Below, one piece after another: positions 1 through 64,000 of a stretch of 64,000 nucleotides of DNA. The stretch spans positions 35,713 through 99,712 of the forward strand of contig DATLOE010000003.1 of NCBI GenBank assembly GCA_035536395.1, given 5' to 3'. How positions within the stretch are numbered: the first letter of the stretch is position 1; each line of letters begins with the position of its first letter. The translations under genes were made by a program, and so were the position numbers. A model generated the notes under the pieces. The model worked only from the letters and a program-made list of their open reading frames with translations, was not told the origin of the DNA and did no database searches. The DNA is from Candidatus Dormiibacterota bacterium (GTDB taxonomy: Bacteria > Patescibacteriota > Saccharimonadia > UBA4664 > DATLOE01).

Positions 1-76
1 CTTCAAATACATAAACATTTCGCTCAGCTAGAGCAATCGCCTTTTCGCTGACGTGTGGTGTAAGGAGTAGGCTCAT
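1..76 (-). CDS. rplW: 50S ribosomal protein L23, N-terminal fragment (runs off the window edge)
   Basis: The reverse complement reads MSLLLTPHVSEKAIALAERNVYVFE. Its ATG overlaps the rplD stop as ATGA, and the S10-operon order L3-L4-L23 is kept. Confidence 0.6.
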   Translation of the reverse strand, partial: MSLLLTPHVSEKAIALAERNVYVFE

Positions 77-777
77 TTGGCTTCTCCTGCTGCTACCTTA
101 GTCTTGGTTGCAGCTTTTGGCTGGGCCTTCTTCTCTGATTTTTTAGATTCTCCCAGCCAGTTTTCGATTTTGTCTGCGGCATCAGCCGTAATTACGACAG
201 TGTCGGCATTTAGAATCACAAAAACATTCAGGTAGTTAGCGGCGGAGACGACCAGCTCGGGGATATTACGGGTCGAGCGGTCTATGGCATCGGTTTTCTC
301 GGGCACTACCAAGAGCACTCTGCCGGTAACGCCAATCTTCTGCAGCAGCGCGAGGGCTGTTTTAACTTTGCCATTTCCGCCATCGAATGATTCCAGAATA
401 ATTACTTTCTTATCAGCAGCTTGGGCGCTCAGCGCCTGGCGAATAGCCAACCGGCGAACCTTTTGCGGAAGCTGAACTTTGTGATTCTCCTCGCCTGTTG
501 GGCCAAAAGTTACACCGCCGCCCTTCCAGTGAGGTATGCGGATAGAACCGGCCCTGGCCCGCCCGGTACCCTTCTGTCGCCAAGGTTTACGACCGCCGCC
601 GCGCACTTCGCCGCGGGTCAGCACTTTGGCCTGGGCGCTGCGGCCATTAGCCAGATAGGTGTTGTATGCCAGCTTTAAGAGATCGTGGTTCAGTTCCAGC
701 CCAAAGACTTCTTTGGCTAGCGTTACCTGAGCCTCTTTTTTAGCTCCGGTCTTGGAATATGCGGTTACCTTACTCAC
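73..777 (-). CDS. rplD: 50S ribosomal protein L4
   Basis: The 234 aa ORF carries the L4 hallmark RGGGRKPWRQKGTGRAR and lies directly downstream of rplC with an 8 nt overlap. Confidence 0.95.
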   Translation of the reverse strand: MSKVTAYSKTGAKKEAQVTLAKEVFGLELNHDLLKLAYNTYLANGRSAQAKVLTRGEVRGGGRKPWRQKGTGRARAGSIRIPHWKGGGVTFGPTGEENHKVQLPQKVRRLAIRQALSAQAADKKVIILESFDGGNGKVKTALALLQKIGVTGRVLLVVPEKTDAIDRSTRNIPELVVSAANYLNVFVILNADTVVITADAADKIENWLGESKKSEKKAQPKAATKTKVAAGEAK

Positions 778-1438
778 TTGCAGCCTCCTGGCGCTCAGTC
801 GGCTTGATTAGCTTGATCATTACCAAAGATTTACGCGGACCGGGCACGGCGCCTTTTATAGCTACTAGGTTTTTGTCGGCCTCTACCTGTACTACTTTCA
901 AGTTTTTGACGGTTGTGCGCTCACCGCCCATGCGGCCGGCCATTTTAATACCCTTAAAGACCTTCTGGGGGTAGGCGCCGCCGATAGAGCCGGGCTGGCG
1001 ATGGTTGTGCGAACCGTGGCTCTTGGGGCCGGTAGCAAAATTATGCCGCTTTACGGTACCGGCAAAGCCCTTGCCTTTACTGGTAGAAGTTACCTGCACG
1101 GTGTCACCTGCCTGAAAAATACCGGCGTCTATCTTAGCGCCGACCTTAATCGGCTCTTCACCCTCTACAGCCTCTACGTCAGTTACCGAATCTTCCATCC
1201 GTACCTCACGCAGAACCTGTGGAGTAGCTTCACTAAATGTGGCATGTCCGGCTTGCGGTTTTGCCGGGTTCTTGGCCTTGCCAAGCCCCATCTGAATTGC
1301 CATATAGCCATCTTTTTCGCCGGTCTTTACCTGAGTAACCACACAGGGGCCAGCCTCCAGCACGGTGACGCGCTGAACGTTACCTTCTGCATCGAAGATC
1401 TGTGTCATTCCCAGTTTTCGGCCCAAGATAGCCTTCAT
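770..1438 (-). CDS. rplC: 50S ribosomal protein L3
   Basis: The 222 aa ORF has L3 motifs (MKAILGRKLGMTQIF, FKGIKMAGRMG) and a GGAG ribosome-binding site upstream. Confidence 0.95.
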   Translation of the reverse strand: MKAILGRKLGMTQIFDAEGNVQRVTVLEAGPCVVTQVKTGEKDGYMAIQMGLGKAKNPAKPQAGHATFSEATPQVLREVRMEDSVTDVEAVEGEEPIKVGAKIDAGIFQAGDTVQVTSTSKGKGFAGTVKRHNFATGPKSHGSHNHRQPGSIGGAYPQKVFKGIKMAGRMGGERTTVKNLKVVQVEADKNLVAIKGAVPGPRKSLVMIKLIKPTERQEAASE

Positions 1439-1576
1439 CCCGTTTGTTTTGCTCCTTAAACATATAAAATCCTAGGATTCGATCGGTTTTCCGCCTTTAG
1501 GGCGAAACCCTATCAACTCCTAGTTGGGTTAATGTGTATCTGGTCCGGCGGGCGCCGGATGCATTACTACCAAGTG

Positions 1577-1606
1577 AATATACCAGTAAATATGCTCTCC
1601 TGTCAA
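1577..1606 (-). promoter_or_regulatory. Sigma70-like promoter for rplC (minus-strand sense: TTGACA, 18 nt spacer, TATATT), about 130 nt upstream of the start
   Basis: Read on the minus strand: -35 TTGACA at 1606..1601 and -10 TATATT at 1582..1577. The intervening 5' UTR (1440..1575) contains GC-rich hairpins such as ccggcgggcgccgg. Confidence 0.4.
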
Positions 1607-1633
1607 CAGATATAGCCCAGTTACTTTAACTAT

Positions 1634-1661
1634 TGACAACATAAGCTCTTTAGTGTATAGT
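1634..1661 (+). promoter_or_regulatory. Sigma70-like promoter (TTGACA, 16 nt spacer, TATAGT) for the small plus-strand ORF, which would be leaderless
   Basis: TTGACA at 1634-1639 and TATAGT at 1656-1661, with the first ATG at 1671 only 9 nt downstream. Confidence 0.4.
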
Positions 1662-1670
1662 ATTTGCCAT

Positions 1671-1889
1671 ATGAATACTAATGATTTGTTCTACAATTTA
1701 GAGCGCGCATACGGGCGGATTACAGCTATTAATATAGTCCGCTGGGTTATTGCTTACGTGGTATGGATATTTATCTACACCCAGTTGCCGGAGTCGGTTT
1801 GGGTCGTGCGGCCATTTATGACATTCGTGGCTCAAGTGTTGATAGTAGTTATTATGATCGCGGCTATCGAAAAAGCCCGTAAGATGTAA
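1671..1889 (+). CDS. Small hydrophobic membrane protein (72 aa from the ATG at 1671; the track ORF begins at a GTG at 1653)
   Basis: Two predicted transmembrane segments (VRWVIAYVVWIFIY, VAQVLIVVIMIAAI) and a promoter immediately upstream. No homolog recognised. Confidence 0.4.
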   Translation: MNTNDLFYNLERAYGRITAINIVRWVIAYVVWIFIYTQLPESVWVVRPFMTFVAQVLIVVIMIAAIEKARKM

Positions 1890-1946
1890 CGTCGCCTATC
1901 GTTCGGGTAAAGCAAGAACAAAAGGGTGAGGAGTTTAGAGGTATAC

Positions 1947-3725
1947 TCATGACGCCTTGCCTATTAGTTCGCAGGCAAAATTGGTTGTCCCTGCACCATC
2001 TGCATTCACCGTGGAGCTGTTTCCGCTGCCGATTCCAACATTAACCTGGAAGTAATCAGTTGTGCCGTTAGCTAGGAACGTTCCGGTTGTACTAAGAACC
2101 GGGTTTATGGCCCCGGGAATACCATACCACTCCGCAGCCGCTTTACCGGTGTTGTTATTAACGATAGACCAGCTAACTGTTTGGCTGGCGGCCAGGGTGG
2201 ACATATATATTTGGGCTGAACAGCGATAGTAGCCCTTGATCGTGGGAGTAAACCGGCTGTTGCTGGTATCAAACCAGTTGGATACGTCCCAATCCTCAGC
2301 GTTAAAGGTCACATTCACACCCGCGCCCCCTGGGGTTGGGCTTTGAGAGTTGGTCGTTTTTCTTACACGAAAGCTGCCGGCAGCAAATCCATTAGCATCC
2401 TTGCCGGTTGAGCTCACACTGACACTCTCTGTAGTAATAAACCCGTCTTTATCTATCACAAACTTATCGCCTAGGGAGCCGTTGGTAAGAACCAATAGCT
2501 TAGCCCCAGAGGTGGTTAAGTTGGTATTGGCTTTCAGCTGAAAAGCTATAGTGCTGGCACCATCAGCCTTATTAGAGAACAGTATGCCTCCGGAAGTATC
2601 TACACCCAGTAAGGTAGTCCCCGCCGCATTCTGGACTTGGAAGGCAGTAGTAGAGTTGGCGGCGTTTTTGAATAAAGCGGTACCTTCTCCGGTAAAGTTA
2701 TTAGAAACCACCAGGGAGCCACTGTTAGTTAGTGTGGCAGCGGCTGAACGATATAGGGCAACGTCAATATTTGCGCCTGAATACCAATCTATCTCACTGC
2801 TAGCATCCAGCAGTATGCTAGCTCCTGAGCGCATATCCAGTGCTGGGCCATTGATGTATATGCGGCCACTAAATACTCCGTTGCCTGCTACATCCAGAGT
2901 ATCGGTCGGTGTTTTGCCTATGCCTACCCAGGCGTTAGTGGTGTCGGCCACCAGCAGGTTAGCTCCAGCTGCATTCTGGATTCTGAAGGCAGTGGTAGAG
3001 TCGGCGGCATTACGATGCAGGAGTGTGCCATTGAACCGGTTGTTACCGGTAAAGGTCTGAGGGCCGGTGCCGTTTAGTAGGGCTATGTTAGAGCTTAGTG
3101 CACTATCTGCTACCTTGCCAGCAGTCGAGATGGTGTTTAGCTTAGAGTCAGCTATAGAGCCGGCCAGTTCAGCATTCTCTATCAGCTGGCCGAGTAGAGA
3201 GACGGAAGAGCTTAGTCTGGCGTTATCTAGAGTGCCAGAGGAAAGATTGGTGGCATTAAGGGAGGTAAGGGAGGCACCGGAGCCTGCGAAGGTACCGGCT
3301 TGAACCGTACCTGACACATTGATGTTACCGGTCTCTTGCACTCCTGGGCTGGTGGCCTGGAGTGAGACACAAGTGCCATTGGGGCAGGTGGCAGTACCAC
3401 TGGGGCCTTGGGCACCGGTGGCGCCGGTTGCACCTGTTGGGCCAGTGGCTCCGATTGCACCAGTGACTCCCTGGATGCCTTGTTCCCCTTGTGGGCCGGT
3501 GGAGCCTTGCAGGCCTTGAGATCCCTGGGAGCCTGGCGCACCTTGGAGGCCGGCTGCGCCGGTGAGGCCTATGGGGCCAGCAGTACCGGCTATGCCTTGT
3601 TCACCTCTTGGACCGCGCTCACCGGGGTAGGTTAGGAATTGATCAGCTAGGAGGCCGGCGCCTGAGCTAATGAGGGCGGTGGCTAGGATTAGGGTTAGAA
3701 GTTTGGGGGTGGTTAGGTTCATCAT
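1947..3725 (-). CDS. Membrane-anchored collagen-like (G-X-Y) fibre protein with fibre-type beta repeats and a C1q/TNF-like C-terminal head
   Basis: N-terminal hydrophobic anchor [18 protein letters not shown], then about 75 aa of GxY triplets ([13 protein letters not shown]...), then three copies of the module [17 protein letters not shown]. The C-terminus ([10 protein letters not shown]...[10 protein letters not shown]) resembles BclA/C1q-like domains. Its start overlaps the upstream gene's stop as ATGA. Confidence 0.8.
3098..3395. repeat. About 300 bp near-identical direct repeat, copy 1 (partner at 5581..5880)
   Basis: By eye the nucleotide sequence from cttagtgcactatctgctacc through ggggcaggtggcagt matches copy 2 at about 95%, with 75-85% identity continuing through the GGN collagen-coding region. 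Confidence 0.7.
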
Positions 3726-6316
3726 TCTGCCCTAAAGGTTATGCCATCAAGTGGGAGATACTCTGTAGCGCCAAAGATGTACAATACTTCACCTGCGGAT
3801 CCTGGAGTAAGATTTTTTGATTTAATTACGAAACCACCCAGTATATAGCCAGTACCAGAGCTCCATGAAGCAGTAGAAAACTCCGCATCAGATGTACCAT
3901 CGGGTGCGTACCCTGAAGGCAAAGTGAATATCCTACTAGCTGTTCCCGATGACCGTTTTGCCTGACCTTTAAGGTGAACTACTCCCATAGAATCCTTAAA
4001 GAAGGCAACTGGCCTGTTTGCATCATAATTACCCCAGCCCGTATTAAAGGCCGGCTCTCCGACACCACCTACAAGATGCCAATTTTCCTGCTTAATATAG
4101 CCATCTTTATCTATCGAGAACTTCTCCACTCCATTATTCTTGAGGGATAGCAGTTTAGCACCGGAGGTAGCTAGAGAGACGGTGGTGTTGAAGGTAAAAC
4201 CTACCGCAGTAGCTCCATCTGCTACGCTACTAAATATGCGTGCGTTACTGGTATCAACACCGAATAAGGTAGTCCCAGTTGCATTCTGCACCTGGAAGGC
4301 GGTGGTGGAGTTGGTGGAGTTTTTGAATAAGACTGTCCCCCTGACAGCTAGCTCCTGACCAACCGAGACAGATTGGGTAAAGGTGGCTGGTCCCTGCACT
4401 TGAAGTTGGCCGACCACATTGGTATTGCCCGCCGTCAATTCACCACCCGTCCCGCCTTCAGCCAAGTTTTGGCCGCCCAGACCAACCAGATCAACCGCCC
4501 CACCAATCTTCAGCCGGGAGACTGAGGCATAATAAATAGTGTTTTGAATGCTCTCACCATCATAACCAGCCATTACATAGACCCAGCCATTAGCGATGAT
4601 TGAGCTAGCTGCCCTTCTTGTTGTTGGAAGAGCGGCTAAGTTAGTACTCCAACTGCCTACAGACCCATCGGCATTCAACTTTCCATAGTGGACAGTGGCT
4701 GCGGAATTGCCACCAATTACATACACGTATCCGTCTGCTACTACTGATGAGTGGTTCTCCCGGATAGCAGGCAACGTATTACTATTGGTTGACCAAGCCC
4801 CAGTTGAACCGTCGGCGTTTAACTTTGCGTAGTAAACAGTTGATTGAGCAGCACTGTCGTTTGCACCACCAATCACATAGACATAACCGTTTGCCACAAT
4901 AGAGCTGTGTGAATTTCGAACAGCTGGCAGAGCGTTAGCATTGGTACTCCAGCTGCCAGTGGAGCCATCGGCGTTAAGTTTGGCGTAGTAGACAGTTGAT
5001 TGAGCACTAGCATTAAATCCACCCAATACATATACGTATCCATTTGCAACTACAGAACTGGCAAAACTTCGAGCGGCAGGTAGTGTATTAGAGTTGGTTT
5101 GCCAAGCATCGGTTGAGCCGTCGGCGTTGAGCTTAGCGTAGTAGACAGTAGAGTCTGGTGTGCGCCCACCAATCACGTAAATATATCCATTAGCCACAAC
5201 TGATGTATGGGCTGATCGTACGGCAGGCAAGGCATTCGCATTGGTGGACCAGGTTCCAGCGGATCCATCAGCATTTAGCTTGGCATAATAGACAGTGGAT
5301 TGGGCATTTCCAGATCCAGTCGAATTTTCTCCACCAATCATATACACAAACCCATTAGCAGTGACTGAAGAATGTAACCAGCGGACACCTGGCAAGGCAT
5401 TACTGCCAGTACTCCAACTCTGCAGTTCACCCGAATTTAGTCCGTTAAGAGTTAAATTGCCATTGGTAGTATCTACCTGAAAAAGACTACCTGCCGCTGC
5501 ATTCTGTATCTGGAAGGCGGTCGTGGAATTGGCGGCGTTTCGGTGGAGAAAGGTGCCGTTGAGTAAGGCTACATTGGCACTTAGTGCACTATCTGCTACC
5601 TTGCCGGCAGTCGAGATGGTATTTAGCTTAGAGTCAGCTATAGAGCCGGCCAGTTCAGCATTCTCTATCAGCTGGCCTAAGAGTGAGACGGAAGAGCTTA
5701 GTCTGGCGTTATCTAGAGTGCCAGAGGAAAGATTGGTGGCATTGAGGGAGGTTAGTGAAGCTCCGCTCCCGCTGAAGGAGCCGGCTTGAACCGTACCTGA
5801 CACATTGATATTACCGGTCTCTTGCACCCCTGGGCTTGTGGCCTGGAGTGAAACACAAGTGCCATTGGGGCAGGTGGCAGTGCCGGATGGGCCGGTGGCT
5901 CCGGTTGCACCTGTTGCACCAGTGGCTCCAGTTGCACCAGTGGCTCCCTGGATACCCTGCTCCCCTTGCGGGCCGGTTGAACCTTGGATACCTTGGGCGC
6001 CCTGCTCGCCTGGCGAGCCCTGCAAGCCGGCTGCACCGCTTAGGCCGATGAGGCCAGTGGCTCCCTGGGTACCTTGCTCGCCTTTTGGTCCACGCTCCCC
6101 AGGGTAGGTTAGGTACTGGTCGGCAATGAGACCGCCTGCGGCTCCGACTATGGCAGTTGTAAAGAAGATCATAAGTAGTTGGTTGAAGGAGAGGGAGAGT
6201 ATCCCGGCTTGATTCTTGAGTAACGCAAATAGACCCGTTGGGGGCGGGGTGTTTGGTTGGTGCGAATGCTTCGCAATGGAACCTTTGATGCCTTTTAGGC
6301 CATGAAGGTTAACCAA
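3722..6316 (-). CDS. Membrane-anchored collagen-like fibre protein with a six-blade Kelch-type beta-propeller and a distinct C-terminal domain. The start is uncertain: TTG at 6316 or ATG at 6172.
   Basis: Transmembrane segment [18 protein letters not shown], GxY triplets including (GAT)x5, a shared N-terminal module [30 protein letters not shown], and six repeats of the form [14 protein letters not shown]......P..R......[11 protein letters not shown]. Confidence 0.8.
4530..5450. repeat. Six tandem units of about 150 bp encoding the Kelch blades
   Basis: Repeated DNA units of the form ccaccaatcacata[cg]a[ct]a...cc[ag]tt[ag]gc.ac.a.tga, visible in the sequence and in the protein repeats. Confidence 0.6.
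5581..5880. repeat. About 300 bp near-identical direct repeat, copy 2 (partner at 3098..3395)
   Basis: See copy 1. It encodes the shared module [50 protein letters not shown]. Confidence 0.7.
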
Positions 6317-6357
6317 CCGGATGATAACTCCTCTTTAGTTTTTATTTACTCCACCTT

Positions 6358-6446
6358 GCTTATGCCAAGAACAGGGTGTTTAAGACCCCGAGAAAGCATA
6401 AGCGTGATGTGTAGTAATTATACCGCTTATGCTCAGGGAGTGTAAA
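6358..6446 (-). promoter_or_regulatory. Promoter (TTTACA, 18 nt spacer, TATAAT) plus three copies of the GCTTATGC / GCATAAGC motif upstream of the collagen-fibre operon
   Basis: On the minus strand: -35 TTTACA at 6446..6441 and -10 TATAAT at 6422..6417. Motif copies sit at 6358-6365 (forward), 6396-6403 (reverse) and 6425-6432 (forward, directly abutting the -10). Confidence 0.45.
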
Positions 6447-6455
6447 GGGGTAAAA

Positions 6456-6701
6456 TTAGAATCGCCAAGTGACAGTAATGCCGATACCGAAGAGGCCTAG
6501 CAATGAAGCAATTACAAGTATGGCGTACTCTATTTTGCGATCAATCTGCAGCTTTTCATGACGAACTGCAAGTAAGCCCAGAATCAGGCCGAAGGGCAGC
6601 AGGCGGGCCTCGTTAAAAGCAAACCAAACGCTTCCGATAATGAAGTACAGCAGGATTTTTAAAAAGTAGATGCTATCGAGTTCTTGTTTTACAGGTTTCA
6701 T
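6456..6701 (-). CDS. Small two-TM membrane protein (81 aa from the ATG at 6701; the track ORF extends to 6770)
   Basis: An AGGGG ribosome-binding site precedes the ATG at 6701, and the protein has two hydrophobic helices. The motif copy GCTTATGC lies at 6723-6730, 22 nt upstream. Confidence 0.4.
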   Translation of the reverse strand: MKPVKQELDSIYFLKILLYFIIGSVWFAFNEARLLPFGLILGLLAVRHEKLQIDRKIEYAILVIASLLGLFGIGITVTWRF

Positions 6702-6865
6702 ACCCCTATCTAACCACAAAATGCTTATGCTGTCATCTCCAATGCGCTTATCTTGGCGTTCCCACAACATTCCCCTTGCCCGCCTCAGAAGCTCTTGTTA
6801 ATGCTCCTAATGCCTAACGGCACCTATTGCCTGTAGGATGGAGACAGTAATAAAGGGGGTATGCA

Positions 6866-7089
6866 TGGCAAAAGAACGAGGCAAAATGAGTCGGGCCGAG
6901 GCCGGCAAGCTAGGCGGCGAGGCTACGAGTAAAAAACATGATTCAGAGTTCTACTCTGAGATCGGTCAGAAAGGCGGCCAAGAAAGCGGAGGGAACTTTA
7001 AAAATGACCCCGAGCGGGCCAGGGAGGCCGGCAAGAAAGGCGGCCAGGCATCCACTAGCCGGAGCAGAGAGGATACAGAAGAAATATAG
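6866..7089 (+). CDS. KGG-repeat stress-induced protein (YciG / Con-10-like)
   Basis: MAKERGKMSRAEAGKLGGEATSKK...GQKGGQESGGNF...AGKKGGQAS carries three KGG-type repeats. An AAGGGGG ribosome-binding site sits 6 nt before the ATG at 6866 (the track ORF starts at 6838). Confidence 0.6.
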
Positions 7090-7096
7090 CCTGATA

Positions 7097-7125
7097 AAAG
7101 AGCCCCTTCGGGGGCCTTTTTTATT
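7097..7125 (+). terminator. Rho-independent terminator after the KGG gene
   Basis: Hairpin gagcccc-ttcg-ggggc followed by TTTTTTATTTCTCTCTTT. Confidence 0.6.
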
Positions 7126-7305
7126 TCTCTCTTTAAAACAAAATAACGCCTTTGCTGGAGTGGAGTACAAGGCAGAATCGATATCTAAATAAGTTTATAT
7201 TTTGATGAGATGCAAGGCGGCGCTGAAGCGCGCCAGTGAGCAGTAGCCAAACCTACTGTGAATGCGCACTGGAAGCGCCAACGCCGCAGCTCGCGAAATA
7301 CAAAG

Positions 7306-7752
7306 TTATTGCTTGTAGTAGGAGCGGATTTGGAACAGAATGTACAACCCTATAACCGCGCTCACCAGACCGCTTACAATCTGACCGTTCATAATGCTGT
7401 AAACGAGGTTAACGATGTCACTGTAGAACACTAGGTTCCAGCCGCTCATCTTGCGGGCAAACAGGCCCGGCAGAGCTGCTATCATCAACACTACCTGCAC
7501 AATGAGGGCAATTAAAGCCGCGCCCAAACCGGCGGCTGCTGTAGCTCCCCCGAGGCCAGAAAATGGCAGTACGGCCGCGCCTAAGCCCAGCGCCACTAAG
7601 ATGGCCGGTGCCAGAAGCACTAATATTACGATGTTTATCCATGGAGCGTACTTTACTATCCAGTCTTTAGCGCCTTTGGGGATCTGGAAGGGAGCCTTTG
7701 TTACAAAATAATACTCCATCTTTTGCATGATACCTTGTGATTGCTGGGCCAT
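7306..7752 (-). CDS. 4-TM membrane protein, paralog A (unknown family)
   Basis: 148 aa. Shares with paralog B the features W(I/V)V(K/R)(Y/N)A.W, KGWNL, and a C-terminal QIRSYYK. Confidence 0.55.
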   Translation of the reverse strand: MAQQSQGIMQKMEYYFVTKAPFQIPKGAKDWIVKYAPWINIVILVLLAPAILVALGLGAAVLPFSGLGGATAAAGLGAALIALIVQVVLMIAALPGLFARKMSGWNLVFYSDIVNLVYSIMNGQIVSGLVSAVIGLYILFQIRSYYKQ

Positions 7753-7817
7753 AAGTTTTCCTTTACTTAAGGTTAATTTGCTTTAATTAAAGCACTACGG
7801 CACCCAAAAAGCAATAC

Positions 7818-7826
7818 GCTTATGCT
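7818..7826. promoter_or_regulatory. GCTTATGCT motif copy upstream of paralog A
   Basis: cgCTTATGCTTtg lies about 66 nt upstream of the ATG at 7752 and overlaps the stop of the preceding gene. Confidence 0.35.
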
Positions 7827-8281
7827 TTGTAATAAGAGCGAATTTGGAGCAGTATATAGAAGCTAATGCCGGTTATTACTACAGCCGTTACGTAATGGCC
7901 AAAAACGATATCGTATATTGTATGGGTTATGGCAGCCGCGGCCAGCAGATTCCAGCCCTTCATCTCTCTGCGCTCTAGCGGCTTAATGGCCAGTGCGATC
8001 AATATAAACTGGATGATTAATGCTACCGCCCCGCCGCTTATATCACTGGCTGAACTTGGTATACCCAGAAATGCCAGCGGCAGCTTGTTTATACCCAGCA
8101 CCACGGCCAGCGCTACTACCGGCAGATAGAGAATGGTGAGCAATATGGCTACCCAGTGAGCGTTGCGTACGATCCACTCCTTAGCCCAGAAAGGCAGGCG
8201 GTACCCGCCGCCATCGCTGTAGCCGCGCACGGCTGCCTGACGGCCAGAATTGCCCCGGTTTACCTTGCGTCCGCCCGCCAT
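7820..8281 (-). CDS. 4-TM membrane protein, paralog B
   Basis: 153 aa ending QIRSYYKA. A GAAGGGGAA ribosome-binding site lies inside the end of the upstream micro-ORF. Confidence 0.55.
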   Translation of the reverse strand: MAGGRKVNRGNSGRQAAVRGYSDGGGYRLPFWAKEWIVRNAHWVAILLTILYLPVVALAVVLGINKLPLAFLGIPSSASDISGGAVALIIQFILIALAIKPLERREMKGWNLLAAAAITHTIYDIVFGHYVTAVVITGISFYILLQIRSYYKA

Positions 8282-8284
8282 CTG

Positions 8285-8416
8285 CTATTCCCCTTCGACG
8301 CCCGGCAGATCTACCTTGTGGCCGTTCGTACAGTGGCCATGATTGTCTTGTTCCTGGCAGTCTTCATCTTGGCAGTTTAGAGCTACTTCTTCGCTACATT
8401 CTACGCATTTAGCCAT
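8285..8416 (-). CDS. Cys/His-rich 43 aa micro-protein, a putative zinc-binding peptide (below the ORF-track size cutoff)
   Basis: MAKCVECSEEVALNCQDEDCQEQDNHGHCTNGHKVDLPGVEGE, with 6 Cys and 3 His. A consensus AGGAGG ribosome-binding site sits 6 nt upstream, and its stop is 3 nt from the ATG of paralog B. Confidence 0.45.
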   Translation of the reverse strand: MAKCVECSEEVALNCQDEDCQEQDNHGHCTNGHKVDLPGVEGE

Positions 8417-8442
8417 AAATTCCTCCTGTTAGGTTTATTAAT

Positions 8443-8454
8443 GCTTATGCTTAT
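8443..8454. promoter_or_regulatory. Tandem GCTTAT-GCTTAT motif copy upstream of the micro-protein operon
   Basis: atGCTTATGCTTATat lies 27 nt upstream of the ATG at 8416. Confidence 0.35.
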
Positions 8455-8488
8455 ATTTTAGCACATCTGGTGAATATTTTAGAAAAAG

Positions 8489-9154
8489 TTAGCTCTTAAG
8501 CCGAGAGTACTCGGCAATAAGCTTTACCTTATCCTTAAAGTCAGGGGTCGCGCGCCACTTACTCAGTAGCTGCTTGTCTGTCCTTAGGCTATATGAAGCC
8601 CTAGATTTTTCCGCGCTTAAATCTTTAAGCAGTAAGTCGGTCATTAATTCCATAAATAATCTATTTTGGCCCTTACCAATGTCAACTTTGGATTGCCTAA
8701 TATATTCGATAATATATAAATGCATCAGCTCATGCAGTAGCGGATCTATAAAGTTCGGCCAGTCATAATAAAGATCAATGCGTTTTTTATCCGAGAAAGC
8801 AATATGCGGAGGAATTGCCGACAGGCCAATAATACAAATACCAGAAATTTTTACTGGTACAGTTGCTTCACAAATTTTTATTACTCCCCCTCCGTCTTGA
8901 GTCAGTTGTTTTTGCAACCGATCTTTTGCCTTTGCAAATAAGCCTCTGTTTTGCTTATAAAAGTTATCAAAGTAATCTTCTAGCGGTTTGAGCGCGCTTC
9001 CTTTTGGATAGGTCTGATAAATATTGGCGAGATCAGGATGCCGACTCACTATCACATTATAGTAGCTTAATCCTGACCACTCAGGCATTGAATATCCAAA
9101 TGCCCCTGCCTTAAGCGGGTCAAAATCCTTTGCCAGTTGGATTGTAAACTTCAT
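8489..9154 (-). CDS. Cytoplasmic HExxH-motif protein, a putative zinc metallohydrolase of unknown family
   Basis: 221 aa containing DPLLHELMHLYIIEY. A TATAAT at 9169..9164 lies only about 10 nt upstream of the ATG, so the transcript is probably leaderless. Confidence 0.45.
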   Translation of the reverse strand: MKFTIQLAKDFDPLKAGAFGYSMPEWSGLSYYNVIVSRHPDLANIYQTYPKGSALKPLEDYFDNFYKQNRGLFAKAKDRLQKQLTQDGGGVIKICEATVPVKISGICIIGLSAIPPHIAFSDKKRIDLYYDWPNFIDPLLHELMHLYIIEYIRQSKVDIGKGQNRLFMELMTDLLLKDLSAEKSRASYSLRTDKQLLSKWRATPDFKDKVKLIAEYSRLKS

Positions 9155-9210
9155 AGACCATCTATTATAAAGAAAAATGGCCAGTTTGGAGACATGGCCA
9201 GGTCTTTTTT

Positions 9211-9366
9211 CTACTTGTCCTCCCAGCCAGGGTATATCCGCTCCATGGCCTCGTCGGACTTCTGCTCGTCAGAGGCAGAACCCGGAGGGGAGGAGGGAGA
9301 TGAGGAAGAACCAGAGGAATCCGAGCTCTCTGAGCCCGAGGAACCGCTACTGGACTCTCCGTCCAT
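9211..9366 (-). CDS. Ser/Gly-rich acidic 51 aa micro-ORF (uncertain)
   Basis: MDGESSSGSSGSESSDSSGSSSSPSSPPGSASDEQKSDEAMERIYPGWEDK with AAAGGAG 5 nt upstream of the ATG. It competes with the low-complexity track ORFs 9137..9400 (+) and 9165..9482 (-). Confidence 0.3.
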   Translation of the reverse strand: MDGESSSGSSGSESSDSSGSSSSPSSPPGSASDEQKSDEAMERIYPGWEDK

Positions 9367-9547
9367 TTGCACTCCTTTGTCTGGGCATCCAATTTTTTAA
9401 GCTGCCGGACTATCCGGCCTCTTGTCGTATTGGGCGCCGTTTGATAGGTGCTTGGAGGGGATAGGCAGAGCCTAGACGCCATCTCCGTAGCAGTACGCTA
9501 ACTTATACAACAATTACTGCAATTATTCAATAGATGAGTAGCTATGT

Positions 9548-9886
9548 TTACAAATAAAACGCCAAGATGCCATGTTCGGCAATTTTTTCTCTATAGCCCT
9601 GAAAGCCATAATAAACCTTTTCGGCTTCCTCTAGGGATTCTATACCTGGCATAACCTTGCCAAAATCACCTGATTTATAGATGTCTTCTACAGATTTATA
9701 GTGCCTAATGTCTTTCACGGTCTTTTCGATCGTGTCGCTACCGCATTTGATTACTAACGTATCGCCAACTTCGATTTTCTTAAACTTAACTGTGCCAGCG
9801 CGGGTTTCTACCGTCTTCCGCCCCACCCGAATATCTTCGAACTCATCCTTATCCCCCGCCCTGAATCTTAGAATATGCTTTTTCAT
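9548..9886 (-). CDS. ASCH/PUA-like small domain protein
   Basis: 112 aa beginning MKKHILRFRAGDKDEFEDIRVGRKTVETRAG, a pattern that resembles ASCH domains. Assigned from memory. Confidence 0.4.
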   Translation of the reverse strand: MKKHILRFRAGDKDEFEDIRVGRKTVETRAGTVKFKKIEVGDTLVIKCGSDTIEKTVKDIRHYKSVEDIYKSGDFGKVMPGIESLEEAEKVYYGFQGYREKIAEHGILAFYL

Positions 9887-9922
9887 TTTGCCCCCACTGT
9901 GGATAAATCTATTGTCATAGCG

Positions 9923-9948
9923 CTTATGCTTGCTACAATAAGCATAAG
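9923..9948. promoter_or_regulatory. Perfect 9 bp inverted repeat CTTATGCTT-N8-AAGCATAAG, an operator-like site
   Basis: cgCTTATGCTTgctacaatAAGCATAAGta lies 37-62 nt upstream of the ATG at 9886. Confidence 0.45.
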
Positions 9949-10013
9949 TATAATATTCAGAACTAATGCGAGTGGGGAGTGTAGTTGCTTCCCTCTCGTT
10001 TTTTGATCCTTAA

Positions 10014-10214
10014 CTAGTCGTTAAGAAGATCATTAAGCGAGTCTTTGCCGCGCCGCTCGAGCAGCGTGTCGAGATACATATCAGAGCGAACATTAAAGTC
10101 CACCCCATATTGCTCCTCGATCGTGCGTACGTGGGTATCCCCACGCTTCTCACGAAGCGGGCCTCTGGAGTTTCGGGAGCGGTGACCCCGCATCCCTGGA
10201 GCATCCTTAGCCAT
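10014..10214 (-). CDS. Small hypothetical protein (66 aa from MAKDAPG; the track ORF extends to 10265)
   Basis: A GAAAGG ribosome-binding site precedes the internal ATG, and the protein is basic. The motif copy CTTATGCTTGCTAC lies at 10362-10375. Confidence 0.35.
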   Translation of the reverse strand: MAKDAPGMRGHRSRNSRGPLREKRGDTHVRTIEEQYGVDFNVRSDMYLDTLLERRGKDSLNDLLND

Positions 10215-10361
10215 TGCAAGCCTTTCTAGCCGGTGTCTTAAGGTGTTTATCCGGCCAGTCCTCAACCGAACACCACACCGTAAAGGAGAGAGGCCTCCCC
10301 ACTCACATCAATTCTCAAGGAATGAATACTAGGTTAGCAAAAACTCACGTGTCGCACAATA

Positions 10362-10375
10362 CTTATGCTTGCTAC
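10362..10375. promoter_or_regulatory. Motif copy CTTATGCTTGCTAC
   Basis: A 14 nt stretch identical to 9923-9936. Confidence 0.35.
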
Positions 10376-11058
10376 TTGAGGTAGTTGGGCAAGGCTTGGC
10401 GGTTTGGCAGCCACTTAGTATACCAACCAAGCAGTTCCGGAGGCAAAAGACTGTCATGCAATTCAGTACCGATGAAAGAATGCAATTCGTCAGTAAAATC
10501 AGTAGATCCCGGCAGCACACCCCTATGATGGTATGATGCAGTGCGTTGATCAAACGCCGCTTTGTGCTGACCATACACAATATTTAAATATGGGGTCAGG
10601 CGGTTTCTTTCAGATTCTGAACTAATAAACCACACGTAATGTAGATATTCATGGGCTAAAGTTGCCCTTTGCTCTAATAAATCTCTCTGTAAAATCTCCG
10701 GCGCCAAGTAAATAGTGCCGTCTTTAATAGCGCCATAGGCATGATATGAAGCTGCAAAGCAGCCTGTAGAGCCTGGTGGGCAACCCATTGGAAGAGGGGC
10801 AATCCTAGCCTTTGTTCTTAGTAAATCGTCTCGATTAATACCTAAATCTGCGCCCCACTGCTCAATGCGGCGATCAAGAACAAACTTAGGGTCAATCGGG
10901 AAAGAGCCAAGTCCTATTCTTGGGTTATAGCCTATCTTCTCTCGCACACTCTTGATAAGAGGGTGCTCAATCGCCGTGGGATCCAAGACCAAGCCAATTG
11001 CTAACACGGCAATGATGACTGCAACCTTAAAGCCCGTTTTGAAAACATGCTTTTTCAT
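10372..11058 (-). CDS. Secreted or membrane-anchored HExxH-motif protein, a putative zinc metallopeptidase
   Basis: N-terminal hydrophobic segment VAVIIAVLAIGLVL and the motif TLAHEYLHYVWF. Confidence 0.5.
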   Translation of the reverse strand: MKKHVFKTGFKVAVIIAVLAIGLVLDPTAIEHPLIKSVREKIGYNPRIGLGSFPIDPKFVLDRRIEQWGADLGINRDDLLRTKARIAPLPMGCPPGSTGCFAASYHAYGAIKDGTIYLAPEILQRDLLEQRATLAHEYLHYVWFISSESERNRLTPYLNIVYGQHKAAFDQRTASYHHRGVLPGSTDFTDELHSFIGTELHDSLLPPELLGWYTKWLPNRQALPNYLK

Positions 11059-11071
11059 CTTTTAGAAGTTA

Positions 11072-11839
11072 CTAGCTTTCTTTCTGATCCCAAATAATTA
11101 CTTCTTTGTGCAACTCTTGAACTGACTGAAGATAGAAGAGCATATCGCGAGCAGCTCTCTCGACTACATATCCGCGAAGTGAACGCCAATTTTCAACATT
11201 ATCTTGCGACCAGTCTTTTTCAGGAGAATTCAGTAAGAAAGGAAAAAGATTCACATTTTTCTCTAGTTCGGTTAATGCACGTCTTACTTTGAGCATTTTT
11301 GCATAAACGGTTTTTGGCATCACAGAAGAATAATACTGTAGATTCTCATTGGCTGATTTTCTTAATTCTTCAATATTTTTTATTAGGCTGTCCCACTTGT
11401 CGGGTGGTAGCTTAGTCATAGCTTGACCCAGGTCAATTGCAATTAAATTACTGAGTATAGCCTCTTGTGCAGCTTTAGTGGATTCTTCCTGACGGTCGGT
11501 ATCAATTTTGTATTGGGTTATATCAAAGCCTAAAGGTGATGACACCCAGATGATAAGCGTATTACGAAGTCTTTTCATATCCTCAAGGGCGGATTCCATG
11601 CCCTCGCGAAGGCTAAGCTTATCCTTCCTATCCTTCAGTACCTCGATGAAAAATACGGTGAGCAGGGAGCTAAAGGCGCCGGCAGAGAGGTTAAGGGTCA
11701 TGTCACTCCACCGAAAGTGCTTTTCCTGATAGCCTAATGCCACAAAGAGTCCAACCGACATCACCAAAAGGGCGAGAAAAATAATGATATTAGCACGAGA
11801 GTAAAGGAGCCTGTAAAATTTCCTAAAGGCCCGACGCAT
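11072..11839 (-). CDS. Membrane protein with two N-terminal TM segments and a long cytoplasmic helical region, unknown function
   Basis: 255 aa. Its start is 3 nt downstream of the rpsJ stop, so it is probably co-transcribed with tuf-rpsJ. Confidence 0.5.
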
Positions 11840-11842
11840 ACA

Positions 11843-12184
11843 TTACATCTTAATTTCTATGTCCACCCCAGCGGGGAGGTTCAAATTCATCAGGTTGTCT
11901 ACGGTCTTTGGCGTAGGCTCTGTAATGTCTATTAAGCGCTTATGTGTGCGCATCTCAAACTGTTCCCGCGCTTTCTTAAAAATGTGCGGGCTTTTAATAA
12001 CGGTAGTCACGTTTCTATCTGTCGGCAGCGGAATCGGCCCGGCCACTTTGGCGCCGGTACGAATCGCCGTATCTAGAATCTGCTTGGCAGACTGATCTAT
12101 CACCTTATTGTCATACGCCTTTAAGCGAATGCGTATTCTCTGTTTGGGTGCTTCAGTATTTTCTTTCTTTTTTGCTTCTGCCAA
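11843..12184 (-). CDS. rpsJ: 30S ribosomal protein S10
   Basis: Contains [22 protein letters not shown]...HKRLIDI. Confidence 0.95.
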
Positions 12185-12209
12185 GGTGCTATAGTTCCGT
12201 TATTATCCG

Positions 12210-13388
12210 TTACTTTAAGATCTTACTTACGACACCGGCACCTACTGTGCGTCCGCCTTCGCGAATAGCAAAGCGCAGACCGTCTTCCATGGCAATTGGG
12301 GCAATCAGCTTAACTTTAACGCTGATGTTATCGCCCGGCATGACCATTTCTGTGCCCTCCGGCAGGGTAACCTCGCCGGTAACATCGGTGGTACGAATGT
12401 AGAACTGAGGCTTGTAACCCTTGAAGAATGGGGTGTGACGTCCGCCTTCCTCTTTCTTCAGTACGTATACTTCTGCGTCGAACTCAGTGTGAGGGGTAAT
12501 AGTACCGGGCTTAGCCAGAACCTGGCCGCGCTCAATGTCATCGCGCTCAATACCGCGCAACAGGGCGCCAACGTTATCGCCGGCCTGTGCGTCTGGCAGA
12601 AGCTTCTTGAACATTTCTACCCCGGTAATCACGGTCTTCTTGGTAGCATTAATGCCGACAATTTCGACTTCGTCGTTTACAGCCAGCTTACCGCGCTCAA
12701 TACGGCCGGTAGCAACTGTACCGCGGCCTTTAATAGAGAACACGTCTTCTACCGGCATTAAGAACGGCTTTTCTACATCGCGCTTTGGCTCTGGTACGTA
12801 GGAATCCAGGGCGTCCATAAGGTCGGTAATGCTTTTTTCAGCATCGGCGTCGCCTTCTAGCGCTTTAAGAGCAGAACCCTTAACAATCGGGGTGTCATCG
12901 CCCGGAAAGTCATACTTCTTCAGTAAATCACGGATTTCGAGCTCTACCAGCTCAGCCAGCTCTGGGTCGGCCATATCCATCTTGTTCATGTAAACAATGA
13001 TGTAAGGCACACCAACCTGACGGGCAAGCAGAATGTGCTCGCGGGTCTGGGGCATTGGGCCATCGGCAGCTGAAACCACAAGAATAGCGGCATCCATCTG
13101 GGCGGCTCCGGTAATCATGTTCTTAACGTAGTCGGCGTGGCCTGGGCAGTCTACGTGGGCGTAGTGCCTTTTGTCTGTTTCGTACTCCTGATGAGAAGTA
13201 GCAATAGTAATACCGCGCTCTTTCTCTTCTGGAGCGTTATCAATATCTTCGTATTTGCGGGCCGTAGCCTGACCTGATTTGCTAAGTACGTGTGTAATAG
13301 CGGCTGTCAGGGTAGTTTTGCCGTGGTCAACGTGGCCAATGGTGCCGACATTGATGTGGGGCTTGGTACGTGTAAATGTTTCTGCCAT
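12210..13388 (-). CDS. tuf: Elongation factor Tu
   Basis: Contains [10 protein letters not shown] and DCPGHADY. Length 392 aa. Confidence 0.97.
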
Positions 13389-13501
13389 TTCTTCTCCTTA
13401 TGGGCTGTTTCATTTCAGATTGTTAACCCCGTGAGGACGATCAGCTATCTGAAATGAAGATTTAGTTAACAAAAAATAATGTCCGGTAATCGAACCATTA
13501 A

Positions 13502-13530
13502 ATTATAGGGAGAAGTTCTCCTTTTGTAAA
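13502..13530 (-). promoter_or_regulatory. Consensus sigma70 promoter for tuf (TTTACA, 17 nt spacer, TATAAT)
   Basis: On the minus strand: tttacaaaaggagaacttctccctataat. An about 110 nt 5' UTR follows, containing a 10 bp hairpin at 13411-13420 / 13447-13456. Confidence 0.45.
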
Positions 13531-13547
13531 GGGGGTAAAAAGGAAAA

Positions 13548-13572
13548 GCGGCCCGCTAATTGCGCGAGCCGC
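13548..13572 (-). terminator. Rho-independent terminator after the 143 aa gene
   Basis: On the minus strand: GCGGCTCGC-gcaatta-GCGGGCCGC followed by TTTTCCTTTTT. Confidence 0.5.
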
Positions 13573-14003
13573 TATGTGGCAAACCTTTCTGTACGCTGCC
13601 TGGAGACGACAACCATCTTAATGTACCTATCTGCCAGCTGGGCGTACATTTCCTGCTCCTCCTCAGTAAACCGCTGATTAATGATTATCGGCGCTAAATC
13701 GGCAGTAAATCGGATAGCATACGCCTCTATACTTGGCAGATACTTAAGAATCGCGTGGTGAGCACGCAGGTTTTCATCTAGCTCCGGGTAGTAACAGGTG
13801 CCCAAATTGAGCTTCCCGTACCACATCGCCTCAGCTTCGGGCCGGCCCTCTTTCTTCCACTGCTTTACCTGTTCTAGCATCGGCATAAGATACTGGTGGT
13901 GAATATTACCTCCAGCCGGTATTTCTGTAACGCCTCTCTGTGCCAGTGCACAGCAAAAACCTAGGAAAAAGTGTAGAGTAGGGTGCTCTTCCATGCTCCT
14001 CAC
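13572..14003 (-). CDS. Hypothetical protein (143 aa)
   Basis: An ORF with its own terminator. No recognisable motif. Confidence 0.45.
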   Translation of the reverse strand: MRSMEEHPTLHFFLGFCCALAQRGVTEIPAGGNIHHQYLMPMLEQVKQWKKEGRPEAEAMWYGKLNLGTCYYPELDENLRAHHAILKYLPSIEAYAIRFTADLAPIIINQRFTEEEQEMYAQLADRYIKMVVVSRQRTERFAT

Positions 14004-14149
14004 CTCGCTCGAAAATGTGTATATGCAACCCAGCTTTGTGCTCGGTTGGCTCGATTATAACAGATAAAACCGAAACCTGGCCTTATAGGGTATAATGGGT
14101 TCGATTTGGAATAAACCAAGTTGACCCTCTACAAGCGAAAGCGAGCCGC

Positions 14150-15112
14150 ATGAAGCTCAGAGATATGGAGTTCGGCAATGTCTTCTGTGCTCCGGGTGCT
14201 CGCGGCTTCGGCGGCGAGGGCTACCCGTTCCACAAGGCAGCCCGGCTGCTAGGTATGACCTGGAAAGGCACCACATTCGTAGCCAAAACCATGACCATGA
14301 GAGCCTGTATCGGCAACCTGCCGCTAAAGGGTGACGGGATGACACCGAAAGAGAAGCGGCCGAGGTCGGTTGTAGTTAAGCCATTCAGCGGGCACGTGCT
14401 GAATGCAGCCGGCCTGAGTAATCCGGGTGCGGCCTGGCTGTTTTCCCGAGCTGGGTGGAATAACCTCACGGAGCCTTTCGTGCTCTCCTTTATGGCGGCT
14501 GAGGAAACCCCGGAAGCGCGAATGAATGAGCTGAACCAGTTCGTAACAGTGTTCGAACATTACCTGTACGCACTGAGTGATTTCCAGGCACCGGTGGCGC
14601 TTCAGCTGAACTTCGGTTGCCCAAATATGAGCTTTAGGGCCGACGCACTGCTAGATGAAATCCGCGAAATGCTAGAACTCGCCTCTGGACTGAGCATTCC
14701 CCTGATTGCCAACTTCAGCCCGGTGACGCCAGAGCAGGTAGTTGCCCAGACGGCCTCACACCCGGCTTGTGACGCGCTCTGGATTGCCAACACCGTACCA
14801 TGGGGCTACCCCGAGATCGATTGGCAAAGGATCTTCGGTACAGAAGCTTCACCACTAAGAGAGCAGGGCTTTGAGCAGAGCGGAGGCTTAAGCGGCCCGG
14901 CCTGCCTGCCGCTCACGGCCGCACTGGTTAAGAAAGCCCGGGAGTACGGCATAAGTAAGCCAATCGTAGCCGGCAATGGCATTCAGCGAGCAGAAGACGT
15001 ATTACTGCTGAAGGATGTCGGCGCAGATGCCATAGCGCTTGGTATAGTTGGTATGGTTCGCCCCTGGAGGATGCGCGGCATCATCCGTACTGCAAATGAG
15101 GTGCTCGCCTAA
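14150..15112 (+). CDS. Dihydroorotate dehydrogenase-family (PyrD-like) TIM-barrel flavoenzyme
   Basis: Matches to class 1 DHOD motifs: NAAGLSNPG, NFGCPN, GGLSGP, VAGNGI. Confidence 0.55.
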   Translation: MKLRDMEFGNVFCAPGARGFGGEGYPFHKAARLLGMTWKGTTFVAKTMTMRACIGNLPLKGDGMTPKEKRPRSVVVKPFSGHVLNAAGLSNPGAAWLFSRAGWNNLTEPFVLSFMAAEETPEARMNELNQFVTVFEHYLYALSDFQAPVALQLNFGCPNMSFRADALLDEIREMLELASGLSIPLIANFSPVTPEQVVAQTASHPACDALWIANTVPWGYPEIDWQRIFGTEASPLREQGFEQSGGLSGPACLPLTAALVKKAREYGISKPIVAGNGIQRAEDVLLLKDVGADAIALGIVGMVRPWRMRGIIRTANEVLA

Positions 15113-15155
15113 ATAAAAAAGCCCCTGACTTAGAAGTCGGGGGCTTTCGCCTTTT
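15111..15155. terminator. Bidirectional intrinsic terminator between the convergent PyrD-like gene and fusA
   Basis: gcccctgactt-ag-aagtcgggggc, flanked by an A-run on the 5' side and a T-run on the 3' side. Confidence 0.6.
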
Positions 15156-17235
15156 AAGCCTTGGCTGTGCGCTTACCTATAATTTCTTCAGCCACATTCG
15201 GCGGCACTTCCTCGTAATGATCAAATTCCATCGAGTTCGAGGCCCGGCCTTGGGTCATTGAACGCAGAGTGGTGGTGTAGCCGAACATCTCTGCCAGCGG
15301 CACGAACGCGTCTACCACCTTGGCCTGGCCACGGTCATCCATTTTCTCTATCCGCCCGCGCTTGGAGTTAAGATCACCGATAACATCACCCATAAACTCC
15401 TCGGGTGTTACCACCTCTACCTTCATGACTGGCTCGAGCAGTACCGGGCTGGCCTGCTTTACGCCGGCCTGCAGTGCCATGGAACCGGCAATCTTAAAGG
15501 CCATTTCGCTAGAGTCTACATCGTGGTACGAGCCATCGTAGAGCTTAACGTGCACATCTACCACCGGGTAGCCGGCCAGAACACCATTCTGCAAAGCTTC
15601 TTTTACACCCTGCTCAACTGGGGCAATGTATTCGCGCGGAATATTACCGCCGGTAATAGCGTTCTTGAATTCAAAGCCTGCGCCCGGCTCCTGCGGGGTC
15701 AGCTCCAGCCAGACATGGCCGTACTGGCCGCGGCCGCCGGATTGGCGAATGTACTTGCCTTCGATCTTGGCCGGCTTGCGAATGGTTTCGCGGTAAGCCA
15801 CCTGCGGGCGGCCAATATTGGCCTCTACCTTAAACTCACGCTTCATACGATCTACAATAATATCCAGGTGCAGCTCGCCCATACCAGAAATCAAAGTCTG
15901 GTTGGTTTCGTGATTAGTCGTCATTCTAAATGTCGGATCTTCCTCGGCCAGGCGCTGCAGAGCAATACTCATCTTCTCTTGGTCGGCCTTGGTCTTCGGC
16001 TCGATGGCGATGGAAATAACCGGCTCTGGGAAGGTGATAGATTCCAGTACAATCGGGTGAGCCGGATCGCACAAGGTATTACCAGTAGTGGTAGCCTTAA
16101 GCCCCACGGCGGCGGCGATTTCGCCCGAATAGACCTCGCTGACTTCCTCGCGGTGGTTTGCGTGCATTCTAAGTATTCGCCCCAGCCGCTCCTTTTCGCC
16201 CGTGCTGGAGTTTAGGATATATGAGCCGGATTTTAATACACCCGAGTACACACGGAAAAAAGCCAGCTTACCCACGAACGGGTCGGCGGCGATCTTAAAG
16301 GCCAGGGCAGCAAACGGCTCTTCGTCTGATGCCTTACGGGTAATCTCATCGCCGCTTTTAGGCTCGATACCAGTAATTTCTGGCACATCCAGCGGGCTGG
16401 GCAGGTATGCATTTACGGCATCAAGCAGCTGCTGCACGCCTTTGTTCTTTAGGGCCGAACCACATAATACGGGGTAGATTTCGTTAGCAAGTACCGCCTT
16501 GCGCAGACCGGCCACGATATCTTCAGGACTTAGGTCACCAGCTTCTATGTATTTATCTAGCAAGGCCTCATCGGTCTCGGCTACCCGCTCTACCAAAGTG
16601 TGGCGGTACTCAGCGGCTTTTTCCTTCATGTCTTCTGGAATCTCAGCTTCGTCAAAAACCTTACCGAGGTCGTCTTTAAAGATAATCGCCTTCATATTTA
16701 CTAGGTCTATAATTCCTTTGAATCCACCCTCTGTGCCAATCGGCAGCTGTATGGCTACAGCCTTTTTGCTTAGGCGATCCCAAATGCTTTTAAGGTCGGC
16801 AAAAAAATCGGCACCGGTACGATCGAGCTTGTTTACAAAGCAAATGCGCGGCACTTCATATTTGTCGGCCTGGCGCCAAACGGTTTCTGATTGCGGTTCA
16901 ACACCAGCAACCCCATCAAAAACCGTTACTCCGCCATCTAGCACCCGCAAGCTGCGCTCTACCTCTACGGTAAAATCTACGTGGCCCGGGGTATCGATGA
17001 TGTTAATGCGGTGATCTTGCCAGAAGCAAGTGGTAGCAGCCGAGGTAATAGTAATGCCGCGCTCCTGCTCTTGCTCCATCCAGTCCATGGTGGCTTCACC
17101 CTCATGCACCTCACCGATTTTGTGGGTGCGACCGGTGTAAAACAAAACCCGCTCGGTAACTGTCGTTTTACCGGCGTCGATGTGGGCGATGATGCCTATA
17201 TTCCTGGTTTTTTCTAAGCTATATTCTCTGGCCAT
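15154..17235 (-). CDS. fusA: Elongation factor G
   Basis: 693 aa containing AHIDAGKTT. Confidence 0.97.
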
Positions 17236-17312
17236 GCTTCATAAATTAAAAATGGGCGTCGGCTGACACCTTGAATAGTCTATCTTATATAACCGGTTTA
17301 TTCAATAGAAAA

Positions 17313-17336
17313 GCGGGGTAACAAACGTTACCCCGC
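17313..17336 (-). terminator. Intrinsic terminator (gcggggtaac-aaac-gttaccccgc followed by TTTTCTATT on the minus strand)
   Basis: Seen in the sequence. It lies downstream of the 163 aa gene and upstream of the fusA promoter region. Confidence 0.55.
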
Positions 17337-17342
17337 ATGTAG

Positions 17343-17834
17343 CTAAAAGCGATGGTCTTTTACCTCACGCCCTATTATCTGTACCTTACCGCAGCAGATG
17401 ACAAAATACTTCTTTTCCCAAGTATCACCATCGACACTATCGAAGGTTTGCTCGTACGACCTAATAAGCGGCTGAGACGCTCCGCAGCTAGGGCACTCCT
17501 CGTGCTTAACTTCTGCCAGCGTCTGGACTAGCCGTCTGTTTTCGGCCACCTCTACCTCCTCCGGCAGAAGCAATTCCACCAGCAGAGGGTAGCCATCTGA
17601 GTCCATAAAGGTATAGTGAGCACCATACTTGCCTGGATCTGCGGTATTCCAGCATCTTGGCAATGCCGCCAAGATTTCTTTTATCTCTTTCAGTTCCTGG
17701 GCTCTTTGGTGGGTTTCATTTAGATATGCCTGAGCCTGCCCTCGCTTGTAATTGAGTTCCTCTACTTCAGCCTCGAACTCATCAGACGGGAGCAGGCCTG
17801 TGCCCTGGGCGGTTCTGACAGCTGTAAGGTTCAT
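17343..17834 (-). CDS. Hypothetical protein with a C-terminal Cys cluster (CPSCG...CCG), possibly a zinc ribbon
   Basis: 163 aa. No known family recognised. Confidence 0.45.
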   Translation of the reverse strand: MNLTAVRTAQGTGLLPSDEFEAEVEELNYKRGQAQAYLNETHQRAQELKEIKEILAALPRCWNTADPGKYGAHYTFMDSDGYPLLVELLLPEEVEVAENRRLVQTLAEVKHEECPSCGASQPLIRSYEQTFDSVDGDTWEKKYFVICCGKVQIIGREVKDHRF

Positions 17835-17891
17835 CTTCTCTCCAATCGAAAGTAGGTAGCGACATCATACAGCCTGCGGGTGAGAGGTTCT

Positions 17892-17909
17892 AGTCAAAAC
17901 CTTTTGACT
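17892..17909. promoter_or_regulatory. Perfect palindrome AGTCAAAA-cc-TTTTGACT
   Basis: An 8 bp inverted repeat with a 2 nt spacer, immediately downstream of the wHTH-Nudix gene and upstream of the 163 aa gene. Confidence 0.35.
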
Positions 17910-17912
17910 AAG

Positions 17913-18575
17913 CTAGGCGTAATTCAATTCTGCGAAGAAGCGCTGGCTGGGGTTTTGGGCGAGCAGGTATATTAGATCGGGCACGCTTACAATCAGTTTG
18001 TCGTCTTTAATATCCGCAATATCAGCCCAAAAGCTCTCGCCGGCTTTAACCCTAGCTTTAAGTTTGCCAGACGGGCTCTGCCCGTAAAAGAGGTGGAACA
18101 GAATCTGGCTGACCGGCTCCCCTTCCTCGCAGATAGAAATGTAGCCATCACCGCGGTGTGTGAGCGCAACACTCAAACCTGTCTTTTCCTTAAGTTCGCG
18201 CTCAGCTGCCTCTTTAACACTCTCACCTATGTGCAGCTTACCGTACGGAAAGCCCACCTGGCCGTACAGAGGCTGGCGGCGGCGGCGGAACATCAGCCAC
18301 TGCCCTTCCTCGTTTTGGCAGACGATCAAAGTTACGATTCTAGGCTGCAAACGCGGTTTAAAAAGCTGCAGACTGAACTGGTCGGCCCGCACCTTGCCCT
18401 CTGGTGTCAGCTCATATAGACCATCGTCTGTCTTTTCCACCAAACCCTCTTTTGTCAGCTGGCGCAGGTGGTACATAAAGAGATTACCCTCCACCTCAGC
18501 CGGCTTAAGTTGGGAATAACGCAGCTGGGAGTTGGTGATTAGTTTATGGAAGATGTGTTTTTGCAGACGGTGCAT
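17913..18575 (-). CDS. Nudix hydrolase with an N-terminal winged-helix DNA-binding domain
   Basis: Nudix box GKLHIGESVKEAAERELKEKTGL (G-x5-E-x7-REUxEExGU). The N-terminal 60 aa (HKLITNSQLRYSQL...YHLRQLTKEGLV) resemble a winged helix-turn-helix. Confidence 0.6.
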   Translation of the reverse strand: MHRLQKHIFHKLITNSQLRYSQLKPAEVEGNLFMYHLRQLTKEGLVEKTDDGLYELTPEGKVRADQFSLQLFKPRLQPRIVTLIVCQNEEGQWLMFRRRRQPLYGQVGFPYGKLHIGESVKEAAERELKEKTGLSVALTHRGDGYISICEEGEPVSQILFHLFYGQSPSGKLKARVKAGESFWADIADIKDDKLIVSVPDLIYLLAQNPSQRFFAELNYA

Positions 18576-18620
18576 AATTAATTAATAGTCCTTCGTGCTA
18601 GAGCATACCAGTTAATTATT

Positions 18621-18663
18621 TTTGACTCAAATTTTTTCGACTAGATACTATTTGACTCAAATT
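18621..18663. promoter_or_regulatory. Two perfect 13 nt direct repeats TTTGACTCAAATT, 30 bp apart, in the divergent promoter region
   Basis: Copies at 18621-18633 and 18651-18663. They lie between the wHTH-Nudix gene (-) and the four-gene operon (+). Confidence 0.4.
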
Positions 18664-18710
18664 CTAATATGAGGTCGTTGGGTGAGAAAGCAACTTGAAA
18701 AGGAGCCGAA

Positions 18711-18950
18711 ATGGCAGATACGAACCAACTATCGTTCAGTGCTCTCGAATGCTGGTGCGACGGCCGCCGCGGCCACACGACCGAGGAAGAAACCTCGCCA
18801 TATCTGATGTACTTTAGAGGGTCAGACGGCTATAGGTTTGAAACTGAGTTTGTGGGCCTGCGCCATCTCTGCCCGGCTTGTGTAACGCGTATAAGCGAGA
18901 TGATGTGCTATTACCTAGAGGAGGTGCAGTATGAGCGACTGTATTGCTGA
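18711..18950 (+). CDS. Hypothetical small protein with C-x-C...C-x2-C (79 aa)
   Basis: An AAAGGAG ribosome-binding site; the protein contains ECWCDGRRGH...CPAC. Confidence 0.45.
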   Translation: MADTNQLSFSALECWCDGRRGHTTEEETSPYLMYFRGSDGYRFETEFVGLRHLCPACVTRISEMMCYYLEEVQYERLYC

Positions 18951-19302
18951 AGAAGCTGCCGTTTTGGCAGAAAAAGAACAATGGGTTCAAAATGCTGCCA
19001 GGATAATAAGTGACTGTATCGATAATATCGATATGGAAGTTGCCGTGAGCTCAGCACGATGGGCCTCTCTTTGGCTCGATGACGTAAAGCTGTACGAGCC
19101 GCTGGAAGACAGGGATAGAGCGATAGAGGTAATTAAATCGGCCTTTAGCAGCTCACTTGAGAGAGCAGAGGGAGTTGAGCGTTACCCCACGGGGGTGCCT
19201 TCCATACGAAGCATGATTGCCGCAAAAGAGGCATTCTGCCTAGCGTATGGCAATGAAGCCCAAGGGATGAAAAAGCTCTTAGACGAAGTCTTTGCCGCCT
19301 GA
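18931..19302 (+). CDS. Hypothetical protein (123 aa)
   Basis: Overlaps the upstream gene by 20 nt, suggesting translational coupling. Confidence 0.45.
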   Translation: MSDCIAEEAAVLAEKEQWVQNAARIISDCIDNIDMEVAVSSARWASLWLDDVKLYEPLEDRDRAIEVIKSAFSSSLERAEGVERYPTGVPSIRSMIAAKEAFCLAYGNEAQGMKKLLDEVFAA

Positions 19303-19387
19303 CCTACTCCCGGCCAAGCGTGGCCGGGAGTAATGCACTTAAGCTTGCTACACTACCCGCTTTCCCCTATAACTGCCTCTACAAACC

Positions 19388-19855
19388 TTGACAGTGAAAG
19401 AAGGTAAAATGTCTGGCAAACTTGAGCCAACACGGGTACGCAGCGAAGTGCTGCCAGCCGACCCGCAGCCTGTTTTTGCGCTTGTGCTGAACTTCACTGA
19501 CCTATCCGATGAGCATCTTGCAGAGATTTCGATTCTATCGGGCGGAAGCGATCGCACAATCATTCAGGTTGAACCGGAACTGTTTAATACAGAAAAAGAT
19601 GCAGCCGGTGCATGGCAAAAGCTTTGCAAGCTGCTTGCGCCGTACACCTACGAAATGCTGTTCATTTTGGTGCCTTGGGGATTCAGGGGATTCGAACAGA
19701 TTGTGGAGGCAATCTATCTGGAGCAAGGGCGTGACCCATTCACCTTGATTCAGGTGGGATATTCCGTCTACGAGATGGGTATGGGGATGCGCCTCATAAA
19801 TCAGCCTGGAGCCCTCGAGGTAGGCAGCGGGTCCTTAGAGGAGAAGATTAGATGA
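19388..19855 (+). CDS. Hypothetical protein (155 aa)
   Basis: Preceded by the hairpin ctcccggcc-aagcgt-ggccgggag at 19305-19330. Confidence 0.45.
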   Translation: MTVKEGKMSGKLEPTRVRSEVLPADPQPVFALVLNFTDLSDEHLAEISILSGGSDRTIIQVEPELFNTEKDAAGAWQKLCKLLAPYTYEMLFILVPWGFRGFEQIVEAIYLEQGRDPFTLIQVGYSVYEMGMGMRLINQPGALEVGSGSLEEKIR

Positions 19856-20631
19856 GCCAAGCATACGCCTTTGAGATCCCATACTGTGACGCTGAAATTG
19901 CCGCCAGACTAATTGAGTCTGTTCCACCGGATTGGAGTTGGATCGACGGACAAGTAGATGCTCCTCTGAAAGAAGTTGCGGAAGGATTGGTAGCTAGGGC
20001 CGGGTATAAAATATGCCGTTTCGACAGCATTGCAGTAGTTACCTTGAATGAGGAGGGAGAAAGAAACGATTTCTTCCATTTTTCTAGCGAACAACGCACA
20101 TCAATCCTGATGTACCGCCGGGAAGCCAAGCTTGCGTTGGTCGGCTTGGGTCTTATGCCGTTGTTTGTCAGATTCGATGAAGCCGGTTTTGACCAGCAGG
20201 AGTGCGGAGATATGCCGTTTGAATCTGCCAAGCGAATTGCAAGTGAGTACGTCTGCCGAGGCTATCTGGGTGACCTGTTCTTCCGCAGCGATTGCTACGA
20301 CAATTGCGGTAGCTACAATCCGGAAAGGTGTGATATACACCTTGCGCCCTACACGGCCAGATGGCACAGAATGGAGGGAAGGCCTCCAGTTATTCCTTTT
20401 TCCGAGCTAGAAGCAGCCTACAAAGCCGGCAACCGGCAGCGGATCAAGGATATCAAGGCCAATAACGACCCGCCCAAAGCACAATTCCCCGCACTCATCA
20501 AAATAGAGTGGGAGAAAAAGTATGGCGGCAGACCGGAGAGAATAGCCGGGATACTGGATGCTTGCCGTGAGCTAGGACTAAAAGAACTCGACCCTGAACC
20601 GATTGAATACGGCACTTCATATGCCGAGTAA
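19852..20631 (+). CDS. Hypothetical protein (259 aa), Cys-rich in its central region
   Basis: Its start overlaps the upstream stop as ATGA. A terminator follows. Confidence 0.5.
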   Translation: MSQAYAFEIPYCDAEIAARLIESVPPDWSWIDGQVDAPLKEVAEGLVARAGYKICRFDSIAVVTLNEEGERNDFFHFSSEQRTSILMYRREAKLALVGLGLMPLFVRFDEAGFDQQECGDMPFESAKRIASEYVCRGYLGDLFFRSDCYDNCGSYNPERCDIHLAPYTARWHRMEGRPPVIPFSELEAAYKAGNRQRIKDIKANNDPPKAQFPALIKIEWEKKYGGRPERIAGILDACRELGLKELDPEPIEYGTSYAE

Positions 20632-20635
20632 CGCC

Positions 20636-20680
20636 CTCTTACTGCGAGCGAAAGCCCTCGGTAAGAGGGCTTTTTTTATA
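20636..20680 (+). terminator. Intrinsic terminator (GCCCTCTTAC...GTAAGAGGGC followed by TTTTTTT)
   Basis: A 10 bp stem with an 18 nt loop and a T-run, between the convergent gene ends. Confidence 0.6.
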
Positions 20681-20690
20681 ATTATCTTTA

Positions 20691-21167
20691 CTAGTATCTG
20701 GCGAAGTGAGCGAAGGCTTTATTGGCCTCGGCCATCTTGTGGGTGTCTTCTTTCTTCTTAACGGCGTCGCCAGCGCTGTTGTAGGCATCCATCAGCTCTT
20801 TGGCTAAAATCTTATCGAACGCCCGGCCGCCTTTTGCACGAGCCGCGCCGATTATCCAGATCATAGCGTAGTGAATCTTGCGATCACCCCGGACTTCCAT
20901 TGGTACCTGGTAAGTGGCGCCACCGACCCGCTTGGCCTTGACCTGCACAGATGGAGCGACATTCTTAATTGCGGTTTCAAAAATCTCTACCGGATCCTTC
21001 TTAAGCTGATCACCGGCCTGCTCCATAGCATCGTACAGCAGCTGCTCGGCCAGACGCTTTTTGCCGTCTTGCATGATTTTATTAATCATTTTGGTAACTA
21101 AAACATTCTGATACTTTACATCAGGTATTAATTCTCTCTTAAAAGATTTCGTCTTCTTACGCGGCAT
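20691..21167 (-). CDS. rpsG: 30S ribosomal protein S7
   Basis: 158 aa with S7 motifs. Confidence 0.95.
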   Translation of the reverse strand: MPRKKTKSFKRELIPDVKYQNVLVTKMINKIMQDGKKRLAEQLLYDAMEQAGDQLKKDPVEIFETAIKNVAPSVQVKAKRVGGATYQVPMEVRGDRKIHYAMIWIIGAARAKGGRAFDKILAKELMDAYNSAGDAVKKKEDTHKMAEANKAFAHFARY

Positions 21168-21581
21168 TTACTTTTTTTCCTTCTTGGCACCGTACTTACT
21201 GCGCCCTTGCTTACGGTTAGAAACACCAGCCGCATCGAGCGAGCCACGCACAATCGTATAGCGTACACCGGCTAAGTCTTTAGGGCCGCCGCCGCGAATC
21301 AGTACCACCGAGTGCTCTTGCAGGTTGTGGCCAATTCCGGGAATATAAGCCGTTACCTCCATACCGTTGGTTAACCGTACACGAGCAATCTTACGCAGAG
21401 CCGAGTTCGGCTTACGCGGGGTGGTAGTGCTGACCTTAATGCAGACTCCACGCTTCAGCGGCGAAGGATGCACGTAGCTCCTGCCCTTGAGCGCGTTTAA
21501 GGTCCGGGAAAGGGCCGGCGTTTTGGTCTTCTTCTTTGGATCTTTCCGCGGCTTGCGGATTAGCTGGTTAATGGTTGGCAT
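21168..21581 (-). CDS. rpsL: 30S ribosomal protein S12
   Basis: Begins [10 protein letters not shown] and contains PKKPNSA-like regions. Confidence 0.95.
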
Positions 21582-21624
21582 AGCTGGGATAGTTTCTCAG
21601 ATTTTTACTGGTTTAGTCAACATT

Positions 21625-24600
21625 TTACTTCTTGGCTGCAGCCTTAGCTCTGGTTTTAGGCTTTTTCTTCTCGGCTTCAGCGGCACGGAACCCGGTACCG
21701 ACAGGTATCAGTCGGCCGATAATCACATTCTCTTTTAATCCACGCAGTTTATCGAACTTACCGCGGGTAGCAGCTGCTATCAGCACACGCGTGGTGTCCT
21801 GGAAACTGGCAGCACTCAGGAATGAATCGGACGAAGTAGAAATTTTGGTAATCGGCAGAAGCAGCTGATCGTATGTAGCCACCTTGGCTTTAGCATTCAA
21901 TGCGGCGTTTTCTTCCGTTACACTCATCTTCGGCACAATGTCGCCGGTAACAAACAGAGTTTCGCCCGGATCTTCTACCTGCACCCTCGAGAACATCTGG
22001 CGAATGATTATCTCTATGTGCTTATCGTTAATGGCCTGACCCTGCGAGGAGTAGATAGACTGAACGGAGTCAATTATGTAGGTATGTACGGCCTTTTCGC
22101 CCAACAGCGCTAGCATATCCTGCAGATTCACTGAGCCCTCTGTTAAACGCTGACCGCGGGTAACCAGATCGCCATTAGATACTTGTACCGACTGGTACAC
22201 GGGAACCTGGTGCTCTTTTACGGCTTCGCCGGTGTGGGCCAACAGAATCTTACCGCGCTTCAGTTCTACGGTGCCTTCAATGCGGCTTTTTATAGCTCGC
22301 TTGCCGTCAGCATCAGCAGCCATCACATCGCCCGGCTTCACAATTGCTCCGTCTTTCACCTGGGTTTTGCGGCCGTCTAGCGCGTACTCGGTAACCTTGA
22401 TATTGGCCGGGGTGATTTTAATAATCTTCTTGCCCGACTCTTCGCGAACTTTTACCATACCGTCGATCTCAGACAACACTGCCTGACCTTTCGGTGCGCG
22501 GGCTTCAAAAATCTCCTCTACACGCGGCAGACCGGTGGTAATGTCTTCGCCGCCAGCGGCAGCACCCTTGTGGAAGGTACGCATAGTCAGCTGGGTGCCC
22601 GGCTCACCAATCGACTGGGCGGCAATAACGCCGACCGGCTCGCCCATTTTCACCATCTCACCCCGGGCAAGATCGAGTCCGTAACACTGGCGGCAAATAC
22701 CCCAGAGCGTCTTACAGCCCAAAACGGTGCGGATTTTAACTTCTTCAATTGCTTCATCTGCCACAATGGCGTTTGCCTGAGTATCGCTGATCATTTCGCC
22801 AGCTTTGGCTATTACTTCACCCTTGGCATTCTTAACCGTGGCAGCTGCCACACGACCGGCCAAGCGGTAAGCGAATGTTTCGCCAATGCTTTCAGATTCG
22901 TGTCGGCTGACGATACTGCCCTCCTTGTCGCCGCAGTTTTCTTCGGTAATGAACACATCCTGCGAAACGTCTACCAAACGGCGGGTTAGGTAGCCAGACT
23001 CAGCCGTTTTTAGGGCTGTATCTGTCAGACCCTTACGGGCGCCGTGGGTCGAGGAGAAGTACTCCAGGGTAGAAAAACCCTCTTTGTAGTTGCTCCTAAT
23101 CGGCAGCTCAATAATCTGGCCTGTCGGGTTGTTTACCAGACCCAACATACCCGAGATCTGGTTGACCTGGCTGAGATCTCCGCGGGCACCGGATTCAACG
23201 AACATTCCGATAGTGGCATTGCTTTCATTAATCGCGGCCTCTAGCAGCTCTTTAATCCGCTCATTGGTCTTCTGCCAGACTTCAATCGTGCGGCGATAGC
23301 GCTCCTCATCTGTAATTAGCCCCATGTCGAACTGCTTGCTAATTTCTACCACCTGGCTCTCGCCTTCATCCACCATTTTCTCTTTCTGAGGCGGTACCAC
23401 GAAATCGTCGAAGCCGATCGAAAGGCCCGAAAGCGTTGCATACTTAAAGCCAAGGTCCTTAATATTATCCACGGTCATGGCGGTCAGTTCGCCGCCGCAT
23501 CGTACAAATATTTCCGTTACCAGCTTCTGCAGTTTCTTCTTATTCATAGTTTCATTACGGAATTCTATGGCTTCAGGCAGGATTTCATTGAATATGACGC
23601 GGCCGGCCGTAGTAACTGTTCGTACACCTTCTATTGGAACCGTAATAGTCGTTTGGAGTTTAATAGCGCCCTGCTCGCAAGCGGTGATCGCTTCATCGAA
23701 ATCGGCAAAATGCTTCTGTGGCTCAGGTTCAGAGATGTTGTCGTAGGTCAGGTAGTAACAGCCCAGCACTATATCCTGGCTGGGGTTGACGACAGCTGCT
23801 CCATCGGCCGGCTTCAGCAGGTTTTTGGTTGAAAGCATAATGGTCTTGGCCTCTTCCTGGGCAGCCGCAGAAAGCGGCACGTGGACGGCCATTTGATCGC
23901 CATCAAAGTCGGCATTAAAGGCCGAGCAGACTAGCGGGTGCAGCTGGATAGCCTTGCCTTCAATCAGAATCGGTTTGAAGGCCTGAATACCGAGACGGTG
24001 CAGGGTCGGTGCGCGGTTTAAGAGTACATACTTTTCGGCAATAATCTCTTCCAGCGCGTCCCAGACCTCGTTGCGTGCGCGCTCAATCATCCGGCTAGCG
24101 GATTTCACGTTATGAGCCAGTTCAGCTTCTATCAGCTTGCTCATGACAAACGGCTTGAAGAGCTCGAGAGCCATCATCTTCGGTATGCCGCACTCATCGA
24201 GCTTTAGGTTCGGGCCGGCTACAATTACCGATCGGCCAGAGTAGTCTACTCGCTTACCCAAGAGGTTCTGGCGGAACCGCCCCTGCTTACCTTTAAGCAT
24301 ATCGCTTAGGCTCTTAAGCTTACGACGGCCGCCGGTCGAAGACACGGCGCGCTCGCGGCGAGCGTTGTTATCTATTAAAGCATCTACCGCTTCCTGAAGC
24401 ATACGCTTCTCGTTACGGCGAATGACCTCGGGGGCACCAAGCTCAATCAGGCGCTTCAGGCGATTATTACGGTTGATCACCCGGCGATAGAGATCGTTCA
24501 GGTCCGAAGCCGCAAACCGGCCGCCGGCCAGCTGCACCATTGGGCGCAGGTCAGGCGGAATCACTGGCAAATCGGTAATAACCATCCACTCAGGGCGCAG

Positions 24601-25467
24601 ATTCGCACCCTTCATGCCCTCCAGCATCTTCAGACGCTTAAAGGTTTTTTTACGTTTCTGGCCAACAGACTGCTCGGCTTCTTTAGCGAGCTGCTTTACT
24701 AGTTTTTCGATGTCGATTTCGGCTAGTAGGTTGCGAATGGCTTCAGCGCCGATTTCGGCCCTAAACACATCACCATATTTTAAGTTCAGCTCGCGGTACT
24801 TGGCTTCTGTCAGAAGCTGAAGTTTGGCCAGGCCATCAAGTTCGGTCTTGGCTGAGCTGTAACTAGCTTCGAGGTCAGCCATTTCGCCAGTCCGAGCCTC
24901 GGCCAGCTGAGACTTATCGGCATCTTTGGCGCTGGCCTTGGCCTTAAAGCTTTTTTCGATATCGGCCTTACGAGTCTTGTACTCATTTTCCAGATCGCTA
25001 ATAGCCTGCTTGCGCCGCTCGTCGTCAACTTCAGTTACCAAGTAGCTGGCAAAGTAAACCACTCGCTCTAGATCGCGAATACTCATATTCAGTACCAAGC
25101 CGATACTGGAGGGCGTGCCGCGTAAGAACCAAATGTGAGTTACGGGTACAGCTAGAGCAATGTGGCCCATCCGCTCACGGCGGACTATGCTGCGGGTTAC
25201 GCGAACGCCGCACTTATCACAAACTACGTCCTTGTAGCGGATTCGCTTGTACTTGCCGCAGTAGCATTCCCAATCTTTAGTGGGGCCGAAGATACGCTCA
25301 CAAAACAGTCCGTCTTTTTCAGGCTTCTGGGTGCGGTAGTTGATGGTCTCGGGCTTAATAATCTCACCATGTGACCATTCTAAAATCTGATCGGGTGAAG
25401 CCAGCGCTAATTTAACAGCACTGAACCCACTGGTCATCTGGTCTAATCCTTCTTTTGCGTCTACCAC
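21625..25467 (-). CDS. rpoC: DNA-directed RNA polymerase beta' subunit
   Basis: 1280 aa containing NADFDGDQM and Zn-finger cysteines. Confidence 0.97.
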   Translation of the reverse strand: MVDAKEGLDQMTSGFSAVKLALASPDQILEWSHGEIIKPETINYRTQKPEKDGLFCERIFGPTKDWECYCGKYKRIRYKDVVCDKCGVRVTRSIVRRERMGHIALAVPVTHIWFLRGTPSSIGLVLNMSIRDLERVVYFASYLVTEVDDERRKQAISDLENEYKTRKADIEKSFKAKASAKDADKSQLAEARTGEMADLEASYSSAKTELDGLAKLQLLTEAKYRELNLKYGDVFRAEIGAEAIRNLLAEIDIEKLVKQLAKEAEQSVGQKRKKTFKRLKMLEGMKGANLRPEWMVITDLPVIPPDLRPMVQLAGGRFAASDLNDLYRRVINRNNRLKRLIELGAPEVIRRNEKRMLQEAVDALIDNNARRERAVSSTGGRRKLKSLSDMLKGKQGRFRQNLLGKRVDYSGRSVIVAGPNLKLDECGIPKMMALELFKPFVMSKLIEAELAHNVKSASRMIERARNEVWDALEEIIAEKYVLLNRAPTLHRLGIQAFKPILIEGKAIQLHPLVCSAFNADFDGDQMAVHVPLSAAAQEEAKTIMLSTKNLLKPADGAAVVNPSQDIVLGCYYLTYDNISEPEPQKHFADFDEAITACEQGAIKLQTTITVPIEGVRTVTTAGRVIFNEILPEAIEFRNETMNKKKLQKLVTEIFVRCGGELTAMTVDNIKDLGFKYATLSGLSIGFDDFVVPPQKEKMVDEGESQVVEISKQFDMGLITDEERYRRTIEVWQKTNERIKELLEAAINESNATIGMFVESGARGDLSQVNQISGMLGLVNNPTGQIIELPIRSNYKEGFSTLEYFSSTHGARKGLTDTALKTAESGYLTRRLVDVSQDVFITEENCGDKEGSIVSRHESESIGETFAYRLAGRVAAATVKNAKGEVIAKAGEMISDTQANAIVADEAIEEVKIRTVLGCKTLWGICRQCYGLDLARGEMVKMGEPVGVIAAQSIGEPGTQLTMRTFHKGAAAGGEDITTGLPRVEEIFEARAPKGQAVLSEIDGMVKVREESGKKIIKITPANIKVTEYALDGRKTQVKDGAIVKPGDVMAADADGKRAIKSRIEGTVELKRGKILLAHTGEAVKEHQVPVYQSVQVSNGDLVTRGQRLTEGSVNLQDMLALLGEKAVHTYIIDSVQSIYSSQGQAINDKHIEIIIRQMFSRVQVEDPGETLFVTGDIVPKMSVTEENAALNAKAKVATYDQLLLPITKISTSSDSFLSAASFQDTTRVLIAAATRGKFDKLRGLKENVIIGRLIPVGTGFRAAEAEKKKPKTRAKAAAKK

Positions 25468-25468
25468 C

Positions 25469-28400
25469 TTAAGCCTCTTTCTTTTCTTTAGCAGTTACTT
25501 CGGCTTTTTCAGCCTCTTCAAACTCATCTCCGCCGCCGGCAGCTAGATCCACCAAGGGCATATCAGCTACAGCCTCATCGCCTACTATGAGCTTATCTGT
25601 GCCCAGTTCCTCGACATCGGCGTCCATTTCACCGGCAATCACCTCTTCGGCATCAACTTCCTGGGAAGTTTCGTCACGGATCAGATCTACACCCAGGCTC
25701 AAACTCTGCAGCTCTTTGACCAACACATTGAATGATTCCGGAATGCGCGGGCCCCTAATTTCTTCGCCCTTAATAATCGCCTCATAGGCCTTGGAGCGGC
25801 CAACAACATCATCGGATTTAATTGTTAAGATTTCCTGCAGACTGTGGGCAGCGCCATAGGCTTCTAGTGCCCAGACTTCCATTTCTCCAAACCGCTGACC
25901 GCCGCGCTGAGCCTTACCACCCAAGGGCTGTTGGGTAACCATGGCGTAAGGGCCGGTCGAGCGGGCGTGAATTTTATCATCTATCATGTGATGCAATTTC
26001 AGCATGTAGTTGAAACCGACTGTGGTTCGCTCATGATACGGCTCACCCGTACGGCCATCGTAGAGCTGAGCCTTACCGTCTTCTGGCAGGCCGGCTCGCG
26101 CCAGCTCTTCTTTAATCTTTGTAATGTGGACGCCGTTAAAGACCGGTGAAGCTACTTTGTAACCCAAGAGATTAGCGGCCCAGCCTAAGTGGGTTTCAAA
26201 CACCTGGCCGATATTCATACGCGCGCCCACACCCAACGGATTCAAAATCATATCTACCGGCGTACCGTCTTCCAGGTAAGGCATATCTTCAATCGGCAAT
26301 ACGCGGGCAATCACGCCTTTGTTACCATGACGGCCGGCCATTTTATCGCCGACTGAAATCTTACGCATCTGCGCGATTGAAACATGGAACTGCTGAATAA
26401 CTCCGGCCTGCAGTTCATCGCCGCCTTCGCGCGAGAAGATCTTAACGCCAACGACTTTACCCCGCTCACCGTTTGGCATGCGCAGGCTAGTGTCTTTTAC
26501 ATCTCGGGCTTTTTCGCCAAAAATGGCTCGCAGCAGTTTTTCTTCGCTAGAAAGCTCTTGCTCACCCTTAGGGGTGATTTTGCCGACCAAAATATCTCCG
26601 GCGCTGACTTCGGCGCCAATGCGCACAATGCCGGTTTCATCGAGATCTTTCAGGCTGTCCTCAGAGACATTCGGAATGTCGCGGGTAACGATTTCCGGGC
26701 CCAGCTTAGTATCACGCACATCGATAGTGTAGGTTTCGATATGAATCGAACTGTAACGGTCGTCTTGTACCAGCCGTTGGCTGATAATAATGGCATCTTC
26801 GAAGTTATAACCACCCCAAGACATAAAGGCCACTAGAACGTTCTGGCCCAGGGCCAGCTCGCCGGCATCGGTCGACATGCCATCGGCTAGCAGGTCGCCT
26901 TTTTTAACCTTTTGTCCGGAATGCACGACTGTGCGCTGATGGATGCTGTTGCCTTGGTTGCTGCGCACGAAGTTCAGCAGCTGATAACTCTTTACGCCAG
27001 CTTTAGCGTATTTCACAGTAATCTCGGCGGCTGTAGCGGATTCCACTACTCCGTCTTCCTCAGCCACAATCACCTGACCCGAGTCACGCGCTACAACCTG
27101 CTCCATACCAGTACCGACTGTTGGGGCCTGGGGGCTAACTAAGGCCACGGCCTGCTTCTGCATGTTCGCAGCCATCAAGGCCCGCTTGGCGTCATCGTGC
27201 TCGATAAATGGAATTAGAGCCGTAGAGACGGAAACGATCTGTTGGCTAGAAACATCCATATACTCTACGTTATTGGCGTCCTCTTCTTCGGCTTCACCGC
27301 TACGCCGCACGGATACCCGTGGTTCTACAAAGTAGCCGTCGGGGCCGATTTTGGTGCCGTATTCAGTAATCACTGCGTTTTTTTCATCAGCAGCATCCAT
27401 ATAGACTATACGGCCGGTGACCTTAGCCTTAACAGGCACCTCTTCCAGGCCCAGCTTAGCTAGTCTTTTGGCGGCTGCCGGGCTGATTTTATCGCCGGGT
27501 TTTATAATAGTTTTTTCGCCATCTTTGATGGTGGTTCGGGCGATGTGGCCGGCTGCTTTATCGGGACTGATCCTATTAATAACTTTGCGGTAAGGGGTCT
27601 CTACAAAGCCGTATTCATTCACCTGTGCATAGGTAGAAAGGTTCGATACCAAACCGATGTTGGGGCCTTCTGGGGTTTCAATCGGGCAGATACGGCCGTA
27701 GTGACTGCGGTGTACGTCACGAACCTCAAAGCCGGCGCGCTCGCGGCTGAGACCGCCGGGGCCCATAGCGTTCAGGCGGCGCTTGTGTGAGGTTTCGCTT
27801 AGAGGATTGGTCTGGTCCATGAATTGGCTGAGCTGAGAGGAAGCAAAGAACTCCTTAACACTAGCCACAATAGGACGAACGTTAATCAGCTGGCCGGGAG
27901 TAACAGTAGCGCGGTCGTAAACAGACATTCTGTCTTTAACATTGCGCTCCATACGGACTAAGCCAACCCGGAACTTGGCCTGGATTAATTCACCAACCAT
28001 TTTCAGGCGGCGGTTCTCTAAGTCGTCAATATCGCTGGCCGGACCTTGGCTGTGGTTTAGGCGTACTACCTCGCGAATAACGGCAACCAGATCTTCGGGG
28101 CGCAGAATGCGGTTTTCTACCGTATTTGCGAGCTTAAGGCCCAGGCGCTTGTTTAGCTTATAGCGGCCTACCTTAGAGAAGTCGTAGCGCTTAGGGTCAA
28201 AGAACATGCTTTCTATCAGAGACTTTGAGTTTTCAACTGTGGCCAGATCGCCGGGGCGAATACGTCGGTAAACCTCCATAAAGGCCTCACTCTGGTTAGA
28301 GGATGGGTCTTTATCCAAGGTTTCAGCAATATTCTTGATCTCACCAGTATCAACATCTTTGAACAGTTTTATAATCTCTTCGTCTGAGCTATAGCCAAAG

Positions 28401-28975
28401 GCGCGCAGTAGTGTCGTAACTGGAATTTTGCGCTTGCGGTCGATCTTAACGGAAATTACGCCGTTAGCGGCTGTGTCCATCTCTAGCCAGGCACCGCGGT
28501 CAGGAATAACTTTTGCACCGTACAGGTTGCGCCCACCGGCCGGTTCGGCCATAAAGAAAACCCCAGCCGAACGAACTAGCTGGGATACAATGACTCTCTC
28601 TACACCATTAATAATAAAGGTGCCGCGGTCGGTCATCCATGGATAATCGCCCAGGAATATCTCTTGGTCTTTAATTTCACCAGTCTCTTTGTTCTCAAGC
28701 CTTACCTGGGCTTTTAGCGGCACTTCGTAGGTTACATTCTTAGCTTTTGAAGTTGCAGCATCGTACTTAGGCTCTTCGAAGTGAAAATCCTTAAAGTAGA
28801 GCGCGAGGCTCTTGCCGGTAAAGTCTTCTATTGGGCTGATAGAAGCAAACAGCTCCGCCAGACCTTCACCTATTAACCAGTCGAATGAATCCTTCTGGGC
28901 TTTGATGAGATTCGGCAGAGGTAGAACTTCCTCGGTTTTATTGAAATAACGGCGGGTGGGTTGGGCTGATGCCAA
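25469..28975 (-). CDS. rpoB: DNA-directed RNA polymerase beta subunit (probable TTG start)
   Basis: 1168 aa with an AGGAGA ribosome-binding site 5 nt before the TTG. It has an acidic C-terminal tail. Confidence 0.97.
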
Positions 28976-29145
28976 AAGGCTGTCTCCTCTTTGATTATTA
29001 AATTAACCAAGAGGTATTTATCTAAATCGGCTTCTAGAGCTTTCGCATCCCAGGAAGTAAAGAGATACGAAAGTCCTACACGCAAAAAAAGTAGGCAGGC
29101 GACCCTACTTCGCGATTTAAGCTTCCTCTTGGGTCTAATATTCGC

Positions 29146-30459
29146 TTATTTAGATACTCTTGTCAATAGTTTTCGCCACCAGGGAGCCGGACGCGCTAGA
29201 CGCCCAATTGAGTAGTATTGGAAGATGGCATAAACAGTCAGCACCACCCCTAGGGCCGTAAGCACCTTAGTAACGCTGAAGAGATCAGCCAGGATGCCAG
29301 CAAAAAATACCGGCAGGGTGGCTGCAATATTAACCATCATTCCCAGCGCGCCAAACACCTTACCCCTCGTCTCGTCGGTTGTGGCTTGGTGCAGCATAGT
29401 CTGGGAGGCGGCACTGATCATTGAATGCAGCAGCGCCAATACAAGCAGTAAACCTGCAACCGTCCAGCTCACTACACTGATACTAAAGCCATTGAAGCCG
29501 CCGATATGGCGATAAAGCTGCCCACTAAGACCCAGCATAGTCAGGCCTATGCTGGCCGCTACCAAGCACAAGGCCACAAGCTGCCAAAGGCTAAGACGAC
29601 TGCTCAGATTATTCACTAACATTACCCCCGCTATCAGCCCCAGGCCGGCCGGCAAGAACAACAAGGAGCTTGAATCTGTCAGCGGGATCTTGAGCAGAGC
29701 CAATGACATAGCCGGCGCCAATGCCAGTACGATACCGACTACCGATTGGGTGATAGTAAGCTGTAGAATCGGAAAGTAGAGCTTATGGCTTGCCAGAATC
29801 GTCTGCAGATTCTGCCTGGTTTCGGCCATAACCCTCGAGACATCGTTAGATAGCTTGTGCCTTTTATGGTAGGCGGCCTCCAGCGAAGGCAGCATCAGAT
29901 CAAGCAATGTAGCCGCCAGCCAAAGAATAGCCGCCACCACGTACGGGCCATGCGGGCCTGCCAGCTTTATGGAGAGTGCCGAAGAGCCATAACCGACTAT
30001 GAACGAAGCATACAAGGTTAGTACAAACAGGGCATTGGCCGAGACCAGCAGATTCTTTTTAACCAATCGCGGGATAGAGGCCGCTTCGGCCGGCACAAAG
30101 AACTGGCTGATGGTCGCGATAGCGAAGCTTACAGCCAAGACTAAGAAAAAATTAGTTTCCACTAGAGGGTATGCAAGCACAAGCATAGCCCGGGCAATAT
30201 TAGAAACCACCAGCACCCATTTGCGGTTCCAATAATCAACATAAGCTCCTGCCAGTGGCCCAAACAGAATGGCGGGGATACCAAAGGCCAGCACCAGCAT
30301 TGCCACCGACACGTTAGCGAACTTGGTTTCGGCTGCCAGTTCGAAAACGCGGATGATTAAAGCGAAGAACAGTAAGTTCTGAGCAACCTGAGAGAATATT
30401 TGCGAACCCCAAAGCTTAACGAAGCTTGAGTTGCGCAGCAGCTGCAGATAATTGTTCAC
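29146..30459 (-). CDS. MFS transporter
   Basis: 437 aa with about 12 TM segments and the MFS N-terminal signature. Confidence 0.7.
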   Translation of the reverse strand: MNNYLQLLRNSSFVKLWGSQIFSQVAQNLLFFALIIRVFELAAETKFANVSVAMLVLAFGIPAILFGPLAGAYVDYWNRKWVLVVSNIARAMLVLAYPLVETNFFLVLAVSFAIATISQFFVPAEAASIPRLVKKNLLVSANALFVLTLYASFIVGYGSSALSIKLAGPHGPYVVAAILWLAATLLDLMLPSLEAAYHKRHKLSNDVSRVMAETRQNLQTILASHKLYFPILQLTITQSVVGIVLALAPAMSLALLKIPLTDSSSLLFLPAGLGLIAGVMLVNNLSSRLSLWQLVALCLVAASIGLTMLGLSGQLYRHIGGFNGFSISVVSWTVAGLLLVLALLHSMISAASQTMLHQATTDETRGKVFGALGMMVNIAATLPVFFAGILADLFSVTKVLTALGVVLTVYAIFQYYSIGRLARPAPWWRKLLTRVSK

Positions 30460-30539
30460 CGGTATCCTTAAGTTTATTGATTAAGCTTAATATAGAGCGC
30501 CCACTGCCTGGTGTCGAGTACCTTGAGCCAGATAAGCTC

Positions 30540-31154
30540 TTATCCCCTCTTAACGACTATGTTGTCTATGAGGCCATATTTTTTGGCCTCATCTGCCCCC
30601 ATGTAAAAGTCACGGTCGGTATCCCCGTGAATCTTTTCAATAGGCTGACCTGTGGCGATAGCTAAAATTTTATTAATCCTCTCCCTAAACCCAAGCGCCT
30701 CACGGGCCGAAATTTCTATATCAGCTGTAGTGCCAGAGAATGCTGAAGACGGCTGGTGCATCATTATGCGGGCATTAGCTAGCGCCGAGCGCTTGCCTTT
30801 GGCGCCGCCGGCAAGCAGTACTGCACCCATACTCATGGCCATACCGACGCAAACAGTTGCAACATTGGGCTTAATGAAGTTCATCGTATCAAGTATGGCC
30901 ATACCGGCATACACTGAGCCTCCCGGGCTATTAATGTAGAGCTCGATATCTTTTTTGGGGTCTTCGCTTTCTAAAAAAAGCAGTTGGGCAATAACAAGGT
31001 TGGCAACAGTTTCATCTATCTCGCTGCCTAGGAAGATAATACGTTCTTTCAGCAGGCGAGAATAAATGTCATAGGCCCTCTCGCCCATGGCAGTCTTTTC
31101 TATAACAGTCGGAATTAGAATTTGATTCCTAAGGTTGTTGTCTGACATTGCCAT
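30540..31154 (-). CDS. clpP: ATP-dependent Clp protease proteolytic subunit
   Basis: Contains INSPGGSV and [11 protein letters not shown]. Confidence 0.9.
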
Positions 31155-31197
31155 CTCCTTTTAGCACTCGCTGCTTACGACTGCCAATATTATAAGT

Positions 31198-32475
31198 TTA
31201 TTTGGAGGCGTATTCAACCAAACAGCGGACTGTTTTAGCCGTCATTAAGTGGTTATAAATATCTTCTTTCACCTTCTCGCTCTCCAGCTCTTTCTGCATA
31301 GTGCTATCGGTATAGCGCTGCTTGAGTAGCGTCAGCTCGGCTTCTATTTCCTCCGGGCTTACCTTTAGGTTTTCTCTAGCGGCCACTTCGCGTAGCACTA
31401 AAGCCAATGCCAACCGGCGCTCGGCCTCGGGCTTTAGTTCGGCCTCCATCTCTTCGGCTGTTTTATTCTGCAGCTTAAGGTACTTTTGCATATCCAGGCC
31501 GCTGGTGGCCAATCTCTGCTCTAGCTCGCTCTTGAGTCGATCCACCTGGTGCGAAAGCAAATGCTGAGGCAGGGTAAGCTTGCTCGCTTTTACGATTTCT
31601 TCTAGCAGTTCATTCTCATACTGGCGATTGGCCTCTTGCTCAGCCTCAACCTTCAGCTGATCCTTAATGTCTTTTGTAAGTTCGTCTACGTTCTTAAACG
31701 GGCCGACTTCGGCAGCAAATTTATCGTTAAGCTCCGGCAAGGCAAGTTCTGTAACTTCGTGCAGGGTAATAGCAAACTCCACTGGCTTACCTGCCAGCTC
31801 CTTTTGGTGGTAATCCTTGGGAAAAGTAATGGTAAAGGTTTTTTCGGCTTTTGGCGCTAGACCCACCAGCTCCTCCTCAAAGCCAGGAATAAACTGGTTT
31901 GAGCCAAGCTTTAAGGTGTGGTTTTTGGCGGTCGCCCCCTCCACCGGCTTGCCGTCCTTGGTGCCCGCAAAATCAAACAGCACTTCATCGCCGGTTTTAG
32001 CGGCACGATCAACTTTATTGCGCTTGGCCATGCGGCGGCGGAGATCTTCGATCACTTCCTGCAGTTTGTCGTCTTCTATCTTAACTTGGGGCTTAGCCAT
32101 TTTTATCTTGGTGTAATCGGGCAGTTTTACAGCCGGCAGAATCTCTACCTTGGCCTCAAACTCCAGCTCGGTGTAGGGTACGAATTTTTTAATTTGAATA
32201 TCCGGGTGGCCGATAGCGGCAATCTTGGCATCTTCTAAGGCGTGGCCATAATAGTGATTAATAGCCGTCTGTATCACCTCACTCTGAACGGTGGCAGCAC
32301 CAACCTCGCGCTCCACGATATTGTCGGGAGCTTTACCGGGGCGAAAGCCCGCCGCCTTAACGCCAGCGCGCAAGTGGTTAATGACACCGGTATGCTCTTT
32401 TTTCAGCTGGGTCTCGCTGACTTTGATCAGCAAAGTAACTTCGGTCTCGCTTTTTTTGATGATTTCAGAACTCAT
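31198..32475 (-). CDS. tig: Trigger factor (start taken at MSSEII; the track ORF extends to 32493)
   Basis: PPIase and ribosome-binding domain pattern, immediately upstream of clpP. Confidence 0.85.
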   Translation of the reverse strand: MSSEIIKKSETEVTLLIKVSETQLKKEHTGVINHLRAGVKAAGFRPGKAPDNIVEREVGAATVQSEVIQTAINHYYGHALEDAKIAAIGHPDIQIKKFVPYTELEFEAKVEILPAVKLPDYTKIKMAKPQVKIEDDKLQEVIEDLRRRMAKRNKVDRAAKTGDEVLFDFAGTKDGKPVEGATAKNHTLKLGSNQFIPGFEEELVGLAPKAEKTFTITFPKDYHQKELAGKPVEFAITLHEVTELALPELNDKFAAEVGPFKNVDELTKDIKDQLKVEAEQEANRQYENELLEEIVKASKLTLPQHLLSHQVDRLKSELEQRLATSGLDMQKYLKLQNKTAEEMEAELKPEAERRLALALVLREVAARENLKVSPEEIEAELTLLKQRYTDSTMQKELESEKVKEDIYNHLMTAKTVRCLVEYASK

Positions 32476-32526
32476 AGCTGCGTATTGTAGCAAAGCTAAG
32501 CCAAAATGTCATCGGCACAAAGAAAA

Positions 32527-32551
32527 AGACCCGCACCGTTTTGGTGCGGGT
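32527..32551 (-). terminator. Intrinsic terminator (gacccgcacc-gtttt-ggtgcgggtc followed by TTTTTCTTTG on the minus strand)
   Basis: Seen in the sequence. Position is within about 1 nt. Confidence 0.5.
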
Positions 32552-32944
32552 CTATGCCCTGGCTGGAATAAAGCGGCCATCTGAGAAAAAGCCGTGACTG
32601 CCTTCGCATGGCCTGAAAAACCACTTGTCTTCATTGCAGTCGATCGATTCATAGACCACGCCCATCTCATCGGACTGCAGGTCGTAGCCGATACCGATCG
32701 CAAGATACAAACCGCCCTTTTTGTGCTCCCAGAGCAAGGTCTCAAGCAAGCGTACTGAATAGCGGTAAAAATTATCCCGAACGGTCAGCTTCTCTCGGTC
32801 GATGTCCTCGGTATGAAGGTAAACCAGGTAATCATGATCTGCGCCCTTGTGGACGGCTTGGCGGCTTTTGTTGCCGAACTCAACTGTAACTGTAAAGAAC
32901 AGCAATGATCTGTGCGGCACCTCCATCCTTTCCCTAGTTTTCAA
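32552..32944 (-). CDS. Hypothetical protein (130 aa, TTG start)
   Basis: ORF followed by a terminator. Confidence 0.4.
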   Translation of the reverse strand: MKTRERMEVPHRSLLFFTVTVEFGNKSRQAVHKGADHDYLVYLHTEDIDREKLTVRDNFYRYSVRLLETLLWEHKKGGLYLAIGIGYDLQSDEMGVVYESIDCNEDKWFFRPCEGSHGFFSDGRFIPARA

Positions 32945-33040
32945 GGCCTAGATATTTCACCACAAAGCGATTTTTTAATCAATTGGCGGATTAAAAAGAA
33001 AAAGGCCCAGAGAAAAAGCGTACCTTCTTCCTTGGGCCCG

Positions 33041-33373
33041 TTAGCCTGGAAACATTGAGTTATGATGAGCCTTGCCGGCTCTACGATACTCAATTGCCTC
33101 AGGCGGTACTTCGGCATCTATAAAGCCAGCCTCTATGAGCATATCAATGCTATCCATAGCATTCATGACAAAGTAGGCTTGATCATTTTTTATCAGATCG
33201 TCATTCCTCCAGGGAAGGGAATCCCACGTGTAGCCGATTCTTTCGGCATTGTGACGGGCGAGAGCGAGTACTGCTTTGTTGCGCTTGGTATCACTCTGGC
33301 GAACTGCCTCTATGGCAATCCTAATGGTAGATGAAGCTTCTTGAAAAAAAGACCGATCTACAACTTCTCCCAT
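33041..33373 (-). CDS. Hypothetical protein (110 aa)
   Basis: ORF adjacent to the tRNA 3' side. Confidence 0.4.
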   Translation of the reverse strand: MGEVVDRSFFQEASSTIRIAIEAVRQSDTKRNKAVLALARHNAERIGYTWDSLPWRNDDLIKNDQAYFVMNAMDSIDMLIEAGFIDAEVPPEAIEYRRAGKAHHNSMFPG

Positions 33374-33457
33374 AACCCAACCTTCTTTGTAGATGTGCTA
33401 GAAGTAGACAAGGTTAGTAAACCAGTATAAGAACTGTCTTGCAAGTATAAATCTAAT

Positions 33458-33541
33458 TGGTGGGGATGAAAGGACTTGAACCTTCACGCCTTGCGGCACT
33501 AGTTCCTAAAACTAGCGTGTCTACCATTCCACCACATCCCC
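33458..33541 (-). tRNA. tRNA-Leu (anticodon UAG), class II with a long variable arm and CCA encoded
   Basis: The reverse complement GGGGATGTGGTGGAATGGTAGACACGCTAGTTTTAGGAACTAGTGCCGCAAGGCGTGAAGGTTCAAGTCCTTTCATCCCCACCA folds as a cloverleaf. Acceptor stem GGGGATG/CATCCCC, anticodon loop TTTAGGA, T-loop TTCAAGT. Confidence 0.8.
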
Positions 33542-33544
33542 GCA

Positions 33545-34090
33545 TCAGCTTGAACGGTTGTAGAAACTCAGGGCTGAATCGCCATAAGTTTTTGTCTTTT
33601 CAAGCTCTAATGATTTTACATCAGGAGAGGGCTGCCTGCTAGAGTGCGAAACGACCATTTGCCCACCAGCGAGTAAAAAACCTGCCAGCTGGCCCAGAAT
33701 GCCGACGTCCAGCTTATCGTAAGGCGGATCGGCCGTAATCAGATTATAGCGCGGTGCCGGCTGCTGCTGCTCCGGGAACTTCAGCCACCGCTCTACTCCG
33801 GCCTTATAAAGATGAAAATCGGCCGCCACACCTAGTTCTGAAACGTTCTTTAGAATAACAGCCTGCGCCTGCCCACCCGTCTCTAGCGCGTCCACGCTAC
33901 TGGCGCCACGGCTAAGAGCCTCCAATCCAATCGCCCCACTGCCGGCATACACGTCTAGCACAACAAAACCGGTAACATCTCCCAGGGCATCAAACATAGC
34001 ACCGCGCACTTTGTCGGCCATAGGCCTGGTGGCCATGCCTGCCGGGGCCGACAAACTCCGGCTGCCAAACTTACCGGCTATTATCCTCAC
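33545..34090 (-). CDS. rsmD: 16S rRNA (guanine966-N2)-methyltransferase
   Basis: Begins MRIIAGKFGSR, with VLDVYAGSGAIGLEA and DPPY. Confidence 0.8.
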   Translation of the reverse strand: MRIIAGKFGSRSLSAPAGMATRPMADKVRGAMFDALGDVTGFVVLDVYAGSGAIGLEALSRGASSVDALETGGQAQAVILKNVSELGVAADFHLYKAGVERWLKFPEQQQPAPRYNLITADPPYDKLDVGILGQLAGFLLAGGQMVVSHSSRQPSPDVKSLELEKTKTYGDSALSFYNRSS

Positions 34091-34091
34091 G

Positions 34092-34949
34092 CTAGACCCT
34101 GACTGCTACTCTGGGTGCTGGTTTAGATTTAAGCTTTACGGTAGCGGTTTTCTGCTGAGCTTCAAGGTAGGCCAGCAGCCAAATGACGCCAATCGTATGA
34201 ACCGTTTGCGGCGAGAGACGGTGCTTAACCAATCTAGCCACCCTTGAGTTCCAACCCGTCTCATAAAAGGTTTCGTATATGTGAAGACTGGCAATATCTC
34301 GCGATTCTTGTTTAAAGAACTCGATCGGGCCAATCTGCCTGGCGCGAGCTAATTTTGCCGGATCGAGCTTAACCCGCAGCCGGGTGCCGAACATAGCCAT
34401 GACTACACCCATTTCAAAATTAAAGTGAGTGGTCAGCAGCCCTTTGCCGCCCCAAATAGCCCAGCCTTTCCGGAATATATCACGCGGTGCCTCACCCCGT
34501 ACAAAGACTTTGTGTTTAAAAAAGCTGGAATTGGGGTTTTTTACCTTGGAGGAGTGCTCGGCAATCTTTTCTTCTAGCGGAAAGTGGTGGGCAGGGGTCA
34601 GACCGTCGCAAATGTAATGACCCATCCAGGCCGCCTCAAAAGCCGCCCTTACTAAATCTTCTTTTGCCAAGGCATCAACCAATACTCGGTAATGCCCCAA
34701 GATATTCTCTGGAATCGGCCCCACATCGGTGCTGGGGTTATAGAGATGCCCTGGCTCCTGCCGGCCGGGCGATTTTACCTTTAGACCGTCTGGGCCATTG
34801 ATACCTTCAAAATGCAATATTTGCTTGAGCGGTGGAAATGTATCTTCCTTAAGGTAAGAACGAATCATTTCATAGGCTGCTGTATCGAACTTTTGGTGAA
34901 TGCCAATACTAGAGACCGCCTTGCGTGATGTAACGAATCCTGAATACAT
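34092..34949 (-). CDS. Zinc-dependent phospholipase C / P1-nuclease superfamily protein
   Basis: GHYICDGLTPAHH fits the H-x3-D-x5-H zinc-binding motif of this superfamily (compare HYLGDVNQPMH in B. cereus PLC). Confidence 0.45.
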   Translation of the reverse strand: MYSGFVTSRKAVSSIGIHQKFDTAAYEMIRSYLKEDTFPPLKQILHFEGINGPDGLKVKSPGRQEPGHLYNPSTDVGPIPENILGHYRVLVDALAKEDLVRAAFEAAWMGHYICDGLTPAHHFPLEEKIAEHSSKVKNPNSSFFKHKVFVRGEAPRDIFRKGWAIWGGKGLLTTHFNFEMGVVMAMFGTRLRVKLDPAKLARARQIGPIEFFKQESRDIASLHIYETFYETGWNSRVARLVKHRLSPQTVHTIGVIWLLAYLEAQQKTATVKLKSKPAPRVAVRV

Positions 34950-34959
34950 TTAATGCCCC

Positions 34960-36996
34960 TTAATCGAGCGATGTCATCGCTTTTAAGCGATTGATGCGCT
35001 CTAAAACTATTGGGTATTGTAGCATGGCCTGAGGCTCGGCCACAAAGTCGGCCGTAATGTTACGCACGCTGGCTACCAGCTTCGTATCGCTCAAATCAGC
35101 CAAGCGCAGGTCTAATATGCCGTGCTGCTTTTGGCCGTAAATCTCCCCCGGTCCGCGCAACTCAAGATCAATCTGAGCAAGTCTGAAACCATCCTGGGTC
35201 CTCTCTAGTGCCTGCAAACGGCGAAATGCGTCACCACCCTCAGTACCCGTAAACAGCAAACAGTATGAGCTATGCGTACCGCGCCCGATACGACCTCGCA
35301 GCTGATGCAGAGCGGCCAGGCCAAAACGCTCCGCACCTTCCACTAGCATAATGCTGGCATTGGGGATATCTACTCCAACCTCAATCACACTGGTAGCCAC
35401 CAATATATCAAGCTTGCCATCTGCAAACCGCCCCATAACGGCATCGCGCTCCGCTGGCTTAAGCCTGCCATGCACCACACCAATCCGGCGATGCTTAAAT
35501 GGCCCCTTGGCCAACCTCTCGGCCTCGGCCGTTACGCTTTTGGCCTCTAGTACATGCGAATCTTCAATCAGCGGGCAGACTACAAACATCTGCCGGCCGC
35601 GGGCGAGCTGAGTATCAATGAATTTATACGCACTGTCTCTTTTATCCGGTTCCACCAGCTTAGTGGCCACACTTTTTCGCCCCGGTGGCATTTCATCTAT
35701 AACCGAAATATCCAGATCGCCATACACAGTCAGCGCCAGGCTTCTGGGTATAGGGGTGGCCGTCATGCTTAAAAGGTGCGGCAGGCAGCCGGCTTTAGTT
35801 TTAAGCGTCTGTCGCTGAGACACACCAAAGCGATGTTGCTCGTCTATAATCACCAGCCCCAGGTTGGCAAAACTAACACCCTCTGATAGAAGAGCATGCG
35901 TACCGATAGTAAGATGAGCTGTGCCGCTGGCCAACTGTTTATTTGCTTCTTGCTTGGCTTTAGCCGTTTGACTGCCTACTAGTAGTACCGTCTGGTACCC
36001 CAGCCGTTTTAGTAGGGGTGTCAGCCTGGCAAAATGCTGTTTGGCTAGGATTTCGGTCGGCACCATCAGAGCAGCTTGAAGCCCACCGGCCATTGCCATG
36101 GTAGCAGCCAGGGCCGCTACAGCCGTCTTACCGCTACCTACATCACCCTCTAGCAAGCGATTCATCGGCCGCTCTCCAGACATATCCTGCAGAATCTGCC
36201 AGGCGGCCTTGCGCTGGGCATCGGTTAAATCGAAGTCTTGCGCGGCAGTAAACTTCTTTGCCACGTCAGCATCCAGGGGTATCACAGGAGCCTGCTCAGT
36301 CTTAATTTCACTTTTTATAATTAGGCTAGCGGCAATAACGTAGAACAGTTCTTCAAACGCAAAGCGGCGACGGGCCTGCTCTAATTTCTGCCGACTAGAG
36401 GGCGCGTGGATTTCGGTTAAGGCCTCACCAAATGGCGCAAGCTTACCGGCTTTTAGGATTTCTGCGGGCAGAGTCTCTGGCAGCTCTCTGGCGCGATGCA
36501 AAAGCGGCATAATAAAACCCCTGAGCTGTTTTGAGGTAAGCCCTTCTGTTTCAGGGTAAATCGGCACAATGCGAGCCGTATGCTTTGGGTCACCATTATC
36601 TTCTTCTATAGCCGGGCTTTGCAGTGCCAGGTCACTGTTCTTAAACTCCAGCTTTCCCGAAACAAGCACCCGCTTGCCGGGAGGGAAGCTACGGGTAAGG
36701 TACGGTTGGTTGAACCACACAACCTTTACCGTACCGGTCTCGTCTGTAAGGATTGCCTCGGTAATAGACAGCCGGCGACTGCGCGCCCGGCGGTTAGCAA
36801 TGGCAACCACCTCGGCCCGGAAAGTTACAAGGCCCGGCCGCATTGAGCGGATTGGAATAATATTAGAAAAATCATCATAACGGCGAGGGTAGTGATTCAG
36901 CAGTTCGCCAACAGTTGTAATTTTAAGGCGGGCAAGTCTTTTTACCGCTAGCGGCCCGACACCCTTCAAGGTTTCTACCGAGCGGTCTAAATACAT
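34960..36996 (-). CDS. recG: ATP-dependent DNA helicase RecG
   Basis: 678 aa with GDVGSGKT and DEQHRFG. Confidence 0.9.
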   Translation of the reverse strand: MYLDRSVETLKGVGPLAVKRLARLKITTVGELLNHYPRRYDDFSNIIPIRSMRPGLVTFRAEVVAIANRRARSRRLSITEAILTDETGTVKVVWFNQPYLTRSFPPGKRVLVSGKLEFKNSDLALQSPAIEEDNGDPKHTARIVPIYPETEGLTSKQLRGFIMPLLHRARELPETLPAEILKAGKLAPFGEALTEIHAPSSRQKLEQARRRFAFEELFYVIAASLIIKSEIKTEQAPVIPLDADVAKKFTAAQDFDLTDAQRKAAWQILQDMSGERPMNRLLEGDVGSGKTAVAALAATMAMAGGLQAALMVPTEILAKQHFARLTPLLKRLGYQTVLLVGSQTAKAKQEANKQLASGTAHLTIGTHALLSEGVSFANLGLVIIDEQHRFGVSQRQTLKTKAGCLPHLLSMTATPIPRSLALTVYGDLDISVIDEMPPGRKSVATKLVEPDKRDSAYKFIDTQLARGRQMFVVCPLIEDSHVLEAKSVTAEAERLAKGPFKHRRIGVVHGRLKPAERDAVMGRFADGKLDILVATSVIEVGVDIPNASIMLVEGAERFGLAALHQLRGRIGRGTHSSYCLLFTGTEGGDAFRRLQALERTQDGFRLAQIDLELRGPGEIYGQKQHGILDLRLADLSDTKLVASVRNITADFVAEPQAMLQYPIVLERINRLKAMTSLD

Positions 36997-36997
36997 G

Positions 36998-38164
36998 CTA
37001 GCTCAGGTGCAGTTTGACGAACCGGCGCTTGCCGACCTGAACGATATCACCATCACCTACCTTGACGTTATCCGCGTCTATAGTCTGGCCTGCAATTTTA
37101 ACGCCCTTTTGGCTTATCAGGCGCCTGGCCTCCGATTTACTGCTGGCAAGACCCAACCCAACCAGCAGCTCTGCCGGGTCCCAAGCAGCTTTAGTAATCT
37201 TCTCTTCCGTAATATCCTCGGGGGCCTGTTTATCTCTGAACTGTTTATTAAACCCTTCCTCGGCACCTGCTGCCTCCTTCTCTCCGTGATACTGCCTGAC
37301 TATTTCGCGGGCCAGGGAGGCTTTGGTATCACGCGGATTGGCCCCCGCCGCAATATCGGCTATGACTTGCTTAATTACATTCATAGGAACATCAGTGCAA
37401 AGCTCATAATATGAGCCGACCAAAGCATCTGGCAGGCTCATCACTTTACCGTACATATCAGCAGGCGTATCGGTAATCCCTATGTAGTTTCCAAAGGATT
37501 TGCTCATCTTCTGTACGCCATCAGTACCTACCAGCAAGGGGCACATTACTATCTGCTGTGGCCTCTGCCCCAGTTTTTTCTGCAAATTGCGGGCGGCCAG
37601 CATATTAAAACGCTGATCGGTGCCACCAAACTCCACATCGGCCTCTAGGCATACTGAATCATAGGCCTGCATCAATGGATAGAGGATTTCATGGAGGGAG
37701 ATTTCTACTCCTTGCTTTAAGCGGGTTTTAAAGTCATCGCGCTCGATGATTTGGGCAACTGTAAACTTACCGGCCAGCTCTAGCAATTTTGCTAAGTCGA
37801 GCTTATCTAGCCATTCGCTATTACGCCGTATTTCCGCCTTCTTAAGATCCAGGATTTTACCGACTTGTGCCAGATAAGTCTTGGCATTAGCTTCAATTTC
37901 TTTGTCTGAAAGCACCGGCCGGGTTTTGTTTATACCGGAGGGATCCCCTACTCTGGCAGTCGCGTCTCCGATTAGAAAAATAACCGTATGGCCCTGGTCC
38001 TGAAATTGGCGCAGCTTTCGCAAAACCACGGCATGGCCCAAGTGAATATCGGGGCTAGTGGGGTCTACTCCCAACTTCAATCGCATTTTTTTGCCCTTTA
38101 GGGCACGGGTCAGCTCAGCCTCTGTAATGACTTCGCTGATGCCTCGAGAAATAAGTTCATTCAT
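36998..38164 (-). CDS. tyrS: Tyrosine--tRNA ligase (start taken at MNELISRG; the track ORF extends to 38239)
   Basis: PDIHLGH (the HIGH motif), KMSKS, and a C-terminal S4 domain. Confidence 0.9.
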   Translation of the reverse strand: MNELISRGISEVITEAELTRALKGKKMRLKLGVDPTSPDIHLGHAVVLRKLRQFQDQGHTVIFLIGDATARVGDPSGINKTRPVLSDKEIEANAKTYLAQVGKILDLKKAEIRRNSEWLDKLDLAKLLELAGKFTVAQIIERDDFKTRLKQGVEISLHEILYPLMQAYDSVCLEADVEFGGTDQRFNMLAARNLQKKLGQRPQQIVMCPLLVGTDGVQKMSKSFGNYIGITDTPADMYGKVMSLPDALVGSYYELCTDVPMNVIKQVIADIAAGANPRDTKASLAREIVRQYHGEKEAAGAEEGFNKQFRDKQAPEDITEEKITKAAWDPAELLVGLGLASSKSEARRLISQKGVKIAGQTIDADNVKVGDGDIVQVGKRRFVKLHLS

Positions 38165-38225
38165 TCTAACAATATACCATAAGGAATAACCGGTGGTCTG
38201 GGAACCCAAGAAAACCTCGACTAGA

Positions 38226-38251
38226 GCAAGCGCAAACATTATAATACTGCT
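38226..38251 (+). promoter_or_regulatory. Promoter TCGACT, 17 nt spacer, TATAAT with the ATG 7 nt after the -10, giving a leaderless PBP1A mRNA
   Basis: TATAAT at 38239-38244 and ATG at 38252. The divergent intergenic region is only 12 nt long. Confidence 0.4.
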
Positions 38252-41089
38252 ATGAAAAGACGCAGGGTGCTAAGAGGAGGAGCTAAAGGCTTTAAAGGCC
38301 AGCTCAAACTCTTTTCCACCTCATTTACACCCACTGGATTCAAGCGCTACTGGCTCAACCAAGCTGGTGCTCGCCGCGCGGCCAAGATCGCCGGAGTAGG
38401 TTCTTTATTCCTATTTTTAATTTTTCTTTACTTCGCCAAAGACCTTCCTAGTCCGGGTAAGATCAACGCCCGGATAGGCGCTCAGAACACCCGCTTCTAC
38501 GACCGCACCGGCCAGACATTGATTTACGAAGTGCACGGCGATAAAAACCGAACCGTAATCGCGTTCAACGAAATGCCGGACAATATCAAAAAAGCCACCG
38601 TTGCGATCGAAGATAAGGACTTCTTCAAGCATGGGGCCTTTAGTATTTTCGGTATCGGCCGGGCATTTACAGGTGTAGTTTTCCGTGACCCAAGCAAGGG
38701 CGGAGGCTCAACCATTACCCAGCAGTATGTAAAAAACGCCCTGCTATCCCCAGAGCGCACCCTCTCGCGCAAGGTCAAAGAGCTGATTCTAGCGATTGAA
38801 ATCGAGCAGCTCTATAAGAAAGATGACATTCTAAAGCTCTATTTGAATGAAATTCCATACGGATCGCAATCATATGGTATAAAAGCCGCTACCAATACCT
38901 ACTTCTCTAAAGATGTTGAGGATAGGAAAGTACCAAAGGAGCCGCACGAACTAACATTAGATGAGGCGGCACTGCTGGCCGCTATGCCGCAAGCACCCAC
39001 CTACTACTCGCCTTACGGCAACCATCGCGACGCCTTGATAGCCCGACAGCATCTGGTACTCAGCCGTATGGCAGAGCAAGGCTTTATAACGAATGAAGAG
39101 GCCAAGGCCGCGAAAAGCGTAGACACTCTAAGTAAACTTAACCCCAGGCCGAATATTGCATCTAAATCGAAGGCTCCGCATTTCACCCAGTTCCTGCAAG
39201 AACGGCTGGCGAATAAGTATGGCACACGAGTGGTTGAGCAGGGCGGCCTAAAGGTGATTACCAGCCTAGATTTAGAGAAACAGGCAGCGGCCATTGATGC
39301 GGTTCAGAAAAATATGGGTAATGTCCGTCGACTGGGCGGAAGTAACTCCGCGCTGGTTGCTACCGATCCTAAGAGCGGCGAGATTTTAGCCATGGTTGGC
39401 TCATATGATTACAACGATGAAAAATTTGGCGCCTTTAACGTAGCGGCCGCCCACCGCCAACCCGGCTCGAGCTTTAAACCGCTGGTGTACGCCACAATGT
39501 TCAAAAAAAACTGGGGCCCGGGCAGCACTATGTATGATGTAACAACAGATTTCGGCGGCGGCTACAAACCAGAAAACTATACCGATCGTACTTACGGTGT
39601 TCAATCTGTGCGCGCCTCACTAGCCGGTTCGCTAAACATACCGGCTGTTAAAGCACTATACCTTGCGGGCATCAAAGACAGTCTAACCCAGGCGCGCAAA
39701 ATGGGTATTTCTACCCTGAATAGCGACTCCTCCAAGTATGGCTTAAGCTTGGTTTTGGGTTCAGGCGAGGTCAAGCTGGTAGATATGGCTAACGCCTATG
39801 AGACGTTTGCGAACGGCGGTAAACATTACCCTTCTACCGGTGTGGTTAAGATTACCGATGCCCGAGGACGGACATTGCAAGAATCCAAAAAAGCCCAGCC
39901 TAAAAAAGCACTGGACCCGCAGATTGCTTATTTGATTTCCCACATATTAAGCGATAAAGCCGCCGGGCAGTATATATTTGGCGGAGCATTGCAAACTCCT
40001 GGCTTAAACACCGCTATTAAAACCGGTACGACCGAAAACTATCGAGACGCCTGGACCATGGGCTACACGCCAAGCATAGTAGTGGGCGTCTGGGCCGGTA
40101 ATAACGATAATAAGTCGATGACCAAAGCAGCCAGTGCCGTTTCGGCGCCGGCGTTCAAGAGCTTTATTACAGATAAGCGTGTACAGATTAAGAACGAGCA
40201 GTTCGAAAAGCCAGCCGGTATAAAACAGGTCACACTTGATGCCAATACAGGCGCCCTGCCAACATCGGGAGGCAGCCCAAAGACCCGCACCGATATATTC
40301 CCCTCTTGGTATAAACCAGAAACAGCTGGGGCGGTTAAGACCGGTAAAATAGATAAGGTATCTGGCAAGCTAGCCACTGACTGTACTCCGCCGTCCGCTG
40401 TGCAGGAAGTAACCTCTGGCCAAATGGATGCTGAAATTCCCGCAAGTGACCCAGCTTATAGCCGCTGGAATGGGCCGGTGCAGGCATTGGCAAAAAGCAT
40501 GGGCTTCAGTGCCGGGGGCGGACTGCCGACTGAATCAGACGACGTCCATAAATGCAGCGATACGAAGCCATCGGTAAATTTAACGGTGAGCGGCAACGGG
40601 CCGCTGAACATAAGAGCCGACGTCAGCCAGGGCACTCACGCCGTGAATAATCTTACGATTTACTTCGATGATCAGGTGATATCAACTACCGGCGGAGGCT
40701 CATACGAATTCACTTATAACCCCCCTGCTACCGGCAGCCATACGATTAAAGCCAAAGTGAGCGACACGGCTCTATACGAGGGTACAGATGAGGAGGCGGT
40801 TAATGTTACCAGCACCAGCGGTTTTGAAGGCACAGCCCCGGGTAACGGAGTCGTATTTGGGCCAGGATCTAGTATTAACTTTAGGTGGACTACCGCGGGA
40901 GGTGCAAATAAGTACATTATATCGGTAAGCGGACCAGGCGGTAATCAGAGTAATAATGCCGGTAACTCGACCTCATATACCTTTCCCACGCCCTTCATTC
41001 CGCCCGGTAATTACACATGGTATGTACAGGCCTACCATGGTGGCACCCTGCTTACTCAAACTGTCTTAAGAAGTTTTCAGATCCAATAA
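38252..41089 (+). CDS. Class A penicillin-binding protein (transglycosylase/transpeptidase) with a C-terminal Ig/FN3-like extension
   Basis: GT51 motifs (EDKDFFKHGA, TITQQ), transpeptidase motifs SSFKP and KTGTT, and about 250 aa of beta-rich repeats at the C-terminus. Confidence 0.9.
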   Translation: MKRRRVLRGGAKGFKGQLKLFSTSFTPTGFKRYWLNQAGARRAAKIAGVGSLFLFLIFLYFAKDLPSPGKINARIGAQNTRFYDRTGQTLIYEVHGDKNRTVIAFNEMPDNIKKATVAIEDKDFFKHGAFSIFGIGRAFTGVVFRDPSKGGGSTITQQYVKNALLSPERTLSRKVKELILAIEIEQLYKKDDILKLYLNEIPYGSQSYGIKAATNTYFSKDVEDRKVPKEPHELTLDEAALLAAMPQAPTYYSPYGNHRDALIARQHLVLSRMAEQGFITNEEAKAAKSVDTLSKLNPRPNIASKSKAPHFTQFLQERLANKYGTRVVEQGGLKVITSLDLEKQAAAIDAVQKNMGNVRRLGGSNSALVATDPKSGEILAMVGSYDYNDEKFGAFNVAAAHRQPGSSFKPLVYATMFKKNWGPGSTMYDVTTDFGGGYKPENYTDRTYGVQSVRASLAGSLNIPAVKALYLAGIKDSLTQARKMGISTLNSDSSKYGLSLVLGSGEVKLVDMANAYETFANGGKHYPSTGVVKITDARGRTLQESKKAQPKKALDPQIAYLISHILSDKAAGQYIFGGALQTPGLNTAIKTGTTENYRDAWTMGYTPSIVVGVWAGNNDNKSMTKAASAVSAPAFKSFITDKRVQIKNEQFEKPAGIKQVTLDANTGALPTSGGSPKTRTDIFPSWYKPETAGAVKTGKIDKVSGKLATDCTPPSAVQEVTSGQMDAEIPASDPAYSRWNGPVQALAKSMGFSAGGGLPTESDDVHKCSDTKPSVNLTVSGNGPLNIRADVSQGTHAVNNLTIYFDDQVISTTGGGSYEFTYNPPATGSHTIKAKVSDTALYEGTDEEAVNVTSTSGFEGTAPGNGVVFGPGSSINFRWTTAGGANKYIISVSGPGGNQSNNAGNSTSYTFPTPFIPPGNYTWYVQAYHGGTLLTQTVLRSFQIQ

Positions 41090-41100
41090 TTTCATGGTGG

Positions 41101-41931
41101 TTAGGCGGTTAACTCTACTAAGTCGTCTTCTATATTTCGATTTGTGCGATGGCGGTTTTTAGCGCCACTGGCTTGTGGGCGCTGGCCACGCTGCCGACTG
41201 TGCCGTTTAGGGGGCTGGCCGCTATCAGATTTAACCGGTACCGCAAACAGCATTTTGCCGGCTACGGTTTGGAATACGCGGGTAATCTCTACTAGCAACT
41301 CCTGGCCAATCAGCCTATCGCCGCGGTCGATTACAATCATAGTTCCGTCAGACAGATAGCCTACCCCCTGCCCCTTCTCTTTGCCGGCCTGCACTACTTT
41401 TACCATCATCTGCTCGCCAGGAAGTACGACTGGACGGATAGCGTTTGAAAGCTCATTAATATTAAGCACCCTGACGCCTTCGATCTGGGCTACCCGATTC
41501 AAGTTGTAATCGGTAGTTAATATTTGTGTACCTAGCTTTCTGGCTAGATGCACCAGCTTGGCATCTACCTCTTCTACATCCTCAGGGTCATCTTCTATAA
41601 TTTCTAAATGCACACCCTCGGCCGTCTTAATGGTATTAAGCATTTCCAGCCCTCTGCGCCCGCGACTGCGGCGCAGGCTATCGCTAGAATCGGCAATATT
41701 CTGTAATTCCGCCAGAATAAATCTCGGCACCAGCAGCTTACCGGGCACAAAACCGGCTCGCGCTATATCTGCAATCCGGCCATCTATAATCACCGATGTA
41801 TCTACTAGAATCTCTGATGCAGCCAATAGATTAGGGTTTACTGCCGCGTTTCTAGCTGCTATTGCCTTAGCTGCAATGGCCGCGCTTAGCATTGCGGCAA
41901 AAGCAAGCAGGCCAATTAAAAATAATTCCAT
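41101..41931 (-). CDS. PIN/TRAM-domain membrane protein (YacL-like)
   Basis: N-terminal TM segments, the PIN signature [11 protein letters not shown], and a C-terminal TRAM-like beta region. Adjacent to radA, as in Bacillus. Confidence 0.6.
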
Positions 41932-41949
41932 ATTAATTTCCTATTTAGT

Positions 41950-43275
41950 TTAATGTAGGGCAGTTTCTACGGCTTGGGCGATATTCGCTACTTGGCCGGT
42001 GCGGCCTTTTACCTTAGATAGCGGCATTAGAGCCGACTTAAAGCCCAGTTTCCTAGATTCAGCTATGCGGGATTCCACATTACTGACAGACCGTATCTCT
42101 CCGCTTAAACCGACTTCGCCAAATGCTATGAGATTATGGGCAACCGGCTGATTCTTATACGCAGACGCGATTGCTAAAATAATTGCCAGATCGGCGGCCG
42201 GTTCGGTGATCTTCAGTCCGCCAACGATGTTAACATAAATGTCCTGATCACTCAAATTCAGCCCAGTACGCTTCTGCAAGACCGCTACCAAGACATTTAG
42301 GCGGTTAATATCAAAGCCAGCTGCAGTTCGCTTGGGGTAGCCGAAGGGACTTTTGGATACCAGTGCCTGGACCTCGACCAGTAGGGGGCGGGTTCCTTCC
42401 AGCGTGGCCAGCACCACCGAGCCAGGCGCTGTTTGGCGTTCTGCCAGTAACGCTTCCGAAGGGTTTGGTACCGGTACAAGCCCAGAATCACGCATTTCAA
42501 AAATGCCAACCTCGCTAACGGCTCCAAAGCGATTCTTTACCCCCCTTAAGGCTTTAAAGGTACCGTAGCGGCTGCCTTCCAGGTAAATAACCACATCTAC
42601 TAGATGCTCTAGAATCTTCGGCCCGGCAATCAACCCCTCTTTGGTTACATGGCCTATTATCAGTACAGCCGTATGGGTGCGCTTGGCTACCTGTTGCAGT
42701 ATCTGGGCGCTGGCGGTAATCTGCCCGGCCGTACCAGGGCTGCCCGTCAGGCTTTCTACCCCCAAAGTCTGTATGGAATCTATTATAACCAAATCGTACT
42801 GCCCGGCTGCAATCGTAGCGACTATCTGCTCAGCTCCGGTTTCTGTGAGCAAATCCAGGTTAATATCTGCCAGCTTAAGGCGCTCCGAGCGCAGCTTTAT
42901 CTGGCTGGCCGACTCCTCGCCGCTCACGTATAGTACGGTACTGCCAGCGGCCACCCTGGCTGCTACCTGTAGCACCAGGGTCGATTTGCCCACGCCTGGA
43001 TCGCCCGAAAGCAACATGACCGAGCCGGGTACGATGCCGCCGCCCAAGACTTGATTTACTTCCGGTATGCCGGTATCGATCCGCGGCATCTTAGCAGATG
43101 ATATAGAGGCCAGTCTTTCGGGCTTTAGGGCCGTCGCTCCCGCAAACCGGCTGGAGCTGGCCGGCACCTGTTCAAGCAGGCTGTTCCAGCGGCCGCACTC
43201 TACGCACTTGCCGCTCCATTTGGAATAACGAGCACCGCATTCCTCGCATACAAATTGAGTTAAGGTCTTAGCCAT
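41950..43275 (-). CDS. radA: DNA repair protein RadA/Sms
   Basis: N-terminal zinc finger CEECG...CVECG, Walker A GDPGVGKST, and a Lon-like C-terminus. Confidence 0.92.
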   Translation of the reverse strand: MAKTLTQFVCEECGARYSKWSGKCVECGRWNSLLEQVPASSSRFAGATALKPERLASISSAKMPRIDTGIPEVNQVLGGGIVPGSVMLLSGDPGVGKSTLVLQVAARVAAGSTVLYVSGEESASQIKLRSERLKLADINLDLLTETGAEQIVATIAAGQYDLVIIDSIQTLGVESLTGSPGTAGQITASAQILQQVAKRTHTAVLIIGHVTKEGLIAGPKILEHLVDVVIYLEGSRYGTFKALRGVKNRFGAVSEVGIFEMRDSGLVPVPNPSEALLAERQTAPGSVVLATLEGTRPLLVEVQALVSKSPFGYPKRTAAGFDINRLNVLVAVLQKRTGLNLSDQDIYVNIVGGLKITEPAADLAIILAIASAYKNQPVAHNLIAFGEVGLSGEIRSVSNVESRIAESRKLGFKSALMPLSKVKGRTGQVANIAQAVETALH

Positions 43276-43324
43276 AACCGAATTGTATCATAAAAACCGA
43301 ACAAAAAGCAAACAGTTTATTTAT

Positions 43325-45805
43325 TTAAGATTTAATCTTGGCCAAAGCCTTTAGAATGAGCTGGCCGTCCTTAGCGGCCACGGCAATCGTATCGCCCTCT
43401 TTAAACTCGCCGCTCAATAAGCCGACAGCCAGCGGATCCTCAATGTAATCCTGAATCGCCCGGCGCATCGGGCGGGCGCCTTGCTCGATGTTGTAACCTT
43501 TCTCTATCAAGAAATCTTTTGCCGATGGCTGGACCTTAATAATAAGATTCTGTTCACCCAAGCGCTTGCCTAAATCATCTAACTGCAGCGCCAGGATTTT
43601 CTTAATATCCAGCTTAGAGAGCGGTTTGAATACTATAGTGTCATCGATACGGTTAAGGAACTCGGGGCGGAAGGTCTTCTTTAATGATTCCAGCACCTGC
43701 TCCTTAACCTCCTCGTGGCGCTCCTGCAGCAGTTTTTCTTCAGCGGGAGTGTCGGTCTTAAAGCCCAGACGCGCCGCCTGCCGCAAATTCTCAGCCCCCA
43801 CATTGGAGGTCATAATAATCACCGTATTGCGGAAATCGATCCTGCGCCCCTTGGCATCTGATACATAGCCGTCCTCCAGAATCTGCAGCAGCATATTAAA
43901 CACATCTGGGTGGGCTTTTTCTATCTCATCAAACAGTACTAGACTGTAAGGCTTGCGGCGTACCACTTCTGTTAGCTGGCCACCATCATCATAGCCGACA
44001 TATCCGGCCGGAGCGCCGACCAAACGGGCGACATTATGCTTTTCCATAAACTCACTCATATCGATCTTTACCAGTGCGTCGCGACTGTTAAATATCTCAT
44101 CGCTCAGCACTCTAGCCAGCTCGGTCTTACCGACACCGGTTGGACCCAGGAATATAAATGATCCAATCGGGCGGCGCGCGTCGCTAATACCGGTACGGCT
44201 GCGGCGGATCGATTTAGCTATGGCTGCCACGGCCTCACTCTGCCCCACTACGCGCTTAGCCAGAGACTGGTCGAGCTTTACTAGGTTTTGGATCTCGGTA
44301 TTTATCAGCCGTGTCACCGGTACGCCCGTCATCACGCTAATTACCTGGGCTATCTCATGAGCCGTAATCCTAAGCGACTCGCGGCCCACGCCTTCTTTAG
44401 CCTGCATTGCCTGTATCTTCTGCTCTAGTTGGCTGGCTTTAGTCTTAAGTTTTGCGGCCATCTCAAAATCTTCCTCATTCACCGATTCTTCAATTTCATT
44501 CTGAATAGAGGCCATTTGCTTCTGCAGGCCTCGCAAGGGCTTACTGGAAGCACCGCGCTTAATTCGCACCAGAGAAGCCGCCTCATCTATCAAATCAATG
44601 GCTTTATCTGGCAGAAAACGGTCGGCAACATAACGCTGGGCTAGCTTGGCGGCATGTGCAATAGCATCATCGGTAATTTCTACCCGATGGTGCTCCTCAT
44701 ACTTAGCTCTCAGTCCCTGCAGAACTTCAATAGTTTCCTCTACTGAAGCCTCTGGTACCTGCACCGACTGGAATCGGCGCTCCAAAGCTGAATCCTTCTC
44801 TATGTGTTTACGGTATTCCTCAATCGTGGTAGCACCAACTACCTGGATGTCTCCGCGACTTAAGGCCGGCTTCAAAATGTTAGCGGCATCAATCGCGCCC
44901 TCGGCCGCTCCGGCGCCAACTACCGTATGCAGCTCATCTATGAATAATATGACGTCGCGGTTAGCCTTGGTTTCATCCAGTAGCTTTTTGAGCCGCTCTT
45001 CGAATTCGCCTCGGTATTTGGTACCGGCAATCACACTGGCCAGATCGAGCATAATAATCCGTTTGCCCTGCAGCATCTCTGGTACTTCTTCGGTAACTAC
45101 CTTCTGGGCCAAGCCCTCGACAATGGCGGTCTTGCCGACTCCTGGCTCGCCGATCAGCACCGGATTATTCTTACTGCGGCGGTTGAGAATAGTAATTACC
45201 CGGCCAATCTCTGTCTCACGCCCAATTACAGGATCTAGCTTGCCCTCCACTGCTGCCGCTGTTAAATCCACCCCAAAGCTGTCTAGTGCCGGCGTCTTGG
45301 TTTTGGGCTTTTTGGTGGTGGCCGAAGAAGTTTTGGTGGCTTCTTCGCCCGAGAAGAACTGCTGGTTACTCAAGTAGCCTTCCAGCTCGACGCGAACAAT
45401 AGACGGATCGACCTTGATGTCTTTTAAGAGAGCGTTGGCCCGGGCATTTTTCTGGCTAAGGATCGCGAACAGGATATGTTCAGTGCCCGAATAGGGCTGG
45501 CCGAAATCACGGGCTACCCGCCAAGAGTAAGTTAAGGTAGCCTTGGCCGTTTCTGAAAGTCCCTTGTGACTGGTTTTAGGAAGCAGAGACGGGGAGTAGC
45601 TCATTATTTCTTGGGCTTTATCCATAGTCACTCCGGAATTGCGCAAAATCTTGGCACCAATCGAACTCTCTTGCTGCAGTACGCCCAGCAAGATGTGTTC
45701 TGTACCAATGTAGCTAGAGGCCATAGCCCTAGCTATGATATCGGCATTTTCCAGACTTTTTTTTGCGTTCTCGGTGAACCTGTCGAACTGTGCTCCAAGA
45801 TCCAT
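43325..45805 (-). CDS. clpC: Clp ATPase ClpC (two AAA+ modules with a Clp_N repeat)
   Basis: 826 aa with GEPGVGKT and GPTGVGKT. Confidence 0.88.
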
Positions 45806-45893
45806 TTTGCCGTTCCCTACTTATACACTTCCATTTTAGCATCTAACTGCCAGGGTGAATCAGTATTTTAAACAAAACTTCGAGGCAAACTGC

Positions 45894-47204
45894 CTATTCT
45901 TTGGGTGCATCTGCCTCTGATGCTGCAGGCTCTTGGCCTAGCGCTTCGGCTGTCTCTTCTTCTAATTCAGGTGTCTCTGCCTGCTCAGGTGCCTCTTCTG
46001 CTGTTGGCGCCTCAGTCGAAGTTTCATCCGCGATCTGCTGCTCTACAGCCTCAATCAAAGAGCCTTCCAGATCCTTACGGCGGGCAGACTTCTTTTCGGT
46101 GGCGGCTTCGGCCACAGCCTCTACCTTAGATTCATCAGCACTCACAATATCAATATTCCAATTCGTTAATTTAGCGGCCAAGCGCACGTTTTGGCCTTGT
46201 TTACCAATAGCCAGAGAAAGCTGGTCTTCAGGCACTTTTACAGTCGCCTTGTTCTCCTTCTCATCCAGTTCCACACTAATAACCTTGGTCGGAGAAAGCG
46301 CGTTTATAATGTAGGTTTTGGGGTCTTCGTCGTAGAGAATAATATCTATCTTCTCCTCGCCCAGCTCACCCATCACTGCCTGCACCCGGGCGCCCCTGCC
46401 CCCCACAAACGTACCGACCGCGTCCACACCATCGGTATTAGAGAGTACGGCCACCTTACTTCTGGTGCCGGCCTCGCGGGCTACGCCTTTAATTTCAACT
46501 GCGCCGGATTCCAGCTCGGGCACTTCCATCTCAAAAAGCGCCTTCACAATATTAGGATGCGCCCGAGAGAGAACAATCTGCGGGCCGCGGCTGGTCTGCT
46601 CTACCCGCACTACGTAAACTTTAACCCGCTGCCCGTTGTAGTAACGCTCACCCGGAATCTGCTCGGAAGCAAACAGCACACCGAGCGATTTACCGAGATC
46701 CACGTATACAATGTTGCCATCTACTCGCTGCACGACACCGTTTAAGACGGTCTCTTCTTTATCTTTATACTCGTTAAAGACGATCTCGCGCTCGGCTTCT
46801 CGTAGACGCTGAATAATTACCTGTTTAGCGGTCTGAGCTGCCACCCGGCCGAAATCCTTCGGGTGCTCCTCATACTCTACGGTATTCGGCTCTTCTTCGC
46901 CGTCGGCCGAGGTCTTAACGCCAACCTTGGCATCCTTATCGTGCTTTTTAGCCTCTTCCAGGCTGATTTGCAGGTGAGGGTTTTCCACCTCTTCAGCGGT
47001 TTTTACAATCTCTTTGGTTACGTAAACCTGTACCGAGCCGTCTTTTTCGTTTAATCTAGTGCGCACCACTTGGTCTTTATCGCCGTAATCCTTCTTATAG
47101 GCGGCGGCCAAGGCGGCCTCTACTGTTTCTACTACCAGCTCACGCGGCAGGTTCTTTTCTTCTGTTAAGAGATCGATAGCTTTTAGAAAGTTAACTTGTT
47201 CCAT
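45894..47204 (-). CDS. nusA: Transcription termination/antitermination factor NusA with an acidic C-terminal extension (start taken at MEQVNF; the track ORF extends to 47258)
   Basis: S1 and KH domains. An AAGGAAAA ribosome-binding site precedes the internal ATG, and a TTGACT, 17 nt spacer, TACAAT promoter lies at about 47262-47290. Confidence 0.88.
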   Translation of the reverse strand: MEQVNFLKAIDLLTEEKNLPRELVVETVEAALAAAYKKDYGDKDQVVRTRLNEKDGSVQVYVTKEIVKTAEEVENPHLQISLEEAKKHDKDAKVGVKTSADGEEEPNTVEYEEHPKDFGRVAAQTAKQVIIQRLREAEREIVFNEYKDKEETVLNGVVQRVDGNIVYVDLGKSLGVLFASEQIPGERYYNGQRVKVYVVRVEQTSRGPQIVLSRAHPNIVKALFEMEVPELESGAVEIKGVAREAGTRSKVAVLSNTDGVDAVGTFVGGRGARVQAVMGELGEEKIDIILYDEDPKTYIINALSPTKVISVELDEKENKATVKVPEDQLSLAIGKQGQNVRLAAKLTNWNIDIVSADESKVEAVAEAATEKKSARRKDLEGSLIEAVEQQIADETSTEAPTAEEAPEQAETPELEEETAEALGQEPAASEADAPKE

Positions 47205-47300
47205 ATTTTCCTTATTTTTTGATGAAAAAAGCCGGTTGGGAACCGACTGAAAGTGCAATTATTGTAAATAAAAACAGCTATTTAGTCAAGGAAAGGAAAA

Positions 47301-47324
47301 CCCCGCTCCGGTTAAGGAGCGGGG
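47301..47324 (-). terminator. Intrinsic terminator (ccccgctcc-ggttaa-ggagcgggg followed by TTTCCTTTCCTT on the minus strand)
   Basis: Seen in the sequence. Confidence 0.5.
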
Positions 47325-47334
47325 TTATACCGCC

Positions 47335-47661
47335 TTATGCGTTGCTTGCGCCCCTCTGGGGCTTAATCGCGCGCAAATTGCGGCTGGTATCACGGGCCGG
47401 CATCTCTGCCGTTTCTGTGTGGGGCACTTCCCCACCCTCTGCCCGCTTGATGTCCTGCTTGAGCAGGTACTGCTTGCACACAGCGATCATCAAGATGAGC
47501 GACCCGATGGTCATGCCGATCCACCCTATAGGGTCTTGCAGGTTGCGATCGAGCCCCACGGGAGCCTGAGCCGCAACCACAGCCGACACGATCAAGACGA
47601 TCATGCCGATCAGAAAGAACAAGCGGGTGAGACCCAGCTGGCGCCGAAGACTCATGCACAA
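47335..47661 (-). CDS. Small two-TM membrane protein, hypothetical
   Basis: 108 aa. Overlapping alternative-frame ORFs are probably GC-driven artefacts. Confidence 0.4.
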   Translation of the reverse strand: MCMSLRRQLGLTRLFFLIGMIVLIVSAVVAAQAPVGLDRNLQDPIGWIGMTIGSLILMIAVCKQYLLKQDIKRAEGGEVPHTETAEMPARDTSRNLRAIKPQRGASNA

Positions 47662-47745
47662 CCTCCTGGTACGGGTTTAGAGGGAGCGTTAAGCTGTTAA
47701 CTCAACGCGAAAAGTATACCAGTAAAGCTTATGTTTGTCAATAGC

Positions 47746-48090
47746 CTAGAGAGCATTTGGCAGGTACTCTACAGATAGGGAGCCCCCATCTGGAGCCACA
47801 GATGCAATATCTACCTGATAATCACCTGTAAAGCCGTTTTTAGCCACCCAAGCGGTGGCTGCCCTTCTGAGGCGCCGGGTTTTATCAGGTGTAATGTATT
47901 CGAATCCGGTGCCGTAAGCAGCCGATTTGCGGTATTTAACTTCTACAAAACTTACCACTTTGCCCCTTCTAGCCACTATGTCTATTTCGCAAAAAGGCGT
48001 CCGCCAGTTGCGGTCCAGCACCTTATAGCCTTTTTGTTCAAGCCAATCAGCTACACAATCTTCAGCTTTTTTGCCAATCTCAACCGACAA
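47746..48090 (-). CDS. yraN: UPF0102/YraN-family endonuclease-like protein
   Basis: 114 aa. Overlaps rnhB by 11 nt, a conserved rnhB-yraN arrangement. Confidence 0.7.
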   Translation of the reverse strand: MSVEIGKKAEDCVADWLEQKGYKVLDRNWRTPFCEIDIVARRGKVVSFVEVKYRKSAAYGTGFEYITPDKTRRLRRAATAWVAKNGFTGDYQVDIASVAPDGGSLSVEYLPNAL

Positions 48091-48703
48091 GGCTAAGTTC
48101 CCTCACCGGCTGGTAAGAGTACCGGTGCAGCGGGCTGGGGCCGTACTGCGCAAGAGCCGCCCGGTGGAATTTAGTACCGTAGCCTTTGTGGCCTGCAAAA
48201 CCGTATAGGTGGTACGTGCGATGCAGTAGCTCCATATATGAATCACGTGCGACTTTCGCGATAATCGATGCGGCCGCTACACACAGGCAGCTGCCATCAG
48301 CGCCAACTATAGCCCTGGAGCTGTATGCACCAGAGAGGTAATTGTGGTTGCCATCCAGAAGTACGGCATCAATACCGTTGCCTAAGCTTGCAAGCGCGCG
48401 CTTGCCAGAAGTGGTAACTGCCCATGTTAAACCCGATTTATCGAGCTCACCATTTGCCACCCACCCGACACCTATAGCAAGAGCCGTACGCTTAATGGCC
48501 TCTGCGGCCTTATGCCTCTCCTCATGTGTTAGCAGTTTAGAGTCGGCCACCATAGGCAGATCGCAATCCTCCGGTAGAATTACGGCCGCAGCCGTAACCG
48601 GCCCGGCTAGTGCACCTCTGCCTACCTCATCTATCCCCACCACATACCGATGACCTGCCTGCCAAAGCTCCGTTTCTGCCTGCCTGGTTGGCGTAATTTT
48701 CAT
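48080..48703 (-). CDS. rnhB: Ribonuclease HII
   Basis: Contains GIDEVGRGALAGPV and DSK. Confidence 0.9.
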   Translation of the reverse strand: MKITPTRQAETELWQAGHRYVVGIDEVGRGALAGPVTAAAVILPEDCDLPMVADSKLLTHEERHKAAEAIKRTALAIGVGWVANGELDKSGLTWAVTTSGKRALASLGNGIDAVLLDGNHNYLSGAYSSRAIVGADGSCLCVAAASIIAKVARDSYMELLHRTYHLYGFAGHKGYGTKFHRAALAQYGPSPLHRYSYQPVRELSLVG

Positions 48704-48739
48704 ACACCAAGAATAACAAATTTAGAAAAGTTTAAATAA

Positions 48740-49357
48740 TTACTGTTTGTTGGGCTCAGCTTCGCTGACGCCTTCTGCGGTTTCTTCGTCGCTCAGTGTC
48801 TCTTCGTCGGGGTTAGCGGGATCAGCTTTTGGCTCCTCAGCAGCAGCCTCCTTGCCTTCGTCCTTGGCTACTTCTTCGGTTGATTCCTCGGGCTTTATGT
48901 CCTCAGCCGCGCCGGTATCAAGCTCGGTAACTTCGGCATCTTTACTCTCAGCTAGCGGATCTTCTTTAACATCCTTAACTACCGGCGATTGGTTAACGGC
49001 CGCTTTATCAAACGCCACCTCTTGCAAACGGGCCGACTTACCGCGGCGCTCGCGCAGGTAGCTCAGGAAATTACGGCGCACCTTGGCCCGGCGCACGATC
49101 TCAATTTTCGTAACATTAGGAGAGTGCAGCAAGAACGTCTTTTCTACCCCTATGCCGCTGGCTATCCGGCGCACGGTAACGCAGGCCGAAAGTTCGCCCA
49201 GGCGGTGGGTGCGTATTACAACGCCTTCGAATATCTGCACACGCTGCTTGGCGCCCTCACGAATCATCTGGTGTACGCGCACGGTATCGCCCGACCTTAC
49301 GGGAGAGATGGCCGGTTTGCGCTGAGCGGTTTCTAATTCTTTAATTAAGGGATGCAT
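48740..49357 (-). CDS. rplS: 50S ribosomal protein L19 with an about 90 aa acidic C-terminal extension
   Basis: An L19 core of about 115 aa, followed by a tail rich in E, A, K, D, T. Confidence 0.9.
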   Translation of the reverse strand: MHPLIKELETAQRKPAISPVRSGDTVRVHQMIREGAKQRVQIFEGVVIRTHRLGELSACVTVRRIASGIGVEKTFLLHSPNVTKIEIVRRAKVRRNFLSYLRERRGKSARLQEVAFDKAAVNQSPVVKDVKEDPLAESKDAEVTELDTGAAEDIKPEESTEEVAKDEGKEAAAEEPKADPANPDEETLSDEETAEGVSEAEPNKQ

Positions 49358-49391
49358 AACTTGGGTACTTTAGCATAGCTCTATCTGTTAA

Positions 49392-52300
49392 TCAAGCCTG
49401 GAAGCGAGCAATCTCACCATCAGCAATTGCCTCTTTCAGCTCCTGAACCAGATTGCTATCGAACGTGACTTTAAAAGGTAGTATCAGCTTTTTGGGCGGA
49501 TCACCCGGCAGTACCAGACAGGTGGGGTTGGCACCCGGATATTTCATTAGAATATCTTTAATTGTGGTCAGAATGCCGGTATCGGTCATTTTGGCTAGAC
49601 GAATTACCAACACCTCAGGCTTTGCCTTTACTTCCGCTTCGGGCGGCTTGGCTTCGGCCTTGGGCTTAGCAGAAGGTTTATGACTTTTAGCCGCGTCGTA
49701 ATCTATCAGTTCGGCCCGATCTACCATTACCTTTATCTCTGTACCCACTCGCCCGTCGCGGTCTTTGGTGCTGATCTTACCGGCTACCTTAATAACCTTA
49801 TCTGCCTCCCACAAATCCGGTTGGGCCTCGTATGCACGGGGGAACACAATCAGTTCCAGGCTCTCCCCGCTCTTATCCTCTAGACCCACAAAGGCCATCA
49901 TGGCATTATTTTTTGTCGTAATCTTACGCACCGTCGTAATAATACCGCCGATGGTCACAGCCTTACCCTCCATTTCTACCGTCAGGACTTTGATTGGCAC
50001 AGTGTGGTCTGTAAGGTAGGCCTCGTAATCATCCAGGGGGTGGTGCGAAAGGTAGAGTCCTAATAGCTCCTTCTCCCAGCTCAGCTGCTCACGGGGTGAA
50101 AGGGTCTCGGGCGGCAGATCCATACGCAGAGCAGGAGCGGCGTCCTCGATACCCAGCGAACCGAAAATGTCGATCTGCCCAGAGAGCGCGTTCTTCTGCG
50201 CTTTGGAGGCATACGACATAATGGAATCCAGGTTGTGCAGTAGCTGGCCGCGCTCACCGAAATCGTCCATGGCGCCGGATTTTATCAAACTCTCCCAAAC
50301 CTTACGGTTTGTTTCTGTAACCGGCACCCTTTTGGCAAAATCTTCGATCGATTTAAAACGCTCAGCCTCGCGTACCGCTAGAATCGCCTCGATTGCACCT
50401 GTACCGACATTCTTAATAGCACTCAGGCCAAAGCGAATATCGCCTGTTTCTGGGATAACGCCGAATTCCAGGAAACTCTCATTAACACTTGGCGGCAGGA
50501 TCTTAATGCCCATCCGCTGGCACTCGGCCACTTCTATTGCAATGCGGTCTATATCGCCATGGTCACTCGTCATAAGGGCTGCCATAAAAGCGGCCGGGTA
50601 GTGGGCTTTTAGGTAGGCTGTTTGGTAGGCGATCATAGCGTAGCAGGCGGCATGCGATTTATTAAAGCAGTAGGCGGCAAAGTCTTCGAGATTGAGCCAA
50701 AAATCCTCCACTACCTGGCGATCGACTTGAGAGACCTTAATAGCCCCCTCTATGAACTCGGTTTTCATCTTGGCCATGACAGAAGGAATCTTTTTACCAA
50801 TGGCTTTGCGCAGAGTGTCGGCCTGGCCGCCAGTAAAACCACTCATTTCCTTAGCAATCTGCATTACCTGCTCTTGGTAGACCACCACACCGTATGTACT
50901 CTTCAGGGCCGATTCCATAGTAGGATGCAAGTACTCAATTTGGCGCCGGCCATGCTTACGGGCAATAAAATCATCGATCCACTGCATAGGGCCGGGGCGG
51001 TAAAGTGCCACCATGGCCACAATGTCATCGAAGCGGTTTGGCTTAAGTTCGCGAATATAGCGCTTCATGCCGGCTGATTCCAGCTGGAACACACCGGTGG
51101 TATCGCCGCGGGCCAGTAGCTCATAGGTTTTAATATCATCAATCGGTATTTCAGCGATATCTATATTAGTATTATGAACCCTCTTAACTATTCTAAGCGT
51201 ATTCTTAATAATCGTGAGGTTGGAGAGGCCCAAGAAATCCATCTTTAAGAGGCCAAGGTCTTCTATTGGCCACATATCATACTGGGTGGAAGTGCCGCCC
51301 TTTTGCGCCCTTTGCAATGGTGTGTATTTGGTGATTTCATCCGGCGCTATTACCACACCGGCTGCATGCACGCCGTTAGAGCGAATAGTGCCCTCCAGTC
51401 GGCTGGCTAGATCGATCAAGCGTTTGGCCCGAGGGTTAGATTCGTACTCGGCCCTAAACTCCGGATTATCCTTGGCCGATTTCAAAAGCGGCACGTGCCG
51501 GCCCTGTACCGGCTGGGGTACTAGTTTAGCAATTGCATCGACCTCAGCGTAAGCCATGCCCAGTGCACGGCCGGTATCGCGCACGGCGGCGCGGGCGGCC
51601 ATGGTGCCGAAGGTAATAATCTGCGCCACCCTATCCTGGCCGTACTTTTCTGTCACATAGGCAATCACCTCACCGCGCCGGGTATCCTGCATATCAATAT
51701 CTATATCAGGCATGCTGATACGATCGGGGTTCAAAAACCGCTCAAACAGCAAATTGAACTTGAGCGGATCGAGGTCTGTGATATTTAGGCCATATGCGAT
51801 TATAGAACCGGCTGCCGAACCGCGCCCTGGGCCGAAGATGATTCCCCTGTTTTTCCCCCAGTTAATAAAATCGGCTACGATCAAAAAGTAGCTTTCAAAA
51901 CCCATCTTACTAATAACACCCAGCTCATAATCGGCCCGCTCCACTACCTCTTTGGGCAGAGCCTTGCGGGCTTTGGCCTCTGTTACCAAACCTGTATCTT
52001 CTTTGGCTATGCCGCCATAGCGCCACATAAGCCCCTGCCAGCACAGTTCGCTTAAGTACTCGCCTTCGGTCTGCTTGGTAGGCACTTCAAAGTGCGGCAG
52101 TAAGATCTTGCCCAGTTCTAGTTCGACATTGCATTTTTCTGCAATAACCGCGGTATTGGCTATGGCCTCAGAGAGGTGTTGCCAGCGCTCTGCGATCTCC
52201 TCGGGCGAGGAAACGAACAGGGCCATTTCCATCTCCATTCGGTCGGTATCGCCAATGGTGCGGCCGGTCTGCACGCACAGCAGTATCTCGTGCGCCTCGC

Positions 52301-52982
52301 GATCAAGTTCATTGGTATAGTGGCTGTCGGCCGTAACCACCAGCGGCACGTTGGTCTTTTTGCTAAGTTCGATCAGCCCTTTATTAATCTGCTTCTGCGG
52401 CTCCCACTCCTCATGGTCTTGCAGCTCCAAGTAGTAATCTTCGCCAAAGGTCTCCTTGTACCAATTAATAGTATCTTCGGCCTCCTTCATAGAGCCATTC
52501 AGGATATGTCGGGCAACCTCACCCGAAGCACAGCCAGAGAGTGCTATGAGACCCTCTTTGTATTTAGCCAGCAGCGGGCGATCGATGCGAGGGCGGTAAT
52601 AAAAACCCTCCAGGTGGGCCATGGTGGAAAGACGCATTAAATTCAAATAGCCCTGGTAGTTCTTGGCTAGTAGAATTAAGTGGTAGGGGTTGGAATCGAG
52701 CCGGCTCTGCTTATCGCCCATACCGCGCACGGCTACATAGGCCTCCATGCCAATGATGGGTTTAATGTCCCGGGCCTTGGCCTCCTTGTAGAATTCCACA
52801 GTACCGCTCATATTTCCATGATCGGTCAGAGCCACAGCGCTCATCCCCTGCTCTTTTACCCTATCAAGCATTTGCGGAACCTTCTGCAGCCCATCCAGAA
52901 GGCTGTAGTGACTATGGTTATGAAGATGAACAAACCCTACTGGCGCCTTAGTTTTAGGCGCCGCTGCTGTGGCTTTAGTCAC
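49392..52982 (-). CDS. dnaE: DNA polymerase III alpha subunit
   Basis: 1196 aa beginning with the PHP domain FVHLHNHSHYSLLDG. Confidence 0.95.
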   Translation of the reverse strand: MTKATAAAPKTKAPVGFVHLHNHSHYSLLDGLQKVPQMLDRVKEQGMSAVALTDHGNMSGTVEFYKEAKARDIKPIIGMEAYVAVRGMGDKQSRLDSNPYHLILLAKNYQGYLNLMRLSTMAHLEGFYYRPRIDRPLLAKYKEGLIALSGCASGEVARHILNGSMKEAEDTINWYKETFGEDYYLELQDHEEWEPQKQINKGLIELSKKTNVPLVVTADSHYTNELDREAHEILLCVQTGRTIGDTDRMEMEMALFVSSPEEIAERWQHLSEAIANTAVIAEKCNVELELGKILLPHFEVPTKQTEGEYLSELCWQGLMWRYGGIAKEDTGLVTEAKARKALPKEVVERADYELGVISKMGFESYFLIVADFINWGKNRGIIFGPGRGSAAGSIIAYGLNITDLDPLKFNLLFERFLNPDRISMPDIDIDMQDTRRGEVIAYVTEKYGQDRVAQIITFGTMAARAAVRDTGRALGMAYAEVDAIAKLVPQPVQGRHVPLLKSAKDNPEFRAEYESNPRAKRLIDLASRLEGTIRSNGVHAAGVVIAPDEITKYTPLQRAQKGGTSTQYDMWPIEDLGLLKMDFLGLSNLTIIKNTLRIVKRVHNTNIDIAEIPIDDIKTYELLARGDTTGVFQLESAGMKRYIRELKPNRFDDIVAMVALYRPGPMQWIDDFIARKHGRRQIEYLHPTMESALKSTYGVVVYQEQVMQIAKEMSGFTGGQADTLRKAIGKKIPSVMAKMKTEFIEGAIKVSQVDRQVVEDFWLNLEDFAAYCFNKSHAACYAMIAYQTAYLKAHYPAAFMAALMTSDHGDIDRIAIEVAECQRMGIKILPPSVNESFLEFGVIPETGDIRFGLSAIKNVGTGAIEAILAVREAERFKSIEDFAKRVPVTETNRKVWESLIKSGAMDDFGERGQLLHNLDSIMSYASKAQKNALSGQIDIFGSLGIEDAAPALRMDLPPETLSPREQLSWEKELLGLYLSHHPLDDYEAYLTDHTVPIKVLTVEMEGKAVTIGGIITTVRKITTKNNAMMAFVGLEDKSGESLELIVFPRAYEAQPDLWEADKVIKVAGKISTKDRDGRVGTEIKVMVDRAELIDYDAAKSHKPSAKPKAEAKPPEAEVKAKPEVLVIRLAKMTDTGILTTIKDILMKYPGANPTCLVLPGDPPKKLILPFKVTFDSNLVQELKEAIADGEIARFQA

Positions 52983-53038
52983 TTTGGTCCCCTTTCGTTA
53001 CGCTAATTTTAGCATAACCATAATGAGTACAAAAGACG

Positions 53039-53344
53039 CTAACGCTGAATTGTTTGGACTAGGTCTTTAAAGAACTGGCCGATTACTGGCAGGGCGCCGG
53101 CCAGATCAAGTACATATAAAAGCAGAGCTATCATTACCGTAGCGCCTATAACACCGCCGAAGCCGGTAAGCAGGCCTCGTACAAAGGCACCCCAAATCTG
53201 CCGGCGCGTGTTGCCCAAGAGATTGATGTAATCGTTCACCAAGGTCGATTCTATTGCCCGACCCAGCTTCTCGTAATCCTCGGCCGAAGGCCTACTTTTT
53301 CTTGTCAGATCGCTTTTCATCAATCGCCTTATCGCGGGCTGCAC
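53039..53344 (-). CDS. Small membrane protein, hypothetical (overlaps the upstream gene end; start uncertain)
   Basis: One or two TM segments. Confidence 0.35.
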   Translation of the reverse strand: MQPAIRRLMKSDLTRKSRPSAEDYEKLGRAIESTLVNDYINLLGNTRRQIWGAFVRGLLTGFGGVIGATVMIALLLYVLDLAGALPVIGQFFKDLVQTIQR

Positions 53345-53771
53345 GGATAATCTGCCGGGTTGTCTTTTCTAACTCATTCATAATAGCCGTTCCTTCATTT
53401 ACCAGCCTTTTTACATCTGTCATGGTTTCGTCTTTGGCTTGGTTACTGATTTTGCCCAGGCGTCCGGCTGAATCCTTAAGATCCTGCTTTAAGATTTCGG
53501 CTTTAGTGATTAAACGCTGACTTTCCTCATAAGCCTCGCCCTTCAGGTCTTTAGCGGCACTTTTAAGGCTGTCTATCCGCCCGTTTAAATCTCCCTCCAG
53601 CTCAAGTAGCTTTTGATCCATGTCCTTTTTTATCTTTTTTGCTTGGTCTTTAAGATCGGCCTGAGTCTCCTTGCCGCTTTTCGGTGCTAGCAGTAAAGCC
53701 GCTACCGAACCGACTATAGCACCAAACAATGTGCCCTTAATTAATCCTCTGCCATGTCCCTTTTTCCCCAT
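53292..53771 (-). CDS. YtxH-like stress protein
   Basis: N-terminal GAIVGSVAALLLAPKSGKETQ followed by a long charged helical region. Confidence 0.55.
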   Translation of the reverse strand: MGKKGHGRGLIKGTLFGAIVGSVAALLLAPKSGKETQADLKDQAKKIKKDMDQKLLELEGDLNGRIDSLKSAAKDLKGEAYEESQRLITKAEILKQDLKDSAGRLGKISNQAKDETMTDVKRLVNEGTAIMNELEKTTRQIIRAARDKAIDEKRSDKKK

Positions 53772-54031
53772 TATTTCCTCCCTTTCATTTTTGATTTAAC
53801 TTTATTAAGCATCACGCCGCTAAGAGCCGAAAGTGCCGCCGGTACCAGCTTACGCCCGGCATATTTAAGAGCCTCACCCATATTCTCGGTGGTCTCATCT
53901 AGCCGTTGGGTTACCCTCCGGATGTTGAGTAGTATCTTTACCAGTACGAACGAAACTATAATGCCCATTATAACCAGAATTAAAAATCCGATACTTAGTA
54001 AAATTACCAAAACTGTTTGTGTATCTTGCAT
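53771..54031 (-). CDS. DUF948-like small membrane protein (tentative)
   Basis: 86 aa with an N-terminal TM segment and a helical tail. Sits next to the YtxH-like gene, as in the Bacillus ytxG-ytxH arrangement. Confidence 0.4.
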   Translation of the reverse strand: MQDTQTVLVILLSIGFLILVIMGIIVSFVLVKILLNIRRVTQRLDETTENMGEALKYAGRKLVPAALSALSGVMLNKVKSKMKGRK

Positions 54032-54112
54032 AGGGGTCTCTTATTATGGCTTTATTATCGGATTTATTGGAGCCGGTTGCAAGCTTTAACGGTTATAAAA
54101 TCAATAAACCGT

Positions 54113-54673
54113 TTATTCTAGATCTTTTTTCTTGGCGACCAACACCCACTGCTGCCGTTCAATTACAGCATTCGGAAATATGTGCAGGCGGCCATCTTTA
54201 GTGCGCAGCCTGGTGCGGCGCATATCCATGCTCTCAACTATCCCCTCTACTTGCTCTTCTGGCTTAGAGGCACCCACAATCACTTGGTCTCCGACGTTAA
54301 AATCGCGATCGCGGGCCAGATCGATTCCGCCCAGCACGTCTGACACCAAGTTAGAAGAGCCTGTACCCAGCGCCAGGCCAATGGCACCGATTGCGAGCGA
54401 GAAGATCAAAGCCAGATTGTTTAAGTTTAGAGACTGGAGAACGATAATCACCAGACCCACCATTAGTAGCGCGTTTATCAGCGAGCCTAGGATTCCCTTG
54501 AGGCCGCGCGGCATTCTTACAAACCCCATCAGCCAAGAGGCTATCCACGAAAGCAGCCTTATTACCAGCAGACCTATTAGCAGGGTAGCCAAGGCGCTGG
54601 GCAGCTTGGGTATAATGTCGTTTAAATTGTTAGTCAGCGGTCCAAACAGATTTACGAGCGACAAATCAAACAC
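54113..54673 (-). CDS. Short MscS-family mechanosensitive channel homolog
   Basis: Contains SN.VSDVLGGIDLARDRDFNVGDQVIV...EGIVESMDMRRTRLRTKDGRLHIFPN. Confidence 0.6.
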   Translation of the reverse strand: MFDLSLVNLFGPLTNNLNDIIPKLPSALATLLIGLLVIRLLSWIASWLMGFVRMPRGLKGILGSLINALLMVGLVIIVLQSLNLNNLALIFSLAIGAIGLALGTGSSNLVSDVLGGIDLARDRDFNVGDQVIVGASKPEEQVEGIVESMDMRRTRLRTKDGRLHIFPNAVIERQQWVLVAKKKDLE

Positions 54674-56091
54674 TACTTATCTCCTAACTTTTTCTTGATT
54701 ATATCATTAACCATTGGCGGATTGGCCTGCCCCTTCGATTCTTTCATAACTTGGCCGACTAAAAATCCAAGCACCTTCTCATCTCCAGATTTATATTGCT
54801 GCACCGGCTTAGGATTGTTTTTTATGACTTGTTCGACAATCGTCTGTAACTCCCCTTCATCCGATACCTGCAGGTAGCCATGCTTCTCAGCTAGCTCTTC
54901 GGGGTCAGCGGAATCCTCGTGCATGAGAATAAAAATGTTTTTTGCATTAGTACTGCTCACTATCCCATCTTCGAACATATCGGCCAGTTGGGCTAGGCGC
55001 TTAGCATCCGGGGTCTTGCCTCTGAATTCGTCATTAAACTGATTGGCCACCCAGTTGATGATGTGAATTATCCGCTTCGGGTCCTGAGTATGCTGGCGGC
55101 TTTCAAAGACTTTTTCGGCCAGCAGTGCCTCTTCCACCAAGAACTCCACATCCTGCTTCTTAACCTCAAGCTCTGCCAGTGTACTGCGCACATCATTCGG
55201 CATTATATCCGGCAAACCAGCCTTGGCTTTAGCCAGCATTGCATCAGTCACCACAATCGGTGGCAGGTCGGGTTCTGGGAAGTAGCGGTAATCGTGGGCT
55301 TCCTCCTTACTGCGCTGGCTAAACGTAATCTGTTTATCCTCATTCCAACCGCGTGTCTCCTGCTCGACTTTGCCACCTGAATCCAGCACCTCGGCTTGGC
55401 GCCCCGCTTCATACTCCACCACGCCATACACCGCGCGGAAGGAGTTGAGATTTTTAATTTCAGCGCGAGTGCCCAGCTCTTTACTGCCGGCCAGCCTTAG
55501 GCTGATGTTTACATCAAATCTCATGTTGCCGTAGTAGAGATCACAATCGCTCACCCCAGCGTAACGCATTAGATGGTAGAGCTCCTGGGCGTAGGCCTTG
55601 GCCTCACCAGCCGTGCGCATATCGGGCTCAGAGACGATTTCCATCAGCGGGGTGCCGGCGCGGTTCAGATCTACCAGCGAATAATCTTTGCCCGGCGGAT
55701 GAACCAGCTTACCGGCATCGGCCTCCAAATGGGCGCGGGTAACACCGACTGTTTTGCCTCCGGGCAGTTCCACCTTGCCCTTCCCCACAATTGGCTCGTC
55801 GTATTGTGTGATCTGGTAATTACTCGGGTTGTCGGGATAAAAGTAATTTTTACGATCGAACTTGGTCTGCTTGGGAATCTCACCATTCAAAGCCAGGCCG
55901 GCCCGAATAGCCAACTCCACCGCTTTTCCGTTTAGCACCGGTAGCGAACCGGGTAGGGCGGCACAGACCGGGCAGATGTTTACATTCGGCTCAGCTTCGC
56001 GCGAATCATTATCGCACCCGCAGAACAGCTTGCTTTTAGTGGCTAACTGCACGTGCGTTTCTATGCCGATTACTGCCTCATACTTACTCAT
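54673..56091 (-). CDS. gatB: Asp/Glu-tRNA amidotransferase subunit B
   Basis: Begins YEAVIGIETHVQL. Confidence 0.95.
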   Translation of the reverse strand: MSKYEAVIGIETHVQLATKSKLFCGCDNDSREAEPNVNICPVCAALPGSLPVLNGKAVELAIRAGLALNGEIPKQTKFDRKNYFYPDNPSNYQITQYDEPIVGKGKVELPGGKTVGVTRAHLEADAGKLVHPPGKDYSLVDLNRAGTPLMEIVSEPDMRTAGEAKAYAQELYHLMRYAGVSDCDLYYGNMRFDVNISLRLAGSKELGTRAEIKNLNSFRAVYGVVEYEAGRQAEVLDSGGKVEQETRGWNEDKQITFSQRSKEEAHDYRYFPEPDLPPIVVTDAMLAKAKAGLPDIMPNDVRSTLAELEVKKQDVEFLVEEALLAEKVFESRQHTQDPKRIIHIINWVANQFNDEFRGKTPDAKRLAQLADMFEDGIVSSTNAKNIFILMHEDSADPEELAEKHGYLQVSDEGELQTIVEQVIKNNPKPVQQYKSGDEKVLGFLVGQVMKESKGQANPPMVNDIIKKKLGDK

Positions 56092-56531
56092 TACAGCGCC
56101 TCCAAATCTTTCAGGCCGCCCTCAAAACCCTGCAGAGCTTCCCGGGCTTGAGTCGGCACCAGGTCAAACCCGACTTCGTGCACCAAGACGTTGCGCAGTT
56201 TATGAGCCTCCCACACCGCATTGCGGTTCTTCAAATTCTTCTGGGCAATTTTGAGGCGGTCGGCCATTGTCTGACCCGCGTAGCCCTGCTGCTTCATCAC
56301 GTAATCCAGAAGCTTATCGGCTTCCATCACCGCATGGCGGATGTCATTACCATTGCCTTTTGCAAGCTCTGTAATCGTCTGCCAGCGGCTAGCCACTAGC
56401 GCACGATCAACATGTCCAACCTGCCCGGCCCGGCCGCGCTTTTTTACAGATTTGGCCGGAGTGCGCACGGTAATAACGGCAAAGAGCAGTATAGCCACTG
56501 CCAGCACGATAATCAGAAAAGTCAGTGTCAT
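56091..56531 (-). CDS. Membrane-anchored helical protein of unknown function, embedded in gatCAB
   Basis: 146 aa with an N-terminal TM segment. Its start overlaps the gatA stop as ATGA, and its stop overlaps the gatB start as TAATG. Confidence 0.55.
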   Translation of the reverse strand: MTLTFLIIVLAVAILLFAVITVRTPAKSVKKRGRAGQVGHVDRALVASRWQTITELAKGNGNDIRHAVMEADKLLDYVMKQQGYAGQTMADRLKIAQKNLKNRNAVWEAHKLRNVLVHEVGFDLVPTQAREALQGFEGGLKDLEAL

Positions 56532-57952
56532 TTCTCCCCCTGTAGCAGCTTCTCTATAGACGAGGCGGCCGAGAGCAGAGTCGCGTCTTTTTTCTGCGAT
56601 GCCACAATCTGCAAGCCAATCGGTAGTTCATTTGACGGCAAAGGAATGCTAATGGCCGGCACCCCCACCAAATTAACCGCCACGGTATTCACGTCTGATT
56701 GGTACATTGAAAGCGGATCGGCTTTTTCGCCCAGACCAAAAGCGGTGGTAGGCGCGGTAGGGCTTATTAAAACATCAAACTTTTTAAACGCCTCTTCGAA
56801 CTCACGAATAACGACCGTGCGGACTTTCTGCGCCTGCTTGTAGTAGGCCTCATAGTAGCCGCTAGAGAGCACATAAGTACCTATTAATATCCTCCGCTTG
56901 GCTTCGGTGCCAAAGCCCTCATCGCGGCTCAGCTGATAGGTTTCGGCCAAGGTATTGGCATTAGGTGAACTGTGGCCATAGCGAATGCCATCGTAGCGCG
57001 CCAAATTAGAACTGACCTCGGCCGGTACTAGAATGTAGTAACAAGCCAGCGCCAGCTCAACCGAGGGCAGGCTGATCTCGCTAACCTCGGCACCAGTTGC
57101 TTTAAGTGCATCGATTGCCTTAAGTGTCTGCTTTTTAACATCTGGGTCTGTACCTTTGGCGATGTATTCTTTGATCAGACCGATTTTAAGGCCTTTCACG
57201 CCCGAAGGTTTGCCGGTATAAGTTTCTTCTCTTTCAATCGTAGTGGCATCCAGCGCGTCTCGGCCGGCTATTACATCCAGCACCAGTGCCGCATCTTCCG
57301 TAGTGCGAGCCAGCGGGCCGATGACGTCTACCGAGCTGCCCATGGCCACCACACCGTAACGCGACACCAAGCCGTAAGTCGGCTTCAGCCCCACCACTCC
57401 ACAGAAAGCTGCCGGCTGGCGGATTGAGCCGCCGGTATCCGTGCCAAGCGCAAAGCTGCACAGGCCCAGTGCCACGGCCGAGGCTGAGCCGCCCGAAGAA
57501 CCGCCGGGTACTTTTTGTTGGTTAACGGGATTTTTGGTGGGGCCAAAATCACTATTCTCGGTACTGGAGCCGTGGGCAAAGGCATCCAGGTTGGCTTTGG
57601 CTACCATAATCGCCCCTTCGGCGCTGAGTTTCTTAACGGCGGTTGCCTGATAGGGTGCCTTGAATGGTTTAAGGATATTACTGCCGGCCGTAGTGTGGGT
57701 ATGGAAGGTAAGAAAATTATCTTTAGCTATAAATGGCACACCGGCTAGTAGACCCACCTGCTTGCCGCTTGCAACTTGACCGTCAACCCACTTGGCCCAC
57801 TCCAGAGCCGTCGGGTTTATTTCTAAAACAGCATGAAAATTCTCGTTGGCCTTAATAGCTTCCAGGCAGTGCTGCACCAAATCGACGGCTTTAATTTTGC
57901 CCGCCTGCACGTCGGCCGCAATATCCGCAATCGGGCGTTTGATATCTATCAC
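56528..57952 (-). CDS. gatA: Glutamyl-tRNA(Gln) amidotransferase subunit A
   Basis: Amidase signature GGSSGGSA. Confidence 0.95.
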   Translation of the reverse strand: MIDIKRPIADIAADVQAGKIKAVDLVQHCLEAIKANENFHAVLEINPTALEWAKWVDGQVASGKQVGLLAGVPFIAKDNFLTFHTHTTAGSNILKPFKAPYQATAVKKLSAEGAIMVAKANLDAFAHGSSTENSDFGPTKNPVNQQKVPGGSSGGSASAVALGLCSFALGTDTGGSIRQPAAFCGVVGLKPTYGLVSRYGVVAMGSSVDVIGPLARTTEDAALVLDVIAGRDALDATTIEREETYTGKPSGVKGLKIGLIKEYIAKGTDPDVKKQTLKAIDALKATGAEVSEISLPSVELALACYYILVPAEVSSNLARYDGIRYGHSSPNANTLAETYQLSRDEGFGTEAKRRILIGTYVLSSGYYEAYYKQAQKVRTVVIREFEEAFKKFDVLISPTAPTTAFGLGEKADPLSMYQSDVNTVAVNLVGVPAISIPLPSNELPIGLQIVASQKKDATLLSAASSIEKLLQGEK

Positions 57953-58245
57953 TCCAGCACCCGTTTGACTTTAAAGTAGCCCTTTTCTTGTTGTGGCGCA
58001 TTGGCCAGCATGTCTTCACGCTTCGGACTCTGCTTTACCACATCTTCCCGCCAGACATCGGTGAGGCCGGTTACTTGGTTGGTCGGCGGAACGCCCTTAG
58101 TATCTGCCTTTTGCAGCTGCTCCACAAAGCCCACGATTTTACCTAGCTCGCGGCTGAGCGGCTCTATCTCCTCATCTTTTAAACCTATTTGAGCCAGAGC
58201 GGCGACTCGCTGGACTTCTTCGGGTGTAATTTTTGACATATGCAT
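57949..58245 (-). CDS. gatC: Amidotransferase subunit C
   Basis: 98 aa. Overlaps gatA as ATGA. Confidence 0.85.
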   Translation of the reverse strand: MHMSKITPEEVQRVAALAQIGLKDEEIEPLSRELGKIVGFVEQLQKADTKGVPPTNQVTGLTDVWREDVVKQSPKREDMLANAPQQEKGYFKVKRVLE

Positions 58246-58318
58246 ATTGTAACCACTTTAACTGGTAGGGGCAAAAGCCTTACCGTCGGGCGATCAGCCG
58301 GGTACGATAATCCGGTTT

Positions 58319-60334
58319 TTATTTTTCCAATATTTTTAGCAGCTGTTTTTCATTAATCTGCACGGTGCCGTATTTTTCGGCCTGGGCGATTTTATTCGCC
58401 CCCGGATCTTCCCCCACCACCAAGTAGTCGGTTTCTTTGGTGAGGCTATTCTGCAGTTTGCCGCCTAAGGCCTCTATCCTTTCGCCTCCCGCCTCACGGC
58501 TGAATGCCGCAAGTGTACCGGTAATCACGAAGTTCTTGCCATTCAGCGGCCCCTCTACCTTCTCTATGGGCTGAGGCTGTACACCGTTTGTGAACAGTTT
58601 ATCCAAAAACCGTTGGTGGCGTTCGCTCTGCAGCCAATCATAAACACTTTTTGCTACCACATTACCGATGCCGGGCACTGCTTCCAGCTTTTCAACTGTG
58701 ACACTACAGAAGTTTTCGGGCCTGACAAAATGCGTTGCCAGATCGGCTGCCGTCTGTGCCCCGACATGGCGGATTCCCAGGGCGTAGATAAAGCGATCGA
58801 ACGGTACCTTCTTCCTGGACTGGATACTGTTCACCAAATTGCCGGCCGAAATTTCGGCAAACCGCTCCAGTGCTAAGAGGTCACTCTCTTTCAGTGTAAA
58901 CAGATCGGCCGCGTCCTTTATTAACCCTGTATCCAGCAGCACGTCTACAATCTTCTCCCCCAAGCCTTCAATATCAAAGGCGGCCTTGGAGGCAAAGTGG
59001 ATGATGCGCCCACGCCCTAATGCCGGGCAGTCGAAGTTCACGCAGCGCCACACGGCTTCCTCGGGCTTTTTGAATAGCGCCTTGCCGCAAACCGGACAAT
59101 CTTTGGGCATTACAAATTTCTTTTCCTTACCTGTGCGCAATTTAGGCAGCGGCGCCACTACCTCTGGAATCACATCTCCGGCTTTCTGGATAATCACGGT
59201 ATCCCCAATGCGAATGTCTTTACGGGCAATCTCGCTCTCATTATGCAACGTGGCCATCTGCACGGTAGAGCCGGCTACCACCGTCGGCTCCATAACAGCA
59301 AAGGGAGTTGCTGCACCGGTGCGGCCCATACTTACCATAATATTCTTAATTTTGGTTGTGGCCTGCTCAGCCGGGAACTTGTAGGCGATAGCTCCCCTGG
59401 GTGCCTTACCTACTACCCCAAGGCGGCGGTAGGCATCTTGATCGTTAACCGTTGCCACCAAACCGTCTGTCAGGTAGGGCAACTCTTTGCGCTTTTCTTC
59501 CCACTTGCGGGCAAATTCCATAATTCCTTCTATACCGCGCACCAACTGGCTATGGGGCTCAACTTTAAAGCCAAGCTTAGCGGCCAGCGCATGTTCGGCA
59601 GCGTGAGTGGTTACACCCGACAGCGGAGTAGCTATGGCATAAACATGAAAGCACAGCGGGCGGGCAGCCACTAGCCTTGGGTCTAGCTGCCGAATAGTAC
59701 CGGCGGCAGTATTGCGCGGATTGGCGAATAGCGCCAGGCCGGCTTTCTCTCTAGCCTGGTTCAGCGCCTCAAAGGTCTTCTTATACATTAAAACCTCACC
59801 CCGGATTTCAAGCCTTCCCTTATAAACTTCATCGGGTACAGCGCTATCATGTCGTAGCCGCAGCGGAATCTGCTCGATTGTGCGCAGGTTCGGCGTAACA
59901 TCCTCACCCACCCGGCCATCACCCCTGGTTAGCCCGCGTACCAGCACACCATTCTCATAAATAAGCGTAGCCGCCAGACCATCCATTTTCAGCTCGGCAT
60001 AAAACTCTTCTCTAAAATCCGGTTCCAGCTTCTTTATACGGGTTATCCAGGCCTCGGTCTCTTCCTGGCTAAAGACATCGTTCAAACTCAGCATTGGCAT
60101 CTGGTGGGCGACGCTTGCGAACTTGGGCGAGGGCTGACCAGCTACCCGCTGAGTTGGGGAATCGGAAGTAATCAGATCGGGATGCTCCCGCTCCAGCTGC
60201 TGCAGCTCATGCTTAAGACTATCGGCCGCCGCCTCGCTCATAATCGATTTATCGTGCACATGGTACTGGTAGCGATAATCGTTAATCTGCTCCCGCAGCT
60301 TGGCTACCCGCTCTTTGGCCTGTTCGCGGGTCAT
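58319..60334 (-). CDS. ligA: NAD-dependent DNA ligase (start taken at MTREQAKERV; the track ORF extends to 60424)
   Basis: Active-site lysine in the KMDG-type motif (AELKMDGLA), a zinc finger CPVCG, and a BRCT C-terminus. Confidence 0.92.
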   Translation of the reverse strand: MTREQAKERVAKLREQINDYRYQYHVHDKSIMSEAAADSLKHELQQLEREHPDLITSDSPTQRVAGQPSPKFASVAHQMPMLSLNDVFSQEETEAWITRIKKLEPDFREEFYAELKMDGLAATLIYENGVLVRGLTRGDGRVGEDVTPNLRTIEQIPLRLRHDSAVPDEVYKGRLEIRGEVLMYKKTFEALNQAREKAGLALFANPRNTAAGTIRQLDPRLVAARPLCFHVYAIATPLSGVTTHAAEHALAAKLGFKVEPHSQLVRGIEGIMEFARKWEEKRKELPYLTDGLVATVNDQDAYRRLGVVGKAPRGAIAYKFPAEQATTKIKNIMVSMGRTGAATPFAVMEPTVVAGSTVQMATLHNESEIARKDIRIGDTVIIQKAGDVIPEVVAPLPKLRTGKEKKFVMPKDCPVCGKALFKKPEEAVWRCVNFDCPALGRGRIIHFASKAAFDIEGLGEKIVDVLLDTGLIKDAADLFTLKESDLLALERFAEISAGNLVNSIQSRKKVPFDRFIYALGIRHVGAQTAADLATHFVRPENFCSVTVEKLEAVPGIGNVVAKSVYDWLQSERHQRFLDKLFTNGVQPQPIEKVEGPLNGKNFVITGTLAAFSREAGGERIEALGGKLQNSLTKETDYLVVGEDPGANKIAQAEKYGTVQINEKQLLKILEK

Positions 60335-61107
60335 TTTAATTCCCTGTAGAGCCGGTGAAGGTATAGAGTTGAGGGCGGCAGAACCGCCAGCGCCAAAAGA
60401 ATCTGCAGAATAATTGCCGGCCAAGCTTCGCCTGCAATCGCAGATAACCCCAGCAGGGCGGTTGAGAGCAAGGCGATAATTAGAAGCATAACGGCGGCCA
60501 GAGCCAGTACGCGACTCATCACCTGCCAGAGGCGGCCACCCACTAGTGCCCGGCTCGATTTCAGTGCTTCAATCGGCCCCTGTTTGGTTTCTGACACAAT
60601 GAAGATACTGAATATTGCCTGGCTGACCAAGAGCAGACTGGGCAGTGCCAGTACAATTGCCAGCAGCCCCAGCATCAGCTTTTCCGCACCGGTCATTAGT
60701 CCGGAAGGCTCGGTAATTCCTAAGTTAAATATCAGCAGGCCGAGCGTGAGAGGCAGCATTATGGCGAAGAATACGAAGCCCAAGAGAATCGTCCGCACTA
60801 GCATAGATGAGCCCTCGTAGTAGGCCTGTTTGATAGTTGCTCGTTTGCGGTTTTTTGCGACAACGGCCCACAACAGCGCGGCATTCATAATTACATTGGC
60901 AATCGTAAGGTAGGCCGAAAGCACCGTGTCGGCTGTAGGGTCGGCAACTAGACTGGCTACTATTGCTACCGGCACCGTTACAAGCAAAATAATACCGGTC
61001 AGTAAGCGCCAATTCTCTCGGTAGTCTCCAAGTGCGCTCCGCATTAATTGCCGGAACCCGGGCAGGGGTTCGGGAGCGGCAATAAGTCGGGATAGGCGAG
61101 CAAACAT
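60331..61107 (-). CDS. Polytopic membrane protein, hypothetical
   Basis: 258 aa with about 6 TM segments. Translationally coupled to ligA and htpX. Confidence 0.5.
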   Translation of the reverse strand: MFARLSRLIAAPEPLPGFRQLMRSALGDYRENWRLLTGIILLVTVPVAIVASLVADPTADTVLSAYLTIANVIMNAALLWAVVAKNRKRATIKQAYYEGSSMLVRTILLGFVFFAIMLPLTLGLLIFNLGITEPSGLMTGAEKLMLGLLAIVLALPSLLLVSQAIFSIFIVSETKQGPIEALKSSRALVGGRLWQVMSRVLALAAVMLLIIALLSTALLGLSAIAGEAWPAIILQILLALAVLPPSTLYLHRLYRELK

Positions 61108-61997
61108 TACGGCTTGTGCTCCATCGCACGGAGTTTAGCAATACGGTCTTCTGCCGGCGGATGAGTGCTGAACAGGCGCGCAATACCACCGGTAACCCCT
61201 TTACCCGGCCCGAACGGGCTTGCGATGTAGAGGTGGGCGGTAGCGGTAGAGGCATGGTGCACCGGCTCATGAGCGGCTGATATCTTCTCTAGCGCGCTAG
61301 CCAGACCTTCCGGATAACGTGTCAAGAGAGCGGCTGTAGCATCGGCCAGGTACTCGCGGCGGCGCGAAACAGCGAGCTGGATGACGGTCGCAATGAGTGG
61401 AGCCAGCAGCGCCATGACGATTCCGACTATGAAGAATATCGGGTTAGGGCTGCTGTCTTCCTCACCGCCAAAGAAATTGGCATGGAAGAAGAAATCACTT
61501 AGCAAGGAGATAATACTGACCAGCGCAGCCGTCACGCTCATCAGACGGATGTCGTAATTACCAATGTGAGCCATTTCGTGTGCCAGTACGCCCTCCACCT
61601 CTTCATCTTCCAGCCGCTCAATCAAACCGGTCGTTACCGCCACCACGGCATTATTCGGATTGCGTCCGGTTGCAAATGCGTTGGGTGCCGGATCGTCAAT
61701 CAAATATACCTTAGGCATCGGCAGGCCGGCAGTAATGGAGAGATTTTCTACCATTCGATAGAGCTGGGGCGCGTCTTTTTTAGCTATCGGGTGTGCGCCA
61801 GACATACCAAGCGCGATTTTGGCCGACATGAAGTAGGTAACAATCGAGTACACCAAAGCGCCTATGCCCACGAAATAAAAGATTCCAGGATTAGAGTAGC
61901 CCTGGGCAAAGATGTAGCCAATAGTAGAAACGAAGGCCACGAATACGGCCATTAGCAAGAACGTCTTACGTTTGTTGGCGGCAATCTGGCTATACAT
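61107..61997 (-). CDS. htpX: M48 zinc metalloprotease HtpX
   Basis: Contains HEMAHIGNYD. Confidence 0.85.
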   Translation of the reverse strand: MYSQIAANKRKTFLLMAVFVAFVSTIGYIFAQGYSNPGIFYFVGIGALVYSIVTYFMSAKIALGMSGAHPIAKKDAPQLYRMVENLSITAGLPMPKVYLIDDPAPNAFATGRNPNNAVVAVTTGLIERLEDEEVEGVLAHEMAHIGNYDIRLMSVTAALVSIISLLSDFFFHANFFGGEEDSSPNPIFFIVGIVMALLAPLIATVIQLAVSRRREYLADATAALLTRYPEGLASALEKISAAHEPVHHASTATAHLYIASPFGPGKGVTGGIARLFSTHPPAEDRIAKLRAMEHKP

Positions 61998-62554
61998 TAT
62001 GCCTCCTGGTTACTACTTACGGGTGGTGGCGCTGGCATTGGGGCGGGAGCAGGCTGCAAATTCACCGCATGCATATTACCAGAAATATCGGTGACTCGCG
62101 GAGGCTCGGGTGCAAGTGGAGGAGTTGGAGTAGGTTCCGGCTGCGGTTCAGCTTGGCTAGGTACATCGGGCTCATTCGGCTCCGAGACCGGTTCTTCTGT
62201 TGCCTCCTCGGCCACCTCCGGTTCTGGTTCTGGTTCAGACTCAGTAAATTTGTCTGATTGCATTCTGGCAAGCAGGGCTTCTGCCTGCTGACCCAAGCTG
62301 CCGGTATCAATTGCCGGGAAGGTCTTATGCACCAGCTCCAGCTCGGCAGCTAGAGCCACTACCGCATCGGTACTGGCTTTGCGTTCGGCGGCCAGATCCT
62401 GAGCCACACAGACGGGAATAGCCACGGCCGATTCGCGCAGACGCTGCAATAATGGGTCGTTATCCTGGCGGGTAAACTCATCGCACAGCTTACTGAGGCT
62501 TTGGCTAAGTTTTACTGCCTCCTGCCAAGCGTAAGTTTTCTTAACTTCTTCCAT
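61997..62554 (-). CDS. Hypothetical protein with a Pro/Glu-rich C-terminal half
   Basis: 185 aa with (EP)n and PAPAP tracts. Confidence 0.45.
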   Translation of the reverse strand: MEEVKKTYAWQEAVKLSQSLSKLCDEFTRQDNDPLLQRLRESAVAIPVCVAQDLAAERKASTDAVVALAAELELVHKTFPAIDTGSLGQQAEALLARMQSDKFTESEPEPEPEVAEEATEEPVSEPNEPDVPSQAEPQPEPTPTPPLAPEPPRVTDISGNMHAVNLQPAPAPMPAPPPVSSNQEA

Positions 62555-62562
62555 GCTCGTCC

Positions 62563-63120
62563 TTAACTAAAGTTAACTTCGGTTGGCTTTTCGATTACGG
62601 CTTGATCTTCAACTTCAAAGAATGAGCGCGGCTTAAAGCCCAGCATGCCGGCAAATAGATTCGTGGGGAATACACCTAGTTTGATGTTTAGATCTCGCAC
62701 ATTGCCGTTATAAAAGCGGCGGGCAGCCTGAATCTTATTCTCTGTATCTACCAGTTCATCCTGCAGTTCCTGAAAATTACTGCTGGCTTTTAGCTCTGGG
62801 TAATCCTCAGCGACGGCAAACAGGCTCTTTAGGGTTGATGACAGTTGGTTTTCGGCCTCGGCTTTATGCGCTACGTCATTAGTACCCATGGCTGCCGAGC
62901 GAGCGGCTGTGACGTTTTCGAACACCTTTGATTCATGCTTGGCATAACCCTTAACAGCGTTTACCAGATTAGGTATTAGATCGTAACGCCGCTTCAGCTG
63001 GATGTTTATATCGCTCCAGGCCTCGTCTGTCCTGAGCTTAGCCATTACCAAGCTGTTATAAGTAAACCAGACGAACAGTATTACGATTGCTACTATGCCT
63101 AAAATAATCCAGAGTGTCAT
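62563..63120 (-). CDS. lemA: LemA-family protein
   Basis: N-terminal TM segment followed by the conserved LemA region (RRYDLIPNLVNAVKGYAKHE). Confidence 0.85.
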   Translation of the reverse strand: MTLWIILGIVAIVILFVWFTYNSLVMAKLRTDEAWSDINIQLKRRYDLIPNLVNAVKGYAKHESKVFENVTAARSAAMGTNDVAHKAEAENQLSSTLKSLFAVAEDYPELKASSNFQELQDELVDTENKIQAARRFYNGNVRDLNIKLGVFPTNLFAGMLGFKPRSFFEVEDQAVIEKPTEVNFS

Positions 63121-63142
63121 TTTTATTCCCTTATTTAAGATA

Positions 63143-63152
63143 ATTATACCAT
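63143..63152 (-). promoter_or_regulatory. Extended -10 promoter (TGGTATAAT) for lemA
   Basis: Minus-strand sense ggTATAAT with a TG at -14. Confidence 0.35.
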
Positions 63153-63183
63153 ACCAACAGGTTCAAAAAAGCTAAAAAGTTAA

Positions 63184-63206
63184 AGCGGCCTCTTACGAGA
63201 CCGCTT
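63184..63206 (-). terminator. Intrinsic terminator (agcggtctc-gtaa-gaggccgct followed by a T-rich tract on the minus strand)
   Basis: Seen in the sequence. Confidence 0.5.
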
Positions 63207-63236
63207 AGGTGCTGCGGGAAATGATGCTCAAGCGAA

Positions 63237-63539
63237 CTAGTTCGATATTGCATCGTACTGCAGTAGGTGCAGCTCTTCGCGTACTTGAGCTCTAAGCTCA
63301 TCGGTACTGAGTTTGGTCGAAAACGTCAAGCTTCCCATGGCCCTGTCTTCGGCAAGTTTCAAGAACTTGTTCAAGTCCCTTTCCGAGATCAGGATCTCCT
63401 CCCTCAAGCCGGCTCCAGATCGGCTGCAGTAGGCTTCCCACGCAAGGGCTGCATCGTTGTAGCGGATGCGAAAGGCAACCAGCTTCTTGCTGCTCTTGGT
63501 CAAAACCGCCATGTCAATCTCCCCTTTTTTGTATCTCAA
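63237..63539 (-). CDS. Hypothetical small protein (100 aa)
   Basis: ORF followed by a terminator. Confidence 0.4.
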   Translation of the reverse strand: MRYKKGEIDMAVLTKSSKKLVAFRIRYNDAALAWEAYCSRSGAGLREEILISERDLNKFLKLAEDRAMGSLTFSTKLSTDELRAQVREELHLLQYDAISN

Positions 63540-63650
63540 AAGTTTTGGTTTACAGGCTAGGCTACTCCAACGTAAGTACTATTGCAAGCCCAGGAAGCAC
63601 TCTCCAAATGAAAAAGCGGCCCTCCTAATGAGAGCCGCTTGAAAAGCTGG

Positions 63651-64000
63651 CTACTGAGGCCACTCGTGACGGTTACTCAAGCTGTGACATCTTGGCCAAC
63701 GCTCATCTCCGAAATACTCTTTCGTCATGCCGCACTTTCGGCAGCGGCCACTCTCTGCGAAAACATCCTCGATATTTACCGACTTCCTCTCATCCCCATC
63801 TGGTGCCAACCGGTACCCCTCAATGACTACTCCCCGTCCATGTTCGCGGTAGATCATTTGAGTGCGAATACCGCGACGGGAAAGCTCACGAAGGCCTCCA
63901 GCCCAAAATAGCTGGTCGTTTCGCGAAGCAACGTAGGGAATCACTCCGGTGGCAATTCCAAGATCACGAGAGGTTTGATGGTCTACATACGCGGAACGTA
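63651..64000 (-). CDS. Hypothetical protein, partial (continues past the window end)
   Basis: Open reading frame continues beyond position 64000. Confidence 0.35.
   Translation of the reverse strand, partial: RSAYVDHQTSRDLGIATGVIPYVASRNDQLFWAGGLRELSRRGIRTQMIYREHGRGVVIEGYRLAPDGDERKSVNIEDVFAESGRCRKCGMTKEYFGDERWPRCHSLSNRHEWPQ

Follow-up and report, generated by a model that had tools for sequence, protein, structure and literature searches.

In the window, by which we mean the whole 64,000-nucleotide stretch of DNA that was analysed, rpsJ and rplC are separated by more than 10 kb, and we consider it about 75% probable that the 'str' and 'S10' transcription units are divided after rpsJ here instead of before it, within an ancient gap of variable size whose content in the window is a derived mosaic. 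Under this model, whose promoters, terminators and read-through are deduced from consensus and comparative signals, tuf and rpsJ would form one unit transcribed from a promoter at 13530..13502, and rplC, rplD and the following genes would form a second unit with a sigma-70-type promoter (1606..1577) and a leader RNA (1458-1527). Since no co-transcription would be needed across the junction, rpsJ|rplC could serve as an insertion-tolerant inter-operon spacer that has long been open. The lineage is Saccharimonadia (TM7, Patescibacteria), tiny, probably symbiotic bacteria, despite the NCBI label of the metagenome-assembled genome (MAG; Dormibacteraeota), which conflicts with its marker genes.

The gap between rpsJ and rplC

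Both genes lie on the minus strand, and their ORF coordinates place them 10,404 bp apart, confirming the distance of about 10.4 kb given by the first-pass annotation. The genes and sites on either side of the gap are as follows.

73..777, minus: rplD (L4), second gene of the distal S10-type unit (ORF; Pfam Ribosomal_L4 on the matching gene of Logan contig L001)
770..1438, minus: rplC (L3), predicted first gene of its own transcription unit (ORF; exact product with Pfam Ribosomal_L3)
11843..12184, minus: rpsJ (S10), predicted last ribosomal gene of the tuf-rpsJ unit (ORF; exact product with Pfam Ribosomal_S10)
12210..13388, minus: tuf, EF-Tu (ORF; 80-82% identical to tuf of relatives)
13530..13502, minus: promoter-like site of tuf (promoter scan)
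13573..13547, minus: predicted terminator upstream of tuf (terminator scan)

The annotation had also described the junction as universally contiguous, a claim that did not hold. In 121 loci from other phyla the gap never exceeds 339 bp (median 71 bp), and in 13 Saccharimonadia loci it ranges from 205 to 6449 bp. With two further loci for which only lower bounds are available (L002, >10 kb; L007, >6.6 kb), the junction is interrupted in most Saccharimonadia examined, by gaps of 205 bp to >10 kb, and in Archaea it is always broken (PMC10833476). On the other side of rpsJ, the tuf-rpsJ spacer measures 25 nt in the window and 3-40 nt in 13 of the 14 leader-bearing loci in which both genes are visible.

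Promoter and leader RNA upstream of rplC

Two elements upstream of rplC are conserved among the relatives.

1577..1606, minus: rplC promoter, TTGACA-18-TG-TATATT (11/12 consensus positions, extended -10 TG)
1458..1527, minus: conserved rplC leader RNA (covariance model R1, 45.6 bits)

The pattern TTGAC[AG]-N16-19-TAnnnT occurred 114-172 nt upstream of rplC in all 19 Saccharimonadia loci searched, against a background of 0.019 per 260 nt. In the leader, P1, a single G bulge, P2 and an apical GG-stem-GGAAACC together form a long irregular hairpin, behind which comes a U-rich tract. Covariance model R1 gave one match per Saccharimonadia locus (22 loci and the window, with scores of 40-68 bits), always immediately 5' of rplC and including two loci outside the training set (L162 and L163), with no significant match in about 140 other loci and none elsewhere in about 2.1 Mb. 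Covariation was found in 12 of 13 pairs, at a score attained by none of 500 shuffles, and 90% of cells were paired, vs 27-48% after the partners were slid; the z-score of the minimum free energy fold was -2.45. A search of Rfam relaxed to E values up to 10 gave no match to the window leader. These comparisons strongly backed the earlier proposal of a dedicated rplC promoter and a structured 5' UTR, and they make the leader a candidate new ribosomal-protein leader or attenuator.

The leader would most likely serve autoregulation, working as an attenuator or a translational operator to which one of the operon's own products binds; judging from the E. coli S10 leader, L4 is the best-guess ligand. 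Attenuation is not established, because the U-tract behind the hairpin is broken by A residues, is weak in L006 and L084, and was not called by a simple terminator scan; an effect of the leader on translation or stability is an alternative. The promoter and leader are present even in relatives with a gap of 205 bp, which indicates that the junction was already an operon boundary there, and the split would be tolerated in the window because rplC opens its own transcription unit.

Backbone and cargo genes in the gap

All gene calls that had been made for the block were reproduced, with the two collagen-like genes, the KGG gene and the ASCH gene identified by Pfam, the two HExxH proteins by their motifs, and 7306 and 7820 as paralogues.

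1653..1889, plus: small hydrophobic ORF of 78 aa, divergent from rplC (ORF; also called as a gene on Logan contig L001)
1947..3725, minus: col1, N-terminally anchored collagen-like fibre protein (Pfam Collagen, E 2.5e-13)
3722..6316, minus: col2, collagen-like fibre protein with Kelch beta-propeller (Pfam Collagen and Kelch families)
6417..6446, minus: promoter-like site upstream of col2-col1, TTTACA-18-TATAAT (11/12, consensus match only)
6456..6770, minus: mem6456, small membrane protein, backbone gene (orthologues and native composition)
6838..7089, plus: KGG-repeat stress-type protein (Pfam KGG, E 5.1e-16)
7101..7116, both strands: bidirectional terminator-like hairpin between the KGG gene and tm7306 (GC-rich stem and T run on both strands)
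7306..7752, minus: tm7306 (tmB), small multi-TM protein, backbone gene (orthologues at matching position, 66% in L162 and 63% in L163)
7820..8281, minus: tm7820 (tmA), paralogue of tm7306, backbone gene (39-43% orthologues in L162 and L082, order matching)
8285..8416, minus: Cys-rich ORF of 43 aa (ORF; 3 nt upstream of tm7820)
8489..9154, minus: HExxH protein of 221 aa, AT-rich orphan (HELMH motif)
9548..9886, minus: ASCH-domain protein, AT-rich (Pfam ASCH, E 2.2e-5; phrog_19935, E 4.2e-7)
10014..10265, minus: ORF of 83 aa, status uncertain (ORF only)
10372..11058, minus: membrane-anchored HExxH protein of 228 aa, AT-rich, rare (HEYLH motif)
11072..11839, minus: 255-aa protein with N-terminal TM hairpin and helical bundle (begins 3 nt past the rpsJ stop)

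The nearest relatives carry a gap of 4.4-6.4 kb with a collinear backbone made up of DUF308, a pair of paralogous small membrane proteins, RarA and, adjoining rplC, another small membrane protein, and the order tmA-tmB-(RarA)-mem-rplC is collinear in L162, L163, L082, L002, L008, L007 and L003. Orthologues of mem6456 that are 43-61% identical lie in the same gap in L002, L003, L007, L008, L082, L162 and L163, where they adjoin rplC or come after RarA. The window retains three backbone genes (tm7820, tm7306 and mem6456), only 3 of the roughly 14 genes in its gap, in unchanged order and with native-like composition (GC3 0.51-0.61, codon fit +0.05 to +0.13). Because relatives with only 56-66% L3 identity to the window carry these genes in this gap, identically ordered, the interruption is, on this comparative evidence, an old lineage trait and not a freshly acquired island. 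Consistently, every multi-kb gap falls in two sister clades of the L3 tree, the window included. The closest relatives (L3 ≤66% identical) are too distant to date individual gains. Within the backbone, tm7306 and tm7820 are 34-39% identical and the tm7306 family has >880 members; the NCBI name 'chromate transporter' for tm7306 lacked Pfam support.

Only two sub-blocks look recent, the AT-rich stretch 8489-11839 and the collagen-like genes. Relative to 49 genes outside the block (GC 0.514 ± 0.030), GC was 0.403 in 8489-9154 (GC3 0.394), 0.426 in 9548-9886 and 0.418 in 11072-11839, bearing out the AT-richness noted earlier, and these three genes together with 10372-11058 lie 2-3.7 SD under genome GC with negative codon fit. 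Their low GC could reflect low expression or relaxed selection in place of foreign origin. The gene at 10372-11058 has just 5 homologues among 5.8 billion proteins; the two with resolved context lie on phage-like contigs bearing terminase and HNH genes (L170 and L171), a phage link that covers this one AT-rich orphan and rests on two contigs, and a weak homologue lies in the gap of L008. For 11072-11839, the family comprises 63 representatives, all unannotated, and the AF2 model (pLDDT 94.5) is all-helical, with no fold match and no PADLOC match. Family searches gave no match for the ORFs at 1653-1889, which has a promoter-like site at 1633-1661 in the promoter scan, and 10014-10265, nor did family and PDB searches for 8489-9154. 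From the consecutive flanking locus tags 00635 and 00640, 10014-10265 is probably absent from the NCBI calls, and the 43-aa Cys-rich ORF is specific to this genome, with no homologue in any relative's gap.

The collagen-like genes are tandem paralogues whose 5' parts are 77-90% identical at the nucleotide level, with further paralogues elsewhere in the MAG, on separate contigs (VNA68_02850, _01680 and _02170). The annotated col2 overlaps the col1 start by 4 nt, its true start possibly lying near 6172, and the pair is probably transcribed from its own promoter. In col1, PHROG tail-fibre families matched chiefly across the collagen region and the tail-fibre-like stalk, and the head is possibly TNF/C1q-like, as suggested by a sub-cutoff C1q match (E 0.016) and weak matches of a low-confidence model to TNF/C1q-like folds.

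Based on these patterns, the common ancestor with the nearest relatives would already have held about 4-5 kb with the order (MIP)-DUF308-tmA-tmB-RarA-mem. The window version would have kept tmA, tmB and mem, lost DUF308 and RarA from the gap, and gained the KGG gene, a tandem collagen-like pair whose family has further members in this genome, and the AT-rich orphan block adjoining rpsJ, which is probably horizontal and may derive at least partly from phages.

We also considered that the location is adaptive, with membrane, surface and stress genes retained there for expression matched to that of the translation machinery, as an envelope or attachment module coupled to growth by read-through from a very strong tuf promoter. 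The first two genes behind rpsJ follow at gaps of 3 nt and 13 nt with no terminator predicted between them by the terminator scan, which upheld the tight packing reported earlier, and they probably ride on tuf-rpsJ read-through. Nearly every gene in the gap runs in the direction of the ribosomal genes, and the gaps of relatives are strongly biased to membrane or secreted proteins, including DUF308, aquaporin, tmA/tmB, mem, fibre- or spike-like proteins and, in L084, a CHAP-domain protein (domain assigned by eye from the translation); a patescibacterial locus outside Saccharimonadia (L064) likewise has large secreted proteins in its rpsJ-rplC gap. However, content turns over heavily among relatives, housekeeping or unrelated genes (RarA, NUDIX, methyltransferase, cupin and transposases) occur in the gap too, and the bidirectional terminator and internal promoter-like sites would cut the block into several units. 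Small CPR genomes are, moreover, generally rich in membrane proteins of unknown function, and we regard an adaptive location as unlikely.

Still less probable is insertion of the entire 10.4 kb block as a single recent genomic island into an intact S10 operon, even though four AT-rich genes have poor codon fit, all block proteins are singletons at 90% clustering, and the HExxH gene at 10372-11058 has homologues in phage context. That reading appears already largely refuted by backbone synteny, the three orthologous genes being compositionally native as well. Scanned ORFs gave no match to integrase or transposase families, bearing out the reported lack of mobility genes, and searches found no tRNA in the region and no direct or inverted repeats flanking the block. 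Other members of the collagen-like gene family are present elsewhere in this genome, and the rplC promoter and leader occur even at a gap of 205 bp, so an operon boundary was already in place. Of the first-pass proposal of an acquired or lineage-specific island, the split and the AT-rich parts thus stand, but a single acquired island does not. The same annotation had tied an ancient origin to a shared interruption, shared gene content and uniform composition, for which the outcome was mixed: the interruption is the same in relatives, the content is partly common, and the composition is non-uniform.

Finally, a chimeric contig from misassembly or binning, which a MAG with a conflicting label might suggest and the first-pass annotation had wished to exclude, is highly improbable given that independently assembled Logan contigs of run SRR8544467 are 100% identical to window positions 1-3122, 9813-11112 and 11119-12428, spanning both junctions and reaching within the block, and that at least 9 other assemblies from different samples have the same split and shared genes.

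Comparison with known systems

The collagen-like proteins resemble Scl1/Scl2, Lcl, BclA (with its C1q-like head) and collagen-containing phage tail fibres in having a Gly-X-Y triple-helix stalk and a variable globular C-terminal domain. They score far under the NCBIfam cutoffs for Scl and Lcl, however, and are anchored by an N-terminal TM segment without an LPXTG motif; the C1q-like head is only weakly indicated. Their non-collagen part had no match among INPHARED phages.

The E. coli S10 leader, the site of L4-mediated, NusA-dependent attenuation and translational repression (reviewed in PMC3616713), likewise stands before an L4-encoding operon as a structured 5' element in which U residues trail a hairpin. 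It precedes rpsJ and has five hairpins, whereas the window leader precedes rplC and folds into one long irregular hairpin; the E. coli element is restricted to Gammaproteobacteria and shares no sequence or Rfam similarity with the candidate leader. The sole described r-leader candidate directly upstream of rplC-rplD-rplW-rplB is L4-Archaeoglobi (Eckert and Weinberg 2020, PMC7247131). That element is archaeal, and its Rfam family is unmatched by the window leader at E up to 10.

In cyanobacteria and plastids, str operons end in tufA-rps10. Archaea encode uS10 apart from uL3-uL4-uL23 (PMC10833476), and as in the window, S10 is found with an elongation-factor gene and the L3-L4-L23 cluster starts a separate unit. 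The window is patescibacterial, however, and its two halves are still neighbours in the same orientation with only a variable gap between them; the two arrangements are probably convergent.

In the rpoBC-str-S10-spc-alpha supercluster, multigene insertions occur between operons (Brandis, Cao and Hughes 2019, PMC6735719; Brandis 2021, PMC8046335), and the window is similar in that translation-machinery operons stay collinear and unrelated genes gather at operon borders over long times. Those insertions lie at classical borders such as tufA|rpsJ, whereas here the border lies one gene further, at rpsJ|rplC, which is intact in 121/121 bacterial controls, and the window-type gap differs further in combining a conserved backbone with variable sub-slots.

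Separation of rpsJ and rplC

The ribosomal genes of the region all lie on the minus strand. Those framing the interval are the following, with the exact products of rplC and rpsJ falling in the expected Pfam families.

73-777, minus strand, rplD
770-1438, minus strand, rplC (ribosomal protein L3)
11843-12184, minus strand, rpsJ (ribosomal protein S10)
12210-13388, minus strand, tuf

The separation of rpsJ and rplC by about 10.4 kb, proposed by the first-pass annotation from the sequence alone, proved real and measured 10,404 bp. A chimeric join is very unlikely and misassembly was rejected, since three short contigs of an independent Logan assembly (run SRR8544467) were 100% identical to window 1-3122, 9813-11112 and 11119-12428 and crossed both junctions; the two halves were found on separate Logan contigs (L001 and L168). 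The proteins encoded in the gap are identical to HVE80629-HVE80640 (locus tags VNA68_00590-00645) from a TPA MAG that carries the NCBI label 'Candidatus Dormibacteraeota bacterium'. The closest relatives of L3, L4, S10, EF-Tu and EF-G of the window were all found in Saccharimonadia, Saccharibacteria or Patescibacteria assemblies, and we therefore took the organism to belong to Saccharimonadia; the NCBI label is doubtful, and the label or the bin appears wrong.

The comparison covered 160 loci surrounding L3 homologues, drawn from genomes and metagenomes. In the 121 loci from other phyla the rpsJ-rplC spacer was at most 339 bp (median 71 bp), whereas the 10,404 bp of the window departs from this classical S10 operon layout with rplC immediately after rpsJ. 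Among the 13 Saccharimonadia loci with both genes visible, spacers ran from 205 to 6,449 bp (median 2,235), and loci L002 and L007 extended >10 kb and >6.6 kb 5' of rplC without reaching rpsJ. The junction had been described as universally contiguous, which holds for ordinary bacteria and fails for Saccharimonadia, where the distance ranges from 205 bp to >10 kb. Two other Patescibacteria loci had gaps of 1.6 and 5.1 kb. The 5.1 kb gap is that of L064 (4895-10000), from a Patescibacteria genome outside the clade bearing the rplC leader; it is filled by genes for large proteins, secreted or anchored, of 351, 908 and 167 aa, and a long perfect palindrome stands just 5' of rplC.

S10 and L3 are part of the syntenic ribosomal-protein block that is widely used for CPR phylogenomics and bin checking. 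Their separation by 0.2 to >10 kb of variable DNA means that fragmented assemblies often put S10 on another contig, which matters for phylogenomics and binning in Saccharimonadia.

Ribosomal gene order in the window is broken at two further places. Between fusA and tuf (13389-15153) lie 1.8 kb with a 143-aa ORF and, on the opposite strand, a DHO_dh-like gene; between rpsG and fusA (17236-20690) lie 3.4 kb with five ORFs, one of them for a NUDIX protein. The nearest relatives, L162 and L163, have tight junctions at both places, and the fusA-tuf distance varies from 151 to 3058 bp across Saccharimonadia.

Conserved backbone and mosaic composition

The gene content reported by the first-pass annotation held throughout. 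Pfam supported the Collagen and Kelch assignments, the KGG protein (KGG repeat motif PF10685, E 5.1e-16, 59 bits against a cutoff of 20.4) and the ASCH protein (PF04266, 25.5 bits against 21.2), and the motifs of two mutually unrelated HExxH proteins were visible in their sequences. The small multi-TM proteins tmA (7820-8281) and tmB (7306-7752) are paralogues at 34-39% identity, and a 43-aa Cys-rich ORF precedes the pair. NCBI names tmB and some of its homologues 'chromate transporter', a name that no Pfam or NCBIfam model supports; the family has >880 matches and is otherwise unnamed.

The same site is occupied in relatives. The closest of these all have a gap of 4.4-6.4 kb; their identity to the window is 93-94% for S10, 80-82% for EF-Tu and 65-66% for L3.

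Gene content of the gap in relatives, from rpsJ to rplC
L163: MIP, DUF308, tmA, tmB, RarA, mem
L162: DUF308, 164-aa protein, tmA, tmB, RarA, mem, 757-aa spike-like protein (by eye; no Pfam match)
L082: histidine-phosphatase-like (by eye), DUF308, tmA, RarA, mem, cupin-like (by eye), methyltransferase-like (by eye)

The window keeps tmA, tmB and mem (6456-6770) in the order found in these gaps, and a search at E up to 5 recovered no remnants of RarA, DUF308 or MIP from its own gap. Members of the sister clade (L002, L003, L007 and L008) keep tmB, RarA and/or mem directly 5' of rplC. All multi-kb gaps fell within two sister clades of a rough L3 tree, the window included, and more distant tmB homologues occurred in unrelated contexts, indicating that linkage to the gap is a trait of the clade and not a property of the tmB family. 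The interruption predates the split of lineages whose L3 proteins are just 56-66% identical. The backbone genes (DUF308/HdeD-like, aquaporin, tmA/tmB and mem) together with the KGG gene have a membrane and stress flavour, their functions being putative.

The first-pass annotation had read the block as an island either acquired or lineage-specific, listing AT-rich parts and a lack of mobility genes among its features. The latter point stood, as no integrase, transposase or recombinase family was detected by Pfam, NCBIfam or PHROG in the scanned ORFs of 1440-11840. The compositional point applied to part of the block. Measured against 49 genes outside it (GC 0.514 +/- 0.030, GC3 0.555 +/- 0.054), four genes lie 2-3.7 SD under genome GC and have a negative codon fit.

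8489-9154, AT-rich gene, GC 0.403, GC3 0.394
9548-9886, AT-rich gene, GC 0.426
10372-11058, AT-rich gene hexxh10372 (HExxH protein), GC 0.458, GC3 0.434
11072-11839, AT-rich gene orf11072, GC 0.418, GC3 0.424

The third of the block nearest to rpsJ is therefore compositionally foreign, whereas the backbone genes (GC3 0.51-0.61, positive codon fit) and the collagen-like gene col1 look native, so that the whole is a mosaic. A single recent island was rejected: relatives have orthologues of three of the genes at this site, in unchanged order, and neither border repeats flanking the block nor a tRNA next to it was found, the sole tRNA of the window lying at 33458-33541. The earlier reading is supported in part: the feature is real, and it constitutes a lineage trait and not a recent island.

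In the complete Saccharimonadia chromosome OY970378.1 (L002), where rpsJ is not within 10 kb, integrase/transposase-like ORFs judged by eye lie 5' of rplC at 4788-5791 and 8983-9777 of the locus, and mobile elements therefore probably insert in the gap in some lineages. Between the AT-rich genes of the window, the only ORFs in 9155-9547 and 9887-10371 are short, overlapping or uncertain; they occur on both strands, and among them are one of 53 aa, rich in Ser/Gly, and one of 83 aa. About 35 nt separate a promoter-like site on the plus strand (9912-9939) from a terminator-like site (9974-9993).

Orphan genes and collagen-like fibre genes

Relatives' gaps contained no orthologues of the four AT-rich genes, save a weak (23%) HExxH match in L008. 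Just five homologues of hexxh10372 were found among 5.8 billion proteins, and the two with readable context (L170 10001-10693 and L171 325-942) occur alongside terminase and HNH genes on phage-like contigs, which hints at phage-host gene exchange. Its only Pfam match at E up to 5 was SprT-like (E 0.044), and both HExxH proteins gave chance-level matches only against PDB sequences. The ASCH protein matches a phage family (PHROG). The neighbouring orf11072 is one of a small family, 63 representatives in all, that lacks annotation; its model (pLDDT 94.5) is all-helical, with an N-terminal TM hairpin and a helical bundle, and matched no PDB fold at E <= 0.001. Exact-sequence context look-ups returned no record for orf11072, tmB or P0001, and PADLOC assigned no defence family to ten island or neighbouring proteins.

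The rplC-proximal part of the block is occupied by two tandem paralogues that overlap by 4 nt.

1947-3725, collagen-like fibre gene col1
3722-6316, collagen-like fibre gene col2

Both products scored above the Pfam Collagen cutoff (E 2.5e-13 for col1 and 6.5e-14 for col2), and the 5' parts of the genes are 77-90% identical. Each has a hydrophobic anchor at the N-terminus, some 25 Gly-X-Y triplets and a stalk of repeats common to tail-fibre-like proteins; the two differ in their heads. That of col2 is a Kelch propeller. The C-terminus of col1 matched Pfam C1q at E 0.016 and 15.8 bits, below the cutoff of 23.7 bits, and the top fold matches of its low-confidence AF2 model (pLDDT 53.5) were TNF/C1q-like with TM scores of just 0.34-0.43; a C1q/TNF-like jelly-roll head in a BclA-like architecture is possible on this model. 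In contrast to Scl/Lcl adhesins, col1 and col2 lack the LPXTG anchor motif and score 38-45 bits against NCBIfam cutoffs of 325-500.

The MAG has at least three further copies of the collagen family on other contigs, and Saccharibacteria homologues end in different C-terminal domains, namely Peptidase_S74, Collar, DUF1349 and Kelch. The family follows a modular head-swapping pattern, and col1 and col2 look like an intragenomic expansion rather than an import. In L162 the sub-slot between mem and rplC, held in the window by col1 and col2, is taken by the unrelated 757-aa spike-like protein. We also considered prophage remnants, given PHROG tail-fibre matches of these genes, and rejected them: the matches came mainly from the collagen and stalk repeats, and the non-collagen part of col1 matched none of 50,697 phage records. 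It is reasonable to regard the predicted products as trimeric surface fibres with exchangeable tips, and a role in attachment would likewise be reasonable.

That surface and fibre genes of the gap serve as host-attachment factors is plausible. The gap lies between two ribosomal-protein genes (across the relatives examined, identity is 70-94% for rpsJ and 56-66% for L3), and primers or probes placed in these conserved flanks could therefore retrieve strain-specific genes for surface and fibre proteins from uncultured Saccharimonadia.

The candidate rplC leader and a proposed boundary between two transcription units

The first-pass annotation had further assigned rplC its own promoter and a structured 5' UTR, and comparison across loci bore this out. 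The rplC promoter of the window is near-consensus and of the sigma-70 type (TTGACA-18-TG-TATATT, 1606..1577), and the pattern TTGAC[AG]-N16-19-TAnnnT occurred exactly once, 114-172 nt 5' of rplC, in 19/19 Saccharimonadia loci, against a background of 0.019 per 260 nt. It is kept even where rpsJ is just 205 bp away.

Between the promoter and the rplC start, in all loci with the element, lies a leader (1458-1527, minus strand) that forms a long hairpin consisting of P1, a single bulged G, P2 and an apical GG...stem...GGAAACC, followed by a U-rich tract and a Shine-Dalgarno sequence. RNAalifold, run on 15 sequences that MAFFT had aligned blind to structure, returned 13 pairs, 12 of which had changes on both sides; 90.1% of cells were paired, compared with 27-48% for slid partners, and none of 500 shuffles reached the covariation score. 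The covariance model found one match per Saccharimonadia locus (40-68 bits), including L162 and L163 from outside the training set, and no significant match in the remainder of the window or in about 140 further loci (~2.1 Mb in total). The leader is a conserved 5' UTR element of a ribosomal-protein operon, placed after a promoter and with a structure supported by covariation. Rfam 15 held no family for it, either at gathering score over the whole window or, among r-leaders, at E up to 10 over 1300-1750. The element is a candidate new ribosomal-protein leader family of putative function, and with the promoter it offers a concrete candidate for a new ribosomal-protein autoregulatory RNA in a phylum on whose regulation, to our knowledge, essentially nothing is known.

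On the other side of the gap, tuf and rpsJ are spaced by 3-40 nt in 13/14 leader-bearing loci, and tuf of the window has its own promoter-like site right after a strong terminator. The genes tuf-rpsJ and those from rplC onwards would thereby form separate transcription units in the Saccharimonadia lineage, and the space between rpsJ and rplC would be an inter-operon spacer. We consider it probable (about 0.75) that the interval is a long-standing boundary, tolerant of insertions, between two ribosomal units that each have their own promoter, and that it combines a conserved backbone with two sub-slots whose content changes fast.

Within the block, the distance from the rpsJ stop to orf11072 is 3 nt and that from orf11072 to hexxh10372 is 13 nt, no terminator-like site lies between, and family alignments favour the long form of orf11072; read-through of both genes from tuf-rpsJ, as first proposed, is therefore plausible from the predicted layout. 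A bidirectional terminator-like hairpin (7101-7116) lies between tmB and the KGG gene, which converge, col2-col1 has a promoter-like site in front of it (6446..6417), and orf1653 (1653-1889) is divergent from the rplC promoter region, indicating that the block comprises several predicted units and not one module.

By analogy, the leader is most likely an r-protein-responsive attenuator or translational operator. The attenuator reading is drawn because the hairpin-plus-U layout, placed before an operon that encodes L4, resembles the E. coli S10 leader, at which L4 and NusA produce attenuation (PMC3616713); the U-tract here is imperfect. If regulatory, the leader would be an independent evolutionary answer to the problem that the E. 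coli leader solves. The sole described r-leader candidate directly 5' of rplC, L4-Archaeoglobi (PMC7247131), is archaeal, and the leader found here does not match it. Within the incomplete coverage of our literature search, we found no account of the rplC leader, of a split S10 operon in Saccharibacteria or CPR, or of collagen-like proteins in Saccharibacteria.

Archaea always encode uS10 away from uL3-uL4-uL23 (PMC10833476). We only tentatively entertain the larger proposal that Saccharimonadia re-partitioned the str/S10 supercluster in an archaeal-like manner, into a tuf-S10 unit and one from L3-L4 onwards, with the undescribed rplC leader as an attenuator responding to an r-protein, probably L4. 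For the boundary itself, the nearest precedent is found in Gammaproteobacteria, whose rpoBC-str-S10-spc-alpha supercluster is known to carry multigene insertions between its operons (PMC6735719). In contrast to those, the permissive border described here lies inside an S10 operon that is intact elsewhere, is lineage-wide and is accompanied by its own promoter and leader.

Follow-up and report, generated by a model that had tools for sequence, protein, structure and literature searches.

A two-gene operon for candidate membrane-anchored surface fibres with collagen-like stalks and different tips in a probable Saccharibacteria-like bacterium

Among the described systems closest to the proteins reported here are the BclA and F-BclA filaments of the Bacillus exosporium and of endospore appendages, in which a collagen-like stalk, whose G-X-Y triplets are rich in Thr at Y, bears a head at the tip of the surface filament. 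A second system are the MAT (mosaic adhesive trimer) fibres of Bdellovibrio bacteriovorus, phage-like trimers which this predator of other bacteria carries on its surface and which bind prey glycans (PMC10769870). They start with a signal peptide, followed by a conserved β-rich N-terminal domain of ~130 aa, and form a set of several paralogs in which the part next to the cell is invariant and the C-terminal tips can be exchanged; TNF-like and S74-chaperone types are among these tips (PMC10769870). Similar head domains are found in phage receptor-binding proteins (RBPs), such as gp15 of Listeria phage PSA and those of the lactococcal phages bIL170, TP901-1 and p2. Collagen-like tracts also occur in bacterial surface adhesins, for instance in the LPXTG-anchored streptococcal Scl1/Scl2 and in Legionella Lcl, and a comparable architecture is seen in the animal type II transmembrane collagens, especially ectodysplasin A (EDA-A1).

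How ultra-small CPR bacteria recognize host cells and attach to them is a largely open question; cultivated Saccharibacteria live attached to other bacteria. Published work on CPR host attachment names type IV pili together with a small number of VCBS, dockerin and FN3 proteins (PMC10633639, PMC9894109), and epibiotic growth of Saccharibacteria requires several adhesins (PMC10633639). The genes described here come from an uncultured, probably ultra-small parasitic bacterium, which is most likely a Saccharibacteria-like member of the CPR. This assignment is drawn from the genomes in which relatives of the two genes are located, from the identity of the LemA (75%) and M48 (50%) proteins to their counterparts in a Saccharimonadales MAG and from a GC content of ~50%; it is at odds with the label of the MAG at NCBI, Candidatus Dormibacteraeota.

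The initial annotation had singled out two tandem genes, coupled by an ATGA overlap into one operon. Both reading frames lie exactly where they had been placed, and the product of gene B is identical to the NCBI MAG protein VNA68_00590. The overlap is formed by the stop codon of A (TGA) and the start codon of B (ATG) at 3722..3725 on the minus strand (GCA GAA TGA / ATG ATG) and supports a two-gene unit, which is preceded by a promoter-like site. Its features are as follows:

1947..3725, minus strand: gene B, 592 aa (anchor, collagen, module, stalk, stalk2, C1q/TNF head)
1950..2423, minus strand: B C-terminal C1q/TNF-like jelly-roll head, aa 435-592
2424..2717, minus strand: B stalk2 domain, aa 337-434, ending in a DKDG.I motif
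2718..3077, minus strand: B middle stalk with NSTTAF repeat, aa 217-336
3078..3389, minus strand: B junction/stalk module, aa 113-216, 96% identical to that of A
3390..3623, minus strand: B collagen-like tract, aa 35-112, 26 uninterrupted G-X-Y triplets
3645..3701, minus strand: B hydrophobic segment (putative signal-anchor), aa 9-27, Kyte-Doolittle 19-aa mean 2.05
3722..6316, minus strand: gene A, 864 aa (N-tail, anchor, collagen, module, stalk, Kelch, stalk2, RBP-like head)
3725..4081, minus strand: A C-terminal head, aa 746-864, a β-sandwich resembling phage RBPs and the adenovirus knob
4082..4504, minus strand: A post-Kelch junction and stalk2 domain common to B, aa 605-745
4505..5446, minus strand: A six-blade Kelch β-propeller inside the shaft, aa 291-604, from Pfam and blade units
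5447..5563, minus strand: A first NSTTAF stalk repeat, aa 252-290
5564..5875, minus strand: A junction/stalk module, aa 148-251, conserved
5876..6100, minus strand: A collagen-like tract, aa 73-147, 25 uninterrupted G-X-Y triplets
6122..6178, minus strand: A hydrophobic segment (putative signal-anchor), aa 47-65, Kyte-Doolittle 19-aa mean 2.17
6179..6316, minus strand: A K/H-rich N-terminal tail of 46 aa, preceding the hydrophobic segment
6328..6336, minus strand: Shine-Dalgarno-like AAAGAGGAG, read from the sequence, 11 nt ahead of the TTG start codon of A
6417..6446, minus strand: promoter-like site 5' of gene A, TTTACA-18-TATAAT, matching 11/12 consensus positions; such sites are as frequent in the region as in shuffled sequence

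With a probability of roughly 0.57, we read A and B as an operon for paralogous trimeric surface fibres, which are anchored in the membrane, bind host cells and are analogous to MAT fibres and BclA. In such fibres, an uncleaved N-terminal hydrophobic helix would hold each chain in the cytoplasmic membrane, with the N-terminus inside, and three chains would wind into a collagen triple helix, the far end of which would be locked by a conserved C-x4-C pair. From there, a β-structured stalk similar to phage tail fibres would run outward and place a receptor-binding head outside the cell wall, a phage-RBP-like β-sandwich in fibre A and a C1q/TNF jelly-roll in fibre B. Fibre A would additionally bear one six-blade Kelch propeller per chain that points sideways from the shaft and may serve as an accessory site for binding a glycan or protein; phage baseplate proteins are known to contain accessory inserts that bind carbohydrates. 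The fibres would thereby recognize and adhere to structures on the host-cell surface, and swapping of the tips would provide specificity. Given the life of cultivated Saccharibacteria attached to other bacteria and the presence of at least four such fibres with differing tips in the same genome, a role in adhesion and recognition appears most likely.

A hydrophobic N-terminal anchor had been proposed for both proteins, and hydropathy points to a segment suited to this putative role in each (see list). In A, however, it is not the first element but follows the 46-aa tail, provided that translation starts at TTG 6316, the only upstream in-frame start and the one on which this tail depends; support for it comes from the paralog P0003, which aligns upstream of the next ATG. 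A, B, P0002 and P0003 have a common locus-tag prefix, which gives at least four paralogs in this genome. The segment of A aligns with the anchors of the other three, the juxtamembrane stretch LADQ(Y/F)L.YPGERG is conserved in all four, and collagen begins within 7-8 residues after the segment in A and B. These segments could also be Sec signal peptides, whose cleavage would release the fibres or leave them non-covalently attached to the wall or S-layer. While the N-terminus of B, with one Lys and then ~19 hydrophobic residues including SSGAG, would be compatible with this, we consider it unlikely: no A-x-A type site directly precedes the juxtamembrane stretch, the stretch itself is probably retained, as it is conserved across the paralogs, and tails of 30-46 aa before the hydrophobic segment, as in A and P0003, are unusual for Sec signals.

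In the membrane-anchored fibre that we favor, the next element would be the triple helix. The tracts of A and B, announced as about 25 triplets each, comprise 25 and 26 triplets without interruption, and they are collagen-like according to Pfam PF01391 (51.9 bits for A and 50.0 bits for B; gathering cutoff 27.2). They are 81% identical and rich in Gln and Thr at Y. A triple helix formed by them would measure ~21-22 nm at the standard rise of 0.286 nm per residue; their low proline content (4-6 of ~50 X/Y positions) may limit its stability. Two Cys follow directly after the last triplet, as in the COL1-NC1 cystine knot of FACIT collagens, where the pair is spaced by four residues; we do not claim homology. 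The FACIT knot cross-links three chains after helix formation (PMC4863159), and the putative disulfide in A and B would depend on an oxidising extracytoplasmic compartment.

The module of about 100 aa that follows had rightly been described as nearly identical in both proteins: 100 of its 104 aa (96%) and 90.7% of the DNA are the same. Its 104 codons include 20 synonymous differences, which at this level of protein identity points to purifying selection and not to a fresh duplication. Likewise, the anticipated fibre-type repeats are present as an NSTTAF-type stalk repeat, twice in each of A and B, and the stalk2 domains (about aa 649-744 in A, about aa 337-434 in B) share 56% identity.

The heads diverge, as the initial annotation held, but its contrast between a Kelch head in A and a C1q-like head in B does not stand. 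The propeller is internal to the shaft and is followed by a junction, stalk2 and a separate C-terminal head of 119 aa, so that an RBP-like β-sandwich plus a lateral Kelch domain in A faces a C1q/TNF head in B. The propeller as such is supported by PF24681 (110.4 bits, cutoff 50), Kelch_6 (66.5 bits, cutoff 25.3) and Kelch_1 (53.4 bits, cutoff 20.1), and six LP..R..ANGxVYVxGG units at aa 308-604 yield the count of six blades, which is taken from the sequence. The same in-shaft insertion is found in the protein P0037 and in a relative at locus L012. The head of A, with the motif W..VG..F.N.W.NY...FKD..GVVHLKG...LPSGY.P...LDGITFRA, has the fold of phage tail fibre and receptor-binding proteins and most closely resembles RBPs and minor tail proteins from phages that infect Gram-positive and actinobacterial hosts. 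For B, a ten-strand jelly-roll superposable on C1q/TNF domains upholds the C1q-like assignment at the fold level, in a predicted model of low overall confidence (mean pLDDT 53.5); TNF-like MAT tips are among its fold matches. Searches with B gave no Pfam match outside Collagen, including the C1q/TNF models, at E<=0.1, and its head matched no PDB sequence; one phage match is annotated as 'c1q globular head like' (28% identity, E 1e-3). Neither head is enzymatic or looks cytoplasmic (ordinary enzymatic domains with an intracellular location had been named as a result that would speak against surface fibres), and the suggested likeness to phage tail fibres and BclA holds at the level of folds.

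BclA also raises the question whether A and B form a structural coat, i.e. a nap, spacer or protective layer without a specific receptor, whose heads mainly trimerise or cap the chains. B indeed follows the logic of BclA, with a collagen stalk and a C1q-like cap, in many collagens trimerisation starts from a globular domain at the C-terminus, and the Thr-rich GAT repeats resemble the glycosylated GPT repeats of BclA. Yet we would not expect a coat to be the answer, since it has no need of a set of paralogs whose tips are unrelated, or of a Kelch or ConA-like domain inserted at the side. Moreover, the tip cassettes of relatives (Collar, S74, β-helix) are those of phage host recognition, and the head of A most resembles genuine receptor-binding proteins. 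BclA itself differs in that it shows no detectable homology to A and B outside the G-X-Y tract (the match to 1wck, E 0.16, covers only the collagen region, and phmmer with the head alone against PDB gave no BclA match at E<=10), and in that A and B have a long β stalk between collagen and head. Membership in the exosporium family was rejected: the N-terminus is a 19-aa hydrophobic segment in place of an exosporium-targeting region, and no spore genes were seen among the neighbours or in the window, i.e. the whole 64-kb stretch of DNA analysed.

Host-binding fibres, as we prefer to read A and B, would have analogs in the MAT fibres, which likewise come as several paralogs with a constant cell-proximal part. 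Variable tips, S74 among them, are seen in the relatives of A and B, and the oligomeric state would be shared if A and B are trimers. A and B differ from MAT fibres in host organism, envelope type and the presence of a hydrophobic anchor, collagen and C-x4-C module; collagen has 0 occurrences in the MAT paper (PMC10769870). Their collagen, so close to the hydrophobic segment, sets them apart from the described MAT N-domain, and we did not assign them to that superfamily. Scl1, Scl2 and Lcl have the opposite polarity, as A and B have an N-terminal anchor and a C-terminal head. NCBIfam Scl/Lcl matches of A and B cover the collagen region only (38-45 bits against cutoffs of 325-500), and a C-terminal LPXTG is absent (A ends in ...LDGITFRAE, B in ...ELIGKAS), which excluded them from these families. 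With EDA-A1, we see an architectural analogy and claim no sequence relationship: the eukaryotic proteins are shed signalling ligands, and B has ~320 aa of β stalk between collagen and head.

Judged by their sequences, A and B are members of a large modular family that is nearly confined to genomes of Saccharibacteria and other CPR bacteria. We define it by an N-terminal hydrophobic segment, the stalk module LQ..PG..(E/Q)TGNI.(V/I)SG and a variable C-terminal head, with collagen, if any, abutting a C-x4-C junction; A and B show all of these and score 132 bits against the module profile. A survey of relatives, as had been proposed, found the module at 64 GTDB loci, ~50 of which are labelled Saccharibacteria, Saccharimonadales or Saccharimonadia. 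Among the 76 module ORFs with a complete 5' end, 59 have the hydrophobic segment and 18 at least eight G-X-Y triplets, the tract always ending <=15 aa from the module. A C-x3-6-C pair of the C-x4-C type is present at 18/18 collagen-module junctions versus 17/104 module starts without collagen. The relatives carry Collar, Peptidase_S74 (L010, L015 and L016), β-helix, Kelch, ConA-like and DUF1349/GH43_C2 head cassettes, and the whole architecture of A is kept at 40% identity in another MAG. The suggestion of a novel fibre family at this locus was overstated: 7225 protein-cluster representatives contain the stalk repeat, and dozens of Saccharibacteria genomes encode the anchored architecture. We found no paper describing this anchored modular family; what is undescribed is the family as a whole, not the A/B pair.

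The genes could also be leftover or active phage tail-fibre or RBP genes, from a prophage remnant, tailocin or gene-transfer particle, with products that are parts of a virion. PHROG matches to tail-fibre families (mostly via the collagen tract), the stalk repeat in 208 viral-contig (IMG/VR) stretches, head folds shared with phage RBPs and weak tblastn matches to phage proteins are in line with such an origin. Catalogued phages show only a marginal sequence match (38% over 94 aa, E 6e-5). We nevertheless regard this as very unlikely. A, B and the 59 relatives mentioned above have a membrane segment at the N-terminus, not a virion-attachment domain, and the operon, with its own promoter-like site, is part of a 10.4-kb insert that separates rpsJ from rplC. 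These and other cellular genes flank it within a window of housekeeping chromosome; no capsid, tail, baseplate, terminase or integrase genes occur in the surrounding 10 kb or in the whole window, and no neighbour has a PHROG structural match. A phage tail fibre by context was thus rejected. Finally, co-assembly of A and B as heterotrimers via collagen and module, like the A, B and C chains of C1q and with a stoichiometry set by translational coupling, might be suggested by the ATGA overlap and by the similarity of both regions but is highly improbable: three mixed chains could not keep register, as they differ after the module by ~270 residues and in domain order, their collagen tracts are one triplet apart, and the unlinked P0002 and P0003 retain the module, whose conservation is hence independent of A/B pairing.

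If A and B are host-binding fibres, a widespread family of anchored fibres with swappable phage-style tips would provide concrete candidates for host-range determinants, hosts of uncultured CPR bacteria might be predicted from the tip type, and reuse of the phage adhesion toolkit by a bacterium that exploits other bacteria would have a second example, independent of the Bdellovibrio MAT fibres. More tentatively, it is conceivable, if rather doubtful, that Saccharibacteria and other CPR bacteria possess a phylum-wide and hitherto undescribed set of membrane-anchored fibres that are assembled from pieces of phage tail fibres and determine the host range of these episymbionts. Collagen and C-x4-C would then be a counterpart of the FACIT cystine knot and a wall-spanning spacer, and the tips would target the Gram-positive wall glycopolymers that are used by the host's phages. 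The adhesins reported to be essential for one saccharibacterium in culture belong to the VCBS, dockerin and FN3 types (PMC10633639), from which the A/B fibre type differs; this counts against an adhesive role. The strict collagen/C-x4-C junction may, in turn, represent a compact and possibly engineerable bacterial trimer-locking unit.

Genes A and B are laid out as the initial annotation had claimed: they form a two-gene interval on the minus strand, in which the stop codon of A and the start codon of B overlap as an ATGA at 3722-3725 (junction ...GCA GAA TGA / ATG ATG AAC...). For A, a TTG at 6316 is the sole in-frame start upstream of Met49, and AAAGAGGAG ends 11 nt before it. This start is supported by P0003, a paralog from the same MAG, since its alignment to A extends upstream of Met49. 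Upon look-up, the exact 864-aa form of A was absent from the protein collection; B is identical to the NCBI MAG protein VNA68_00590. The promoter-like site upstream of A is only suggestive, because such matches are no commoner in this region than in shuffled sequence.

Features of the fibre genes A and B (nucleotide positions in the window, or residues of the protein)
6446..6417 (-), promoter-like site TTTACA-18-TATAAT, ~100 nt upstream of the A start
3722..6316 (-), gene A, 864 aa
A aa 1-46, Lys/His-rich tail
A aa 47-65, hydrophobic segment (Kyte-Doolittle mean 2.17)
A aa 73-147, 25 uninterrupted G-X-Y triplets
5861-5878, Cys-x4-Cys of A, directly after the last G-X-Y triplet
A aa 148-251, conserved module
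A aa 252-290, NSTTAF stalk repeat
A aa 291-604, six Kelch blades
A aa 605-745, junction and stalk2 domain
A aa 746-864, C-terminal head
1947..3725 (-), gene B, 592 aa
B aa 9-27, hydrophobic segment (Kyte-Doolittle mean 2.05)
B aa 35-112, 26 G-X-Y triplets
3375-3392, Cys-x4-Cys of B, directly after the last G-X-Y triplet
B aa 113-216, conserved module
B aa 217-336, middle stalk
B aa 337-434, stalk2
B aa 435-592, C-terminal head

A and B are 81% identical over the stretch that runs from the anchor to the end of the first stalk repeat, and they share a second block further along (A 649-744 and B 337-433, 56% identity). The near identity reported for the module, the block that follows the collagen tract in both proteins, was borne out at 96% for protein and 90.7% for DNA; given that 20 of its 104 codons differ synonymously, the module appears to be held by selection and not to be simply a fresh copy. 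The only substantive error of the initial annotation was to take the Kelch propeller for the head of A, as it is an insertion in the shaft. That the blades are a tandem repeat at the DNA level was ruled out, with TRF reporting only a 9/18-nt GAT-codon repeat. This repeat (window 5895-5947) encodes (Gly-Ala-Thr)n at the end of the A collagen tract and may be prone to slipped-strand length variation, as is known for the GPT repeats of BclA. Two further readings of the N-termini and of surface attachment were also discarded: neither protein begins with the G/F-x-x-x-E prepilin motif of type IV pilins, and there is no LPXTG for sortase anchoring.

The non-collagen part of B has 46 homologs, of which the named ones stem almost all from Candidatus Saccharibacteria/Saccharimonadales and two (P0002 and P0003) are further paralogs in the same MAG. 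In the GTDB species representatives, a module profile found 64 loci, ~50 of them in Saccharibacteria-type MAGs and a few in Parcubacteria, Woesebacteria or Falkowbacteria. Against 1.84 billion cluster representatives, it retrieved 7225 proteins at E<=1e-3 and 232 at E<=1e-30, some of them up to 5556 aa long with dozens of repeats, and its repeat portion is present in 208 viral-contig stretches. These matches mark the stalk as a generic phage-type fibre repeat; what distinguishes the cellular family is the architecture around this repeat. No close relative emerged from a metagenome scan, in which the best match was 75% identical over 65 aa of the module.

Among the 76 5'-complete module ORFs at genome and metagenome loci, 59 have an N-terminal hydrophobic segment and 18 have at least eight G-X-Y triplets; in all of the latter (18/18), no more than 15 residues separate the end of the collagen from the module. 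A Cys-x4-Cys pair is found at 18/18 collagen-to-module junctions, compared with 17/104 collagen-less module starts (loci L001-L016 and L148-L169). In FACIT collagens, the cysteines of the knot have a four-residue spacing. The C-x4-C that follows the last triplet in A, B and their relatives resembles this cystine knot (PMC4863159).

Judged by their sequences, the tips are interchangeable among relatives, which carry phage Collar, Peptidase_S74 chaperone, right-handed beta-helix or Kelch domains. Some relatives carry DUF1349/GH43_C2 (ConA-like) at the Kelch position of A, followed by stalk2 and a B-type head, and another MAG (L012) keeps the whole plan of A at 40% identity. On the metagenome contig L147 (2-6328), two Kelch-bearing fibre genes lie in tandem, and at L175 (4498-6872), two module ORFs overlap by 4 nt, as in A/B. 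Tandem fibre genes are also seen at L006 (4608-12595) and L009 (7744-16321). Moreover, the A-type head ends mini-fibres 120-218 aa long, of which some have an anchor and a short stretch of collagen. Three of these from metagenomes (P0049, P0050 and P0052; 171-182 aa) combine a hydrophobic N-terminus, ~10 G-X-Y triplets and an A-type head ending in LDGITFRAE, which shows that this head travels as a cassette of its own. The B head has only one close homolog, P0047 (277 aa, no anchor). Its gene lies in a row of genes for large Gly_rich_2 (PF21722) proteins, after which comes an S8 peptidase gene (L145 1-14380); the row is possibly a cluster of phage or fibre genes.

Neither head matched a Pfam model or a PDB sequence; in the PDB sequence search, full-length B returned only collagens and either head alone nothing meaningful. 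When only the heads served as queries, word-indexed homology search yielded one match for B and 10 for A, so that the alignments for structure prediction were shallow. The model of A(658-864), built from 15 aligned sequences, has a mean pLDDT of 73.9 (~85-94 in the N-terminal half of the head, 52-88 in the remainder). Foldseek matches of the A head in BFVD include a Listeria phage BppU protein, minor tail proteins of Streptomyces, Microbacterium and Arthrobacter phages, and proteins of Bacillus, Staphylococcus, Enterococcus and Lactococcus phages. By tblastn, the heads gave only marginal matches to catalogued phages, one of which, for B, is annotated as 'c1q globular head like'.

For topology, trimerisation, disulfides, exposure and ligand, we infer the following arrangement. 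Each chain would be held by a type-II-like membrane anchor (N-in/C-out), beyond which a collagen triple helix would extend for ~21-22 nm (the established collagen rise is 0.286 nm per residue). The C-x4-C junction would then form a disulfide lock analogous to the FACIT cystine knot, and the beta stalk would carry the receptor-binding heads out beyond the wall. Fibre A would bind at two places, through the Kelch propeller at the side of each chain and through a terminal RBP-like head; fibre B would display a C1q/TNF head. Saccharibacteria in culture live as obligate epibionts and depend on several adhesins (PMC10633639), and the predator Bdellovibrio binds prey glycans with a repertoire of phage-like chimeric fibres (PMC10769870); by analogy, we infer that A and B serve in host-cell recognition and adhesion. 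A non-specific, BclA-like nap is possible, but hard to reconcile with the diverse RBP-type tips. Heterotrimers of A and B are unlikely, since the chains differ in length and order past the module, and so are phage or tailocin parts, given the anchors and the absence of a phage context. That the hydrophobic segment is a cleaved signal peptide and not an anchor is the less likely reading.

All the parts of these fibres have precedents, in bacterial collagen-like proteins, BclA with its C1q cap, the heads of phage RBPs and MAT fibres. A and B lack defining features of each of these classes. Their plan joins a membrane anchor to collagen, a C-x4-C module and a phage stalk, with a lectin-like domain optionally set in the shaft and a head that can be swapped. 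Literature searches on Saccharibacteria, Patescibacteria and CPR returned nothing relevant on collagen-like, collagen triple helix or tail fiber proteins, and we found no paper describing the anchor-collagen-C-x4-C-stalk-head combination or its concentration in CPR genomes. Fibres of this type offer candidates for host recognition that can be tested, in a lifestyle that is poorly understood.

The Dormibacteraeota label of contig DATLOE010000003.1 (Candidatus Dormibacteraeota, NCBI proteins HVE80626-HVE80684) is doubtful, because the fibre family is all but restricted to CPR, LemA and an M48 protease are 75% and 50% identical to those of a Saccharimonadales MAG, and the GC content is ~50%. All 12 housekeeping proteins looked up are singletons at 90% identity and are themselves labelled Dormibacteraeota, so that they provide no independent evidence on taxonomy. 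The MAG is possibly a mislabelled or chimeric bin, or represents a poorly sampled lineage.

The fibre operon lies within a 10.4-kb insert of ~12 genes between rpsJ (11843-12184) and rplC (770-1438), two normally adjacent genes (window 770-12184). The other genes there encode small membrane proteins, a KGG stress protein, an ASCH protein and unknowns, and none has a phage structural or defence-system match; PADLOC gave no defence-system match for A, B and their neighbours, and NCBIfam was uninformative on the neighbours. The insert is not marked by any integrase, tRNA or phage gene, and at 0/64 GTDB loci does rpsJ, rplC or any insert gene adjoin the fibre gene. The remaining window encodes housekeeping functions (EF-Tu, EF-G, rpoBC, ligA, gatAB, dnaE, Clp ATPase, PBP1, recG). 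Within the insert, two adjacent paralogous small membrane proteins (7306-7752 and 7820-8281, 39% identity) both end in QIRSYYK and have no Pfam, NCBIfam, PHROG or PADLOC match. The window is almost entirely minus-strand; its few plus-strand genes include the KGG-repeat stress-induced protein (PF10685, 6838-7089) and a 78-aa hydrophobic ORF (1653-1889), convergent with B, between B and rplC. A promoter-like site of its own precedes rplC at 1606..1577 (-). The str operon is interrupted as well (window 15154-21167), with four genes, including one for a NUDIX protein, between S7 (20691-21167) and EF-G (15154-17235).

Follow-up and report, generated by a model that had tools for sequence, protein, structure and literature searches.

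We asked whether the nearly identical segment shared by two adjacent genes, here called A and B, in the window (the whole 64-kb stretch of DNA analysed) serves as a built-in recombination cassette, as a sequence-only reading had proposed, or records past exchange between two related fibre genes. We favour the latter with a probability of about 0.7: the near-identity would be a gene-conversion footprint in the neck/stalk of two adjacent paralogous fibre genes, with no programmed switch. The features are listed in Table 1.

Table 1. Features of the two fibre genes and their surroundings (window positions).
Feature	Position	Strand	Remarks
Promoter-like site upstream of gene A	6417..6446	-	TTTACA-18-TATAAT, 11/12 positions, consensus match only
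Gene A RBS	6335-6328	-	AAGAGGAG, 11 nt ahead of TTG
Gene A	3722..6316	-	ORF, 864 aa, TTG start
Hydrophobic anchor, gene A	6122..6178	-	residues 47-65; Kyte-Doolittle mean 2.17 over 19 residues
Homeologous collagen-coding segment, gene A	5892..6134	-	partner of 3415-3657; silent sites near saturation
Repeat copy, gene A	5580..5881	-	codons 146-246, neck + stalk
89-nt module 1, gene A	5469..5557	-	repeat family D4
Six-blade Kelch beta-propeller, gene A	4517..5419	-	residues 300-600; Pfam PF24681
89-nt module 2, gene A	4251..4339	-	repeat family D4
Gene A head	3725..4105	-	residues 738-864; AF2 model, pLDDT 88.7
Gene A stop/gene B start overlap, ATGA	3722..3725	-	ORF coordinates; sequence GCAGAATGATGAAC
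Gene B	1947..3725	-	ORF, 592 aa; NCBI protein VNA68_00590 (100% match to P0065)
Hydrophobic anchor, gene B	3645..3701	-	residues 9-27; Kyte-Doolittle mean 2.05 over 19 residues
Homeologous collagen-coding segment, gene B	3415..3657	-	243 nt, 77.4% vs 5892-6134
Repeat copy, gene B	3094..3395	-	codons 111-211, neck + stalk; 279/302 match to 5580-5881
Divergent older patch in repeat, 37 nt	3258..3294 (partner 5744-5780)	-	64.9% identical
89-nt module 1, gene B	2941..3029	-	repeat family D4
89-nt module 2, gene B	2596..2684	-	repeat family D4; 56% aa identity to gene A counterpart
Conserved pre-head junction ('IDKDG')	2435..2468 (gene A partner 4093-4126)	-	repeat family D5
Gene B head, C1q/TNF superfamily	1950..2420	-	residues 436-592; profile homology

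Both genes are chromosomal and lie between rpsJ and rplC, with phage genes absent nearby. Gene A encodes, in order, an N-terminal tail, a hydrophobic anchor, 25 collagen GXY triplets, a neck/stalk, a module, a six-blade Kelch propeller, a further module with a pre-head segment, and a head; gene B encodes a hydrophobic anchor, 26 collagen triplets, a neck/stalk, two modules, a pre-head segment and a different head. The collagen triplets are uninterrupted in both proteins and matched Pfam Collagen PF01391 above its gathering threshold (A 51.9 bits, B 50.0 bits, cut-off 27.2). PHROG tail-fibre families were matched, and 163 relatives of the stalk are on viral contigs, within tail-fibre-like genes. 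Across the whole N-terminal 240 aa, neither A nor B has a closer relative than the other. Since the stop of gene A and the start of gene B overlap, translational coupling and co-transcription are implied, and the two are probably co-transcribed paralogues. Judged from sequence and structure models, the product of each gene is most likely a trimeric surface fibre anchored at its N-terminus, in which a collagen triple helix, a stalk like that of phage tail fibres, variable spacer modules and a head of receptor-binding type would follow the anchor from base to tip; we infer that the fibres form trimers, are displayed on the surface and bind another cell, which would probably be the host of an epibiotic Patescibacterium.

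The two heads belong to different types. The model of the gene A head is a confident one, and its best fold match was the receptor-binding protein gp15 of Listeria phage PSA (6r5w, TM 0.57-0.64, rmsd 2.6-3.0 A), yet with an E of only 1.3e-3 and 15-16% identity; the next fold matches were adenovirus fibre knobs. No Pfam family matched this head, and about 40 homologues were found as C-terminal domains in proteins of 180-260 aa. The C1q-like character that the sequence-only reading had assigned to the gene B head was borne out by profile homology. Searched alone against Pfam C1q (PF00386), the head scored 16.0 bits (E 0.015), below the cut-off of 23.7; among its single-domain relatives, 28 of 57 matched PF00386 (best E 1e-9), and the family profile matched adiponectin (8.3e-15), C1q (3.8e-10), cerebellin (3e-9) and C1QL1-3 (1e-6 to 2e-5). 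The model of this head has a pLDDT of only 52, and with this low-confidence model the best 50 fold matches were almost all C1q/TNF-like trimeric heads, including C1QL2, C1qA and TNF-like phage knobs (E about 2e-4, TM 0.4-0.53).

The Kelch part of gene A matched PF24681 with 110.4 bits (cut-off 50, profile positions 2-221 of 221), and its matches among PDB sequences were KLHL12, KEAP1 and designed six-blade propellers. Six tandem Kelch units of about 150 bp had been proposed; six ANG(Y/F/W)(V/I)Y..GG blades are indeed visible in the translation, but no more than four units can be recognised in the DNA (about 70% identity, 147-156 nt spacing), and the units were given no TRF score. Four modules of roughly 90 nt, also proposed, were found at 2596, 2941, 4251 and 5469, with 65-81% identity between copies. 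Neither the Kelch units nor the 89-nt modules have in common any exact run of at least 16 nt, and the suggestion that they make the locus intrinsically unstable therefore fails. A conserved junction stands directly upstream of both head types, and its motif precedes various tails in homologues.

The repeat itself is direct, with both copies in the same orientation at an offset of 2,486 nt, and 279 of 302 positions are identical (92.4%), far above the chance level. It is composed of two sub-tracts of 96.3% (3094-3257) and 96.0% (3295-3395) identity, between which sits the older patch with its TCC/AGC serine codon switches. The five longest stretches of perfect identity measure 59, 56, 29, 29 and 26 nt, and the mismatches number 23 in all. 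The wider homologous tract (3066-3657 vs 5552-6134) is 84% identical over 594 alignment columns, with a 9-nt indel between the copies at the stalk/collagen boundary; a 9-nt/18-nt micro-repeat coding GAT triplets in the collagen part of gene A (5895-5947) adjoins this length difference. There is no further copy of the repeat in the window. Precise alignment thus upheld the direct repeat, its orientation and, nearly exactly, the coordinates given earlier, of which the second interval was 1-3 nt off register; the intervals as first given align at 91%, and the 95% identity claimed applies to the sub-tracts only. The homeologous collagen sequence, put at about 500 bp, measured about half of that (about 245 bp).

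An assembly artefact, in which strain-variant reads were joined or duplicated into a false tandem pair, has to be considered for a short-read-type MAG contig (100,311 bp), as assemblers can be misled by repeats about as long as a read. With 23 differences between the copies and identical runs of at most 59 nt, however, k-mers above about 61 are unique; moreover, the distal parts are entirely different, the reading frames are intact, the ATGA junction is precise and gene B was deposited independently as an NCBI protein. We consider such an artefact barely credible.

The silent sites of the two genes are mosaic. The DNA-level comparison covered two sequences, A and B. Among codons for the same amino acid, 37/68 differ in the collagen part, 16/24 in module 1 and 21/103 in the stalk, that is, 54-67% in the flanks against 20% in the stalk and 12-14% inside the two tracts (Fisher p = 9e-8). 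By max-chi-square, the best segment of low silent divergence was codons A146-245, a value reached in 0/300 permutations. Windowed dS was 1.0-1.6 in the flanks, with a dN of only 0.05-0.15, 0.06-0.2 in the tracts and about 0.7 in the 37-nt patch. The deficit of silent differences in the stalk but not in the flanks therefore points to gene conversion rather than protein-level selection. Purifying selection without any recombination, acting ever since an old duplication and most strongly on this segment, on the protein as well as on codons or nucleotides, would agree with the neck and stalk being the best-conserved stretch of the family's proteins and with the recurrence of their motif in phage fibres, and stronger constraint could account for part of the contrast between stalk and flanks. 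As an explanation of the whole we judge it unlikely: the silent sites are saturated in flanks whose dN is just 0.05-0.07, the patch is 35% divergent within a conserved stretch of protein and carries double-step serine codon switches, and the repeat segment gave no RNA structure signal (z = -1.14).

A segmental duplication of recent date whose distal part was replaced afterwards would make the 300 bp a remnant of a young duplicate, and seems just as improbable. The tandem arrangement with its overlap and the mutual closeness of A and B over the N-terminal 240 aa are what it would predict. On that account, however, the collagen part, situated 5' of the stalk, should be equally young, yet its silent sites are near saturation; the old patch inside the repeat demands a mosaic origin, and any version that fits still imports the segment by recombination, which is operationally gene conversion.

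Under the gene-conversion reading, non-reciprocal homologous recombination, we infer of the RecA type, would have copied the neck/stalk segment between the paralogues A and B in at least two tracts around the older patch, and the flanks, equally conserved as protein, would have diverged almost to saturation at their silent sites. A remaining difference of about 4% between A and B within the tracts indicates that the last exchange was not very recent. The conserved stalk would be structurally needed in all family members and, as a by-product, would supply the homology that lets distal parts and heads reassort over evolutionary time. Past exchange between the segments, as part of the recombination first proposed, is thus supported, the silent sites being homogenised only there. 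Gene conversion between bacterial paralogues is known from tufA/tufB in Salmonella, opa and pilE/pilS in Neisseria and vlsE in Borrelia; the segmental homogenisation of A and B, with young tracts in old divergence, is similar. Unlike pilE/pilS and vlsE, A and B have no silent donor cassettes and give no sign of antigenic variation at high frequency, and conversion keeps the constant part instead of varying the exposed part. Conversion of this kind would be the ordinary evolution of such gene families and involve no built-in switch.

Other paralogues and genomes also support conversion. Four paralogues of the same MAG carry the stalk, with three tail types; besides A and B they include VNA68_02850 and VNA68_01680. 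The neck and stalk are 89-98% identical among these four, with 27-50% for the anchor and 67-80% for the collagen part; as the best-conserved stretch of the proteins, the neck and stalk of A and B show 96% identity to each other and 85-87% to those of the other two. The best stalk outside the source genome, in a database of 5.8 billion proteins, was 68% identical over its full length; stalk copies within the genome are therefore closer to each other (85-96%) than to any homologue between genomes, which also speaks against selection without recombination. No sequence of the same species was found in genome, metagenome and protein collections. The NCBI label of the source is Dormibacteraeota, whereas the relatives of the fibre family are Saccharibacteria. 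At the Saccharibacteria locus L014, a pair of paralogues separated by 9.2 kb have 698 bp of DNA in common at 100% identity, from the anchor to the stalk, with abrupt borders to 70-77% identity on one side and to unrelated sequence on the other, again at odds with selection alone. This locus is an independent replicate in an unrelated Saccharibacteria genome, with the tract at the matching position.

A programmed or high-frequency cassette, in which the repeats are kept so that cells often delete or duplicate the 2.5 kb and thereby switch head or copy number, is quite improbable, slightly more so than selection or duplication. The repeats are direct and in phase; RecA-dependent exchange in E. 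coli generally needs about 25-30 nt of identity (MEPS), which the runs of 59 and 56 nt exceed. The proposed deletion of about 2.5 kb, fusing the stalk of the Kelch gene to the C1q-like head, was reproduced by a simulated crossover, which deletes exactly 2,486 bp and leaves an in-frame chimera of 627 aa, made of the N-terminus and stalk of gene A joined to the distal part of gene B with its head. Variation of head domains by this route is nevertheless not what results: the product is approximately gene B with the 80%-identical N-terminus of gene A, and the Kelch gene is simply lost. Further, the copies diverge by 8% and never run for more than 59 nt before a mismatch, which should greatly reduce the frequency of exchange, and the assembly has a single arrangement. 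The hallmarks of known switches were likewise not found in the regions scanned. An invertible segment or shufflon of the Gin, Cin or Rci type was rejected: the genes are co-oriented, positions 1-9000 hold no inverted repeats of at least 30 nt, and the ten neighbouring ORFs scanned contain no recombinase domain. The mismatches fall at all bases (8 C/T transitions, 9 substitutions in which gene A carries an A, and others), and such a spectrum, not being adenine-specific, makes a DGR unlikely; the repeat also lies in the constant and not the ligand-binding part. Silent-cassette antigenic variation of the pilE/pilS or vlsE type was discarded as well: both copies are full-length ORFs of expressed type with starts, the second one coupled, and with two complete genes overlapping at ATGA, a silent promoterless copy is absent.

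Among known systems, mosaic phage tail fibres offer a close parallel. Fibres of P2, Mu, P1 and T-even phages reportedly combine a conserved proximal part with exchangeable distal host-range domains, recombination taking place at conserved boxes. Genes A and B similarly have a conserved proximal stalk, whose motif also occurs in fibre genes of viral contigs, and a variable distal head; the heads are predicted to adopt phage RBP-type and TNF-like knob folds and follow a conserved junction. Unlike phage tail fibres, A and B are chromosomal, begin with a hydrophobic anchor where the phage proteins have a virion-attachment domain, and lack invertase-type switching. Heads have been reassorted on the same stalk among the four paralogues of this one genome, and identity between the two heads of A type, those of gene A and P0066, is 43%.

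A doubtful, though in our view less remote, possibility than the rival explanations above is that the stalk and the 'IDKDG' junction act as portable homology anchors for exchanging receptor-binding heads in a competent epibiotic Patescibacterium; Saccharibacteria are described as naturally competent in 10.1101/2023.05.02.539146. If so, heads would be swapped among four or more fibre paralogues and also with DNA from relatives or phages, a cellular counterpart to phage tail-fibre mosaicism that would diversify the host bacteria open to attachment. The fibres would then serve host recognition in CPR bacteria, for which mainly type IV pili have been discussed so far.

The mosaic adhesive trimer (MAT) fibres of Bdellovibrio bacteriovorus are a multigene family of cellular trimers that resemble phage fibres; their N-terminal part does not vary while their C-terminal tips are diverse, and they are proposed to recognise the surface of another bacterium (PMC10769870). 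One MAT tip has a TNF/C1q-like fold with 4QPY as its best match (PMC10769870), a PDB entry also matched by the gene B head model. MAT fibres have beta-helical or beta-prism shafts, S74 chaperone domains in some cases and a distinct N-terminal domain, whereas the collagen repeats, hydrophobic anchor and Kelch propeller of A and B are absent from them (PMC10769870); A and B, set apart by that description in their architecture, are therefore analogues and not members.

In the Bacillus exosporium glycoprotein BclA (and ExsFA/BclB), too, a collagen-like triple-helical stalk carries a trimeric C1q/TNF-like head at its C-terminal end, and a surface nap is formed. Pfam BclA_C was matched by 4 of 57 relatives of the gene B head, and ExsFA was among the fold matches of that head. 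BclA, however, is attached through an N-terminal exosporium-targeting motif and has no hydrophobic anchor, lacks the tail-fibre-like stalk and the modules, and matches gene B in sequence only across the collagen region (E 0.16). The adhesins Scl1/Scl2 of streptococci and Lcl of Legionella are trimeric surface proteins on collagen stalks whose NCBIfam models matched the collagen region, but with scores of 41-45 bits, far under the family cut-offs of 325-500; the topology of Scl is opposite, the variable head being N-terminal and the LPXTG anchor C-terminal.

The two fibre genes, A and B, are long minus-strand ORFs arranged head to tail, with the stop codon of gene A overlapping the start codon of gene B in ATGA. 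Both proteins begin with an N-terminal hydrophobic segment of roughly 19 residues. GXY triplets come next, 25 or 26 of them in an unbroken series that scores above the Pfam Collagen threshold, and then 107 residues of neck and stalk containing GNINVSG, which are encoded by the main repeat. The repeat finder reported two direct-repeat families, and BLASTN merged both into a single alignment of 594 columns at 84% identity. In exact register, the main repeat consists of two tracts separated by a 37-nt patch, its longest perfect runs being 59 and 56 nt. The sequence-only reading had placed this repeat correctly to within 3 nt; its value of 95% identity holds for the two sub-tracts but not for the whole repeat, and the collagen homology that it put at about 500 bp covers about 245 bp. 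The four modules of about 90 nt that it had described are real (89 nt each, 65-81% mutual identity), as are its six Kelch units, which form a six-blade propeller in gene A (PF24681, 110 bits). No extra copies of the repeat, modules or Kelch blades were found elsewhere in the 64-kb window. The collagen region of gene A also has a micro-repeat adjoining a 9-nt length difference from gene B, which suggests triplet slippage in the collagen stalk.

Coordinates of the features (window positions unless a locus is named)
Feature	Position	Remark
Gene A	3722-6316 (-)	864 aa
Gene B	1947-3725 (-)	592 aa
Main repeat, gene B copy / gene A copy	3094-3395 / 5580-5881	279/302 identical (92.4%), offset 2,486
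First tract, gene B copy	3094-3257	96.3% identity to gene A copy
Internal patch, gene B copy	3258-3294	64.9% identity to gene A copy
Second tract, gene B copy	3295-3395	96.0% identity to gene A copy
Direct-repeat family 1	3066-3365 / 5552-5851	90%
Direct-repeat family 2	3415-3657 / 5892-6134	77%
Collagen micro-repeat, gene A	5895-5947	9/18 nt, coding for GATGATGATGATGATG
Pre-head junctions	2435-2468 / 4093-4126	(K/D)F(S/V)IDKDG(Y/F)I
Promoter-like site upstream of gene A	6446-6417	with RBS
Insert	1438-11843	10.4 kb
rplC	770-1438	
rpsJ	11843-12184	
Promoter-like site before rplC	1606-1577	TTGACA-18-TATATT with TG
Adjacent ORFs without Pfam match	7306-7752 and 7820-8281 (-)	148 and 153 aa
Shared tract, locus L014	476-1173 and about 9700-10400	
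Apparent split or frameshift, locus L014	10414-10480	second paralogue
Marine fibre protein, locus L105	8795-17245	2,816 aa

Windowed Nei-Gojobori comparison of genes A and B put dS at 1.0-1.6 for module 1 and the collagen part, where dN was only 0.05-0.15, and at 0.06-0.2 for the two stalk tracts, with about 0.7 in the internal patch. When the count was restricted to codons whose amino acid is unchanged between genes A and B, 37/68 differed in the collagen part (54%), 16/24 in module 1 (67%) and 21/103 in the stalk overall (20%), with 12-14% in the stalk tracts only; the contrast between stalk and flanks gave a Fisher p = 9e-8. Further, a max-chi-square scan chose gene A codons 146-245, a result matched by 0/300 permutations. 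The patch carries TCC/AGC serine switches, which mark it as old divergence retained between two young tracts. Protein conservation alone was rejected as the cause of the identity, because the flanks are so divergent at silent sites despite their low dN. RNA structure was likewise rejected as the cause of silent-site conservation, since the RNA of the repeat was no more stably folded than shuffled sequences (z = -1.14); an Rfam scan returned a single tRNA only, far from the repeat. From these comparisons, the near-identity over about 300 bp is most simply read as a mosaic of gene-conversion tracts, which would account for constant parts that remain identical in fibre genes with diverging heads.

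Gene B corresponds exactly to NCBI protein VNA68_00590, from a MAG labelled Candidatus Dormibacteraeota, and two more paralogues are located on other contigs of the same MAG. P0066 (VNA68_02850) has the anchor, the collagen, the same neck and an A-type head without Kelch propeller, and P0067 (VNA68_01680, partial) combines this proximal part with a third tail type. Among the four paralogues, identity was 27-50% in the anchor, 67-80% in the collagen, 89-96% in the neck and 91-98% in the last stalk unit, and the two A-type heads (gene A and P0066) were 43% identical. The best full-length stalk outside the source genome, in a database of 5.8 billion proteins, reached 68% identity. Thus the copies within the genome are far closer to each other than to every foreign homologue, in the stalk segment only, which is the signature of concerted evolution. 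In species-representative genomes, the best stalk was about 50% identical. A scan of the genome collection for the same species or strains gave 53% protein identity at best, in a different species, and a metagenome scan with the stalk gave short-motif matches in marine fibre proteins only and no close strain. In the stalks of P0066 and P0067, a 65-residue unit is duplicated with a 26-residue spacer between the copies. Genes A and B have one unit, which looks like a hybrid with its start from unit 1 and its remainder from unit 2, as unequal exchange between the units would yield.

The tract-sharing pattern recurs independently in an unrelated Saccharibacteria genome, at locus L014 (CAYPDT010000001), where two paralogues separated by 9.2 kb have a 698-bp stretch in common, 100% identical at DNA level and reaching from the anchor to the stalk. 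Their identity upstream of this stretch is 70-77%, and downstream they are unrelated. One of these genes codes for a 2,790-aa fibre, and the other seems to be split or frameshifted.

The repeat had been proposed as a built-in cassette in which a deletion of about 2.5 kb would fuse the stalk of gene A to the C1q-like head of gene B. Indeed, a simulated crossover in the 59-nt identical run deletes exactly 2,486 bp and joins the gene A N-terminus in frame to the gene B distal part as a 627-aa fusion; therefore such a deletion is possible. What remains is in essence gene B, its N-terminus exchanged for one of 80% identity, and the Kelch fibre is lost. The built-in cassette reading is supported only in part, and no feature of the locus points to a device: the repeat finder found no inverted repeats at the fibre locus, no recombinase occurred among the ten neighbouring ORFs scanned, and there were no silent copies of the fibre genes in the window. 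An invertase was rejected on the first two grounds and a silent-cassette system on the third, and a diversity-generating retroelement (DGR) was rejected because the mismatches between the repeat copies show no adenine bias. Intrinsic instability had also been attributed to the Kelch units and modules. Both went undetected by TRF and share no exact run of at least 16 nt, and they are not credible substrates for homologous exchange, because all exact repeats of at least 16 nt in genes A and B belong to the main repeat, except a 17-nt collagen micro-repeat. The fibre locus matches no known programmed variation system; the repeat is an ordinary consequence of paralogy and gene conversion in a modular fibre family and does not warrant description as a switching device.

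Past the stalk, the two proteins differ. Gene A continues with a module, the Kelch propeller, a second module, a pre-head segment ending in FSIDKDGYI and a 127-residue head, and gene B with two modules, a pre-head segment (FVIDKDGFI) and a 157-residue head. The shared junction, a candidate for the distal boundary of head exchange, lies directly before both head types, and in database homologues it precedes many different tails, in some proteins two times. The A head gave a confident predicted model (pLDDT 88.7, 36 homologues), which best matched the Listeria phage PSA receptor-binding protein gp15 (6r5w, TM 0.57-0.64, rmsd 2.6-3.0 A), followed by adenovirus fibre knobs and the TP901-1 RBP. The B head alone scored 16 bits, below the Pfam C1q threshold of 23.7, and its model, built with 2 relatives from a word-indexed protein search, was poor (pLDDT 52); among the fold matches of this weak model, C1q/TNF-like trimeric heads prevailed, phage needle knobs and Bacillus ExsFA among them. 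An exhaustive HMM profile search yielded 19,162 representatives at E <=1e-3. Pfam C1q was matched by 28 of the 57 single-domain relatives (best E 1e-9), and the family profile matched adiponectin (8e-15), C1q (4e-10) and cerebellin (3e-9) in the PDB. Since relatives, family profile and fold search agree, the C1q-like head assigned to gene B from sequence was right. Bacterial domains of this type are found alone in proteins of about 180 aa as well as in giant proteins of 1,000-3,500 aa, which hold up to 10 copies. Searches for the A and B heads in related Saccharibacteria loci gave no matches. The metagenomic protein P0027 (280 aa) carries a B-type C1q-like domain (residues 32-136) and then an A-type PSA-RBP-like head (residues 169-279), and therefore the two head types also exist fused in tandem.

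The stalk motif is phage-fibre-like. Its best viral matches were PHROG tail-fibre families, and 163 stalk relatives were confirmed on IMG/VR viral contigs, those inspected being in tail-fibre-like genes beside giant tail proteins. In the marine metagenome fibre protein of locus L105, a 20-residue stretch of the gene A and gene B stalk recurs without change among repeated NAMLAGSIA..KL motifs.

Both genes belong to a multigene family whose products are anchored fibres, each with a phage-fibre-like neck on a collagen stalk. The family is widespread in Saccharibacteria MAGs, common in Saccharibacteria/Patescibacteria MAGs and often present as clusters that hold several stalks, modules and Kelch propellers. 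Its heads are exchangeable: one type is Kelch plus a PSA-RBP-like head, another is C1q-like, and at least one more exists. In function, mosaic phage tail-fibre genes, Bdellovibrio MAT fibres and Bacillus BclA are the closest analogues. The MAT fibres vary in their tips but not in their N-terminus, and one TNF/C1q-like tip matches PDB 4QPY as does the gene B head model (PMC10769870); BclA, like gene B, has a collagen stalk and a C1q-like head. The fibre genes are not Scl/Lcl adhesins, because their scores are far below the family cut-offs. We found no description of collagen-stalked or tail-fibre-like proteins in Saccharibacteria/Patescibacteria in the searchable literature, which treats host attachment of Saccharibacteria mainly via type IV pili. 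The family is a reasonable candidate for host recognition by an epibiont, and its genes offer concrete candidates for the means by which ultrasmall epibionts may recognise hosts.

The fibre pair lies in an insert downstream of tuf, between rpsJ and rplC, which are usually adjacent; no synteny of fibre loci with ribosomal genes was found among the other family loci compared. The fibre relatives are overwhelmingly from Saccharibacteria/Patescibacteria, whereas the NCBI phylum label (HVE80627-HVE80654, VNA68_) is Candidatus Dormibacteraeota, and the window has about 50% GC. This conflict suggests mis-binning or mislabelling of the MAG, and horizontal transfer is a less likely source because housekeeping genes lie on the same contig. 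The window encodes RpoB, RpoC, EF-Tu, S10, L3 and L4. Within the insert, the neighbours of the fibre genes include a KGG stress protein, a protein with an ASCH domain, small membrane proteins and ORFs that lack a Pfam match. The promoter-like site before rplC is strong and accompanied by a GC-rich leader. The two adjacent ORFs (148 and 153 aa) resemble a tandem pair of membrane-protein paralogues, their C-termini being alike (GLYILFQIRSYYKQ and SFYILLQIRSYYKA).
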